Origin: Macrostomum lignano
Taxonomy: Eukaryota
Reading direction: 5' to 3'
NCBI GenBank assembly: GCA_002269645.1
Contig: NIVC01002590.1
Span: 95,416-159,415 of the forward strand
Length of the DNA stretch: 64,000 bases
Under the pieces are notes generated by a model. It had not been told where the DNA came from and ran no database searches. It saw nothing but the letters and a program-made list of their open reading frames with translations. Positions within the stretch are counted from its first letter, which is position 1; each line of letters opens with the position of its first letter. Of the stretch, positions 1 through 64,000 are shown one piece after another. Made by a program: the position numbers and the translations under genes.

Positions 1-395
1 ATCAATGATCTACTAAGGGAATAAAACGGGGATTAATGATCTACTAGGGGAATAAAACGGGGTTCAATGATCTACTAGGGGAATAAAACGGGGATTAATG
101 ATCTACTAGAGGAATAATACGGGGATCAATGATCTACTCAGGGAATAAAACGAGGATCAATGATCTACTCAGGGAATAAAACGGGGATCAATGATCTACT
201 AAGGGAATAAAACGCGGATCAATGATCTACTAAGGGAATAAAACGGGGATTAATGATCTACTAGGGGAATAAAACGGGGTTCAATGATCTACTAGGGGAA
301 TAAAACGGGGATTAATGATCTACTAGAGGAATAATACGGGGATCAATGATCTACTCAGGGAATAAAACGGGGATCAATAATCTACTCAGGGAATA
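1..395. repeat. ~29-30 bp minisatellite (ATGATCTACTAGGGGAATAAAACGGGGATCA)
   Basis: About 13 tandem copies, running off the window start. Confidence 0.95.
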
Positions 396-534
396 AAAGG
401 AGGGATCAGGGAGAGAATACTTAAGGAGATGGGGACCCCCAGGCTTATGCCACAGACCACTCCAAACTGGCCGCAAATTATGCCACACAAGGAGACAATG
501 CGCAGGTCAGAGAGCGGACTCAACAGCCACTCAC

Positions 535-3500
535 CAGCGATCTCAGCGGCATTGGCGCCATCAGCCTTCCAGAAGTCGGCGACGTAAGCGGCGCTGTGCA
601 GCCCCATCTGGGCGAGGCAGGCGCCGGCCAGCGGAACGAACTTGGCGCCAAGCCGGTAGCCGGGAAGCAGCGGCGGCCGGCGGCAGCAGCGGGCGACGAG
701 GGCGACTGCGGCGAGGCTGCCGGCCAGGCGGGAGGCAGCGGCGAGGCCGCGCAGCCAGACGAGCCAGCCCTCCAGCGGGGGCTGCCAGGGCGGCTGCGGA
801 TCCGACCGGAGCTGCTGAGGCGGCCGGGCGCCGCCGTTGTCCAGCAGGATGGCAGCCGACACCGCCAGGTTGCAGCAGTGGAACAGCTGGCCCTGGCGCA
901 CCAGAGCCCGCGCCGTCAGCAGCTGGAATCTGGCAGTGGTGGCGCATCTTGCCCTGGGGGAGACTGGAAGCTAACTGGGGACAGTGGGGATGGCGGGGAC
1001 GGTAGGGATGATGGGGATGATGGGGATGGTGGGAATGGTGGGGATGGTGAGGATGATGGGGATGGTGGGGATGGTGGGGATGGTGGGGATGATGGGGATG
1101 GTGGGGATGATGGGGATGGTGGGGATGGTGGGGATGGTGGGGATGGTGGGGATGGTGGGGATGATGGGGATGGTGGGGATGATGGGGATGGTGGGGATGG
1201 TGGAGATGATGGGGATGGTGGGGATGATGGGGATGGTGGGGATGATGGGGATGGTGGGGATGGTGGGGATGGTGGGGATGGTGGGGATGATGGGGATGGT
1301 GGGAATGGTGGGGATGGTGGGGATGGTGGGAATGGTGGGGATGGTGGGGATGAACAATGAGAGTAATAGAGAGATGGTGGGGATGGTGGGGATGGTGGGG
1401 ATGATGGGGATGGTGGGGATGATGGGATGATGGGATGATGGGGATGGTGGGGATGGTGGGGATGGTGGGGATGGTGGGGATGGTGGGGATGGTGGGGATG
1501 GTGGGGATGGTGGGGATGAACAGTGAGAGTAATAGAGAGATGGTGGGGATGGTGGGGATGGTGGGGATGGTGGGGATGGTGGGGATGATGGGGATGGTGG
1601 GGATGATGGGATGATGGGGATGGTGGGGATGATGGGATGATGGGGATGGTGGGGATGGTGGGGATGGTGGGGATGGTGGGGATGGTGGGGATGGTGGGGA
1701 TGATGGGGATGGTGGGGATGATGGGGATGATGGGGATGGTGGGGATGATGGGATGGTGGGGATGGTGGGGATGGTGGGGATGGTGGGGATGGTGGGGATG
1801 GTGGGGATGGTGGGGATGGTGGGGATGAACAGTGAGAGTAATAGAGAGTAAGCAGGGAGCGAGTGGGATAGTGGGCAGGGAGGGGTTGGGATAATGGGAG
1901 GGGTTGGGATAATGTGCAGGGGTTGGGATAATGGGAGGGAGGGGTTGGGATAGTGGGCAGGGAGGGGTTGGGATAGTGGGCAGGGAGGGGTTGGGATATT
2001 GGGCAGGGAGGGGTTGGGATATTGGGCAGGGAGGGGTTGGGATATTGGGCAGGGAGGGGTTGGGATATTGGGCAGGGAGGGGTTGGGATAGTGGGCAGGG
2101 AGGGGTTGGGATATTGGGCAGGGAGGGGTTGGGATATTGGGCAGGGAGGGGTTGGGATATTGGGCAGGGAGGGGTTGGGATAGTGGGCAGGGAGGGGTTG
2201 GGATATTGGGCAGGGAGGGGTTGGGATATTGGGCAGGGAGGGGTTGGGATATTGGGCAGGGAGGGGTTGGGATATTGGGCAGGGAGGGGTTGGGATAGTG
2301 GGCAGGGAGGGGTTGGGATAGTGGGCAGGGAGGGGTTGGGATATTGGGCAGGGAGGGGTTGGGATAGTGGGCAGGGAGGGGTTGGGATATTGGGCAGGGA
2401 GGGGTTGGGATAGTGGGCAGGGAGGGGTTGGGATATTGGGCAGGGAGGGGTTGGGATAGTGGGCAGGGAGGGGTTGGGATATTGGGCAGGGAGGGGTTGG
2501 GATAGTGGGCAGGGAGGGGTTGGGATAGTGGGCAGGGAGGGGTTGGGATAGTGGGCAGGGAGGGGTTGGGATATTGGGCAGGGAGGGGTTGGGATAGTGG
2601 GCAGGGAGGGGTTGGGATATTGGGCAGGGAGGGGTTGGGATAGTGGGCAGGGAGGGGTTGGGATAGTGGGCAGGGAGGGGTTGGGATAGTGGGCAGGGAG
2701 GGGTTGGGATATTGGGCAGGGAGGGGTTGGGATAGTGGGCAGGGAGGGGTTGGGATAGTGGGCAGGGAGGGGTTGGGATAGTGGGCAGGGAGGGGTTGGG
2801 ATAGTGGGCAGGGAGGGGTTGGGATAGTGGGCAGGGAGGGGTTGGGATAGTGGGCAGGGAGTGAGTCGTGAGTGGGATAATTGGGAGAATTATCCAGATT
2901 CGAGCCCCTTACCTACTCCAAAGCGGCTTGGTCCTGAGCACGGCAACCCGCGCGCCGTCTTCGCAGCCAGTCTGGTCGGCGAGGGCGCGCCGGGGGCCCA
3001 GAATGAAGCGAATAGCGCCGAATTTGAAGGCCAGAAGATTTGCCAACTCGTTAAAAGCGACCATGGAATACCTGAAAATTAGTTCAAGTATTTCTGCTTA
3101 TTTACCTAGTTTACAGGTGTCATAAATTAATAAGCGGCAAACTCACGCTGCCATCAGCACGTGCATGAACTCGGCCGATTTTGGCACCAGTATTGCCAAA
3201 CAAATCAGCCATTGGTACACCTGGAGGGCAGGTTGGGAGTGCATCAGGTTCAGGTATTTCCTTTTACTAGTGATAATGGAATGAAATAATTGAATAGTTT
3301 TAAGACGTCCAACAGACAAGGTAAAACGTAAACAAGGTGAAAAGTGAAGTGCTTGCGCCGTCGGCTAATAAAAAAACTGCATTTTTCTACTATTATCAGT
3401 AGCAAAAGTAGCGTGTTTTATATTTTTAATGAAATAAAAACTATAAAATCTGTGGGGTACTGCTGTAAGAATTTCATTTTTAATAACGCAGCAATACGCT

Positions 3501-4358
3501 CAGCTACTCAGATACACGCACCGGAAACAGGGCGGTCAGGTTTGAGGCCAGGGTCAGGTGAGAATGCGACAGGCGGTCTCTGACCATGGCGCCCATGCGA
3601 GTGGCGTACAGGCAGGCGCCGGCCGCGGCCAGGGTCAGGCAGACTGCGGTCTCCGCTTTGCCCACCGTTGGCAGGGCTGCGGTGAATAAATGGAAAATGG
3701 GAATCAGTGTTTAGTTAGGCGTGGGATCGGTATACAATCTGGCACAACCTGACACTCACTGGCTGACACAACCTGACACTCACTGGCTAACACAACCTGA
3801 CACCCACAGGCTGACACAACCTGACACAACCTGACACTCACTGGGTGACACAACCTGACACTCACTGGCTGACACAACCTGACACCCACAGGTTGACACA
3901 ACCTGACACCAACTGGCTGACAGTCCAACTAAACCTGACACACGCTGGCTGGCTGACAGTGACAATCCAGAACAACCTAACACGCTGACACTCTCAAGTG
4001 ACAACACAATGGAAATTAATGCTATTTACTTTGTGTATAAAATTTGACAGACATCACGACACTTCAGCATAATCTGACGCAGTCTGACTAGCATTCTAAC
4101 AGTCTGACCTGAAACACTAAAGCATACTAAACAGTAAACACCAACAATCAAAGTTAATCTGAGACGATGCTTTATTAAAGGAAGTCTTGGTCTCGGTTTG
4201 TACCATTCTGCTTAAAAAAGCAGGATTTTTAACACCCCTACACAGCAAGACTCACTTGTAATGTAAGCCAGACCGCTCTGCGCTTCCACATCTGAAGAAG
4301 CAGGCGGTGTTCCGTTCGTGACTTGGCCAGATTGGCACAGTGGGGGTTGCTGTCCCAT
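535..4358 (-). CDS. Organic solute transporter alpha-like protein (OSTalpha/SLC51A-TMEM184 family), 5+ exons, 3' end unresolved
   Basis: Phase-consistent GT-AG exons 4358-4256, 3676-3522, 3220-3147, 3071-2913, 953-535. Joined protein has LFPVYQWLICLAILVPKSAEFMHVLMAAYSMVAFNELANLLAFKFG and YRLGAKFV, matching OSTalpha segments VYPVVS..GLWIPRS..FGG and MGAKF. It is unclear whether the exon ends at the 534 donor or reads on towards about 390. Confidence 0.7.
975..1830. repeat. 9-bp GGGGATGGT/GGGGATGAT satellite in OSTalpha-like intron
   Basis: Direct tandem repeat, interrupted by GAACA(A/G)TGAGAGTAATAGAGA three times. Confidence 0.95.
1860..2860. repeat. 23-bp G-rich minisatellite GGGCAGGGAGGGGTTGGGATA(G/T)T
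   Basis: About 40 tandem copies in the same intron. Each unit has four G3+ tracts. Confidence 0.95.
3735..3995. repeat. CTGACACA/CTGACACTCA minisatellite in first OSTalpha-like intron
   Basis: Degenerate tandem copies of (G)CTGACACAACCTGACACTCACTG. Confidence 0.9.
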
Positions 4359-6053
4359 TGCATTGATTTTAGGCTTTGGTGGATTGAAGGCGCAGTTCTA
4401 CTCAGAACTCATTAATTAATTTAAATATTTCCACCCTTGGACTATCAATTATCTGCTGAACTATCGGCTATTTTAATTGATTTTAATCGTGGTCTGGTTG
4501 ATTTAGCCCTGCGTGCCTAGGCGTCTGGCTCAGAAGATTGGGGTGGTTGTAGCCGATGTACATAGCCAGAGCCAATGTACATTAAATCCCTAACCCTCCC
4601 CCGCATGTACAAAGGGCGGGCCACTTTCTCTTTTACTACTCTACCAGAAGTCTTTACCCCAAACCGTTCACCCCGTGCACAATCAAATTAGGCAACGTTT
4701 CACGCGCAATGTTCAAGGCCATGCAAATTGGTGTACAAGTTGGATGTTTAGTCCACAGAACCACAGAAAGTTCTGCGGTTTAGCCTTCATTAATTATAGT
4801 GAACGAGAACCGAGTCCAAACGAAAAATGAATACAGGAAGCATAATATTCTATTTGATTTTGTTCATAAGCTACATACGGGGCTTATGAACAAATTGATT
4901 TAAACAAAAAATTCTCAAGTTTTTATAAGATACCGTATTTTGATCGTTTTTTGATATTTCATAAACGGAAAGTTGTATAGTAATCGTTTTTTTATGTTTT
5001 ACATTTACATATACTAATATCTGTTTTCTAAAATTTGAAAAAAAAGTTGTTATAAAAGAGGAAGACTGAAAAAAGATATAATTTTTAATATGCGTCCTGC
5101 TTTATAACGACTATACTAGTAGCTTTTAAATATAATTTTTATTACTAACTGATTTGTTATACTTTCTTAGCAAAGCTTTTATAAACGACTATATTTCAGC
5201 ATCAACCATAATGAATACTTATCAGGATGCGATGAAGAAGATGCGATATATTATTAAATAATCAATAACATTGTAGAGGGACGCCCGTTGCTCTTGATAT
5301 TGTTCCCACGAAAAATTCTTCAAACTGGAATGAACAAAAAATTTTTATTCAGTCAAATAAGTCTTTTTTTAATAAATATATGAAAACGTGCTCAAGCATC
5401 CACTAGGAGCTCTTATTCCTAAACTTATTCGGAACACTCATTCTAAAGCCATTAATTGTTTTGTTGGAAGAAAAGTTTGCTATTTTGTTTGCTAGATGGC
5501 CTAGGTTAATAATGCGACATGCTGTCGGATTACAAAAGTGAGCCTTTAGCAGCGAATATTGTTATTTCTCACGGAAAGTCCGCATTAAAAACTGCAATTA
5601 ACATAAATGAAAAACAGAGATCTATAAATAGTATTCCGAAATCTGAGTGCGTATGCAATAAATTCATTTGCAGAGACAGGTGTACAAATTAATAATTTTT
5701 CTGGTAAACTCGGGCTTTTGTCATAGTTTCAGCAGGCCACTAGTCGGAGTTGTCTTCATCTCTTTCGGCGAATATTTACACTGAAAATAGTTGTCAAAAA
5801 CACTCCCCAGTGACTAAAGTGCTGCAAAACAATGCATAAAGTTTAAAGCGGTATTTACGCCGGGTGAGAGCAGCCACCAGCAGTGCAGAGGCGACTCGAA
5901 GCAAGAAAAAACTGTTGCCTTCATTTAGCCAGCCAACACCCTCTGTTTTCGAATAATAGCTCCTATATTGTCTCTCTGCTTACCACCCACCCGCCCATAA
6001 AAACAAGCTTCATCTCAGAGTGAATTATTTAGACAACCGACAATTTAGCGCTC

Positions 6054-8666
6054 ATGCGGCCGTGGGTACCAATCCTGCCATTACTGCTTCAACTCGCCCG
6101 CGTCAGGGCCCAGTGCAACCCGGCCAGCTCCGTGCCCGACCCTCGAGTTGGCGTTGTTGACTACCCGGGCACGGCTGGCGACAGCTGCTACTTTCCCTTC
6201 ACCTACGGCGGCAGGGTGTTCCACGAGTGCGACGGGCCCTACTGCGACGGCTCCTTCTGCGGCTACTGGTGCGCCACCAGCTGCAACTACCCCACCGACT
6301 ACTCGGCCTGGCGCTTCTGCCGCTTTATGGTGGCCGACCTGGCCAAGCCGAACTGCGCCGCCCTGGCCAACATGAGCTCCTCGACCGAGATTGAAGTCTA
6401 CGGCAGCAGCGGCTTAGGCACAGCCTGCTACTTTCCGTTCATGCACGACAATGTCTGCTACGATGACTGCATTGATACTGACGGCAGCGGCCAGTTTTGG
6501 TGCTCAACCACGGATGTCATGTACCACGTAGCTACCAACAAGCGCTTCTGTCGTGCCACCAGGAAGGGCCTGAGGGATTCTAGCTGTTCCAGACTTAACG
6601 CTACCGCCCCCGTGTACCTTCCACAGCAGATTGGCAACTACTCAATAGCTCTGGTGCAAACGGATCCTACAGGTAACTGCACCTTCCCTTTCTACTACAA
6701 AGAGAAATGCTACGATGACTGCACGACGGTGGATGCTCAAGCTTGGGACCTGCCCTGGTGCCTAACCGAGAAATACTACCAGCCTAACAAGCGAACGAGG
6801 GTCTGCCCGCACTATCGCAAGTATAAGGAGGTCACCGGCCTCGCACTTGACTGGGGATTCTTCTACATCCGAGAGCACACCAGCTGCAGCTCCGGTGGTG
6901 CCGCTTGCAACTCGTCCTGGTCTCCCGCAGGTTCCGCTGTGCCAACCACATCAGCTGGATCAAAACGGATGGCGCTGCAGCCGTCAGCTGAGCCAATTGA
7001 GGTCATGCCTCAGCCAAATGGCCTCTTCATCTTAAAGTTGCCATTGAGTTGCACCGACTCCAACTGGAGAAGCTTAAGCATCGATGGCAGCGAGGTCGGC
7101 CTGGAGCCGATTTCGAACGAGCGCGAGTTCTGGGACCTCCGTCCCACTGGCACGCCAGGTGCGTTCACAGTGCAGTCGATGCGAAACAGCACGCGCGGAA
7201 TGTATCTGTCTCACAGCTCGCTGAGCGGTACTCCGGTTTTAAGCCTGTCGGCTACCAGCGCCACCCAGTGGCGATTCGAAGCGCTTTCAGATCTGTCTAT
7301 GGCCTCGCTGGGTCTGCCGTGCGAGAATCCGACCCGGCTGGACGGATCTTGGTGTGCCTGGAGTGAGTACTTTGTGTCCGGGAGCGTTTCGACCAGAAAT
7401 CGAACGTGCGCCTGCCCGCCAGCAATTCGCGGCCTGCCATGCGATGGGAACAGCACGGAGGTTGCCTCTGTGGTCAACGGCAGCTGGTGCGGTTGGTCCG
7501 CTTGGACCGAGATCAGCGATGGCTACAACACGAGATCTCGATTGTGCAACTGTAGCGCGCCGAAGAATGGCGGTGCAGACTGTCCAGGCGCGGGCAACGA
7601 GACTGGCCTGCGAGTGAACGGGTCGTGGTGCGATTGGTCCGCGTTCACTGTCGACCCTGACGGCTGGGGATTTCGGAGTCGTTACTGCAACTGCAGCGCG
7701 CCGCAGTACGGAGGTTTGGACTGCGTCGGACCAAGCAACGATACAGGAGTGGCTGTCAACGGCAGCTGGTGTGCCTGGTCTTCATTCTCTCCCGCAGATA
7801 GCTCTGGACTGAGCTCCCGAACCCGAGTTTGTAACTGCAGCGCTTCGCAGTACGGAGGCTCAGAATGCGTTGGAGCCAGTAACGAGACCGGGCCTCAAGT
7901 AAACGGGTCCTGGTGCAACTGGTCGCCATTCAATGTTACACACGGTCAAGGAACTCGAAGAAAATCTTGCAACTGCAGAGCGCCACAGTTCGGAGGTGCT
8001 GCTTGTCCAGGAAGCAGTATCGAGACAGGCCCCGCAGTCAATGGCACTTGGTGCAGTTGGTCGCCTTTTACTGTGAGTGGCTCTCTAGGCGTCAGAACGC
8101 GAGCCTGTAACTGCAGTGCGCCGCAGTATGGCGGCTCGAATTGCTCTGGACTAGGCAGAGAAGAGGGACCGGCCGTGAACGGCACCTGGTGTGCATGGTC
8201 GGCCTATTCAAGTAACGGAACTCATGAAACTCGACGACGAGTCTGCAACTGCAGCGCGCCGCAGTTCGGCGGATCTGACTGTCCGGGCAGAGGCGTCGAG
8301 GCGAGCAGCATCGTTTCCGGCGGCTGGTGCAGCTGGTCAGCCTGGTCTGTCTCTGGCACCGGCCGGAGCAGCAGAAATCGATCATGCACCTGTCCCTCAG
8401 CCAGTAGGCTGGGCGCCGGATGCAGCGGGCCGGACACTGAAACTGAAAGCGGCGGTGGCGGCGGCAGCAGCGGACGGGCGCATCCAGCCGAGCCGGGCGA
8501 GCCAGGCGCGGCCTTCACCAGCCTGGACTCGTACACCCGCCTCGTGGCCTGGTCAGCGGTCATCTGCCTGGCCATGCTGACCAGCACACTGACCGGCCTG
8601 GGCCTCATGCTCAACCGGATTGTCCAGTCCAGACGCTCTGTTGGCTCCAGCACCGAGGCGTCTTAG
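6054..8666 (+). CDS. Intronless type I membrane protein: signal peptide, 3 fibronectin type II domains, beta-trefoil-like region, 8 atypical thrombospondin type 1 repeats, TM helix
   Basis: 870-aa ATG ORF with hydrophobic N-terminus. Three C(Y/T)FPF..C..WC..C FN2 motifs. Eight (N/D/S)GxWCxWS..RxRxCxC..P..GG..C.G-type units. C-terminal hydrophobic LVAWSAVICLAMLTSTLTGLGLML. Confidence 0.9.
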   Translation: MRPWVPILPLLLQLARVRAQCNPASSVPDPRVGVVDYPGTAGDSCYFPFTYGGRVFHECDGPYCDGSFCGYWCATSCNYPTDYSAWRFCRFMVADLAKPNCAALANMSSSTEIEVYGSSGLGTACYFPFMHDNVCYDDCIDTDGSGQFWCSTTDVMYHVATNKRFCRATRKGLRDSSCSRLNATAPVYLPQQIGNYSIALVQTDPTGNCTFPFYYKEKCYDDCTTVDAQAWDLPWCLTEKYYQPNKRTRVCPHYRKYKEVTGLALDWGFFYIREHTSCSSGGAACNSSWSPAGSAVPTTSAGSKRMALQPSAEPIEVMPQPNGLFILKLPLSCTDSNWRSLSIDGSEVGLEPISNEREFWDLRPTGTPGAFTVQSMRNSTRGMYLSHSSLSGTPVLSLSATSATQWRFEALSDLSMASLGLPCENPTRLDGSWCAWSEYFVSGSVSTRNRTCACPPAIRGLPCDGNSTEVASVVNGSWCGWSAWTEISDGYNTRSRLCNCSAPKNGGADCPGAGNETGLRVNGSWCDWSAFTVDPDGWGFRSRYCNCSAPQYGGLDCVGPSNDTGVAVNGSWCAWSSFSPADSSGLSSRTRVCNCSASQYGGSECVGASNETGPQVNGSWCNWSPFNVTHGQGTRRKSCNCRAPQFGGAACPGSSIETGPAVNGTWCSWSPFTVSGSLGVRTRACNCSAPQYGGSNCSGLGREEGPAVNGTWCAWSAYSSNGTHETRRRVCNCSAPQFGGSDCPGRGVEASSIVSGGWCSWSAWSVSGTGRSSRNRSCTCPSASRLGAGCSGPDTETESGGGGGSSGRAHPAEPGEPGAAFTSLDSYTRLVAWSAVICLAMLTSTLTGLGLMLNRIVQSRRSVGSSTEAS

Positions 8667-9903
8667 CAGATCAGACCGAAACGGCCGACACCACCGATAT
8701 TCTCTGACTACGGATCTCACAGCGCCTACCCGGGATGACCTTTCCGGGACTAGCTTAGTCTAGCTATACTCGTAGCCTCAGTTGAGCAAGCTGCGATCGT
8801 GCTCACTCCTGCAATTCATCTTTCATTGACACTTCGCACTCTCCCTAAATATACATAAGATTTATAACCTGACAGCATCGAGCTGCCTAATTTATTCTTT
8901 GCCATATTACTGAAACACTCAAATTTAGTATATTAGACTAGCAATCCAGTGCCCCCCTTCCGAGGCGCTCAATAAGCAAGGAGCAAAAATTATTCATGCA
9001 AATCCATTAAAAAAGCACATTTTCTTAAGAACCAATTCCTTCTTCAGTTTTATAAATCACCTTATTTGAGTAAAATTGTCATGAAAAAAGATGCTTACCA
9101 TGAATCTCTTGCTTCTAAAGTAACAAAGGGACGCAACAAAATAAAGCCCTCAAGAAGATAGCAGGCATACCCCCTAAATCGAAAGCATCCCCAGAAAGCA
9201 AGCATCCCCCCCCCCCAGATAGCAAGCATCCCCTGATTGCAGGCATCCCCAGAAAGCAAGCATCCCCCAGACAGCAAGTAGCTAGTGCAACAATTTCCTC
9301 AGCTAATGCAATAATCGCTTTCTAAGCTATTGTAATAACCCCTTTGTAAGCTAGTGCAATAAACCTTTACTCGTCAAGTACAATAATCCTTTTCTCATGG
9401 TGCAATAATCGATGTCTCTGCTAGTACAATCGTCACCTTCTCAGCTAGTGCTGAGCAACAAAATGAAATGAGGCGAACTTTTTCAGCTCTTTATTATTGC
9501 GTAAAAACAGGTCTTTAAAAATAACATTGTCATCAAATCTTGAGTTTATAAAATACCTTGGTAGAGCAATTGAAAGTTTGATGTATTCCAAAATGCCGAA
9601 TTTAGTATTGGAAATGTCATCTAGAAAACTGGCATATTGAAGAATCTCATAATTACTCTGCAACAAAACTATTTTGAATAGATTAAAAACAAATAATATT
9701 TCATGAAAAAATCTTTTCTGTTAAAAAATAAAAAAAATACGCAAATTACTTGCAAGTTACTAATAGTAGTGCGAACTGAAAAGCGTAGAATAGTAGCGTA
9801 AAATTTGCACTGTTCCAGTTTGAACGGCGCGGCCTGGAGCTGACAGATAAATGGCGCCAAAAGGGCAGACAGAAGACAGTTCGACCGCCCTCAGCAACCA
9901 CTA

Positions 9904-12900
9904 TCAGGGAGCCGGCTTGGCTGACTGCTGCCGCCGCCGCCTCTCCAACCGCTGCTGCACCAGGTCATCCGCCAGCAGCAGCAGCCCCGCGAATCCGATC
10001 AGAGCCGACAGGAAGATGATGGAGGCGTTCCAGGAGCCGGTCCGGTCGAACAAATCGCCTGGAGAGGAATTTCAAGTATCTATTCGAGGGTTCGCGGCGA
10101 TAAAAGCGTTCGGCACTGGTTAGTGAGGCTGGCTTTGGCGCTCTGGGCCAGCCTGAATGGAATTAAATACTTCTAGTGCGAGCTGAGGGTCTGCTTGCCT
10201 GTCTGCTTGTACTGAATATTCTGCTGTGTGTACCCCAATAACCTCACAATGCCTCTCTAGTCCATAGTACTCCAATCCAAATTCACGTATCTTCATTGCT
10301 TCCCCAATTTCCATCCATCCCATCCCATCCTATCTCATCCTATTCAATCCCATCCCATCCCAACCTATCCCATCTCATCTCATCTCATCACATACCATCC
10401 CATACAATCCCATCTCATCCCATGTCATCCCCATCCCATTCCATCTCACCCATCCCATTCCATCCCATCCCATCCTATCCCATCCCATCCCATCCCATCC
10501 CATCCCATCCAACTCCATCCCATCCTATCCTCTCATATCCCATCCGATCCCCATCCCTAGCAGCAGTAACGCACCCAGCAGCACGGGCACGATCAGCATG
10601 ATTATGCTCTCGATGATGCCCAGCATCCCGTAGGTCAAGCCCAGGTTCTCAATCCCGAACGTCTCCACCAGCATTGGCGCCAGGTTGGGAACCAGGCCGC
10701 CAGCCAGCAGGCCCTCCAGCAGAGCGTAGGCCAGGGCAGCGGCCGGTGTCGGGTGCAGCAGGAGGCACCAGAGCGCACCCTGGGCGATCGTGAGGGTCAG
10801 CAGCAGCAGCTGCCGCCTGAACAGCTGCCTGTCAGCCAGGAAGCCGATGCTAATCCGAGTGACGAGGTCGGTGATGCCCTGGTACTGCAGCAGCCGGGTG
10901 TACTCAGTGGCCGTCATGCCGATGTTCTTGCCGTGCTGCGGCAGCACCATGAAGTTGAACGGCATGGCCTGCGCGGCCAGCGACAGGCTGAACAGCAGCA
11001 CCCAGAAGCGAGGCCGGCGCATCAGGCGGCCGCTCTCTTTGAAGCTCCGGCGAAGTCGGGCGACGAAGTTTCCCTGAAAGACGTCTTCCGGGGTATTCGC
11101 TGGGCCGCCGCCGGAGTCAAACAAGACGCTGACGTCTCCACAGGACGCCAGGAAGATCGCCGGGGCGTGCGGGGCCGGGGCGCCGCGGGACGCATCTTCC
11201 GCTGCCTCTGCGGACGTGGCGTTCGTCGAGGTAGCTCGACGTCGACAGCTGCGCCCGGCTGCGGACTTGGCCGAGCCGGACACAAAAAGAATGTTATCGG
11301 CGCTGGTGCAGTAGTGGTGCGGGTCACCGTTGGTTTGTTGCTTGGCTTTGCTCTTGGAGGTGCAGCTTGCACAAGCCTCTGGCTGGCTCTTGCTATCGTT
11401 GTCCATTTCACTTTCTACATCCTTTTCCGTGCTCTGCTTTTTAGTCTTCATTGCGTTTTCTTCCACCACCTCTTCAGCATTCTTCTCCGCATTCTTCTCC
11501 GCATTCTTCTCCGCATTCTTCTCCGCATTCTTCTCCGCATTCTTCTCCGCATTCTTCTCCGCATTTTTCTCCGCATTCTTCTCCGCATTCTTCTCCGCAT
11601 TCTTCTCCGCATTCTTCTCCGCATTCTTCTCCGAATTCTTCTCTGCATTCTTCTTCGCATTCTTCTTCGCATTCTTCTTCGCATTCTTCTCTGCATTCTT
11701 CTCCGCATTCTTCTCCGCATTCTCAGCCTGTTCGCCGATCAGCGCCTCCGCCTCAGGCGCAGCTCCCTGGTCGCTGGCGGGCACAAACGGGCGCATGACA
11801 GCGGCAGCCACGGCCACGTTGAGCATGATTGCGCCCCAGATCAGCATGCAGCCGCGGAAGGTGTACTGCTCAATTAGATAGTTCATCAACGGTGGCATGC
11901 ACAGAGCGCCCATGGAGCAGCCGGAGAACGTGATGCCCATAGCGACCGTCCGGCGCTGCAGAAAGTAGTAGCTGATGATCAGCACAGTCGGCGGGTGCGT
12001 CATGGACAGCCCGATGCCCACCAGCAGCCCGATGGTGAAGTACAGCACCTCCAGCGATTCGGCAAAGTAGGACAGGGAGAAACCTAAGCTGAGGAAACAG
12101 CTGCCGATGGACACGACCAGACGGACTGAGAAGCGCCTGGCCAGGGCCATTGTGACTGGCGCTGGGCGGGTTCGCGGAGGAAGATGGATTAGTGGAGAAT
12201 CATAGGGTTAAACTGGTGCCCATCTGCTCATCTTCTGACTTACTAAGAATGAGAAACACCAGAAACATGAAGCTCAAAATCCATGAGGTGTCCCGCTTGC
12301 TCCTGTTGTAGTGCTCGGACACGCTGGCCAGCAGCAGGCCGGTGCTCCGGACATTGCCGATCACCAGGATGTGCAGGAATGACCCAGCTGAAATGCATCC
12401 GGTCACCTGCTCGCTTAACTGGCAGTCTGGCACTCACTGACTGACAGGCTGGCACAGCCTGACACTCACTGGCTGACAAGCTGACACAGCCTGACACTCA
12501 CTGGCTGACAAGCTGACACAGCCTGACACTCACTGGCTGACAAGCTGACACTCACTGACTGACAGGCTGGCACAACCTGACACTCACTGGCTGACAAGCT
12601 GACACAACTTGACACTCTCTGACTGACAAGCTGACACAGCCTGATACTCACTGACTGACAATCCGACACAACCTGACACTTATCAGATACTGACTGACTA
12701 TCTAACACAGGATGCCACACACTGGCTGACACAATCTGACTCTCAGTTGCTGACACAATCTGACATTCACTGGCTGACACAGCCTGACACTCACAGGCTG
12801 ACACAGTCTGACACTCACTGGCTGACACAGCCTGACACTCACTGGCTGACACAGTCTGACACTCACTGGCTGACACAGCCTGACACTCACAGGCTGACAC

Positions 12901-13515
12901 AGGCTGACACAACCTGACACTCACAGGCTGACACAGCCTGACACTCACTGGCTGACACAGCCTGACACTCACAGGCTGACACAGGCTGACACAACCTGAC
13001 ACTCACAGGCTGACACAGGCTGACACTCACAGGATGACACAGTCTGACACTCACAGGCTGACACAGGCTGACACTCACAGGCTGACACAACCTGACACTC
13101 ACAGCCTGACACAGCCTGACACTCACAGCCTGACACAACCTGACACTCACAGGCTGACACAGCCTGACACTCACAGCCTGACACAACCTGACACTCACAG
13201 GCTGACACAGCCTGATACAACCTGATACTCACAGGCTGACACAGCCTGACACTCACAGCCTGACACAACCTGACACTCACAGGCTGACACAGCCTGACAC
13301 AACCTGATACTCACAGGCTGACACAGCCTGACACTCACAGCCTTACACAACCTGACACTCACAGGCTGACACAGCCTGACACCCACAGGCTGACACAACC
13401 TGACACAGCCAGACACTCACTATGACAATTCAGCACAACCACAGCACTCACCGCCGCAGATGACCCAGGCCCAGCCCCTGTCAACAGGCGATGCAGCTGG
13501 CTTGGCAAGTGCCAT
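9904..13515 (-). CDS. Monocarboxylate transporter (SLC16/MCT family, MFS), 4 exons
   Basis: Phase-consistent exons 13515-13452, 12387-12244, 12161-10575, 10058-9904. N-terminal PVDRGWAWVI is the MCT DGGWGW motif. Also YFLQRRTVAMGI..G, about 12 hydrophobic segments, and terminal LFDRTGSW. Confidence 0.9.
10305..10560. repeat. (CCATC)n microsatellite in MCT intron 3
   Basis: Degenerate pentamer run. Confidence 0.9.
11476..11722 (-). repeat. Coding 12-bp repeat encoding (EKNA)n in MCT central loop
   Basis: About 20 copies of TTCTCCGCATTC on +, in frame within exon 3. Confidence 0.95.
12430..13420. repeat. CTGACACA/CTGACACTCA minisatellite in MCT intron 1
   Basis: About 1 kb array with the same core as 3735-3995. 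Confidence 0.95.
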
Positions 13516-14397
13516 CAAAGATGGCCTCCAAAACAGAAAAAACCTAATGAAGATCTACTGCAATGGAAAACTCGTATTTCGGTGAAGTCTTTCGGAAAGT
13601 AGTTTAAAACCTGGCAGTTCTGAGGTTTGTCACCACCGACGGACCCGGCTCGAGTTTACAATGATCAAAATCGGCGATAACAGAAAGAAATAAATGAAAT
13701 TCTAAACAGACAAATGAAGCGCTACTGAAAAAGCGAGATGGCATCTTATAAAAAGCAAGATTGGCCAGTTTTTTCTCCATCCGAAGCTCCATTGGCTGCA
13801 GTGCGCTGACCTGATGCCATTCCCTTACCCCGAGCAGCGCTGTACGCGGAGCCATGGACGCCATAAGGTAGACATCTGGACACAGGTCTAGCCCAATGGA
13901 ATTTCCCCAATCGATTGAAACGCAAAAACACAAACTGCCTTCCATTCCAGACTCTCTCTCTCTCTGTCTAGGAGTCCCTGGCAGAGCGCTGATGCTGCGG
14001 CATCTGCCCCTCACCGTCCGCCCAAGTGCACACTGCTAGGGGTACACTGAGACGTACAGGGAGGGAGCAAGGACTCAATAGCTACGCACTGCCCTGTCCT
14101 GTGACATCCATCTGTACTCGCCTGTACCGCGGCTACATGAGTACACTTTCCTCAGCGCCTCTCATTGCCTCTCATTGAAACCCTGAGATCTGGAATGGAA
14201 CCCGGCTATTTTTAGGAATAAAACCGACTAAGAACTGGGCCATGCTTTTGTTGGCATCAGGATCGTAGTTTGTCTGCGTCCCTGGGTGTATTAAGGGCCC
14301 GCGTTCACGCCAACAGGCAGTTAGAGTTGTCAATCAAGAAACAACACTGATTTCAAGCTGTGGTTTCATCAGGATTGCCTATAGCACTAATGCGTAA

Positions 14398-16150
14398 TGA
14401 GCTGGGATCTGTAACCTGGGATCTCGGATCTGTGTTCCGGGATCTGGGATCTGGGATCTGGGATCTAGCATATGGAATTTATGACCTATGCTCTGGGATG
14501 TAGAATCTGGGATTTGGGATTTGGGATCTAGGATTTTGGATTCGGGATCTAAGATGTGGAATATTGGATCAATGTTTTGGGATCTTGGGCGTGGGATTAG
14601 GATCTAATTTAGGCTGCCTGTTTTCTGGAGTCTTCATCCGGGATATGAAATCTGGGATCTGAGATCTGGGATCTGGGATCTGGGATCCGGAATCTGGGAT
14701 CTGGGATCTGGGATCTGGGTTCTGGGATCTGGGATCTGGGATCTGGGATCTGGGATCTGGGATCTGGGATCCGAGATCCATGATCTGAGATCTATGATCT
14801 GGGATCTATGATCTGGGATCTATGATCTGGGATCTATGATCTGGGATCTATGATCTGGGATCTATGATCTGGGATCTATGATCTGGGATCTATGATCTGG
14901 GATCTATGATCTGGGATCTATGATCTGGGATCTATGATCTGGGATCTATGATCTGGGATCTATGATCTGGGATCTATGATCTGGGATCTATGATCTGGGA
15001 TCTATGATCTGGGATCTATGATCTGGGATCTATGATCTGGGATCTATGATCTGGGATCTATGATCTGGGATCTATGATCTGGGATCTATGATCTGGGATC
15101 TATGATCTGGGATCTATGATCTGGGATCTATGATCTGGGATCTATGATCTGGGATCTATGATCTGGGATCTATGATCTGGGATCTATGATCTGGGATCTA
15201 TGATCTGGGATCTATGATCTGGGATCTATGATCTGGGATCTATGATCTGGGATCTATGATCTGGGATCTATGATCTGGGATCTATGATCTGGGATCTATG
15301 ATCTGGGATCTATGATCTGGGATCTATGATCTGGGATCTATGATCTGGGATCTATGATCTGGGATCTATGATCTGGGATCTATGATCTGGGATCTATGAT
15401 CTGGGATCTATGATCTGGGATCTATGATCTGGGATCTATGATCTGGGATCTATGATCTGGGATCTATGATCCGAGATCCATGATCTGAGATCTATGATCT
15501 GGGATCTATGATCTGGGATCTGGGATCTGGGATCCGGGATATGGGATCCGGTATCTGGGATCTGGGATCTAGGATCTGGGATTTGGCATCTGGGGTTTGG
15601 GATTTGGGATTTGGGATTAAGGATCTTGGATATGCGATTCATTATCTGAAATCTGGGATTCAGAAGTTAAAATCTCGCATCTATGATTTGGGATTTAGGA
15701 TTTGGAACCTGAGATGTGGAATAATGGATCAATGTAATGTTTTGGGATCTTGGGCGTGGGATTTCGGATTTCGGATCTGATTTGGCTGTCTGTTTTCTGG
15801 AGTCTTCATCCGAGATCTGTGATCTTGGATTTGGGATTTGAGATATGGGATTTCTAATCTGAAATTAGGGATTTGGAAGTTGAGATCTTGGATCAGTGAT
15901 TTGGAATTCGGGATTTTGGATCTCGAATCTGGGATGTGGAACATTAGAACCCATGTTCCGAGATCTTTGAGGCGGGATTTGGGATCTATGATCTGTTTTA
16001 GGCCGTCCGTTTTCTAGAATTTTTTATCTGGGATTTAGGATCTGGGATCTTGGGATCTCTCTGGAATCTGCATTCTAAAATATGGCTCTAGAATCTGTCT
16101 TCGAGGATAAAGAATTTGTGGGATTTGGGATCTGAGGAATATAATCTTAG
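14398..16150 (+). repeat. GGGATCT heptamer satellite with a homogeneous 14-bp core (GATCTGGGATCTAT)n at about 14790-15470
   Basis: Tandem 7/14-bp units with degenerate flanks. A unique block at about 14565-14650 is repeated at about 15725-15815. Confidence 0.95.
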
Positions 16151-16444
16151 AACCTGGGACCTGGGATTTAGAGCCAGGAATTTTGAGCAACGAGTATGTA
16201 GAAAGAAAAATTCGAAGACTACTACTCAACGGAATAAGTACTATATGTAGCGCTTTTATCGCATTTTATCACATTTTGGGCACAAATTTGTAGCTCAAAT
16301 TATTCTGGCTGCGCAGTGTTTTACTCAATAAGAAACACTAATACGCAAAATACAACTAAAGCAGGAAGCGGCTATTGTTCGTAGAGATGCGAGCGTTAAA
16401 GCGATGAGAGAAATGCCTGATCCCAATGTGTCAGCTACTCCAAT

Positions 16445-16990
16445 CCCGATCCCAGATTCCAGATTCCAGATCCTAGATTCCAGATCCTAGATTACAGATC
16501 CCAAATCCCAAATCCCAGATCCCAGACTCTAGATTCTAGATCATAGTAGCATTTCAGATCCCAGATCTCAGACTCTAGATTCCAGATCATAGCATTCCAG
16601 ATTCCAGATCCCAGACTCTACATCCTAGATCATAGCATCCCAAATCCCAGATCCCAGATTCCAGATCCCAGATCCCAGATCCCAGATCCCAGATCCCAGA
16701 TCCAAGATCCCAGATCCAAGATCCCAGATCCAAGATCCCAGATCCAAGATCCCAGATCCAAGATCCCAGATCCAAGATCCCAGATCCAAGATCCCAGATC
16801 CAAGATCCCAGATCCAAGATCCCAGATCCAAGATCCCAGATCCAAGATCCCAGATCCAAGATCCTAGATCCAAGATCCCAGATCCAAGATCCCAGATCCA
16901 AGATCCCAGATCCTAGATCATAGAATTTCAGATCCCAGATCCCAAATCCTAGTTCTTACTATTTCAAATCTAAAGTCCCAGATCCCAGAT
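16445..16990 (-). repeat. Same GGGATCT satellite in the opposite orientation (CCCAGAT / CCCAGATCCAAGAT)
   Basis: Reverse complement of the 14.4-16.1 kb array unit. Confidence 0.9.
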
Positions 16991-17125
16991 GACAACCAAT
17001 AGAAAGCAAGCGGTTGTACACGATGGTACGAGTTGCATTACGGTATATTACGAGCTAAAATCATTCGAGCGAAATAACCAGGCCAGTTGAGCAGCGGTTC
17101 TGCAGTCAGTCGGTGAGTCATTCAG

Positions 17126-20100
17126 TCAGTTGTCAGTGCTGGATCTTCTGGGCGTGGAGAATTTCAGACGAAAAGAGAGTTTTTTATCCTTGCAGCTGAG
17201 AATCTGCTTCCAAGCCTCCCTGAGATCCTCGCGCTCGGAGTCCGCTCCCAGGTGGATGACCCCAACGGTCTTCTGGAAGTAGTGCTGCACGCTGCCGACG
17301 CTGCCTCGCCGAAGATTCGCCATGCGGGCCGTGGGCTCCTGCTTGAGCAGCAGCTTCAGGCTGGCGCTCTCCAGACTGCTGGATTGCAGGCTGATGCGCA
17401 TCTTGTGGTTGAACACCGGATTGTAGGAGTTTGTCACCGCGGCCGTGCGGTCCGACAGCACGACGTTGTGGCCGCGCAGCAGCATCAGCTTCATGTACAG
17501 GCAGGGGGTGGTGGCCGATACCGGGATGGCCGCGTTGTTCACCTGCGGTCAGTTGATGAGAAATGCTTGTTTGGGATGCGGGACTGATGACTGTCTGTCC
17601 ATTAAGGTTTGCAACTCATGAGCTGCCTCAGGGGAGGGGAGGACAGGAGCTCAGAGGAGGGGAGGACAGGAGCTCAGGGGAGGGAGGACAGGAACTCAGA
17701 GGAGGGGAGGACAGGAACTCAGAGGAGGGAGGACAGGAGCTCAGAGGAGGGGAGGACAGGAGCTCAGGGGAAGGAAAGGACAGGAACTCAGAGGATGGAA
17801 AGACAAGAACTCAAAGGAGGGGAGGACAGGAACCCAGAGGAGGGAGGACAGGAGCTCAGAGGAGGGGAGGACAGGAGCTCAAAGAAGGGTAGGACAGGAG
17901 CTCAGAGGAGGGGAGGACAGGATCTCAGAGGAGGGGAGGACAGGAACTCAGAGGATGGAAAGACAAGAACTCAGGGGAGGGGAGGACAGGAACTTAGAGG
18001 AGGGGAGGACAGGAGCTCAGAGAAGGGGAGGACAGGAACTCAGAGGAGGGAGGACAGGAGCTCAGAGGAGGGGAGGACAGGAACTCAGAGGAGGGAGGAC
18101 AGGAGCTCAGAGGAGGGGAGGACAGGAACTCAGAGGAGGGAGGACAGGAACTTAGAGGAGGGGAGGACAGGAGCTCAGAGGAGGGGAGGACAGGAACTCA
18201 GAGGAGGGAGGACAGGAACTCAGGGGAGGGGAGGACAGGAACTCAGAGGAGGGGAGGACAGGAACTCAGAGGAGGGAGGACAGGAACTCAGAGGAGGGGT
18301 GGACAGGAACTCAGAGGAGGGGAGGACAAGAACTCAGAGGAGGGGAGGACAGGAGCTCAGAGGAGGGGAGGACAGGAGCTCAGAGGAGGGGAGGACAGGA
18401 GCTCAGAGGAGGGAGGACAGGAGCTCAGAGGAGGGAGGACAGGAGCTCAGAGGAGGGGAGGACAGGAGCTCAGAGGAGGGGAGGACAGGAACTCAGAGGA
18501 GGGAGGACAGGAACTTAGAGGAGGGGAGGACAGGAGCTCAGAGGAGGGGAGGACAGGAACTCAGAGGAGGGAGGACAGGAACTCAGGGGAGGGGAGGACA
18601 GGAACTCAGAGGAGGGGAGGACAGGAACTCAGAGGAGGGAGGACAGGAACTCAGAGGAGGGGTGGACAGGAACTCAGAGGAGGGGAGGACAAGAACTCAG
18701 AGGAGGGGAGGACAGGAGCTCAGAGGAGGAGAGGACAGGAGCTCAGAGGAGGGGAGGACAGGAGCTCAGAGGAGGGAGGACAGGAGCTCAGAGGAGGGGA
18801 GGACAGGAGCTCAGAGGAGGGAGGACAGGAGCTCAGAGGAGGGAGGACAGGAACTCAGAGGAGGGGAGGACAGGAGCTCAGAGGAGGGGAGGACAGGAGC
18901 TCAGAGGAGGGAGGACAGGAGCTCAGAGGAGGGAGGACAGGAGCTCAGAGGAGGGGAGGACAGGAGCTCAGAGGAGGGAGGACAGGAGCTCAGAGGAGGG
19001 AGGACAGGAGCTCAGAGGAGGGAGGACAGGAGCTCAGAGGAGGGAGGACAGGAACTCAGAGGAGGGGAGGACAAGAACTCAGAGGAGGGGAGGACAGGAA
19101 CTCAGAGGAGGGGAGGACAGGAACTCAGGGTAGGGAAGGACAGGAGCTCAGAGGAGGGGAGGACAGGAGCTCAGAGGACAAAGACTGCACTGCTCACCCG
19201 CTCAATTTTGACCGTCAGCCGCTTCTTGCGCTGCACCTGCCGCACAGAGAAGACGAGCTCGCCCTGAGACAGCTCGGACTCCTGCCTGTCCAGGTTGAGG
19301 AATTTCCACAGCAGGACTCCTTTCTCCAGCTCCGCCAGGGTCAGGCTGCGCAGCAGGATGACGGCCTCGCCAATCAGCGTGCTGCTGTCCCCGGTGGTCC
19401 GGTCCCACACCTCGATAACGAACGCCTTGTGCTCTTTGAAGTTGTCCTCTAGAAAGTTGCGGATTCGGAATACCTCCTTCCACACTGGGTTGCTGGTCAG
19501 CATTCGGACTTTGGTCTCCAAGCGGGAGCTGGACGAGATCGGCAGGAAGCTGACGGTGGCGAAGGCGCAGATTTCGCTGCCGTTGACTGAGCGAAGATCC
19601 TTGGCCTCGATGATCTTCAGGGTGAGCAGCTGCTCCTCGCGATTGTAATGGAAGCTGAGCAGCACCTTGCCGCGGTTCTCGTCGTCGCCTGTTGAGAGAG
19701 ATTGTGATTAGGGAGATGATGATTAGAGATGATGATTAGAGAGATGATTAGAGATGATGATTAGAGAGATGATTAGAGATGATGATTAGAGAGATGATGA
19801 TTAGAGAGATGATGATTACAGATGATGATTAGAGAGATGATGATTAGAGATGATGACTAGAGATTAAGCTTAGATATGATCATTAGTGAAATAATGATTA
19901 GGGATATGATAATTAGAGATGATGGATAGTGAAATGATAATTAGGGAGACAGGTTATGATCGGAGAGATTACGATCATAGGAAAGACATGATTTTGAGAT
20001 CTAGGATTTTGATAAAAGAGACACTGAGAAAAGAAATGATCATAGAGATGATTGGAGAGAGATGATTGAAGAGGGATGATTGGAGAGAGATGATTGGAGA

Positions 20101-20579
20101 GAGATGATTGGAGAGAGATGATTGGAAAGAGATGATTGGAGAGAGATGATTGGAAAGGGATGATTGGAAAGGGATGATTGGAGAGAGATGATTGGAGAGA
20201 GATGATTGGAGAGAGATGATTGGAGAGAGATGATTGGAAAGGGATGATTGGAGAGTGATCAAAGAGTGGTCAGGTGTCGCAGGAACATGGGGCCCCCGCA
20301 CCCACCCTGATGGCTGAGGTCGCCAGCTTGCTCCAGCTGCTGGATGGTGCTGCCATTGTAGGAGCCGATGGAGCTGGCCATGCTGAGCCGGGAGGCGCTC
20401 AGACTGCCCAGGCTCATCCGGCGCCCTTTGCCGGCGGCGCCGTCCTCGACAGCGGCGCTGTGCCGTTCGAGCTCACGCTGGACGCCGCTGCCGCCCGTGT
20501 TGGAGCGCCGCCGGGACCGCTGCTGATGCGGGAACTGCCCGCCGTTCTGCAGGAAGCCCTTCAAGGAATAGTCGGTCAT
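17126..20579 (-). CDS. Synaptotagmin-like double C2 domain protein, 3 exons identified (5' end uncertain)
   Basis: Phase-consistent exons 20579-20306, 19688-19198, 17542-17126. C2A has RGKVLLSFHY..LTLKIIEAKDL..TSNPVWKEVF..IEVWD..LIGE. C2B has GELVFSV..RLTVKIERV..YMKL..NSYNPVFN. Confidence 0.85.
17625..19175. repeat. 23-24 bp purine-rich minisatellite GGACAGGAGCTCAGAGGAGGGGAG in C2-gene intron 2
   Basis: About 65 tandem copies. The array explains the spurious 552-aa + ORF. Confidence 0.95.
19700..20260. repeat. GATGATTAGAGA / GATGATTGGAGAGA repeats in C2-gene intron 1
   Basis: Two related 12-14 bp tandem blocks. Confidence 0.9.
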
Positions 20580-21519
20580 GGCTTGATGAAGCTGAGCTCT
20601 GTTATTTTGATGCCTCTCGTTTCGCCTGCCGCGTTTATAACTTAAGTTTTCTCAGTGTTATTTTGCTCCATTCTATTGGCTCGGGGTAGAGAGAGAAGCT
20701 TAAAATGGCTGAGATTTATTCGTCAGCTGGGCGGAATGCGCTGGATTCTCAGCCGCCGTCCCTGAGTGCAACAGCTTCAAGTTTATTATTGAGTTGCCTT
20801 TAATTTTGCTCTAGCTAGAGAACAGCCTAGTCAGCCCTACTGAGACCTGCGAATGGAGGCCAGGAGGGGGCACAGGGGTCATGACCCCCTCACAATGGGC
20901 CGATTGCATTTGAGATCCTTCCTGTTGCTCTTTCCCTCCTATAGGCCCAAGTAAATAATTACGCCTAGCTAAATTAATTACACAACATATCGGGTGATCT
21001 TAACTGTCACTCTGGGTTTCTCTGCTTACACATTGCTCACAGTCACTCCACTGGGCTCCCATAATTTTTTGTTTACATCGAATTGAAGCTTTTGAGCTCA
21101 CTGTTTATGCCAAAAATAGCATTAGTTGGGCCTGTGCCTCTGTGTGCAGTGCAGCAATGCAGGGACAGTGAGAACCCACATACACTGTACAGTGCTGCAT
21201 AACAATAGATAACAATTTCCCTCTTTGAATGCGGTACAGACAGTTTATTTAAGTAGTAAAGAGCGCATTGAGTAGCATGATTTTCTCGAATACATGTACT
21301 GTATATTCTCAATTGCTTTCTATTAATTGATAATTACTTCTCAAATATACCGGTTTGTGAGTTCTTATCGGGGCTTCATAGAGACTAAAAGTCTGCTAAA
21401 CTGCAATAAGTATTGAAAATTGTCAATAAGAGACTTGGTGACTGCTGACACAAATATTTGATGCACAGTTAGTCAGTTTGAGGGTAAGGTAGCGTATATT
21501 CACGTGGCTATCATCAATT

Positions 21520-21810
21520 TCCATCAGTTATCCAGTGGTTTCCATCAGTTATCTAACGGTTTCCATCAATTATTATCCTACGACTTCAATCAATTATCCT
21601 ACGACTTCAATCAATTATCCTACGACTTCAATCAATTATCCTACGACTTCAATCAATTATCCTACGACTTCCATCAATTATCCTACGACTTCCATCAATT
21701 ATCCTACGACTTCAATCAATTATCCTACGACTTCAATCAATTATCCTACGACTTCCATGAATTATCCTACGACTTCCATCAATTATCCTACGACTTCCAT
21801 GAATTATCCC
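21520..21810. repeat. 21-bp minisatellite AATTATCCTACGACTTC(A/C)ATC
   Basis: About 12 copies just downstream of the ENaC stop codon. Confidence 0.95.
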
Positions 21811-21850
21811 CCGGTACTATCAATCAGGCTGCACTTTCCGAACCCCTCGT

Positions 21851-24122
21851 CTACTCGCCCAGCCCTCTGCAGCAGCTTCTCATCAGCTGGGACAGCAGGT
21901 CGGCCAGCTCAAACATGGTCAGGATGCTCAACCCCAACCAGAAGCCGCCCTGGCCGCCGCAGTCGCTCAGCAGGTCCTTGAGCTCGTAGCTTGGCGAGTC
22001 CTCAACCCGGTAGACTTTCAGGTGCTCGGCGAAGATGCTAACGCGCAGGAAGTTGCCGCGGGCGAAGTCCAGCAGCATGTTGTCAGCCTTCGCCTTGGCT
22101 ACGTCGTTGGCGTAGCCGCTGGCCGTGGCGAGCTCGATGAGCCGTGGCAGGTAGGACAGCGCCGGGAACTGGCCGTAACTGCTGGTCGCCCTGTACACCC
22201 GCCGGCTGCAGGGAAATTTGCACCTCTCCAAGCAGTCGACCCCGCCAGTCAGCAGCTTCTCGTAGCAGGACTTCTCGGTGACGTTGCCGCGGATCAGAAT
22301 GGCGGAGCGCAGCTCGCAGGGCCGCTTGCTGTTCCGCAGGGAGTTGCTGGCGTAGCTGCAAGACAGGTAGCAGCCGCAGGTGCTCAGGGCCGCCTGCTGC
22401 ATGCAGGTGCGCAGGCAGGCCTGGTGGCTGTAGCCGACCTCAGCCGCTGCCGCCGGACTTTCCGCCCTAACGGCAACGGAGGCGTTCACGTAGGCATTCA
22501 GCTGGCGGTTCTCCTCGTCCGTGTAGATCTTGCAGGTGCCGTAGGGCGGCGGCAGGGTGTCGATTCGGTGGAAGCTGAGCCCGATCTGCGCCGAGCTGCC
22601 GGGGCTCAGGTGGAAGCCGGCGGCCTCGGCAAACGGATAGGTGCGCGGCTCGTGGATCAGGATCCGGAAGCCGGCGTCTCCGTAACCATTGTCAACATAG
22701 TCGGACTGGTTCAGGGCCAGCGTCATCTGCAAGCTGTTGAATGGCCCGTAGCTGGCCATCCTCCAGCTGCCGTTCAGGTTGATGGTGTAGCAGAAGCCGA
22801 AGGCGGCATTGCGGAAGGTGACGAAGTCCTTGGGCGTGCACTGCATGCCCAGGTAGGAGCAGTCGAGCAGAATCTGCTGCAGTCTCACGGAGACGCCGGC
22901 CAGCAGGGAGTCGTTGACCTGGTTGATCCCCATGGCGTAGCTGCCCATCAGGAAGTTTTCCTTGGACGGCACGTTCGAGGTGGTGAGGCGCCACTTCTCT
23001 TCGCAGGTCATGTTGCCCGGCAGGCTGCTGCTGTTGGTGCTGGCGGATCCGGGTGGCGCGGTCGAGAAGATGTAGCCCATGACTTCAGTCAGGGCCTTCA
23101 TGTTGGCCTGTGTGCTGAAGTTCGACAGGCCGTTGATGGGACAGATCGTGACCGCCGGGAACTGCACGCTGGTGACGTCCTCCTCGTAGCGCCTGGTGGC
23201 CACCGGGAACTGCGAGAACTTGATGGCCAGCTGGCTGATCTGCCGGTAGGGTCGAGGGTTCGAATTTCTGATTGAGGTTTCAGTTCCGGTGCTGGTGCTT
23301 CGGCTTTTAGAGACAGTTTTGTGTTTTAGGGCCAGCTTGGATTGGGACTTAAAGTAGCGTTTCGGGTAAGGTTCCTAGTAGTGTTTTGGGTAGGGTTTCG
23401 GGCAGGGCTTCGGGTAGGGTTTCGGTTAGGGTTTTGGGTAGGGTTTCGGGCAGGGCTTCGGGTAGGGTTTCGGTTAGGGTTTTGGGTAGGGTTTCGGGCA
23501 AGGTTTCGGGTAGGGTTTTAGGTAAGGTTTCGGTTAGGGTTTCGGGTAGGGTTCCTAGTAGTGTTTTGGGTAGGGTTTCGGGTAGGGTTCCGGGCAGGGT
23601 TTCTGGTAGGGTTTTGAGTAGGGTTCCTAGTAGGGTTTCGGGTAAGGTTTCGGTAGGATTTCGGGTAGAGTCTCGGGTTAATTCAGTTTCGGTTTCGGTT
23701 AAGGTTTCGGTTTCAAGTAGAGTTTCAGGTAGGCTTTCGGGTAGGCTTTCGGGTAGACTACTAGACTAGTACTAGACTACAAGCGTTTCGAGTAGGGTCT
23801 GGAGTTGATATCCTACCTGGTAGGCAAAGAAGCCGACCGAGCACACCAGCAGGCAGGTCCAGACAATGCGCCTCATCGCCGATGGAGCATCGGCCTCATC
23901 CTCGGTCAGCTTCCCAATCCCGTGCATGCTGGTGGTGCGGGCCCACTGCGTGACGGCGAGCCGCATCTTGGCCGAGCTGGCCGAATAGACGGAGGAGCGG
24001 CCGGGGCTGTCGGTGGACGAAGCGGTGTCGGCGGCGGCGGCCCAGGCCTCCCGCGCCTTGGCCTGCTGGCCCTCGCTCAGGGTGAAGACGGGGCAGTCCG
24101 CCTCACCCGGCAGTGGCTTCAT
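21851..24122 (-). CDS. DEG/ENaC (amiloride-sensitive sodium channel) family subunit, 2 exons
   Basis: Exons 24122-23817 and 23239-21851, phase 0. Motifs: N-terminal TSMHG (HG), TM1 RRIVW, FPAVTICPIN, FGFCYTIN, Cys-rich thumb, and pre-TM2/TM2 LLSDCGGQGGFWLGLSILT with the GxS filter. Confidence 0.92.
23340..23760. repeat. Degenerate 12-bp GGGTAGGGTTTC repeat in ENaC intron
   Basis: Tandem GGGTAGGGTTT(C/T) units. Confidence 0.85.
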
Positions 24123-24714
24123 CTCTTCCGGCTGTTGCGGTTTTAACAATTTTTAACACAAAAGGAAAATTGAAGTTGAAACATGAAACTCCCAGAAATT
24201 TCTTGACCAGCCCGGCATTAAATCCCGCAGCGCTGGACACTCCCCCCAGCCAGGTGGAAAACTTGGAGAGTGTTTGCTCAGCTGGCTGTGCTCCCAAGCT
24301 GCTGGAGCTGACTGGCTGACGGGCTGGCTGGAACCAGAAATTCAAATTGCAAAAAATATATCAATTCCACTGGGCAAACATTGCCTGCGAGAGCCGGGGG
24401 TTTCACCATAGCTGACCAAATCCTCAACTGCTGGTTGTTGGGGCATCAGCGCAAGGAGGAGGAGAGGAGAGGAGAGGAGAGGAGAGGAGAGGGTCCAATG
24501 CTGCCACCAGCTGTCACTTGTCAGAAGTGTGAACACTGAGCCAGCGGAAATGATTGATTAGTATGTAGAATCGGGTTGGTGAATTCATTTATTTAACTTT
24601 TGTTTGTTTTTGCAATTATTGATAATATATGCCAAGTGGCACTTTGCGGATTAGCGAACTCAGTTAGAAAGAGCGCTATTCAATCCACGATTACTCTCGA
24701 TTTTATTATAGAAG

Positions 24715-25140
24715 CTCACTTTTACCATTCACTCCCAAGGTTCACTCACAAGGTTCACTCTCAATTTTCACTCTCCGAAGTTCACTATCAGGGTTTACTC
24801 TCAGGGTCCACTCTCAGGGTTCACAAGGTTCACTCTCAGGTTCACTGCCAAGTTTCACTCTCATGTTTCACTCTCAAATTTCACTCTCAAGTTTCACTCT
24901 TAAGTTTCACTCTTAAGTTTCACTCCCAAAGTTCACTCTCAGGATTTACTCCCAAGGTTTACTATCAGGGTTCACTTCCAAGGTTCAGTCTCAGGGTTCG
25001 CTCTCAGGGTTCGATCTCAGGGTTCACTCTCATGTTTCCCTCTCAGTTTGCACTCCAAAGAGTGAATACACTCCCAAGTTCATTCTCAAGCATCACTCTC
25101 GGAGTTCAGAAAGCGCAAGACAAGTTCACTTTTCAGACTT
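24715..25140. repeat. Degenerate TTCACTCTCAGGG repeat
   Basis: About 13-bp degenerate tandem units between the divergent ENaC and RING genes. Confidence 0.8.
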
Positions 25141-25863
25141 AAAAATTCTATTCAGACTTCCTGATTCTATGCAGACTACTCATTGGCTCAGCGTCAGTAT
25201 GGCGCATGGCAAGAAATATTTTATTTTCAGGACAACAGACGCGTTGGCGCAGAGCCACTCTGCCCCTCTAGTTCTTAGTTAGTTAGTTAAATTTAAATAA
25301 TTTTCATGCTCCTATGGGCTACTATCGAACAGTAGGTTAAAAGAGTATTAATATCGGAATACGGAGTGAACTATCAAAAGTTTTAGCATCTGTGTTTCCA
25401 AAGATACGTATTTTTTTAAGGCCCTTGTTTAACCTATTTTAATAATGCAAATAATAAATTATAGCTATGAAGATAATTCTAGACTCAACAGCTGCACACA
25501 GCGCGCACCTATGTAAGAAATTAAGCCATGAGAACGAGATAAGAAGCCAGTCCATCTTGTACAGGCAGAGCTGCAATATGAAAAAACACTGTACACTGAA
25601 ATCTCTACCCACCACCCAATTTGCTCAGGCGTAGCAACCAAGCTGGACTGCACTGGGACAGACTGGAGTGCTGCGCTGCCATATCGATTGAGAGAGCGAG
25701 ACTGCCGCCGTCCCTTCCTTCCCTCACCGCCAGCCAGCCCCAGCCCCCGCCAGTGCCCTGCAGTACTGTAAATAGGCGTTCTCGCCTTATGCAGTGCACT
25801 CTGCGCTGTTGAGACCGAACTGATAGACAGGCAGACAGGCGAGTTGCCAGGCCAGCTGCTGTC

Positions 25864-28462
25864 ATGGAGCCGCGCGATCGAACCTCGGACTCGGGGGATG
25901 TCGGCCAGGTCTACGACCAGCAGACCATGGTGGCCATCTCCATCTTCTCCTTCATGGACCGGCTGCTGTCCGCCATCAGGAGCGGCGCCGACGAGGGCGA
26001 CGCCGACAATGACAGCGAAGGCGACGGCGAACAGCCGGACGGCGAGGATGCCGGCGAGGCGGCGAAAATTCAACCGGGCGGCTACTCGGATGAAATGTTC
26101 TTTTATCTGTCTGACGCTGAGAAGGAGCAGTTCGAGTGCCGCATCTGGTGAGCCGCTGTGGGGGCGATTCTTACAGCCATTGTTTATGCCAGGGCGATTC
26201 TTACAGCCATTGTTTATGCCAGGGCGATTCTTACAGCCATTGTTTATGCCAGGGCGATTCTTACAGCCATTGTTTATGCCAGGGCGATTCTTACAGCCAT
26301 TGTTTATGTCAGGGCGATTCTTAAAGCCATTGTTTATGTCAGGGCGATTCTTACAGCCATTGTTTATGCCAGGGCGATTCTTACAGCCATTGTTTATGCC
26401 AGGGCGATTCTTACAGCCATTGTTTATGCCAGGGCGATTCTTACAGCCATTGTTTATGCCAGGGCGATTCTTACAGCCATTGTTTATGCCAGGGCGATTC
26501 TTACAGCCATTGTTTATGTCAGGGCGATTCTTACAGCCATTGTTTATGTCAGGGCGATTCTTACAGCCATTGTTTATGCCAGGGCGATTCTTACAGCCAT
26601 TGTTTATGCCAGGGCGATTCTTACAGCCATTGTTTATGCCAGGGCGATTCTTATAGCCATTGTTTATGCTAGGGCGATTCTTTCAGCCATTGTTTATGCC
26701 AGGGCGATTCTTACAGCCATTGTTTATGCCAGGGCGGGTCTTACAGCCATTGTTTATGCCAGGGCGATTCTTACAGCCATTGTTTATGCCAGGGCGATTC
26801 TTACAGCCATTTTTTGTCATTTACCTCGCCAACGGCGTCAAGCTCCATCCAACCCTACCATACCGCATCTGCAGCTTCAGCATCCTGAAGGACTGCCACG
26901 AGTGCCGCAACAGGCACCGGTTCTGCTACGGCTGCATCTACATGTGGAGCGGCCAGGAGGGCGGCGGCGCGGACTTCTGTCCGGTGTGCCGAGCGCCGGG
27001 CGAGTACGCCAGGAGCCCGGACGTCAACGAACGGCTTGGCAAGAAGCGGGTTCGCTGCTCCGAATGCAACTGGCGCGGCTGCCTGCGCGACTTTGACGGG
27101 CACGAGCACCGGCGCTACGATGAGAAGGAGCTGGCGCCGTCTGCTGGCGCCCAGCTGCCCGCGCTTAGCAGTAAGCAGAGCCTCGTGGCTGCCCAGCCAC
27201 CCCAGCCTTCCCAGACTCCGTTGCAGCCACCACCGCCTCCGCCCCCGCAAGCTCAGCCTACGGCGGCAGAAGTCCCAGTCGCCGCCCAGCCACAGCGGCT
27301 TACGCAGCCTCCGCCGCAACCGCCCCGCCTGCTGGGACTTCGGCAGCAGGGCTCCGGCCGCAGGCTGACGCAGAATTCCACGACACCCACCGCTGCACCC
27401 GTCGCTGCCACCGGCGCTAATCGTCAGGCCGGCAGCGGCGGCGGTGGCAGCCGGCGAGGCTCAACGGCAGCAGCTGGCGCGAATTCTACGGCGGGCAGCG
27501 GCGCCAGGAGACTGGCAGCGGCGACGGCCGGGACGTCTTCTCAGGAGCAGCCGCCACCGCCGCCTCCTGCGCGAACTCCGCATCCGCCGACGGCGCCACG
27601 TCCAACGAATGCGACGACAAGACCACTGGCTCGCCGGCTGCAGCAGCGTACAAGACCTCAACCGCAGGCGGCTTCAGAAGCAGCGCCACAAGCAGCGCCA
27701 CAAACAGCGCCACAAGCAGCGCCACAAACAGCGCCACAAGCAACGCCACAAGCAGCGCCACAAGCAGCGCCACAAGCAGCGCCACAAGCAGCGCCACAAG
27801 CAGCGCCTCAAGCAGCGCCACAAACAGCGCCTCAAGCAGCGCCACAAGCAGCGCCACAAACAGCGCCACAATCATCATCGACATCGACTAATTCCGCTGC
27901 GGAAACATCAACCCTGCCGCCGCCAGCTACGTTTGCCACCGGCACGGCACCGCAGGAGCCGCCGCAGCCGCCACCGCAGCCGCAGCCGCAGGAGCTGCAG
28001 TTTGCCCGCTTGAACCGTCGGGCGCGTCGCCAACCGCCGGCCATGGCGCAGCGGCTGCAGCAAAGCCGGGACCACCTGGCGGTGCTGATGGCGCTGCTGT
28101 CGGTTGAGCTGGACGAGCGCCGCCGCGCCGTCGAGCAGCACCAGCAGGAGGCGGAGCAGCGGGAGATGCGGCGCCTCCACCAGCTGGCCGAGGTACAAAG
28201 CCTCAATCGGCGACTGTCGCAGGTGGCCAGCAACCTCAGCCGGATAGTGGACGGCGGTGGCGGCGACGGAGGCATCGGGGTGGCCGCCGCTGAGCCGCCC
28301 CAGCCACCGACGCAGCCAGGTCGGCTGCCCCGACTACCAGCTGGTGGCGGCGGCGGCGGCATTCTGCATCCCAGAGTGGGGCTCGGGCCGCCCATCAGGC
28401 CCGCCTCGAGCGAGCTCGCCTCCGACTCTGAGTTGGATTTTGAGGACTCTGACACGGACTGA
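25864..28462 (+). CDS. C3HC4 RING finger protein with TRAF/Sina-like Zn finger, low-complexity region and coiled coil, 2 exons
   Basis: Exons 25864-26147 and 26875-28462. Splicing rebuilds CRIC-x9-C-x3-H-x2-CYGC-x14-CPVC. It is preceded by GGYSDEMF, typical of TRAF-type RINGs, and followed by RVRCSECNWRG..H. Confidence 0.85.
26158..26812. repeat. 30-bp minisatellite AGGGCGATTCTTACAGCCATTGTTTATGCC filling the RING-gene intron
   Basis: About 22 near-identical head-to-tail copies with no spacers. Confidence 0.95.
27675..27870 (+). repeat. Coding 12-bp repeat encoding (QAAP/QTAP)n
   Basis: GCAGCGCCACAA about 15 times, in frame in RING exon 2. Confidence 0.9.
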
Positions 28463-28574
28463 TGACGGGGCTTGAAAGTTGTTTGAAAATTTCTTGTGAT
28501 TTCAAAAACTTGTGATGTCCGAGCACTTTTCCCTTGGTGCTCGCAGCCTCTCCTGGCACTATCTTGACATCCTA

Positions 28575-28890
28575 GCCACTGCCTCTCCTGACACCCCTGC
28601 CTCTCCTGACACCCCTGTCTCTCCTGATACTCCACTGTCTCTCCTGATCCTCCACTGCCTCTCCTGACACCCCAATCTCTCCTGAGACCCCATTGCCTCT
28701 CCTGACACCCCTGTCTCTCCTGATACTCCACTGCCTCTCCTGATACTCCACTGCCTCTCCTGATACTCCACTGCCTCTCCTGACACCCCACTGCCTCTCC
28801 TGACAACCCACTGCCTCTCCTGACACCCCACTGCCTCTCCTGACACCCCACTGCCTCTCCTGACACCCCACTGCCTCTCCTGACACCCAT
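28575..28890. repeat. ~19-20 bp minisatellite CACTGCCTCTCCTGACACCC
   Basis: About 15 tandem copies. Confidence 0.9.
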
Positions 28891-29399
28891 GTGAACGGTT
28901 TTACGATGCAGATTATTGAAATGGAGCACTATCGTTCGCCATAAAAAACATAGTTACATTCTTTAATTGTAATACGAAAATAATACTACTGGATATTGTA
29001 AACTCTACCTGTAGATAGCGGCATGTAGACACCTATATAGAAGTCTAAATTTTATCCGTTTTTCCCAACGCTGCCCGCTTCATCTGCTTCAAGCGCACTT
29101 GTAGATGTACTGCTTTTCATTTTTCATTGCATTTCACTTTGCTGTACAGAAAATATCTACAGACGACTTGTATTTTCGTAGAAAGAGTTTCATATTTTCA
29201 TATCATAAAAGGAAAAATAGCAAGGCGTTTCATTTTATAACACTAATTACAACTCGATTAATTTCGGTTTCTTAACCATTTATAGTAACAAATTTTTCGC
29301 TGGCGTGCAATCTTCTATTTTGAATCGAAAAGTGCAGAAAAGTGCATCCAGCTAGGTACGAAGTAGAGAGCATATGGGACACCAGAGTGGCATGAAAGG

Positions 29400-30365
29400 A
29401 CAGTGGGGGCGCCAGGGGAGGACAGTGAGGGCGCCAGGGGAGGACAGTGGGGGCGCCAGGGGAGGACAGTGGGGGCGCCAGGGGAGGACAGTGAGGGCGC
29501 CAGGGGAGGACAGTGGGGGCGCCAGGGGAGGATAGTGGGGGTGCCAGGGGAGGACAGTGGGGGCGCCAGGGGAGGACAGTGGGGGCGCCAGGGGAGGACA
29601 GTGGGGGCACCAGAAGGGAACAGTGGGGCGCCAGGGAGGACAGTGGGGCGCCAGGGGAGGACAGTGGGGGCGCCAGGGGAGGACAGTGAGGGCGCCAGGG
29701 GAGGACAGTGGGGGCGCCAGGGGAGGACAGTGAGGGCGCCAGGGGAGGACAGTGGGGGCGCCAGGGGAGGATAGTGGGGGCGCCAGGGGAGGACAGTGGG
29801 GGCGCCAGGGGAGGACAGTGGGGGCGCCAGGGGAGGACAGTGGGGGCACCAGAAGGGAACAGTGGGGGCGCCAGGGGAGGACAGTGGGGGCGCCAGGGGA
29901 GGACAGTGGGGGCGCCAGGGGAGGACAGTGAGGGCGCCAGGGGAGGACAGTGGGGGCGCCAGGGGAGGACAGTGAGGGCGCCAGGGGAGGACAGTGGGGG
30001 CGCCAGGGGAGGATAGTGGGGGTGCCAGGGGAGGACAGTGGGGGCGCCAGGGGAGGATAGTGGGGTGCCAGGGGAGGACAGTGGGGGTGCCAGGGGAGGA
30101 CAGTGGGGGCGCCAGGGGAGGACAGTGGGGGCGCCAGGGGAGGACAGTGGGGGCGCCAGGGGAGGACAGTGGGGGCACCAGAAGGGAACAGTGGGGGCGC
30201 CAGGGGAGGACAGTGGGGGCGCCAGGGGAGGACAGTGAGGGCGCCAGGGGAGGACAGTGAGGGCGCCAGGGGAGGACAGTGGGGGCGCCAGGGGAGGACA
30301 GTGAGGGCGCCAGGGAAGGACAGTGGGGGCGCCAGGGGAGGACAGTGGGGGCGCCAGGGAAGGAC
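29400..30365. repeat. 22-bp G-rich minisatellite GGGGAGGACAGTGGGGGCGCCA
   Basis: About 43 tandem copies. Confidence 0.95.
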
Positions 30366-30634
30366 AGTGGAAGTCAGGGAATGCTGTCTATTGGATTAAA
30401 ATGAGAAGTAGTTTCTTACTTTATCGGTAATTTACTAGCAAAATGCATTATCGAAGCAGAATGAAATCATGAACTTGAACGCACAATACGCTCATAATGC
30501 ATGGCTGAGATTGTTAGCTTTTTTAAGCTGCACATGTATGTATAGTTAGGAATAAACTATAGGACTAGACTAAACTAAACTATAGTTAGAATAGCAATTC
30601 TGGGTTACAAATAGAGGCAATGATTTAGGGATGT

Positions 30635-30865
30635 TCAGTCAGGACGCACTTGGCATCGGAGCGGCAGGTGCCGACTTTGGCAACAAGCTGGGGCAGCGGC
30701 AGCGGCTGGGGAGGCCGGCCGGCTGCGGTGCCGCCGGTAGCGATTGCGGCGATCCTTAGCGGTGACGGCACAGCGGGTGAAACAGCGACGAAGCGTCTCC
30801 TCGCTGACCTGGCGGGGCGACGGAGTGGGGAGAGTGAAGACATCAACAGACAGACAGAGACAGAC

Positions 30866-30906
<41 letters not shown>

Positions 30907-31095
30907 GACAGAAAGAGACAGACAGACAGACAGAGACAGAAAGAGACAGACAGACAGAGACAGACAGACAGACAGACAGACAGAGACAGACAGACAGACA
31001 GAGACAGACAGACAGACACAGACAGACAGACAGACAGACAGACAGATAGAGACAGACAGAGACAGACAGACAGAGACAGAAAGAGACAGACAGAC

Positions 31096-31174
<79 letters not shown>

Positions 31175-33196
31175 GGCAGGCAGACAGGCAGGCAGTCTCT
31201 AACAACGCACTTGCGCAGCGCCGCAGGTAAGCACAGAGCACTGCCTCGCCACCTCGGCCAGCTTGGTCCGGTCAGCAGGCAGGAGGCTGCCCCGGCCCGT
31301 GAAGGAGGTGACGCTCAGTTCGCGCGGACTGAACAGCGCCCTGATGAGGGCGCGCACCAAAGCGTCGGTCCGTTTGGCGCTGCGCTCGGCAGAGAAACGG
31401 CGGGCGGCGGTGGAGACAGCGTGGTTCCGAGCCCATTCGTGCTGTTGTCGCGGCCGCGGAGGCGGGGGCAGCTGAATGGGCTGCTGACTCTGGTCCCGGC
31501 TGTACAGCGGCAGCTTCTGAGACAGGTAAGGAGGGAGGGAGGTGTAGCTGGCGTTGCATTCCCTCTGTAGCTGGAATCCATTCTGTAGCTGGCATCCCCT
31601 CTGTAGCTGGAATTCACCCTGTAGCTGGCATCTCTCTGTAGCTGGAATTCACCCTGTAGCTGGCATCCACTCTGTAGCTGGAATCCACTCTGTAGCTGGC
31701 ATCTCTCTGTAGCTGGCATCCCCTCTGTAGCTGGCATCCACTCTGTAGCTGGAATCCACTCTGTAGCTGGCATCTCTCTGTAGCTGGCATCCCCTCTGTA
31801 GCTGGCACTGGCATCCCCTCTGTAGCTGGCACTGGCATCCCCTCGGTAGCGTGCACATCCTCTGTTGCTGGCATCCACTCTGTAGCTGGCATCTCTCTGT
31901 AGCTGGCATTCCCTCTGTAGCTGGCACTGGCATCCCCTCTGTAGCGTGCACATCCTCTGTAGCTAACATCCTCTGTTGCTGGCATCCACTCTGTAGCTGG
32001 CATCTCTCTGTAGCTGGCATTCCCTCTGTAGCTGGCACTGGCATCCCCTCTGTAGCGTGCACATCCTCTGTAGCTGGCATCCACTCTGTAGCTGGCATCT
32101 GTCTGTAGCTGGCATCAGCTCTGTAGCGTGCACATCCTCTGTAGCTGGCATTCCCTCTGTAGCTGGCATCCCCTCTGTAGCTGGCATCTCTCTGTAGCTG
32201 GCATCCACTCTGTAGCTGGCATCCACTCTGAAGCTGGAATCCACTTCTGTAGCTGGCATCTCTCTGTAGCTGGCATCTCTCTGTAGCTGGCATCAGCTCT
32301 ATAGCTGGCATCTCTCTGTAGCTGGCATCAGCTCTGTAGCGTGCACATCCTCTGTTGCTGGCATCCACTCTGTAGCTGGCATCCCCTCTGTAGCTGGCAC
32401 TGGCATCCCCTCTGTAGCGTGCACATCCTCTGTAGCTGGCATCTCTCTGTAGCTGGCATTCATTCTGTAGCTGGCATCTCTCTGTAGCTGGCATCAGCTC
32501 TGTAGCTGGCATTTATTCTGTAGCTGGCATCTCTCTGTAGCTGGCATTCATTCTGTAGCTGGCATCTCTCTGTAGCTGGCATCAGCTCTGTAGCTGGCAT
32601 TCATTCTGTAGCTGGCATTCATTCTGTAGCTGGCATTCATTCTGTAGCTGGCATTCATTCTGTAGCTGGCATTCATTCTGTAGCTGGCATCTCTCTGTAG
32701 CTGGCATCAGCTCTGTAGCTGGCAACCTCTCTGTAGCTGGCGCCCATTTGAAGATATTCAGGGCAGACGGGAAATTCGAAAGCAGCTTTAATGCTGTTAC
32801 AAGTCCCAATACGAGAGCTGCGACTTCGCAGCTTCAGACAGCCACTCACCATGGAGCAAGCTTCCGAATCTTCAACACTAGAATCACCAGCTGTGATTCT
32901 AGTGAATGACCAGCTCTTTCACTGCCCCCGATTCTCCATCCCCATTGAAGTCTATCAGCTGATTGTCTTAAACAGCAGACGAGTGCGAAGATGAAACCGA
33001 GAGGCTGGCACAGTTGGAGTACTTGGCAGCCAGGAGTTGCAGATCGGAGGAAACCCCGGCAGCCAGTTGACGAAGCGCAGCCAACTCGCGGCGCGCGGCT
33101 GTCAACTCCGATTGGAGGGCGGAGCAGCGCTGGCAAGCACCGCTGCTGGCGGGGGGAGTGGCTGAGCCTGAAATCTGAATTGTTGTTAGGAAGAGC
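30635..33196 (-). CDS. BEN-domain protein with N-terminal coiled coil (5' exon structure only partly resolved)
   Basis: Phase-consistent exons 32890-32850, 31516-31211, 30808-30635 encode [54 protein letters not shown], a BEN-domain pattern. An upstream exon around 33000-33196 encodes the coiled coil [18 protein letters not shown], but its splice link is unresolved. Confidence 0.6.
30845..31195. repeat. (GACA)n/(GA)n microsatellite in last BEN-gene intron
   Basis: Tetranucleotide run. Confidence 0.95.
31560..32740. repeat. ~17-bp CTCTGTAGCTGGCATC(C/T) minisatellite in BEN-gene intron
   Basis: About 65 variant copies. Confidence 0.95.
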
Positions 33197-33234
33197 ATAC
33201 TAGCCAATCAGAGTCGAGCACCAATCAGAAACAA

Positions 33235-33825
33235 AAAAGACCGACCGGATTTGAATATGGCAGTTTTCAGCCAATCAGAGACCAGCAAGACTGACCGGAT
33301 TAGAACATGGCAGTTTTCAGCCAATCAGAGACCAGCAAGACTGACCGGATTTGAACATGGCAGTTTTCAGCCAATTAGAGACCAGCAAGACTGACCGCAT
33401 TTGAATATGGCAGTTTTCAGCCAATTAGAGACCAGCAAGACTGACCGCATTTGAATATGGCAGTTTTCAGCCAATCAGAGACCAGCAAGACAGACCGCAT
33501 TTGAATATGGCAGTTTTCAGCCAATTAGAGACCAGCAAGACTGACCGCGTTTGAATATGGCAGATTTCAGCCAATCAGAGACCAGCAAGACAGACCGCAT
33601 TTGAATATGGCAGTTTTCAGCCAATCATAGACCATTAAGACTGACCGGATTTGAATATGGCAGTTTTAAGCCAATTAGAGACCAGCAAGACTGACCGGAT
33701 TTGAATATGGCAGTTTTAAGCCAATTAGAGACCAGCAAGACTGACCGCATTTGAATATGGCAGTTTTCAGCCAATCAGAGACCAGCAAGACAGACCGCAT
33801 TTGAATATGGCAGTACTGAGCCAAT
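33235..33825. repeat. 50-bp tandem array, one CCAAT box per unit
   Basis: CCAAT at 33271, 33321 ... 33821, exact 50-bp period, 12 copies, mostly AGCCAAT(C/T)AGAG. Confidence 0.95.
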
Positions 33826-34214
33826 TAATTAGATATGATCAAGGATGACAGTGTAGCATCTGGACTTAAGATACCTAGAAACAACTTATTTTAGTATAGT
33901 GGATAAATACAATAAAAACCAAAACGATTTAAAAAAACTTTGAAATAGCTGATAATAATTACTTCACTTTCAGTTTTATTTTACAACAGAAAGGCTTCAC
34001 TGGAAGAGGCAGACTATAAAAGCATTTGGATCCCAGAACTAGAACTTTGCTAATTATTAGTACATACGAGTACTACTAACAATAGAACAATACTAACATG
34101 TCCAGCAAGCACTTCAGAAAGATGAAATTAACTATCAGCATGAAAAAAAATTCAACAGGATAAAAGCATAAACCAAATAGGGTGAGATCTAAGACGCATC
34201 CTTCTGCATTAGTT

Positions 34215-34600
34215 TTTCATTGGCTAGAAACTACGATCTTCTGATCCCCGCCTCTGATTGGCTAGAACTACGATCTTCCGATCCCCGCCTCTGATTGGCT
34301 AGAAACTACGATCTCCTAATGCCTGACTCTGATTGGCCAGAGGCTACGATCTCCCAATCCCCGACTCTGATTGGCTAGAAGCTACGATCTCCCAATCCCC
34401 GTCTCTAATTGGCTAGAAACTTTGATATCCCAATCCCTGACTCTGATTGGCTAGAAACTACGATCTCCCCACCCCTGATTGGCTAGAAACTACGATCTCC
34501 CCACCCCTGATTGGCTAGAAACTACGATCTCCCCACCCCTGATTGGCTAGAAACTACGATCTCCCCACCCCTGATTGGCTAGAAACTACGATCCCCACCC
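34215..34600. repeat. ~32-39 bp tandem array carrying CTGATTGGCTAG (CCAAT on minus strand)
   Basis: About 11 copies of TGATTGGCTAGAAACTACGATCTCCCC, abutting the COA7 stop codon. Confidence 0.9.
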
Positions 34601-34604
34601 GAAG

Positions 34605-35327
34605 TCAGCTAGCCGAAGTTTTCCTCGACGCGGACTCAGCAGCCGCCGAGGCCCGCAGTTGCTCGCCCATTGCCCGAAACCGATTGGCCAGAGCTTCATC
34701 TCTTGGGCCGCAGTCGCCTCTGGCGTAGGCCGTGGCCGCGTTGAAGCAGCCGTTGGCGTAGCCCAGCTCGCAGGCGCGCACGGCAAAGCGCAGCGACTCC
34801 GGCAGATCGCGTGGCTTATCCGGCGCTTCAATCATGTGCAGGGCGGACAGGTGAAAGCAGGCGGCGCCGTAGTCGGCCCGACAGGCCTTGTCGAAAGCCT
34901 CCAGAGCGCCCGGCAGGTTGGGCGCGTGACTGGCCAGGGCTTTGGCGTCGATGACGCCCAGACCGAAGCAGCCGGTCGGGCTGTCCAACTCGTGGCAGGC
35001 TCGGCTGTAAAATCGGCGCGCCGCGTGGCAGTCCCTGGCGGCGCCGCCGAGGCCGCGCAGTCGCGCGTTGCCCAGCCGCAGGCAGCTGTCGGCGTGGCGC
35101 AACGAGCCGCAGGCGTCGGCAAGCAGGCCGAGGGCCTCCTCGCGAGGCTCCTTGGCGCGCTGCTGCAGGAGGGCGTCGGCCAGGCGGTAAGCGGACTGAC
35201 CGGCTGCGGCCAGCCTGCTGGCGTCGCTGCTGCCGCCTTCCACGCGCCGTCGGGCCTCGGCGTAGATGGAGCGCAGCTCCTCCAGCGACTCAGTTGGCGC
35301 CGACTGCGTGTGAGGTGTCGGCGACTT
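34605..35327 (-). CDS. COA7: Cytochrome c oxidase assembly factor 7 (Sel1-like repeat protein)
   Basis: Single 240-codon coding exon after acceptor TTTTGTCGCAG at 35328. Sel1 repeats HADSCLRLG, RAC..GCFGLG, KAC..YGAACFHLSAL, RACELGYANGCFNA..Y..GD..RDEA align with COA7. No in-frame genomic ATG. Confidence 0.8.
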   Translation of the reverse strand, partial: KSPTPHTQSAPTESLEELRSIYAEARRRVEGGSSDASRLAAAGQSAYRLADALLQQRAKEPREEALGLLADACGSLRHADSCLRLGNARLRGLGGAARDCHAARRFYSRACHELDSPTGCFGLGVIDAKALASHAPNLPGALEAFDKACRADYGAACFHLSALHMIEAPDKPRDLPESLRFAVRACELGYANGCFNAATAYARGDCGPRDEALANRFRAMGEQLRASAAAESASRKTSAS

Positions 35328-35726
35328 CTGCGACAAAATTGTTGGCTTGTTGATGATTGGCGCGGCTCTAATCTAGTAGCTTGGCAGCTCTAATCTTATC
35401 TGATGTCTCTAATCTTATGAGTAAAAACAAGCCTAAATTAAAGATTAGATGAACACGAGTCTATTGACATATCTAATCTCATGGGTAAGCAGGAGTCTGA
35501 AAGATCTAATCTCATGGGTAAACAGCAATCTAATGGCAGAGCTAATCTCATTGGTAAACAGCAATCTAATGGCAGATCTAATCTCATGGGTAAACAGCAA
35601 CCTAATGGCAGATCTAATCTCATAGGTGAACTGCAATCTAATGGCAGATCTAATATAATAGGTAAACAGCAATCTAATGGCAGATCTAATCTCATAGGTG
35701 AACAGCAATCTAATGGCAGATCTAAT

Positions 35727-38700
35727 TGTTGGGCCTGGTGCGTGGGGTTGGGGTGCGCTTTTACTCCGTGTATTATTTGTGTTCTTAACTCTGTGTGTGT
35801 ACTCATGGTCCATGGCTCACGCTCTTTGCACGTCTCTGCTTTATCGTGATTTTAATGTACATTGTTGGTGTTTTAGCCCTGGGGTGGGGGTGGCTACTAT
35901 TGAACCTCGCTTGTAATAAATCGTATCGTTGGTTGTCGGTGCTCTTGGCACTTTCGTCTTGTCTTGCATACTCTCAGCTCATGACTTGTTCATTTAAACA
36001 TTTTGGCGTCGCAAGCAGGATCTACAGATGTCTATAAAGCTACGAGACCCACTGCCTCTCAACAACATTGAAGAGTTGCGGGCATGGATCGAGGTCTTTG
36101 ACGCCCAGGCGCGATCAAAAGGAGTGAAGGACACCGATCGCACTGATGACACAGCCGGCAATCTGGCGTTGACCGATGCCTTCCTTGGCTGCCTTGGCGT
36201 GGCACAGCTCATCAAAGTGAAGCAGCTGGTCGCGCTCAAACCGCTCTCGCAGATGAAGTGGGCAGAAATCAAGGAGTACCTCGTGCGGTTTCTGGAGCCC
36301 AAGAAGAGGCTGTTGATTGCCGAGAGAGCGGCTTTCATGTCCATGCGCCAAGGAGACGGCGAGACGGTTGCCGGCTTCGCTGCCCGACTTCAAGAGCAGG
36401 CGGTGGTGTGCGAATTCGAGAAGCTGAAGGGCGAGAATGTTGATCCAGCTGAGCAGCTGATCAAAATGCGCCTCATCGCCGGTCTCAGCAACCAGGAGGT
36501 CCGGAGCAAGGTTCTCGAGCGCGAAGTCTCCGCAGAGCTCTCGGTGAGCCAGATCACCGAGTACGTGCAGCAACTTCAGATGGTGAGCAAATTTTCGTTC
36601 GGGCCACTGACTGCCTCCGGCCAAGCTGAAGGAGACTCGGCGGTGCATCAGGCATCGCCCGCTAGCCAGGAGGTGCCAGAAGAGGATTCTGCTGGTGCCA
36701 ACAGCATCAACGCGGCTGAGATGGTGAGGCCCAGAGCCGGTGGAGGCCAGAGCTGCCAGCGCTGCGGCCAGGCGCAACATAGCAGACCGACAGACTGCCG
36801 GGCCCTGAAGGTCACCTGTCACAAGTGCGGTAAGACTGGCCACTTCGCGAAGGTCTGCCGGAGTGCCAGGACCCACTTTGTCGCACCCAACGAATCCAAG
36901 CACTCTGACTCAGCCGTGACCAGAGACGAGCCGGTTTTCTACTGCGGTGCGGGGACCCCTGCTGCATTCTGCGATGTGAAAATCAACAGAAGGCAGGTCA
37001 AAATGGAAAAGGACAGCGGCGCCTCGTGCTCACTCAACGAAGCGAAGTGCATTTTGGAGGCCAGAAGCCTAAAGTTCCTGGGCCACATCATCGATGAAGA
37101 GGGGATCAAGCCGGATCCGGGAATGGTGCAGAAGATTCAGGATGTGGAGGCTCCGAAAAGCAAGAAGGATCTAGAGCGGTTTCTGGGCTTGGCGCAGTTC
37201 TATGGTCGGTTGGTTCCCAACTTTGCTGAGAAGTGTCGGCCTCTGTAGCTTCGTCGAGCGGACCGTGTGTTTGACTGGAGTGCGGCTGCCGAGGCAGCGT
37301 TCACCAATGTGAAGCAGAGCCTGAGCTCGAATCCGTGTGTGAAACCGTTTGACGTCAACTCGCCGGTGTGTCTGCGGGTGGATGCTAGCGAGCAGTCTCT
37401 GGGCGCTGTGCTGGTGCAGTCAGGGCACCCAGTCATGTACCTCTCTCGGGCGCTGACCAAGTCTGAGGCCAACTACTCCAACATTGAGCGGGAGGCTCTG
37501 GCCATTGTCTGGGCGGCGGAGCGAGCCCGCAAGATGCTCCTGGGGAAGAGGTTCACGCTCCAGACTGACCACAAGCCACTGAAGTACATCTTCAATCCCA
37601 GCAAGAACCTTCTTAAAACAGTGTCGGCAAGACTAACTCGCTGGGCCCTGCAACTATCTGCTTTTGACTACGAGGTTGAGTATGTGCCAGGAAGACTGAT
37701 GGTGGATGCGGATGCCTTGTCTCGTTTGAGTTTTGCTGCCCAAGACCCTCCAAGTGACGCCGTGCACCAGCTGGAGCATGAAGAGGTCGTGTCAGAAGGA
37801 GCTCTTGTGACTCTGCAGGATCTTCGTGAGGGAACCAGGATGTGCGCGTTGATGAAGCGGCTGCAGCAGAGGATCAGAACAGGCCGGTGGGGCCAGGTGT
37901 CGCAGGTGGAGAGGCTGTACAAAGCGTGCCGGGAGGCGCTGTCGGTGGAAGACGGTCTGGTGATCCACGGAACCAGAATTGTGCCCCCACCTGTTCTCCG
38001 CAGGCGCATTCTGGAGGTGGCGCACGACGAGGTGCATCCGAGCGACGACAACACCAAGGCGCACATCTCCAAGGAGTTCTGGTGGCCGGGTCTCGATCGC
38101 GATGTTCGCAGCTTTGTGGAGCGCTGCCAGCAGTGCTCAGAAACTCGGCCAGTCCTGCAGTGGAGAATCGACACCTGGCCAGCCGAGAGTGAGCCGTGGT
38201 CCCGGGTTCACATGGACCATTGTGAGATTTCTGGTGTCGGCCTGCTACTGCTGCTGTCGGACTCCTACTCCGGGTGGCCTGAGGCGATTCAGGTGCCAGA
38301 CCGAACTGCGGACAGTGTCCTGCGGGTTCTGAGAGCGGTATTTGCCAGGAACGGAGTGCCTCGGACGCTGGTGTCGGACAATACGCCAGAGTTCAAGTCG
38401 GAGAAAGTGTCCCAGTGGCTGCGCAGCATCGGGTGCCAGGAGCTGCACACTCCACCGTACCATCCGGCCTCGAACGGTCAGGCAGAAAGGCTGGTGAGGA
38501 TCATCAAGGATGGACTCAAGGCGTGGACGAAGATAGTGCCGTTCGACCACTTCCTGCAGAAACTGCTGCTGACGATCAGGACCAGCCGGCCCAGTGGAAA
38601 TCGAGCGGCATCTCCGGACGTTCTGATGTGGGTTCGTCGCCTTCGCCACCCGCTAACCATGACTGAGCAGGTGGGCGATCCAATCTGGCTGAGGATGCGT

Positions 38701-39340
38701 CCGGGATTTTCGCCGGTTCCGGGCAGCACGGCCAGAACACGGCGCTGGTAGCCCCTGCGGACCAATCGGACGGCGGCCTGCGGCTGCCGCACTCGAATCA
38801 GTGGACCGGCCGGCCGAGTGCGCCTGGGTCGCCTGAGGGGGCGAACCTGAGGCGGAGTTGCCGGAGCAGCTTCCTGGTGCCATGATTGAGCACCTTCCTG
38901 ATCCGGAACCAACGGTGGCGCCAATGAACAGTGGCCAGCGAGAGCCGTACGAGCTTCGGCCTCGCCAGCCTGTCTGCTATAAAGTCTAGTGACTCTTTAT
39001 GACTGTACTTGACTCTTTGATTTTGTTCTTGTGGTTTCAGTCTTTGTTTGCTTTGGCGGGGGGCAGTGTTGGGCCTGGTGCGTGGGGTTGGGGTGCGCTT
39101 TTACTCCGTGTATTGTTTGTGTTCTTAACTCTGTGTGTGTACTCATGGTCCGTGGCTCACGCTCTTTGCACGTCTCTGCTTTATCGTGATTTTAATGTAC
39201 ATTGTTGGTGTTTTAGCCCTGGGGTGGGGGTGGCTACTATTGAACCTCGCTTGTAATAAATCTTATCGTTGGTTGTCGGTGCTCTTGGCACTTTCGTCTT
39301 GTCTCGTATACTCTCAGCTCATGACTTGTTCATTTCAACA
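35727..39340 (+). mobile_element. Ty3/Gypsy LTR retrotransposon, internally deleted (defective)
   Basis: 274-bp LTRs at 35727-36000 and 39067-39340 (TGTT..AACA) with at least 6 mismatches. TSD CTAAT at 35722-35726 and 39341-39345. PBS TGGCGTCGCAAGCAGGA at about 36004. Purine tract before the 3' LTR. Domain order gag-PR-RT-RH-IN. Confidence 0.95.
36028..38751 (+). pseudogene. Gypsy gag-pol remnant: gag with CCHC knuckle, protease stub fused to RT C-terminus, RNase H, integrase
   Basis: CHKCGKTGHFAKVC knuckle. KDSGAS is joined directly to LNEAKC..KFLGH, so the RT core including YxDD is absent. In-frame TAG at 37246-37248. RNase H VDAS..EREALA. Integrase H-H-C-C plus MDH / SDN / QAER. Confidence 0.9.
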
Positions 39341-40104
39341 CTAATCTTATAGGTAAACAGCAATCTAATGGCAGATCTAATATCATAGGCAAACAGCAAT
39401 CTAATGGCAGATCTAATATCATAGGTAAACAGCAATCTAATGGCAGATCTAATATAATAGGTAAACAGCAATCTAATGGCAGATCTAATCTCATAGGTGT
39501 ACGGCAGTCTAATGGCAGATCTAATCTCATAGGTAAATTGGTGCACCTGAAGCAATCTAATTTAATATTAAAACTTTAAATAGAACCACAAGGAAAAGTC
39601 ATTGACCTCATAATTATGAAAATCGCAAAGTTTATTAAAACAATGTAAAAATCTAATTAAGAAGTGAACCTTCGAATGTACATGTATTGTACTGAGTTTA
39701 AGGCATTGTTTAGCATGGTGTACAACAGGCATTTAGGCCAACTTTAAAACTTCGCACAGCATAATTTAATGACTGGAGTAAAATGTCAATAAGGAATCGG
39801 TGATTTAAAAGTAAAGCAAATTTATAATCTGCCATATTCAAAGTATATGGATAAACACTTTCAAAGGGCCAATGGAAGGGTTCTTAATAATATAGTATAA
39901 TGATTATAGCTGCTTATATCTCCACGCATTATTGATAGTTAATCGTGTAATGATTGAGCGCAATTTTAATGCTACAATACATACATATACTACTCATATC
40001 GTAGGGAAGTAAGTAGCTGCAACCATCTTTCAGTAGCTTTGTTTGACATCTACATCAAATTAGTCCTCAGCTAACACATCAGGCTTACACATTAATGTAG
40101 ACAT

Positions 40105-40380
40105 TCACTGACACATCAACTGACACAGCTACTGACACTATAACTGACACAGCTACCGACACTATAACTGACACAGCTACTAACACTTTAACTGACACAG
40201 CTACTAACACTTTAACTGACACAGCTACTGACACATCAACTGGCATGGCTACTGACACAACTACTGGCATAGTTACTGACACTATAACTGACACTTTAAC
40301 TGACACAGCTACTAACTGTAACAGTAACAGCTTCACATGTAACAGCTTCTGTAACAGCTTCACATAAAACTGACACTAAA
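40105..40380. repeat. ACTGACACAGCT-type repeat
   Basis: Degenerate tandem units sharing the CTGACACA core. Confidence 0.8.
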
Positions 40381-40435
40381 GCTGCATCATTCGAAATCGA
40401 ATATCATCTACAAACGGCTACAGACAGTTAGCAAA

Positions 40436-43400
40436 TCAATTCAAATTGTGCTTCTCCCGCAGCTGCCACGCCATCTCGAGCAGTTTCAGCCGCTCATCGG
40501 CATCATCAATATGATAGGCAGCCAGATCGGCCAGTGACAAACGGCTGGGCGCGCTCACCACGTTCGGGAACTGGGTGTGGCCCGGCAGCGCCCTGTGCGT
40601 GTCCCTGAACACCCGGTCAGCAATGGCGTTCAGCAGCCTCCAGGGCAGGAGCGACTCCCGGCGTTCCTGCTCGCTTCGCTCCGAGCTGCAAGCGCTGCGC
40701 AGGCAGCTAAGGAGGGCTCGAACTCCGAACGAGCCCGAGCTGCTGCCGGCCAGAGCTACCTGGCTGGCGCCGGCTGAGTACAACCGGAAATAGTCCGGAC
40801 TCTCCAGGATCTGCGGAAAGGGGCGGACGGACTCTTCAGGCTAATATTGCCTGTGTCTACCCTAATCTCCTAATCCCCCATTCCTCACCTAATCCCCCAT
40901 TCCTCTTCTAATCCTCCCATTCCTCTCCTAATCCCCCATTCCTCTTCTAATCCCCCATTCCTCTCCTAATCCCCCATTCCTCTCCTAATCCCCATTCCTC
41001 TCCTAATCCCCATTCCTCTCCTAATCCCCATTCCTCTCCTAATCCCCATTCATCTCCTAATCCCTTCAATTCCTCTCCTAATCCCCCATTCCTCTCCTAA
41101 TCCCCCATTCCTCTCCTAATCCCCCATTCCTCTCCTAATCCCCTCAATTCCTCTCCTAATCCCCTCAATTCCTCTCCTAATCCCCCAAATTCCTCTCCTA
41201 ATCCCCCAAATTCCTCTCCTAATCCCCCATTACTCTCCTAATCCCCCATTACTCTCCTAATCCCCCATTACTCTCCTAATCCCCCATTACTCTCCTAATC
41301 CCCAATTCTACGTAATAAGTCTACTCAATCCTCAACCCGGACATAAGCAGCGGATTCGGCAGCCAGCGACGCACCGGCAGGCTGGGCGCGACTCCCATCG
41401 TCAAGTTGTCGGCAGTTCGGCAGGCGTCGTAGAAGCCGAGCAGGAGGCGCCGGCCGCTCTGCTGGTGCACCGGCAGCGCCTCGAACAGCGGCCTGACCAA
41501 TTCGGCGTCGATATCGACGGAGCCGCCGCCGGGCAGCACGAACAGGTTGCGACCGATGGTGTTGGCGTCCTGGCTGGACACCGACAGCTCGCCGTGGCCG
41601 TCCACCAGCAGTAGCGCCTGCACCGGGTGGCCTTCGGTGGTTTTGAATTGGATAAAGTTTTGCATTGGCATATCGGTCAGGAAAATTCGAAAACTAGAAG
41701 GACCCGTTGGAAAAGTTATGCACCTGCAGAGGCATAAAAGGTGAGCGAGGTGCACAAAAGAGGCACTTTGGTGGCCTATTTCGTGCGTGCTTTGGAAATG
41801 CACCTGAGTGCACCTTTTATGCCTAAATGTCACCAATATATCTGAAAAGAGGCATGAAAGGTGTACAATCGGTGAAGTGGTCAGGCAGTAGGTGAATTCT
41901 CAATTTTGATTGGTTGCGGCGGTAGGGGCAGGAAAGGTGCATAAGGGGCACTGGAGGTGCGCAAAAGGTGAACAGTAGGCTCACAAGCGAGGCACAGCAG
42001 GTGCAGGAAAGGTTCTGAAGGGGCGCAGAAAGTGCACAAAAGGTGAATTGAGGTGCATAAGGTGTACATGTTGCAGCGTAAATATGTATACAGGTGCATT
42101 TCCAAAACACGCTCGAAATAGACCCCCAAAGTGCCTCTTCTGAGCACCTCGCTCACCTTTCATGCCAATGCACGAATTAACGCATTAATAATCAGCAACA
42201 AAAAATTAACTGAGAGTTACATACTCGTACATTGCACGCACAGATTGAACATAGAAAAGATTTATTTACACTCATACTAATCGCTGCTATCCCCTTCCTG
42301 ATCCTGACAAACCACGAAAGCAAACATTTCCTGTACTGATAAGTTTTAATAACTTTCAAATACTCAGGAAAAGTTCCAAAAAGTAGTGAAAAGTTTTGAA
42401 TCTGTTCAAAGAATAGTAAGGAAAAGTAGCAAAGAACTTTCGCAAGTTGAAACGCCCCTTGCATTGCCTCTACGCCTAAAGTGCCCATTGTGCACCCTTT
42501 ATTCACCTTTCGTGCCTCCAGTGCACACTGTACACTTTTTATGCACCTCCACCGCAGCGCACCTTTTTTTCACCTTTCACTCCACCAATGCCCCCAATTC
42601 CTACTTTGTTCACCTTTTGTGCCTTCAATGCACACTGTGCACCTTTAATGCACCCAATTCCCCTACGACACCTGTGCCCCTACCGCCTATTTCATGCCTT
42701 AAATTCACCTTTTGACCCTGCAGAGGCACTCAGGTGAACACGCGGTGCACAAGTGGCACAAAATAGGCATAAGAGAGGCGAAAGTGAGGCAGAAGGTGCA
42801 AAACTCTTCACCTTTCGTGCCTACTTTAAAAACTCAAAATCCAACGGGGGACAGCTGAAAGTACTAACAATCGCTGCCGCCAGCTTCCCTTAGCAATTCG
42901 CAGAAGTCGGCAACCACGGCCAGCAGGGCTTCCTTGGCGTCGCCGGAGTCGCCGCGGGCCCAGTCGCAGCAGACGATTGTCTGGTAGCCCAGCAGTTGCA
43001 GAGCGCCCGCTACCTGGCGCAGTTCGCCGGGCACGCATGGCAGATCGCCGCACTCGTAGCGACTGGCGCCAATGAGAAGGGCGAACTTGCGCCACGCCGG
43101 CTGAGCGACCGTGACCAGGCGATTAGCCGCGAATATCGAGAAGAAATCCGTGAGCATCACCAGGTCTGATAAGCGGGTCCTAGTAGCCGAGACCTGGAAT
43201 GTTAAATATGACCATGTTAAGTGACGGATTTTGTAAAACCTGTTTATGATCGGAAATCTGATCTATGACCAGAAAAAATCTATATGACCAGAAAGCCTAT
43301 CTATATGACCAGACAGCCAATCTATATGATCAGAAAGCCTATATGATATCTATATCTATATGATCAGACAGCCGATCTAAATGATCAGACAGCCTATCTA

Positions 43401-45958
43401 TATGATCAGAAAGCCTATATGATATCTATATCTATATGATCAGACAGCCTATCTATATGATCAGACAGCCTATCTATATGATCAGACAGCCTATCTATAT
43501 GATCAGAAAGCCTATATGATATCTATATCTATATGATCAGACAGCCTATCTATATGATCAGACAGCCTATCTATATGATCAGACAGCCGATCTAAATGAT
43601 CAGACAGCCGATCTAAATAATCAGACAGCCGATCTATATGATCAGACAGCCTATCTATATGACCGGGAAGCCAATCCTTGCGACCAGAAAGCCTATCTGT
43701 TACCAGAATGTCGTATGACAGCTCATGCACAGAACGCTGACCTGCAGTTCAGGTAGCTGCTCCTGGTACCGCTCCGCTATCTCCCTGATGGACTTCGACA
43801 CCCCAGTGAGGAAGCTGTCCACCTGCAGTCGTCCCTCGTCGCACAGGTGCTGGCGCAGCTGCGAATTCAAAGCCGAAATGCCGAACGACTGTCGATTCCG
43901 GTTGTGCCTGGCGTTGTCCAGCACGGCAGCCGCGGCGCTGCCGTAGCTGGTGGCGTGCAAGCGGTGGATCTGGCTGCCACGAACTGTCACGCCGAGGTCT
44001 CCGCCCAGGTGCACAGACGGGCAGCTGGCAATACGGCACATGTCCATCATCACCACTAGAAGGCCTTTGTCGCTGCTGTCATCGCATGCCGGTTGCCTGC
44101 GACCAGCCGACATCGCGTGATTGCCAGGCAGGCAGTCGGCCAGAGGCTTGAGGAAGTCCTCCTCGACACGGAGGAAGCTGTCGGGCTGCTCCAGCTTGGC
44201 GTCGATTGGCAGAAAACAGGCGCTGGTGGTGACGCCGTCTGCTTTGTAGTTCTGCAACATGCATGATGTTGTTTCGATATTCGATACATATCGGAACTTT
44301 AAAAGCTTTGTTATACACCGTTAATAAATTAGATACATATCAGTATTTAAATATCTTCAATACATATCGGTACTTAAATAGCTTTAATACATATCGGTAC
44401 TTAAGTAGCTTCGATACATATCAGTACATAAATAGCTTCGATACATATCGGTATTTAAATAGCTTCGATACATATCGGTATTTAAATAGCTTCGATACAT
44501 ATCGGTACTTAAGTAGCTTCGATTACAGAAACAGAACTTCCATATATATCGGCAGGGATAGCTAGGTGCACATACGTTTACGACAGTGCCATGACCATCT
44601 AACAATAGAAACAGGTGCGGCTCCGGCCCGCTCAGAAGTGCCAAAATGTGACGCAGCCGATCGATGGCGCAGAGCAGCTTTGCCCGGCTCGGATCCATCA
44701 GACGGAGGGTCCGGTAGCCCAGCTTGCGAAGGTAGTCCTCCAATTGGTCGAGCTCTCTTGTATTACCGCAACCAAGCCCCGGCATGTGCTTGTAGCTCTG
44801 GCAGCTAACTATCAGGGCGTATTTGTGCGTTCGCTCCATGTCGATAGGCAGCGGGCCCTTCGGCTTGATGTCTGGCACTGCCTGCAGCATTGGAGGCGCA
44901 GGTTGGATGCAGGGTTGCGACAAAAATGCGACTTAAGAAAGACTTAATTACTAAAGGTAGGAAGACAGGGCATTGCACTTCCTAGAAATATTTTTAAAGG
45001 CCGAGTAGGAGTTGTAGTAGCTTGCAAAATATTTAATTTCCTATTTACGTAGTAAATTCTTTGCGCAGAACTACTATTACTACTACTACTACTACTACTA
45101 CTATTACTACTACCACCACTACTAGTACTAAGTATTAGACTTACACGCGGCAAATGTGGCCTTGCCCGAACTTTCAGGCTGAACATCGCGTATGGTCGAG
45201 AACTGACGGGCAGCTGGTTGGCGAGTTGCACTGCGCAACGGTACTGGCCCTGCGGGGGTAGTTAAAGTACATGTGTACACATACAATAGATATGATTATT
45301 TGTCTTCATTATAGGCAGTCTCTTCACTTACTTGATCAGTCAGCGCCACTTGCTTAATACGCAGGTGAACACCGGTGCAGAGCACCTCATCACTGAGCGC
45401 CTTGTGCCAGGACACGCTGGCTATGGCAGCAAACTGTTCTCCAAGGGTAACACCAAACAATGCCACGCCGCCTTCATCAACTTCCAAGGTGCGACTGGCT
45501 GGTAGTAGTCTTTCAAACAAGCCGACGGGCTGCTGCTGTTGCTGCTGCTGCTGTGGTGGCTGAGGCGCCGGCGGGTTGATGCCGCGAGCGGCGGCGGCGG
45601 CAGCTTCAGCAGCGAAGCCCATGGCGGCGAGCACCTCAGCAGACTCAGGTATCCGGCGGAGCACGGAGACCAGATGGGCCAGGGTGGCGCCGCGCCGCTG
45701 GCCCATTCTTAGCAGGGCGTCGTGCGCCAAATCGATAGAATTGCTGCCAGTCTTGGCCTCGAGCTCCAGGATCTCCGTCTGCTTCAGAAAGAAGGGCATC
45801 ACGCGTTTGATGAGCGGATCGCCTGGCGGGACGCCTAACTTGGTGTATAGCGTGTGAAACTGTCCACCTGGCAGGTGCTGCAGCATGAGCTGATGCGCGT
45901 TCATTTGCCTGACGGGTCTCTGCTGCGGCTGCGGCTGCTGCGGGAGCGCGGAAACCAT
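40436..45958 (-). CDS. MALT1-like paracaspase: death domain, one Ig domain, two tandem paracaspase domains (7 exons, ~834 aa)
   Basis: Exons 45958-45332, 45249-45145, 44881-44576, 44251-43742, 43193-42869, 41631-41375, 40810-40436 are phase-consistent. The acceptor of exon 6 could alternatively be 41617. Death domain LLRMGQRRGATLAHLVSVLRRIPESAEVL. Ig SWHK..DQGQYRC. Domain 1 KYALIV/LLDGHG/MMDMCR. Domain 2 KFALLIG/LVDGHG/FYDACR. Confidence 0.85.
40860..41310. repeat. ~18-19 bp CTCTCCTAATCCCCCATTC minisatellite in paracaspase intron 6
   Basis: About 24 tandem copies. Confidence 0.95.
41720..42820. mobile_element. Foldback/MITE-like nested inverted repeats in paracaspase intron 5
   Basis: About 41730-41810 is the reverse complement of about 42090-42167. 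About 41915-41985 is the reverse complement of about 42600-42690. Confidence 0.5.
43260..43700. repeat. 21-bp CTATATGATCAGACAGCCTAT minisatellite in paracaspase intron 4
   Basis: About 20 variant copies. Confidence 0.9.
44275..44545. repeat. 27-bp GATACATATCGGTACTTAAATAGCTTC minisatellite in paracaspase intron 3
   Basis: About 9 copies. Confidence 0.9.
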
Positions 45959-47099
45959 TGAGTGTTCGTGTGCAAAACTAAAATCTTTGTGCGCAAAAAT
46001 ATAAGAGAAGACGCTATTGTTCCAAGGCCAAGCCAGAGCACACGACAGTTAATATACAGGACAGGGAATCTGCAGGCTTGCCGTGTGTGTGCGAGCGAGA
46101 CTAAGATAAGAGTTCGTGATTGCGGATATCCCTTGCTGGTGATAAAAAAAACAAATTTCTATTTATAGCCAGCCGAGCGAACTGTCGCATTAAATGCTAT
46201 CCGCGTCAGACAACTGGGGGGTTATTTAATTAGCGTGACCGGCCCGAGGGGAGGGAGTGAGAAATCAATGTACATTAACTGTACACTGTACACTCAATAG
46301 AGAGAGCCAGGCGAAGTATCTATTTATAGGCGAGTTTTAAGTTAGAATTTGGACTAGTAAACTATCTGAAAGCTGCGCTCTACTAATTCTAGGTAGGGCT
46401 AACTAAAGAGTGAAGGACCCACATGAAGGACCACATCAATTTTATTCATTTAAGGGCCCAATTTAGGCTAGACAATTGGTTTAACATCTTCCTGTTGCTT
46501 TAAATGTAGTCATTCTTACGACTTCATCAGATATACTAAGTTCCCAATTTGCTGAGTTGGGAGATTTAGACTGAGATTTAGAGATCTCAATCTCTAAAAA
46601 AGTAACAATATAGTGATCATATGGGGTAATATCTTTCTTAGTCAAAGACACTACTTTAATATGGGCGTCTGTTTAGAGTTTTAACGTAAAACTTTTCGTT
46701 TTGAAAACTTAATAATAAACTTTTGTCTATGGCCTAAACTGACAAATGTAACGTTCTATCGCAAAATCAGATATTAATTTGCGCTCAAAATGCTAAAAGT
46801 AGGCTGAAGCGATTAAAGATAATCTACTGTTTGAGCCTACAATCAAGAATAACTGGTTAATATGCTAAATTTATATTTTTAAAACCGAAATTGACGCTTT
46901 GGAAAAAGTCCACTGTTGGAGGACCTCAAGCACTGTAAAATAACAAGCATAGAAATTTAGAATAAGAAATTTTCTCAACTAGCGAAAATGTTTTATTAAC
47001 GCGTTCGACAATGCATGACAATTGAGTAAATGCTAAGACAAAGCAATAATTATCAGTAGCAAAACAGTTTTTTATGATTCTAAAATAAATAGGTTAACT

Positions 47100-48765
47100 A
47101 AGATAACCAAGATTTTCTAGCAAAATGTAATCAAAATCCTGTCGACAGGATCAGAATCCCTACAGACAGGATCAGAATCCCTACAGACAGGATCAGAATC
47201 CCTACAGACGGGATCAGAATCCCTACAGACAGGATCAGAATCCCTACAGACGGGATCAGAATCCCTACAGACAGGATCAGAATCCCTACAGACAGGATCA
47301 GAGTCCCTACAGACAGGATCAGAATCCCTACAGACAGGATCAGAACCCCTACAGACAGGATCAGAATCCCTACAGACAGGATCAGAACCCCTACAGACAG
47401 GATCAGAATCCCTACAGACAGGATCAGAATCCCTACAGACAGGATCAGAATCCCTACAGACAGGATCAGAATCCCTACAGACAGGATCAGAATCCCTACA
47501 GACAGGATCAGAATCCCTACAGACAGGATCAGAATCCCTACAGACAGGATCAGATCCCTACAAACAGGATCAGAACCCCTACAGACAGGATCAGAATCCC
47601 TACAGACAGGATCAGAACCCCTACAGACAGGATCAGAATCCCTACAGACAGGATCAGAATCCCTACAGACAGGATCAGAATCCCTACAGACAGGATCAGA
47701 ATCCCTACAGACAGGATCAGAATCCCTACAAACAGGATCAGAATCCCTACAGACAGGATCAGAATCCCTACAGACAGGATCAGATCCCTACAAACAGGAT
47801 CAGAACCCCTACAGACAGGATCAGAATCCCTACAGACAGGATCAGAACCCCTACAGACAGGATCAGAATCCCTACAGACAGGATCAGAATCCCTACAGAC
47901 AGGATCAGAATCCCTACAGACAGGATCAGAATCCCTACAGACAGGATCAGAATCCCTACAAACAGGATCAGAACCCCTACAGACAGGATCAGAATCCCTA
48001 CAAACAGGATCAGAATCCCTACAGACGGGATCGGAATCCCTACAGACAGGATCAGATCCCTACAGACAGGATCAGAATCCCTACAAACAGGATCAGAACC
48101 CCTACAGACAGGATCAGAATCTCAATAGACAGGATCAGAATCACTACAGACAGGATCAGAATCACTACAGACAGGATCAGAATCCCTACAGACAGGATCA
48201 GAATCCCTACAGACGGGATCGGAATCCCTACAGACAGGATCAGATCCCTACAGACAGGATCAGAATCCCTACAAACAGGATCAGAACCCCTACAGACAGG
48301 ATCAGAATCTCAATAGACAGGATCAGAATCACTACAGACAGGATCAGAATCCCTACAGACGGGATCGGAATCCCTACAGACGGGATCGGAATCCCTACAG
48401 ACAGGATCAGAGTCCCTACAGACAGGATCAGAATCCTTACAGACGGGATCAAAATCCCTACAGATAGGATCAGTCCCTAAAGACAGGATTAGAGTCCCTA
48501 CAGACAGGATCAGAATCCCTACAGACAGGATCAGAGTCCCTACAGACAGGATCAGAATCTCAACAGACGGGATCAAAATCCCTACAGATAGGATCAGAGT
48601 CCCTACAGACGGGATCAAAATCCCTACAGATAGGATCAGAGTCCCTACAGACAGGATCAAAATCCCTACAGACAGGATCAGAGTCCCTACAGACAGGATC
48701 AGAATCCCTACAGACAGGATCAGAGTCCCTACAGACAGGATCAGAGTCCCTACAGACAGGATAGA
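47100..48765. repeat. 21-bp ACAGACAGGATCAGAATCCCT satellite
   Basis: About 80 copies between the SMIM8 stop and the paracaspase start. Confidence 0.95.
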
Positions 48766-48820
48766 GAAAAGCAGAAAAAATGGCCAGATGCTCAGTCACG
48801 AGCGCAACAGCAAGGAGCCC

Positions 48821-49108
48821 TCAGTCCCACTTGGACCGCGGCCTGGCGGGAGCGCCTTGCTGGCCAGCGGCACTTTCAAGATTCTCCTGGCGCACATTCA
48901 TGTAGGCCAGGAAAGCGGCGCAGCAGGTCAGAGCGGTCGTGCCAATCAGCATCACGGTTTTGTTCGGCTTGGTGTACAGCTCGTAGTTCAACGCCCGAAA
49001 CATCGGCGAGGTCTTCAGGCCCGAGAGACCGCCGCCGCTGCTGCCGCCACCTCCTCCTCCAGGTTGATGCAGCTGGCCAGACTGCGCCCGCGGTGGATCT
49101 TGGCTTGA
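48821..49108 (-). CDS. SMIM8: Small integral membrane protein 8
   Basis: GLSGLKTSPMFRALNYELYTKPNKTVM..QEN..SKWD* matches SMIM8 ([29 protein letters not shown]..SKWD). The coding exon starts at acceptor AATTTCCAG with no in-frame ATG. Confidence 0.9.
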   Translation of the reverse strand, partial: SSQDPPRAQSGQLHQPGGGGGGSSGGGLSGLKTSPMFRALNYELYTKPNKTVMLIGTTALTCCAAFLAYMNVRQENLESAAGQQGAPARPRSKWD

Positions 49109-49623
49109 CTGGAAATTCGAATTTAAAAAAATTAACACGCATTGTTCGTTTTTTGGCCTACTAAAAGTAGTGCGAACGAAAAAAATTTAAGCTACGAGCT
49201 AATAGCTATATTTTTATAGCGAAACTGTGGTATCAAATATATATTAATATATGAAAACTCGTATACCTCTTTTTACCAAGACAAAATGTTTACCTATAAT
49301 AAAATATACTAAAAAGGTAATGTCCAGTGGCGTAGCTCAAGGTGGGCTGGGGGGTCATGAGCCCTCCAGACGACGACAGACCAGACAGATCACTATAGCT
49401 ACTATGACTCCGGCTCGTGACCCCCCCCAAGATGAAAATCCTGGCTATGGCGCAGGTAATGCCAACCCTTTATATTAGCACATTAGAGATTAAAAATCTA
49501 ATTGATTGAAGCATAAGTCCAAGTAGATTAAGGAAACCATTTTCAATACACTGTATATTTTGTAAATGCTCAAATGCATAAATAAACGAGTATTAACGGG
49601 TTAAATAGTCGTAAATCGCGTGT

Positions 49624-52572
49624 TTAGGCGAGCCTGTCGTCCAGACTCTGAATCTCGCCATTGGACAATTCGGCAACAAGTTGAGCAGGTTGAAAATCAA
49701 AGTGCTGATGCTTCACTACCTGCCAAATTTGGTTGGAAATCGAAAGTTCTGTTTATACTAATATAAGTAGTATTATTGCAATATTTTCCGTCCATACCTC
49801 GTTACCCCAGCTGGACCAGCCAGGTGTGAGATTTCTGGCAAACAGTTCGAGGCATCGATAATCGTCTGAGCCAAACAGTGCGTTGAGCAGCGCTGTGGGC
49901 AAGGGATTTTATGGCTCTATCAGATGATAGTGCAACTCATATTTTAATTTTCTATCGGTAGAAACTTGAACTTTCTCCAATTAGAGCAATGGCCATCGAC
50001 AATTATCACCTGTATGCATCACACTCACCCTTACACCGGACTAATTAGAGCAATAGCCACCCAATAATTATCAACTGTATATTACTCACCCTTACCTGGA
50101 CTAATTAGAGCAATAGCCACCCAATAATTATCACCTGTATATTACTCACCCTTACCTGGACTAATTAGAGCAATAGCCACCCAATAATTATCACCTGTAT
50201 ATTACTCACCCATTACACCGGACTAATTAGAGCAATAGCCACCCCATAATTATCACCCGTGTACATTACTCATCACTACACCTGACCAACTACCTAATAT
50301 CCTACTAATAATCGGAGCAATAATGCCGGACTTAAATAACTCACGCTTCAAACACGGCTTCCTTGAGTGCAGGCAAGACGGCACGGACATCAGAGTGAGC
50401 TCGGCGGGCACGCGTTTATAAACGTCGGATGACGCTGCAAGCTGGGCGGGCGCCAGCACGTAAAGCCGTTCGAAAGGCCGGCGAAATCTGCTGTGCAGTG
50501 GGGTCAGCGGTCGCCCCGTAGCGGTCACCTGCTCAAGAGTCAGCGGAATGGGCAGCTTCTGCGAATACGTTTATTACTGTTAACCATGTCGATCGAACCG
50601 GCTGACCCACCTTGACCCACAGCCAACGGCCGATGCAGCGCAGGCCCCAGGCAGCGGTCAGGTCTTCTAGCACGCAGCGCACATGCTTCAGCGAGTTGGT
50701 GCACCAGACCAGCACCAGAGGCCCCGGCCACCCCTTCGCTCCTCCCCCTGACTGTTCAGCTCGATGACGCAGCAACTCCGGCACGGGTATTCGCGACAGA
50801 AGCTCGAGCCCGATGGACTCAGCGGCAGAATAGACTCCGCGCCTGCGTGCCGACGCGTTTGGCCAGGGCGGGTCGGCCAGCACAACGTCGTAGGGCCCGT
50901 CCGATGAGCTCAGCTGGAGCAGCAGAGGCTTGGCGCTGCACAGCTGCGAGATGGCGAACGAGCTGCGAGCCGGCACAGCATAGCAACCGCCTAGCAAGCG
51001 AACTGCTCGCCGTTGGCTGACGCTGGGCTCAACAAGAGCAACCCGGCCGAAACGGCAAGCGTCGGCCAGAGCAGCGCCCGGGCCGCAGTCGGTGCCAGAG
51101 TTGAACAGCTCAAACAGGGCCGTCTGGCTCTCAATGCCGCAGATGGAGCGAAGCTGGCCAGCCTCAGTTAGCGTCAGGAAGCTGACCAGCCCGGACTGAG
51201 TAGCTAGGGACAGCCGGCCTTCAATTGATGCCACTGAGAATGCGGACTGGGCAAGCCGGATGATGGACGAGTTTGTCCTTTATAAGTACACTGAGTTATT
51301 TCATTTATAAGTACACTGACTTCTTTCGTTTAAGTACACTGAGTTCTTTCATTTATAAGTACACTGAGTTCTGAGGTCTACGCACTACGCTCGTAGTTTG
51401 AGGATCTTTGGGATTTACAACACAAATTTGAGGATTTTTGGGGATTAGAGCACTAGTTTGATCTTTGGGGATTACAGCATTAGTTTGAGGATCTTTGGGG
51501 ATTACAACACTAGTTTGAGGATTATAGGGGATTACAACACTATTTTGAGGATTATAGGGGATTCCAGCACTAGTTTGAGGATTATAGGGGATTCCAGCAC
51601 TAGTTTGAGGATTAAAGGGGATTCCAGCACTAGTTTGAGGATCTTTGGGAATTATAGCACTATTTTGAGGATTATAGGGGATTTCAGCACTAGTTTGAGG
51701 ATTATAGGGGATTCCAGCACTAGTTTGAGGATTATAGGGGATTCCAGCACTAGTTTGAGGATTAAAGGGGATTCCAGCACTATTTTGAGGATTATAGGGG
51801 ATTTCAGCACTAGTTTGAGGATTATAGGGGATTCCAGCACTAGTTTGAGGATCTTAGGGGATTATAGCACTATTTTGAGGATTATAGGGGATTTCAGCAC
51901 TAGTTTGAGGATCTTTGGGGATTACAGCACTAGTTTGAGGATCTTTGGGGATTCCAGCACTAGTTTGAGGATCTTTGGGATTCCAGCACTAGTTTGAGGA
52001 TCTTTGGGGATTACAGCACTAGTTTGAGGATCTTTGGGGATTCCAGCACTAGTTTGAGGATCTTTGGGATTCCAGCACTAGTTTGAGGATCTTTGGGGAT
52101 TACAGCACTAGCTTGAGGATCTCTGGGGATTACAGCACTACTTTGAGTATATTTAGGGATGACAGGGCTAATTTAAGGATCTTTGGAATGATAGCACTGC
52201 CTTGGGGATCTCGTTTTGGCAGCACTATACTTAAATAAATGAATTATAGAGCCTACATCATCAGACTCGCCACTGTCCGTGTGATCTTCTACAAAACCAG
52301 CCGCAGCGGCCTTGCGTTTCCTTGATTTGGCAGGTTTTTCACGTTCGGGCTCTACAAAACATTATTGTGTGCATTAAATATGCATACTATTCTACTGATT
52401 CATTCTATTCAGTAGCGAATGCGTATATCTTACCATCGTTATACAACGGGTCTAGAATAAGATATTCCAAGTCGGATATTGATTTTGCTTCCTTCAAGTT
52501 CCGAAGATGCCGGAGGGTCTGGCGCAGGAAAGTCGTCTCCAGCTGCAGCCTGGCATCGCTGGAAGCTTCTGC
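49624..52572 (-). CDS. METTL4: N6-adenine methyltransferase METTL4/DAMT-1 (MT-A70 family), 6 exons
   Basis: Phase-consistent exons 52572-52434, 52351-52257, 51246-50611, 50528-50345, 49892-49798, 49719-49624. Motifs YDVVLADPPW, LVWCTN..KH, WLWVKVT..G, RPFE, SVP..HSRKP, LELFARNL..GWSSWGNE. Confidence 0.9.
49975..50300. repeat. 60-bp tandem repeat in METTL4 intron 4
   Basis: CTAATTAGAGCAATAGCCACCCAATAATTATCACCTG.. about 5 copies. Confidence 0.9.
51400..52190. repeat. 30-bp AGCACTAGTTTGAGGATCTTTGGGGATTAC minisatellite in METTL4 intron 2
   Basis: About 25 variant copies. Confidence 0.95.
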
Positions 52573-52689
52573 CTGAAAGTTTGCGCGCCGGGACTTGTGA
52601 GCTCTCGAAAGATTAGGAATCCCATCATTGTAAATCAGGGGTGGCGGTGACCTAACTGTTGGACCTAGGAGGGTGGCAGTGACGCAGTC

Positions 52690-53225
52690 TGGGGGTGCTG
52701 AGGACCAGCCTGAGGATCCGAGAGGGTGCTGAGGACCAGCCTGAGGATCCGAGAGGGTGCTGAGGACCAGCCTGGGGATCCGAGAGGGTGCTGAGGACCA
52801 GCCTGAGGATCCGAGAGGGTGCTGAGGACCAGCTTGAGGATCCGAGAGGGTGCTGAGGACCAGTCTGGGGATCCGAGAGGGTGCTGAGGACCAGCCTGAG
52901 GATCCGAGAGGGTGCTGAGGACCAGCCTGAGGATCCGAGAGGGTGCTGAGGACCAGCCTGAGGATCCGAGAGGGTGCTGAGGACCAGCCTGGGGATCCGA
53001 GAGGGTGCTGAGGACCAGTCTGAGGATCCGAGAGGGGCTGAGGATCCGAGAGGGTGCTGATGACCAGTCTGGGGATCCGAGAGGGTGCTGAGGACCAGCC
53101 TGGGGATCCGAGAGGGTGCTGAGGACCAGTCTGGGGATCCGAGAGGGTGCTGAGGACCAGTCTGAGGATCTGAGAGGGGCTGAGGACCAGCCCGAGAATC
53201 CGAGAGGGTGCTGAGGACCAGCCTT
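52690..53225. repeat. 31-bp TGCTGAGGACCAGCCTGAGGATCCGAGAGGG minisatellite between CIR1 and METTL4
   Basis: About 17 copies. Confidence 0.95.
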
Positions 53226-53633
53226 AAGAATCATCATCACAGAATCACTTTTGAGTTTTGAACTTGAATAAGCAGCCCAAGTAAAAACTACAAGAAGTGC
53301 AACAAAATTGTTTGAAAACCAAGAATAAATTATATTGAATCTCATACAGATCCGTATTTGAGTATGCACTGTTCGCAAACAAGCGCGGACAACTAACATT
53401 AAACCACTGACAGGGTTTTGTCTTTATATTTGATTGATAAAAACTTTGAAAAACAACAGCAAGCATGTACACGGTTGCATAACACGGCCGATAAATAACT
53501 GAGAGTTCTAAGAAAGCTTATTTACTATGTACAAAATAAAATGAAGTTATAAGTTCTTTCAACACATTATTAAAACAAGATTAGGTAGTTGATGAACCCG
53601 ATGAAAACGGCACCAAGGCCAAGAAGCGTCACA

Positions 53634-56548
53634 TCAGCGCTCCTTACGATGCCTCTTGTCCTTCTCTTTTTTCTCTTTCTTTTCCTTCTTGTGCTTCTTG
53701 TGCTTCTTCTTGCCGCCGTCTCGGTCGCTTTTGCCCGAATCTAGCTTCTCGAGCTTCTTCATCAGCTTCTCGCGCTGGGCAGGCGTCAGCGAGCGAAAGA
53801 AGGCCTCAACCTCGGCTTCGCTGCTGGCCGATGCGCCGCCGCCGGCGACGACTTCGTTGTAGCCGGAGGCCTCGGCCCGGCGGGTGAAGCGCAGGTGCTG
53901 CTCGTCGCGCATGTGCCGGCCGGCGTCGCCAAGATGAGAGTCGGGCAGCTGCGGCTCCATGGTGATGGACTTGCCATACAGCGGGCACAGCCGGTCGGTG
54001 TTCACGTGGCCCCAGCTGTGGCATTTCACGCAGCGCACGTTGCGCACCTCGATGCCAAACGGCTGGTCGCGGACCTCGTCGCTGCCTTTGCAGTAGGCCT
54101 CTCTGGGCGCCTGGAATTTGCGCTGCCATTCGAAGCGAACCTCGCGAGCCTCGCTGGGGCCGGCCTCCTCCTGCGGGACCGGGGGGTGTGATTGGTTAGA
54201 TTAGCTAATTAATAGAGTTCCACTGTAGCTATGGATAATAGCGACAGAAACTAATGGATATGGTTAAGTCCCTGAGGTTGAGGACTCAATATTTGTAATC
54301 CCATATTCACATGATGTTAAGGTAATTGTTAAGATGAATGTTTTCACTTTCAATGTGATGAGGTCTTAAATGTGAATTTTAATGATAATTGCATCAATAC
54401 AATGTTCTATTGCGAAGCAGTGGAAAAGCAATAAATATTAATTCAGTAAATTATTCACTTAAGAACTGATTTAAATGCCATTTCAAGATATAACCAAGAT
54501 GCTTTTTGACACCAATATACTGCTTTGCCTGCATCAAAAAAGTGTAAACTTCAATCACTGCTATCCAGACCAGACACAGACTGTCTCAAAACTTTTAGCA
54601 AAACCCCTTAATTCATTTTAGCAAACTTTTAAACTTTCAAACTTAGAATGACTATGCCCATACAAATTATAGGAAGCAAACAAAAACTCATTATATCCCA
54701 GACTCTGGATGGTATTAGTACATAAGGGGCCTAGTATATCCTTTGGTATATAGCCTGGCATGCAGAGATTGCCAAGAAAGCAAGTGGGACCAAAGTTTCA
54801 AGTCAATGTAATCAATGTATATACTTAGTATACAAAATGACTAAGTTCAACTTTGGCATAGTCTTTATATGCATAGTCATAGTTATAGTAGCTAAATTTT
54901 GATCAAAAAGAATAGCTCCTATGGATCTTTAAAAGTTATTAACAAAAAACAAAATAAAAAATCATGTTTAATTCTATATTTTTAATTCTATATTCCAGAA
55001 GGTATATATTATGTCATGCCAGAATTTCTAGTATATATTTGGTTTGGCCAAAAAAATTGGCATGCCTTTTGGTTAAGCAAAAAATAAGGTATGCTATGCC
55101 ATGGAATAGCTTGATAGCATATAATATAATATAGTATGATCATAGTGGGGCAGTGTTTTTGAGTTTTGGAAAATACTTATAAATATATTTTATCTTGTTT
55201 ATTTTTACTAGAAATACCAAAGAGTACCGAAAAAATTTATAATTTAATTTAATGCTTATATTTCTAGTTATACATTTTTAAAGCTTTGTTTTTTCTTGTG
55301 CATTTTTAAAATGTAATTTTTGCATATATTTTTGCTTTTTTGTGGGGCTATTGTTAATTATTTCAATGGTATATGTGGCATAAAGTTGGTAAACATGGCA
55401 TGCAATAGGTGTACAAACAAAAAATGCTAGGTATATATTCTAGCAAGCAATTAACATGATCTGGAATATGGCAAAAATGGTTAAAAGATAGTTCTTCATG
55501 GTTCAGTATAAAAATAACCAATTTTTACTAATGATTTTTGGCAATCCTCTAGTTTTGTATGGTAAATTATTTTTATTGAAAATGATAACCTTTAAATAAC
55601 TTTCAGCTTGATAAGTGATAAGATAGATAATAGAGAACAAATTTAACATATTATCAAATGCCTACTTTTGTTTAAATATGTATAAATGATATTCTTTTCT
55701 AGCTTATCAATAGCTGCCTAACCATGCTATCATCAATTTTTGACTGCATTTTGTAAACCCAGTGGACCTAACTATTTACATTAATATTATTGAAGGCACA
55801 TAGATAGGCTCATGAAAAAACTAATTATATTATAGACTAGTTGAGTCCTACTTATAGAAATACCTTTGGCAGCACCAGTTCCTAAACAAGACCTTCAGGA
55901 ACTTTTTATATACTGGGTATTATATTATTATCAACTTTAGTTTAACATCCATTAATATTGTTTATATATGTTTAGGGCCTAAACAAAAGTCTTAAAACAA
56001 AAACATAAGTTTAAACAAAACAAAAGGCCTAGGCACTCAATAATATGATAAGTTTGTTCTCTATTATCTATTTTGTTATTTATTGAGCTTAAAGTTACAT
56101 AAAAGTTATTATTTTCAACAAAAAATTAAATGTGTCTAAATTATTAAGATGCCTCCATATAATATAAAAATTTAAAAAATACATTAGCAATGCTTTATAA
56201 TGAAATTTTATTATAGACTCTAGTAGTCGAACTAAATGTTTTGACAGATTACGAAAGAAAAAAATAGGTCTAGGTCTAATTATATATAACAATGTAAAAA
56301 ATGTTTACCTTATCAGCACCAGGGGGCCTATCATACATGAAAGCAATTCCAAGCTTTGCTTTTTCATCTCCTAAAATGGCTCGAGCTTCAAGCTGCTCTT
56401 GCTCTCGACGATAAAGAGCGACTTTTTCTTCTTCCTTTTTTTCCTCGAATTCCTTTTTCTGCTGTGCCATCCATAAACGTTTAATATTGTCGAAGCTTCC
56501 TGGGTGGAAGAACTTCTTGTTCATATAATTTTGATAACCTTTGCCCAT
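53634..56548 (-). CDS. CIR1: Corepressor interacting with RBPJ 1 (CIR1), 2 exons, ~258 aa
   Basis: Exons 56548-56309 and 54170-53634, phase 0. N-terminal MGKGYQNYMNKKFFHPGS..NIKRLW..FMY..PPG and DQPFGIEVRNVRCVKCHSWGHVNTDRLCP are diagnostic CIR1 motifs. Confidence 0.9.
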
Positions 56549-59500
56549 TTTAACGTGAGTTGGGCGCTAAACAGTTGAAGAAATGAATATATGTATATGG
56601 ACTTACACTTGTTGTAAGCAATTTCAACTAGGACCTCAGCTTAAATTTTATCTTTTATGTAAAAAAATGTACAGTTTGAGTCGTAACGGATGTTGCAATT
56701 CATCGTAAATTATTATTTAAACTTATTGGTTTATTAAAACGCCGAAAATACTATTTTTAAAATCTGTTTTTATTGTATTGTTACCACCTGGTTTTTCAAG
56801 AAACCCCCAAGTTACTTTTTTTGACAATTTTTTTAACTTTGTTTAACATAACTTACCGGAGATTTCTTAAAAGTGTTTGATTACATTGCTTAATAGCAGT
56901 GTTGGTGACTTGGCTTTGCAATTATTGTTGTTTTGTAAGTACTTTATTCAGTGTTTTTGGCAGAAGGTGTTTCTATCTTGATTCACTGCGTTCGCTTTTC
57001 TATTTTGCTGTTTTAATTCATTCTAGCCCCTTACTATTCTAATCCCAAGTTTTTCGCGCCGTCTCTTCGTGATGTAATCGCGCTCATCAATAGCAACATA
57101 TAAACCGCAATCGTTTGCCATTTCGTACCAAACTTTATCATTTTGAAATCTCAAGTTAATTCTTTACAAGTAAGTAAAAGTGATTTATAATAATTATTAA
57201 ACAAGACGATAGCTGGGATTCTAAGAACTCTGAAAATACTTTTGAAGGCGTACGCGATTACGTATGAGAGTATGATTCTCAGAGTATGTATAAAAATACT
57301 AGCTTTATTATTTATCTGTAGTTACTTACCTTAATTTTCATTTAAGTTTATTTTGATCATCACTTACTCATAAATGGCAGCAGGTTAAGTGATTTTTTTC
57401 GTTTCTTATAAGGGCCTGAAGTACGAGTAGTACGTGCTAATACACATGAATGCATATGTATCAAGGAACACTAGAAGTTACCGTTGATACAACCGTTGAT
57501 ATGTACATGTAAGCCCATGGGCTGCAAAGCCTCCTCGCTGTTTCCAGACGAACGGAGCCCCCTGCAGCTAATGTCAAGCCCATAATATCGCGCGCAATTC
57601 ATATTGACTGTTCGTGAATTGATTGATTGCAAAATGAGAAAAAATCATACATTAATATACGAGTAACATATTGCTCCAGAACAGCTGAAAAATATCAAAT
57701 ATATATATAAGCGATAGAAACGAAAACAGTACGTTTTTATCCGAATGCAGTCCTGATCTATAACCCAGGGAGGCAGCTCGCGTACTGTTGTACTCTTTAA
57801 TTACATGTACGTGCATTAAACGCTTGATCTATCGGGGACGCTGCGGCTTTCAAATGACAAAAAACAGCTAAAAGCCAAACGCTCGCGGTTGTGAGCAGCC
57901 AAGCAAGGCCGAGTTGATCCAGTTACCGCCTCAGCATTGCGGCAACAAGCGACTTTGCTCGACGTTGCAGAACTCGTTAAGTGCTTTGCTGCTTTTCGTC
58001 ACACTCTGCCAAAAAAGCTCTTTCTCCATGCAAGCTCACAAGAACTAACCCACTTAATATAAAGTCCATCCCTCCCTTTTATCTAGCAATTGACATCAAA
58101 AATCAGTTTAAGTCTATTCCCTCAGTGTGATTTTCCCTTGGAAGTCCCGATTAAAGCATTGACGACATTTCCCCGGTGTTAAATATATCTACCATTTATT
58201 AAGATATATAAGACAAAGATAGATTAAAAAGGCATGTAATTTAAACGACTCAGATCATAAGTTTTTTACCCGCTCGTACTGTCAATTGATGAGTCGGCGG
58301 TGACTGCATGAGCACTAAGCGGCCAAGGCAATACGTCGAACCGCAGCAATTAGAAAGCACGGCGACCCTCCGCTTTGAAATGCATCATTACCTCCTGTTA
58401 TCTAGCTTCATTGGATTTTTCTCCCAAATTAAGCCGGAGCGCTCCCCAACTGCCTTGTCCCACTTTCGCTGGAAAATTACCTTAGGTAATCCTTCCGATC
58501 CACTGAAAGAGGGTGCAGCGAGTAATACAATTTTGACCTCGCTCTCCTACACCCCCCAGCCCGATCCTAATCAACCGGAATTGTTTGGTGAGGTCCCGGC
58601 GAGACACGGGGCTGGTGTCGGCGTCCTGCGTGTCCAGCAGAGTCTAGTTCAACAAATCAAGCGAGAGTAAAACAGGATACTACATACGAGTTGGCACTCA
58701 CTTGGCTACGGGATCAATACGTGCTAAACCAGCTTCGTTGGCACGTTCGAAACGCCTCCGTGTTGGGGGGGGGGGGGGGCAAGAAGTGGCGCCGGGGCCG
58801 TACGCGCATACGGCAGTGTTTCGCTTCAGTCGGCGGTTCGATTCGTCAATTCATTTGTAAGGACGAGAGGCGCCGTAGTGGGTGATGTAACTCTTCGACT
58901 CTCCCCCCATCTCTCTCTCTAAACGCTTAATGAGGCTTACACAGACTCCAGTGGCAGCTGTGCGAAGCTGAAGGCCCTTTAATGCGGCTGACACTACGGA
59001 TTATGCAGCCCATCGAGTTGAGCCGGGCTCAGCTGAGCTGGCCGAGCTCACCGGCTGCCTGCTGGCGTCATCTGTCTGCACAGACCGGTCGGACGTCCCC
59101 CGCGCCACTCTGCATGGCCACTTCACTCAAGCGACCGACCAAAAAACTCAATTTTCTGGATGGGGAGCCGAGGGGAGAAAGGGACAGAGTCAGAAACAGA
59201 AGACCCCGAGACTGCTGAGACGCTAATTGCGACCGAGTGCCGACTCGAAGGGGAGGGGGGCTGCGGTCATCTGCCGGGCGCACATCGGGCTGATGAAGGC
59301 AGGCGCGCATTTTTTGTTTTTGGCTTCGATGCTTCGAGTCTCTCTGGTTATCGTGTCGATGCTTTGCTGCTGGCAGAGCATTTTCTGTTCAATTAATGGC
59401 TTGTAGGCATGAAATCCGGTCTAAAGAGAGCATGTCCTGCAGGTTTGGCTATCCGTCAGACTGCCTGTCCTGTCACCCTCACAACATGAAATCCGCAAAA

Positions 59501-61594
59501 TTATCACGCAAAAATTTCAATGCTCGATTAATTTCGAAGCACTTCTAGGGGGGTATTTTTATAGTGCAACCTACGCCTGTCAATCACTTGATTGAACTTT
59601 AAAGGGATGTGAACTTAAGAGTCAAAATGGAGCCTGAAGCATTGGGTCCCGATTTCTCTACACCAATCCCTTCATTTGGAGCCAAATAGGTCCCGTTTTG
59701 ACGAAAACCCGACCATTTTAGCAATTGGGGATCTTTATGGGGAGAAGTGAAATAAATGGGGATTTCACGTGAACATGATTTCATGATTTCACATCCCCTT
59801 TGGTCCAATGTCGAATGACGTTCTTGTCGACAGTGATAATTTTTAACAGTGCGATCTGGTTGGAACTCGACTGACTGAACTTGCGTGTCACTGGCTCAGC
59901 AAATATTTGATAGCAAAGTTCGTTGATAAACATTGCTTGGCAAAAATGTGTCGCCTTTTTTATTGCCTACATGCTCCGGTAATATCAAGCAGAATTGATT
60001 GCTTGGAATAATAATTTGCGCAAGTGTTGCGTAATTTCTAAACAAGCTTGTGTATGCATAGCTGGGGGTGGCTTTCCTTCATTGCAGCAGCGGTTCCCAG
60101 CTGACTTGAATCTGTCCGCGGGGCAGCATTAAGTGACAGGTTGGTGCCTGCCGAACTGATTGCCACCCATATTGCACAACTGCGCAAAACCTTCAGCAGG
60201 CCTGAATGAGACACGCTGGCTCTGACCTTTGCGTGCGAGCTTTAATATGATTATAGGCATTGCTATTTGTGCCTCTATCTCAGTATCAGTCTTGTTCCAC
60301 AAGCAGATAGGGGAATGTGTTTCGAGTGCAACAATGCGGATGCTTGGGTATGACCTCCGTGGCATTCCAGACTCTATGCGTGATTCGGCATCCAAAGTTA
60401 GACTGTCTGACTCACGGCTCTCTGCTGTCTGAGAGCGGGCCGATCTGAAATTAATTAGCCATCCTTTGTTTTCTCTGGCACACACTCCAGAATGCCAATG
60501 ATGATGAGGCTCTGAAGGAGCTTGTCCCCCCCCCACCTACCCTATCCAGGACCGGCTCGGAATGCATTAGGAGGAGACTTCCTGCAGCATTCGAACGGAG
60601 CCTCCCCGAGCTCCAATACCGCTAATGACTGCTGCCGGTCCCTCCGCGTCTGTTCTTGGGACTTCGGGCCTCTGTTAAATGCTGGACCTATCTGGCTGAA
60701 CAAGGGGAGACAGACGAAATCGGAGCGGCTTATCCTGTCCCTCGGAGGGGACCGGATCAGTGGGCATGACGCAATCAATGCGGATTGGCAAGTGGCCGAG
60801 AGGCTTGGTCTTCTCTCCGAAGCCCCGCACAGAATTCCCGGATCCCACGCACCCCGAGATCCCGCTTCAGTTTAGGGATGGCGGCAGCTGTTTGATCTTG
60901 ACTGATTTCTTGAAAAATGCTGCTCACATTTTGTTCTTCTCTCACAAATCTTTCACGTCAATCCCGCATGAATGGAGCAGGTGGCCTTGTGAGTCCCTGT
61001 GAGCTCTCTGTGAGCTCAAATCCCCGCTTGGAAGCCTTAAAACTGGCCATGCAGCGCTGCGGCAGGGGGATCAGTGGCGGCCTCTCCCGCACGGTTGGTT
61101 GCCAGGGCCGGCGTGTTGGTCGGGCCGTCGCCACGCATAGCACAGTGAATAATGCATGGCGCGGCGGGGTGGCTCAGCTTCATCATATCTTGATGAAGGG
61201 AGGAGGAGGCTGCAGTAGGGCGGAGCCGGCCCAGAGACTGCATGACTGAACAGAGCTGGTGGGCTGTTGTATATTGGGGGGGGGGGGGGGGTTGAGACGT
61301 GTCGGTGGGTGGCGAGGTGTGGACGGCTGCGTCAACATCAATAAATAAAAGGATGTTTTGTCAGGCCGGCGGAAGAGGGTGGAGCGCGGAGAAGTGCTCA
61401 CCCTGTTCTCCCAGTAAGCTCTCGATTTTCCTCTCGCATCCTCTTGACTCTTCATCAATTCGATTAATCCATCCCACTACGCGTTTGCACCTTTCTGCTT
61501 TTTCTGCGACAACAGATCTGCTTGGGTGCTTCTCTTCCTTTAATTATCCTCAGTTCACTGCTTTCTCTTATGAACCTCTCTCTTCACTGTCCCA

Positions 61595-61935
61595 ATGACC
61601 GCCACTTATCCACTGTCCTCTCCTATGACCGCCACTTATCTACTGTCCTCTCCAATGACCCCCACTTATCTACTGTCCTCTCCAATGACCCCCACTTATC
61701 TACTGTCCTCTCCAATGACCCCCACTTATCTACTGTCCTCTCCAATGACCCCCACTTATCTACTGTCCTCTCCAATGACCCCCACTTATCTACTGTCCTC
61801 TCCAATGACCCCCACTTATCTACTGTCCTCTCCAATGACCCCCACTTATCTACTGTCCTCTCCAATGACCCCCACTTATCTACTGTCCTCTCCAATGACC
61901 CCCACTTATCTACTGTCCTCTCCTATGATCCCACT
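61595..61935. repeat. 30-bp TCCAATGACCCCCACTTATCTACTGTCCTC minisatellite
   Basis: About 11 near-identical copies. Confidence 0.95.
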
Positions 61936-63054
61936 TATCTAATGTCCTCTCTTCTCAAAAGAAATACGCTTTTCCTATGACCCACCCTCCTATGAGGCTC
62001 ATAAAATCGCACTTTACTGACTCGAACTTGTTATCAAAACAACAATGTACTTTTTAACCTCAACTGACCGGAAGTTCGAGGCCGACCAATTAGCACGCAT
62101 ACCTCATTTCTCTCAGCGACTGCCCAGCTCTCGTCTCGGGTTTCTCTCGCCATCATACAGAGCATTGGGGGCGGGCTTTTGCTAACACACACTGTTGACC
62201 CCCCCCCCCCAACACTGCCCAAGGCTGGCATTGCAGAGTGGGAAAGTGGGGACCCCACTTAGTGCGAGGAAAGTGTTTTGAAAGACAGCAACAAGCAGCT
62301 TCTACCACATTTGCTGCGGGTTGTCCAGGTAGGCGGTAACTCCGTCCAGCTGCTCTTCAATGCAATTTGGTCGCTCAATATGCACTTTGTGTGGAATTCT
62401 CTCACCTAACTCTGCATTTGTGCTTGAGAGAGTAAACACAGCACTGCGCATGATCTGAGGACTGTGCAGCTATTCTTAAATTTGTTTTTTATATAGTATA
62501 TATCTGAGCAGATATGTACTTTGAGCCTAGGAGCAAGCAGTTTAGTCCTTAGTGAGAATCAATCTACTTCGAAGTATTGAAGACGATTTTCATTGTCTAT
62601 GGCCCAGAAGGGGAATATCTGTGAAGTGAATTGAAACAGTAAAAGACAAAATCGTAACGTACAGTACAAGTTCAAAACAATCGTATGTGTCTCGAAGCAA
62701 TGCTGAACAAATGGAACTCGAACCCCTGATCAATGTTCGAAGAATCTCTTCTCCATTGAAGCAGCGTGGGATGAAGCCCTGCTCAATTAAACTCTTGTCT
62801 CACATTTCCATGTTTGTCTAATGAAACCCGTCATATTCTATGGCCCAAGGCTTGTACAACTGCAGGGGCGTCGCCATGGGAGGGGGCACAGCGGGACATG
62901 TCCCCCCTAGTAAAAGCTATTGGGGGGACATGCCAATGTTTTTTCTCCCCACCCCACCTTGCGACCCGTTATGGAAATCAATAATTCTGCTTCAGGGCGC
63001 TAAAGTGACTGCCTGAAGCGCCAAAATGAGTGCCTAATATAATATAATAGTGCC

Positions 63055-63530
63055 TCGCCTCTCCTCTCCTCTCCTCTCCTCTCCTCTCCTCTCCTCTCCT
63101 CTCCTCTCCTTCTCCTTCTCCTCTCCTCTCCTCTCCTCTCCTCACCTCTCCTCTCCTCACCTCTCCTCTCCTCTCCTCACCTCTCCTCTCCTCTCTCTCT
63201 CTCCTCTCCTCTCCTCTCCTTTCCTCTCCTCTCCTCTCCTCTCCTCTCTCTCCTCTCCTCTCCTCTCCTCTTCTCTACTCTCCTCTCCTCTTCTCTCCTC
63301 TCCTCTCCTCTCCTCTCCTCTCCTCACCTCTCCTCTCCTCTCCTCTCCTCTCCTCTCTCTCCTCTCCTCTCCTCTCCTCACCTCCCTCTCTCCTCTCCTC
63401 TCCTCTCCTCTCCTCTCCTCTCCTCTCCTCTCCTCTCCTCTCCTCACCTCTCCTCTCCTCTCCTCTCCTCTCCTCTCCTCTCCTCTCCTCTCCTCTCCTC
63501 TCCTCTCCTCTTCTCTCCTCTCCTCAAATC
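63055..63530. repeat. (CTCCT)n microsatellite
   Basis: Pentamer run. Confidence 0.95.
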
Positions 63531-64000
63531 TCTCCTTCCCTCCTCTCTCTTCTCCTCTCTCATCTCCTATTTTATCTCTCCTCTCCTCTTGTCTCCCCTC
63601 TTCTCCTTTATTCCCTCGCCTCACCTTTCTCCTATCTCTCTTCTGTATTCCCTCTCCTCTCTCCCCTCATATGAGTCATGCGCTAGGTTCTTTATCTGGC
63701 CCTTCAGGTAAAAAGTTCGCCGACCCCTGGTCTATGGGGAAAATATAAATGCTTCATTGCCAGTGGAGTTGGTCTCTGTGATAATGAAAAGCAAGTCTCG
63801 AACAGCTTGACCCTAGAGCGAGCTATTGGCTTGGAGAATGCTGTACAAGTTTGTGCAATACTGCGGGTTTTAGATTGCAAAATCCGATTGAACTCAGACA
63901 GGCAACTTCACTCCAGATAAAAACTATGCATTCAATTCTATAAAAAAGTTTCAGTTCCGCCCTGTAAAAGAACGAAGGCCAAATGCAAATTTTGCCCGTT

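What the first reader, a model, noticed from the sequence alone, without database searches (positions are those of the whole stretch)
40436..45958. Paracaspase with two tandem catalytic domains in one chain (DD-Ig-PCASP-PCASP)
Seen: seven phase-consistent exons give a ~834-aa protein. A MALT1-like death domain and one Ig domain precede paracaspase domain 1 (KYALIV..LLDGHG..MMDMCR..QLPELQVSATRTRLSDL, dyad about H341/C418). A second complete domain follows (KFALLIG..LVDGHG..FYDACR..QFPNVVSAPSRLSLADL, about H637/C695), and the protein ends at LEMAWQLREKH with no Ig3. Known: MALT1/type-1 paracaspases have one catalytic domain, usually two N-terminal Igs and a C-terminal Ig3, and are activated by dimerisation. 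Inference: this may be a covalently pre-linked heterodimer, or a dual-specificity or self-processing protease. It also lacks the Ig3 domain that follows the W580 helix. I know of no described example, but could not search.
Basis: partly seen in the sequence, partly recalled or inferred. Interest (0 to 1): 0.92.

Follow-up and report, generated by a model that had tools for sequence, protein, structure and literature searches.

The report
Flatworm paracaspase-like protein, two protease domains
A real, RNA-supported gene of the flatworm Macrostomum lignano encodes one chain with a helical N-terminus, one Ig domain and two caspase-fold protease domains that both keep their catalytic His/Cys pair; this layout has been described for true caspases but, as far as I could find, not for MALT1-like paracaspases.

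Summary
Window 45958-40436 (minus strand) holds seven GT..AG exons that give an 834-aa protein. From residue 9 onward it is identical to GenBank PAA56689.1 (Macrostomum lignano BOX15_Mlig034005g1, "hypothetical protein"). Pfam finds Peptidase_C14 twice.

The GenBank model comes from an RNA-seq-based pipeline that cuts transcripts at spliced-leader and poly(A) peaks. It leaves both domains in one mRNA in all three paralogous loci.

Domain 1 is a recognisable homologue of the MALT1 protease domain (hhalign 94%, E 1e-7). Domain 2 is an old, diverged copy: 24% identity to domain 1, closer to a bacterial caspase-like domain, and not linked directly to MALT1. One Ig fold is supported. The "MALT1-like death domain" is only weakly suggested, and the "W580 helix" is not supported. 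Ig3 is absent.

AlphaFold failed (pLDDT 36-40), so packing of the two domains is untested. The intramolecular-dimer idea remains an inference. The same idea was already proposed for caspase-16 and fits coral caspase-X, where the N-terminal copy is catalytically dead.

Verdict: real, undescribed, a new variant of a known kind, and moderately interesting.

The parts
40436..45958 (-). Whole coding region: seven exons, 834 codons plus stop. This is M. lignano gene BOX15_Mlig034005g1.
45332..45958 (-). Exon 1 (aa 1-209): N-terminal helical region, Ala/Gln-rich linker and the first part of the Ig domain.
   Evidence: protein identity to PAA56689.1.
45935..45936 (-). AG immediately upstream of the annotated mRNA 5' end (45934). 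It is a probable spliced-leader acceptor. The M. lignano leader ends in ATG, which would be in frame (M-PQPQQRPV...).
   Evidence: Searches give the position. PMC8629364 gives the leader sequence. Use of this acceptor is inferred, not seen.
45584..45904 (-). aa 19-125: predicted six-helix region, a possible death-fold domain.
   Evidence: Helices appear in both AF2 runs, but at pLDDT 31-58. 11 of 42 non-significant Foldseek hits are death domains. Local alignment to the human MALT1 death domain gives z 2.5. hhalign gives P 0.012 and probability 3.5%. There is no Pfam hit. Inconclusive.
45145..45511 (-). aa 150-244: a single Ig-like domain, spanning the end of exon 1, intron 1 and exon 2.
   Evidence: Pfam V-set, I-set and Ig_3 are sub-threshold, E 0.004-0.08. 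A library-wide hit to an Ig-repeat protein has E 1.1e-5. Foldseek gives Ig hits at E 3e-5 to 1e-3, including MALT1 Ig2 3bfo. UniProt names the protein 'Ig-like domain-containing protein'.
45145..45249 (-). Exon 2 (aa 210-244).
44576..44881 (-). Exon 3 (aa 245-346): start of protease domain 1 through the LLDGHG motif.
43742..44251 (-). Exon 4 (aa 347-516): remainder of domain 1 up to ...QLPELQ.
43161..44851 (-). Protease domain 1 (aa 255-527, with introns 3 and 4), a C14 domain homologous to the MALT1 paracaspase domain.
   Evidence: Pfam 41.4 bits. hhalign against a vertebrate MALT1 profile gives probability 94.3%, E 1e-7, 186 columns. BLASTP to MALT1 gives E 4e-6.
44591..44593 (-). Codon of H341, the catalytic His of domain 1 (= MALT1 H415).
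44036..44038 (-). Codon of C418, the catalytic Cys of domain 1 in the motif MMDMCR (= MALT1 LLDMCR, C464). D416 corresponds to D462.
43194..43741 (-). Intron 4 (548 nt, mostly a 21-nt minisatellite). It interrupts the last strand of domain 1 (PELQ|VSATR). It contains no AATAAA or ATTAAA.
42869..43193 (-). Exon 5 (aa 517-624 plus one base). One open frame carries the end of domain 1 (VSATRTRLSDL), the linker of about 22 aa and the first third of domain 2.
   Evidence: This exon is the physical link between the two domains.
43095..43160 (-). Linker between the domains (aa 528-549, VMLTDFFSIFAANRLVTVAQPA).
40541..43094 (-). Protease domain 2 (aa 550-800, with introns 5 and 6), a diverged C14 domain.
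   Evidence: Pfam 21.3 bits, E 2.3e-4 when scanned alone. BLASTP to domain 1 gives E 7.5e-9. BLASTP to the bacterial caspase-like domain P0009 gives E 7e-15. Library-wide, P0009 has E 1.9e-5.
41594..41596 (-). Codon of H637, the catalytic His of domain 2 (LLVDGHG).
41420..41422 (-). Codon of C695, the catalytic Cys of domain 2 (FYDACR). D693 corresponds to MALT1 D462.
41375..41631 (-). Exon 6 (aa 625-710).
40436..40810 (-). Exon 7 (aa 711-834 plus stop): end of domain 2 and a 34-aa helical tail. There is no Ig3.

Best explanation
SHOWN.
- This is a genuine gene of the flatworm Macrostomum lignano, present in three near-identical paralogous copies.
- It encodes one chain of about 830 aa: an N-terminal helical region, one Ig-like domain, and two caspase-fold (Peptidase C14) domains in tandem joined by a linker of about 22 residues.
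- Both domains keep the catalytic His and Cys, the Asp two residues before the Cys (D-x-C-R, as in MALT1) and an acidic residue at the position of MALT1 D365.
- Domain 1 is homologous to the MALT1 paracaspase domain.
- Domain 2 is an ancient, strongly diverged relative of domain 1 that looks more like bacterial caspase-like domains.

INFERRED.
- The gene descends from a type-1 (death domain-Ig-protease) paracaspase.
- That ancestor lost one N-terminal Ig and the C-terminal Ig3, and gained a second protease domain by old internal duplication or fusion.
- MALT1 and apical caspases become active only when two protease domains dimerise. The tandem pair therefore most likely packs as an intramolecular (pseudo-)dimer. 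This would replace intermolecular dimerisation and the Ig3/ubiquitin control.
- The N-terminal part would serve as the recruitment module.
- It is undetermined whether both sites cut or one domain mainly supports the other. S1 specificity may differ from MALT1, because the E500 equivalent is Ala (domain 1) or Gln (domain 2).
For: Gene and single chain:
- Exon model.
- Identity to PAA56689.1 and to two 824-aa paralogs.
- The loci are all annotated as one gene.
- The annotation is built from RNA-seq with explicit cutting at spliced-leader and poly(A) peaks (PMC5730564).
- The end of domain 1 and the start of domain 2 share exon 5.
- Intron 4 has no poly(A) hexamer.

Constraint:
- All three copies keep intact ORFs and all GT..AG sites.
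- In the protease region there are 7 synonymous and 3 non-synonymous differences.
- Exons 4-7 are 98.9-100% identical without indels. Introns 4 and 6 are about 90-94% identical with many indels, and the interior of intron 5 is unalignable.

Domains:
- Pfam finds C14 twice.
- Domain 1 versus domain 2 gives E 1e-8.
- Domain 1 versus the MALT1 profile gives 94% probability.
- A profile of domain 1, domain 2 and the bacterial homologue hits MALT1 first in the PDB, at E 5e-7.
- The Ig fold is supported.

Mechanism by analogy:
- MALT1 is activated by dimerisation without cleavage (PMC3304489).
- Ig3 is auto-inhibitory, and K644 ubiquitination stabilises the dimer (PMC4713714).
- The same intramolecular-dimer reasoning is published for caspase-16 (PMC12198278).
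Against: - No structural evidence for packing: both AlphaFold runs had mean pLDDT of 36-40.
- Domain 2 is not linked directly to MALT1. hhalign gives 4% probability, and a vertebrate-MALT1 HMM scores it at -1.8 bits.
- A profile of domain 1 and domain 2 alone finds no PDB relative, so the MALT1 hit leaned on the bacterial sequence.
- The death domain is unproven.
- E500 is not conserved in either domain. The dimer-interface Glu (MALT1 E549) is kept in domain 1 (E514) but is Asn in domain 2 (N793).
- I saw no RNA reads myself. Three UniProt models of 538-539 aa stop at the exon-5 donor.
- No orthologue outside M. lignano was found, so conservation across species is unknown.
Confidence: 0.5

Rival explanations
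1. The chain is real, but only one domain is a working protease. The other is a pseudo-protease that activates or regulates it. This is the arrangement in caspase-16, coral caspase-X and the caspase-8/FLIP(L) heterodimer, except that here the dyad has not (yet) been lost.
For: - Every described tandem caspase has one dead copy (PMC12198278 and PMC4715348).
- Domain 2 is only borderline for Pfam and lacks the E549 equivalent.
- Both domains lack the E500 equivalent.
- Domain 1 carries an insert of about 20 aa between His and Cys.
Against: - Both domains retain His, Cys, the Asp at -2 and the D365-equivalent acid.
- Domain 2 shows 4 synonymous and 2 non-synonymous differences among paralogs, and its exons are far better conserved than its introns.
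- A dyad kept through a divergence as deep as 24% identity argues for use.
Confidence: 0.3
2. The two domains work independently, like beads on a string. They would be two proteases with different specificities, each still needing an intermolecular partner or a platform. Alternatively the chain is cut in the linker into two enzymes.
For: - The domains are only 24% identical and differ in putative S1 residues (A455 versus Q727).
- The linker and the end of domain 1 contain several Arg residues (ATRTRLS, AANRL, PAWRK) that could serve an Arg-directed protease. This comes from inspecting the sequence.
Against: - There is no evidence of processing.
- The short linker of about 22 residues holds the domains close together.
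- Dimerisation-driven activation is the rule for the nearest characterised relatives.
Confidence: 0.12
3. It is not a paracaspase derivative. It is a lineage-specific metacaspase/orthocaspase-like C14 protein that happens to carry an Ig domain, so the MALT1 resemblance is generic C14 similarity.
For: - A whole-library phmmer search finds no animal paracaspase. The only C14 hit is a bacterial TPR-caspase.
- Domain 2 is closer to that bacterial domain (58.9 bits) than to domain 1 (41.6 bits) or MALT1 (about 20 bits).
- Single-sequence PDB searches miss MALT1.
- The death domain is unproven.
- The last strand reads Q-x-P, as in the bacterial homologue, not Q-A-L as in MALT1.
Against: - Domain 1 matches the MALT1 family profile at 94% probability, E 1e-7, over 186 columns. 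It has no BLASTP match to the bacterial domain.
- Domain 1 has the motif DMCR, as MALT1 does.
- An Ig domain N-terminal to a C14 domain is, to my knowledge, the type-1 paracaspase signature (PMC5978004).
- The weak hits to the N-terminus are death domains.
Confidence: 0.2
4. The single chain is an annotation artefact. Two adjacent genes, or an operon-like pair resolved by spliced-leader trans-splicing at the exon-5 acceptor, have been merged.
For: - M. lignano has many polycistronic precursors.
- The exon-5 acceptor is in phase 0, so the leader's ATG would be in frame there too. This is my inference.
- Some database models are truncated.
Against: - The conserved C-terminal strand and tail of domain 1 (VSATRTRLSDL, matching SAPSRLSLADL of domain 2) is encoded on exon 5, in the same frame as domain 2.
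- Without exon 5, domain 1 would end in a 14-residue read-through peptide.
- The TBONE pipeline cuts at experimentally seen leader and poly(A) peaks, and it did not cut in any of the three loci.
- The truncated models end at intron 5, inside domain 2, not between the domains.
- Intron 4 has no poly(A) hexamer.
Confidence: 0.06

Closest known systems
MALT1 / type-1 paracaspases (PCASP1-3 and invertebrate homologues such as C. elegans MALT-1)
   Same: - An N-terminal non-catalytic module is followed by Ig and a C14 protease domain.
- Domain 1 is homologous to the MALT1 protease domain.
- The His/Cys dyad, the D-M-C-R motif, the D365-equivalent acid and the E549-equivalent Glu are kept in domain 1.
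   Different: - There are two protease domains instead of one.
- There is one N-terminal Ig instead of two.
- There is no Ig3 and no C-terminal extension.
- The E500 equivalent is lost in both domains.
- The death domain is not demonstrable by sequence.
- Divergence is extreme: single-sequence searches miss MALT1.
Mammalian caspase-16 (PMC12198278) and Acropora millepora caspase-X (PMC4715348)
   Same: Two caspase-fold domains sit in tandem in one polypeptide. For caspase-16 an intramolecular dimer, analogous to caspase-8/FLIP(L), has been proposed.
   Different: - These are true caspases, not paracaspase-like.
- In both, the N-terminal copy has lost His and Cys. In the flatworm protein both copies keep the dyad.
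- The flatworm protein also carries an Ig domain.
Caspase-8/FLIP(L) heterodimer
   Same: Two diverged caspase-fold domains pair, and the pairing activates catalysis (PMC7586951, found; discussed).
   Different: The pairing is intermolecular, FLIP(L) has no catalytic Cys, and the family is Asp-specific.
Bacterial caspase-like (orthocaspase/metacaspase-like) domains, e.g. the TPR-caspase P0009
   Same: This is the best sequence relative of domain 2: 31% identity over 199 aa, E 7e-15 pairwise and 1.9e-5 library-wide. It shares the motifs ALxIG, GHG, DACR and Q-x-P.
   Different: It is bacterial, has a single domain and is fused to TPR repeats. It retains the acidic residue at the E500 position (D469), which both flatworm domains lack.

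Membership tests
Peptidase C14 (clan CD caspase fold) | Match to the family profile, domain 1 | tested here: met
   PF00656 scores 41.4 bits against a cut-off of 21.4, covering aa 264-520.
Peptidase C14 (clan CD caspase fold) | Match to the family profile, domain 2 | tested here: met
   - Scanned alone it scores 21.3 bits against a cut-off of 21.4 (E 2.3e-4).
- It is counted as the second stretch in the 56.1-bit whole-protein hit.
- Corroboration: BLASTP to domain 1 gives E 7.5e-9, and to a bacterial C14 domain E 7e-15.
- The fold itself is not confirmed structurally, because AF2 failed.
Peptidase C14 (clan CD caspase fold) | Catalytic His and Cys in both domains | tested here: met
   H341/C418 and H637/C695 align with MALT1 H415/C464. 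Activity was not tested.
Type-1 paracaspase (MALT1-like) | N-terminal death domain | tested here: inconclusive
   - No Pfam hit at E <= 10.
- No PDB phmmer hit.
- hhalign against the MALT1 death-domain profile gives 3.5% probability, P 0.012.
- Local alignment gives z 2.5.
- The AF2 helices are low-confidence.
- 11 of 42 non-significant Foldseek hits are death domains.
Type-1 paracaspase (MALT1-like) | Ig domain(s) between the N-terminal module and the protease | tested here: met
   One Ig-like domain lies at aa ~150-244. MALT1 has two.
Type-1 paracaspase (MALT1-like) | Protease domain homologous to MALT1's | tested here: met
   This holds for domain 1 only: hhalign 94.3%, E 1e-7. Domain 2 gives 4.4%, E 0.009, so it is not met directly.
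Type-1 paracaspase (MALT1-like) | Acidic S1 pocket for Arg (MALT1 D365, D462, E500; residue list from my knowledge of the MALT1 structures) | tested here: inconclusive
   Two of three residues are kept in each domain: E287/D416 and E573/D693. The third is A455 or Q727. This rests on alignment only.
Type-1 paracaspase (MALT1-like) | Ig3 domain after the protease domain, as in MALT1 | tested here: not met
   Domain 1 is followed after about 22 aa by domain 2. Domain 2 is followed by 34 aa and then the stop. Similarity of the tail to the MALT1 W580 helix is at chance level.
Type-1 paracaspase (MALT1-like) | A single protease domain per chain | tested here: not met
   There are two C14 domains.
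Tandem-caspase proteins (caspase-16, caspase-X) | True-caspase sequence type, with the N-terminal copy lacking the dyad | tested here: not met
   Both copies keep His and Cys and have D-x-C-R. The best PDB family is MALT1, not the caspases. The feature is as described in PMC12198278 and PMC4715348.

The most novel reading that the evidence does not exclude
A paracaspase that has internalised its own activation step. Two catalytically competent, diverged protease domains would be fused into a permanent intramolecular dimer with two different active sites. It would dispense with Ig3/ubiquitin control and possibly with Arg specificity. This would be the first two-active-site member of the caspase superfamily.
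Probability: 0.2. Interest if true: 0.75.

Novelty: new variant of a known kind. Interest (0 to 1): 0.55.

Why it matters
MALT1 is a drug target whose activity depends on protease-domain dimerisation and on release of Ig3 auto-inhibition. A natural protein in which a MALT1-type domain is covalently paired with a second caspase-fold domain, and which has no Ig3, would be a ready-made model of the dimer-activated state.

It would also extend the tandem-domain theme, recently noticed in caspase-16 and coral caspase-X, to another branch of the superfamily. Here both dyads are retained.

M. lignano supports RNAi and transgenesis (PMC5730564), so function can be tested in vivo. The finding also adds a flatworm data point to paracaspase evolution. 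The surveys I could read do not mention flatworms.

Tried and rejected
1. AlphaFold2 of the full chain with 38 aligned sequences gave mean pLDDT 36. AlphaFold2 of the N-terminal 232 aa gave pLDDT 40. Both are too poor to judge the protease folds or their packing. I used only the Ig part and the pattern of weak hits.
2. Attempts to deepen the alignment failed. Two profile searches timed out. A search with domain 2 alone returned nothing at E <= 10, not even the protein itself, which I cannot explain. The profile that included human MALT1 returned almost only vertebrate MALT1 fragments.
3. phmmer searches of the PDB with the whole protein and with domain 1 alone gave no MALT1 hit. A profile of domain 1 and domain 2 alone gave nothing.
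4. A vertebrate-MALT1-only HMM scored domain 1 at 17.6 bits, domain 2 at -1.8 bits and the bacterial P0009 at 20 bits. It is too narrow to discriminate.
5. NCBIfam gave no hits for either domain.
6. The 'W580 helix' in the tail of domain 2 gave z of about 0 against shuffles, so I rejected it.
7. The death domain could not be shown by BLASTP to a MALT1 homologue with a death domain, by Pfam or by the PDB.
8. Recent horizontal transfer as the origin of domain 2 is rejected. Domain 2 contains two spliceosomal introns, and only one bacterial representative passes E 1e-3, at 31-34% identity.
9. Shared intron positions between domains 1 and 2 would be evidence of exon duplication. None are shared: the introns lie at GHG+5 and in the last strand in domain 1, and at GHG-12 and Cys+15 in domain 2.

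Full report
**1. What is in the sequence**

On the minus strand I rebuilt the gene from the three-frame translation and from the splice motifs. It has seven exons: 45958-45332, 45249-45145, 44881-44576, 44251-43742, 43193-42869, 41631-41375 and 40810-40436. Every intron is GT..AG and the phases agree. Four of the six introns are largely minisatellite.

**2. Where it comes from, and whether it is one gene**

A word-indexed search found one cluster, from Macrostomum lignano. Its members are three GenBank proteins: BOX15_Mlig034005g1, g2 and g3, of 826, 824 and 824 aa. There are also four UniProt models.
- PAA56689.1 (g1) is identical to my translation from residue 9 to the stop. Every splice junction I chose is therefore the annotated one.
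- The window is identical to NIVC01002590.1 across 25.5 kb.

The GenBank annotation of this assembly is not ab initio. It is a genome-guided transcriptome (StringTie/TACO plus a de novo assembly). Its transcriptional units were cut into mRNAs wherever RNA-seq showed spliced-leader or poly(A) peaks (PMC5730564).
- In all three loci the gene was left as one mRNA covering both protease domains.
- The 750-aa UniProt model, from the older assembly, also joins them.
- The sequence itself argues the same way. The conserved end of domain 1 (VSATRTRLSDL; compare SAPSRLSLADL at the end of domain 2) is on exon 5, in one open frame with the linker and the beginning of domain 2.
- Without exon 5, domain 1 would run into a 14-codon read-through.
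- Intron 4 has no poly(A) hexamer.

I did not see reads myself, so this is strong indirect support, not proof.

The annotated mRNA begins at 45934, directly after an AG. The M. lignano spliced leader ends in ATG (PMC8629364), which would be in frame. The mature protein may therefore start M-PQPQQRPV rather than at the genomic ATG at 45958. This is inference.

**3. Constraint**

The three paralogs keep intact reading frames and every splice site. Their protease regions differ at 7 synonymous and 3 non-synonymous sites. In domain 2 the counts are 4 and 2.

Exons 4-7 are 98.9-100% identical and free of indels. By contrast:
- introns 4 and 6 are about 90-94% identical with many indels;
- intron 5 is unalignable except at its ends;
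- the 1 kb downstream is 91.5-94% identical.

The counts are small, but domain 2 is clearly not decaying.

**4. The domains**

Pfam finds Peptidase_C14 with two stretches, 56.1 bits in total. Domain 1 alone scores 41.4 bits. Domain 2 alone scores 21.3 bits, a hair under the 21.4 cut-off.

The two domains are homologous to each other: BLASTP E 1e-8, 24% identity over 289 residues. The signal lies mainly in the His/Cys-bearing halves (z 13). It is weak but collinear in the C-terminal halves (z 1.7).

An exhaustive phmmer search of 1.84 billion representative proteins found only three hits at E <= 1e-3: the protein itself, an Ig-repeat protein matching residues 153-219, and a bacterial TPR-caspase (P0009) matching domain 2. 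The family is therefore an extreme outlier with no orthologue in these collections.

Pairwise scores form a chain:

| Pair | Bits |
|---|---|
| Domain 1 - MALT1 | 29-33 |
| Domain 1 - domain 2 | 41.6 |
| Domain 2 - bacterial domain (P0009) | 58.9 |
| Bacterial domain - MALT1 | 40-42 |
| Domain 2 - MALT1 | ~20 |
| Domain 1 - bacterial domain | not significant |

Profile comparisons sharpen this:
- Domain 1 against an alignment of 22 vertebrate MALT1 sequences gives 94.3% probability, E 1e-7, over 186 columns.
- Domain 2 against the same alignment gives 4.4%.
- A profile of domain 1, domain 2 and P0009 ranks ten MALT1 sequences first in the PDB (E 5e-7). These come ahead of caspase-4/-11 (short matches) and the metacaspases (2e-3).
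- A profile of domain 1 and domain 2 alone finds nothing.

So domain 1 is a MALT1-type domain. Domain 2 is a caspase-fold domain whose subfamily I cannot fix.

No intron position is shared between the two domains, and their identity is low. The second domain therefore arose long ago, by internal duplication or by fusion with another C14 gene. I cannot tell which.

**5. Functional residues**

These come from an L-INS-i alignment, with human numbering checked against the sequences.

| MALT1 | Domain 1 | Domain 2 | Bacterial P0009 |
|---|---|---|---|
| H415 | H341 | H637 | H378 |
| C464 | C418 | C695 | C435 |
| D462 | D416 | D693 | D433 |
| D365 | E287 | E573 | D326 |
| E500 | A455 | Q727 | D469 |
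| E549 (dimer interface, PMC3747146) | E514 | N793 | not read |

Both sites therefore look catalytically equipped, but the S1 pocket is not the MALT1 pocket. The list of S1 residues is from my knowledge of the MALT1 structures, not from a tool.

**6. The N-terminus**

One Ig-like domain (about residues 150-244) is supported by three lines of evidence:
- sub-threshold hits to several Pfam Ig families;
- the library hit to an Ig-repeat protein;
- Foldseek matches of the only moderately confident part of the AF2 model to Ig domains, including MALT1 Ig2.

- no Pfam hit;
- no PDB hit;
- no BLASTP hit to a MALT1 homologue with a death domain;
- hhalign to a MALT1 death-domain profile gives 3.5% probability.

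Three weak observations do point the same way:
- both AF2 runs draw six helices;
- a collinear local alignment to the human MALT1 death domain reaches z 2.5 (the human sequence was verified against 2g7r);
- 11 of the 42 non-significant Foldseek hits are death domains.

I call this inconclusive, leaning yes.

The supposed 'W580 helix' at the C-terminus is no better than chance. There is no Ig3.

**7. Mechanism**

MALT1 and the apical caspases are latent monomers activated by dimerisation of the protease domain (PMC3304489). In MALT1, Ig3 is auto-inhibitory and its mono-ubiquitination stabilises the dimer (PMC4713714).

A chain with two caspase-fold domains about 22 residues apart and no Ig3 is most simply read as an intramolecular dimer. 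The authors of the caspase-16 paper reached the same reading for that tandem caspase and compared it with caspase-8/FLIP(L).

I could not test it. Both AlphaFold jobs were unusable, because no diverse homologues could be gathered.

**8. Novelty**

The sequence is public but is named only 'hypothetical protein' or 'Ig-like domain-containing protein'. Full-text searches found:
- no paper pairing paracaspase with Macrostomum;
- no paper mentioning the gene id;
- no description of a tandem paracaspase.

The paracaspase evolution papers I could read do not mention flatworms or double domains.

Tandem caspase domains are known in caspase-16 and Acropora caspase-X, each with a dead N-terminal copy. 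This is therefore a new variant of a known kind. What is distinctive is the paracaspase-like context and the retention of both dyads.

Noticed in passing
window 45934-45958 (minus strand): The annotated mRNA starts at 45934, right after an AG and 24 nt downstream of the genomic ATG. The M. lignano spliced leader ends in ATG and would be in frame. The true N-terminus may therefore be leader-donated (M-PQPQQRPV...). That would explain why GenBank marks the CDS as 5'-partial.
   Followed up: partly
window 41632-42868 (intron 5): This 1237-nt intron is unalignable with the 800-nt and 441-nt introns of the two paralogs, except for about 35 nt at each end. It contains a 93-nt inverted repeat (41725-41817 / 42080-42172, 85% complementary), which looks like a copy-specific foldback/MITE-like insertion. 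It also holds 2 AATAAA and 2 ATTAAA hexamers. Three UniProt models (538-539 aa) end by reading through the exon-5 donor (...GGSDC*), so a short isoform truncated inside domain 2 is conceivable.
   Followed up: partly
L003 10680-10784 (exon 2 of paralog g2) versus window 45145-45249: The exon encoding the last strands of the Ig domain carries 5 non-synonymous and 0 synonymous differences in paralog g2. Together with D190A in exon 1, these are D190A, V224G, P228A, A230V and H241T (the last a two-base change). The protease exons are almost unchanged. The Ig surface may be evolving fast or be relaxed in that copy.
   Followed up: no
window 40866-41308, 43264-43673, 44332-44523, 45070-45130, 40107-40313: Minisatellites fill much of introns 2, 3, 4 and 6 and the 3' flank. 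Their units are 19, 21, 27, 3 and 12/24 nt. Introns 1 and 3 are 100% identical between paralogs, whereas introns 4-6 differ strongly. This hints at patchy gene conversion.
   Followed up: partly
window 49624-52545 and 53634-55934 (minus strand; L001 3390-6311 and 1-2301): Upstream on the same strand lie genes with Pfam MT-A70 (an m6A-methyltransferase-like protein, 405 aa) and Cir_N. The order Cir_N, MT-A70, paracaspase-like gene is conserved in all three paralogous loci. A 159-aa gene with no Pfam hit lies downstream at window 30635-31516.
   Followed up: no
window 976-2861, 17627-19178, 29397-30370, 47144-48762: These are long, strand-biased G-rich or purine-rich minisatellite arrays (for example a 9-nt unit x94, 23-nt units x44 and x68, and a 21-nt unit x77). 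They account for the strong GC skew at the start of the window. This is typical of the repeat-rich M. lignano genome.
   Followed up: no
(search tool behaviour): A search of the 5.8-billion-protein collection with domain 2 alone returned no hit at E <= 10. It did not even return the M. lignano proteins that contain domain 2, although the full-length query found them. This is unexplained and is probably an effect of the candidate-selection step.
   Followed up: no
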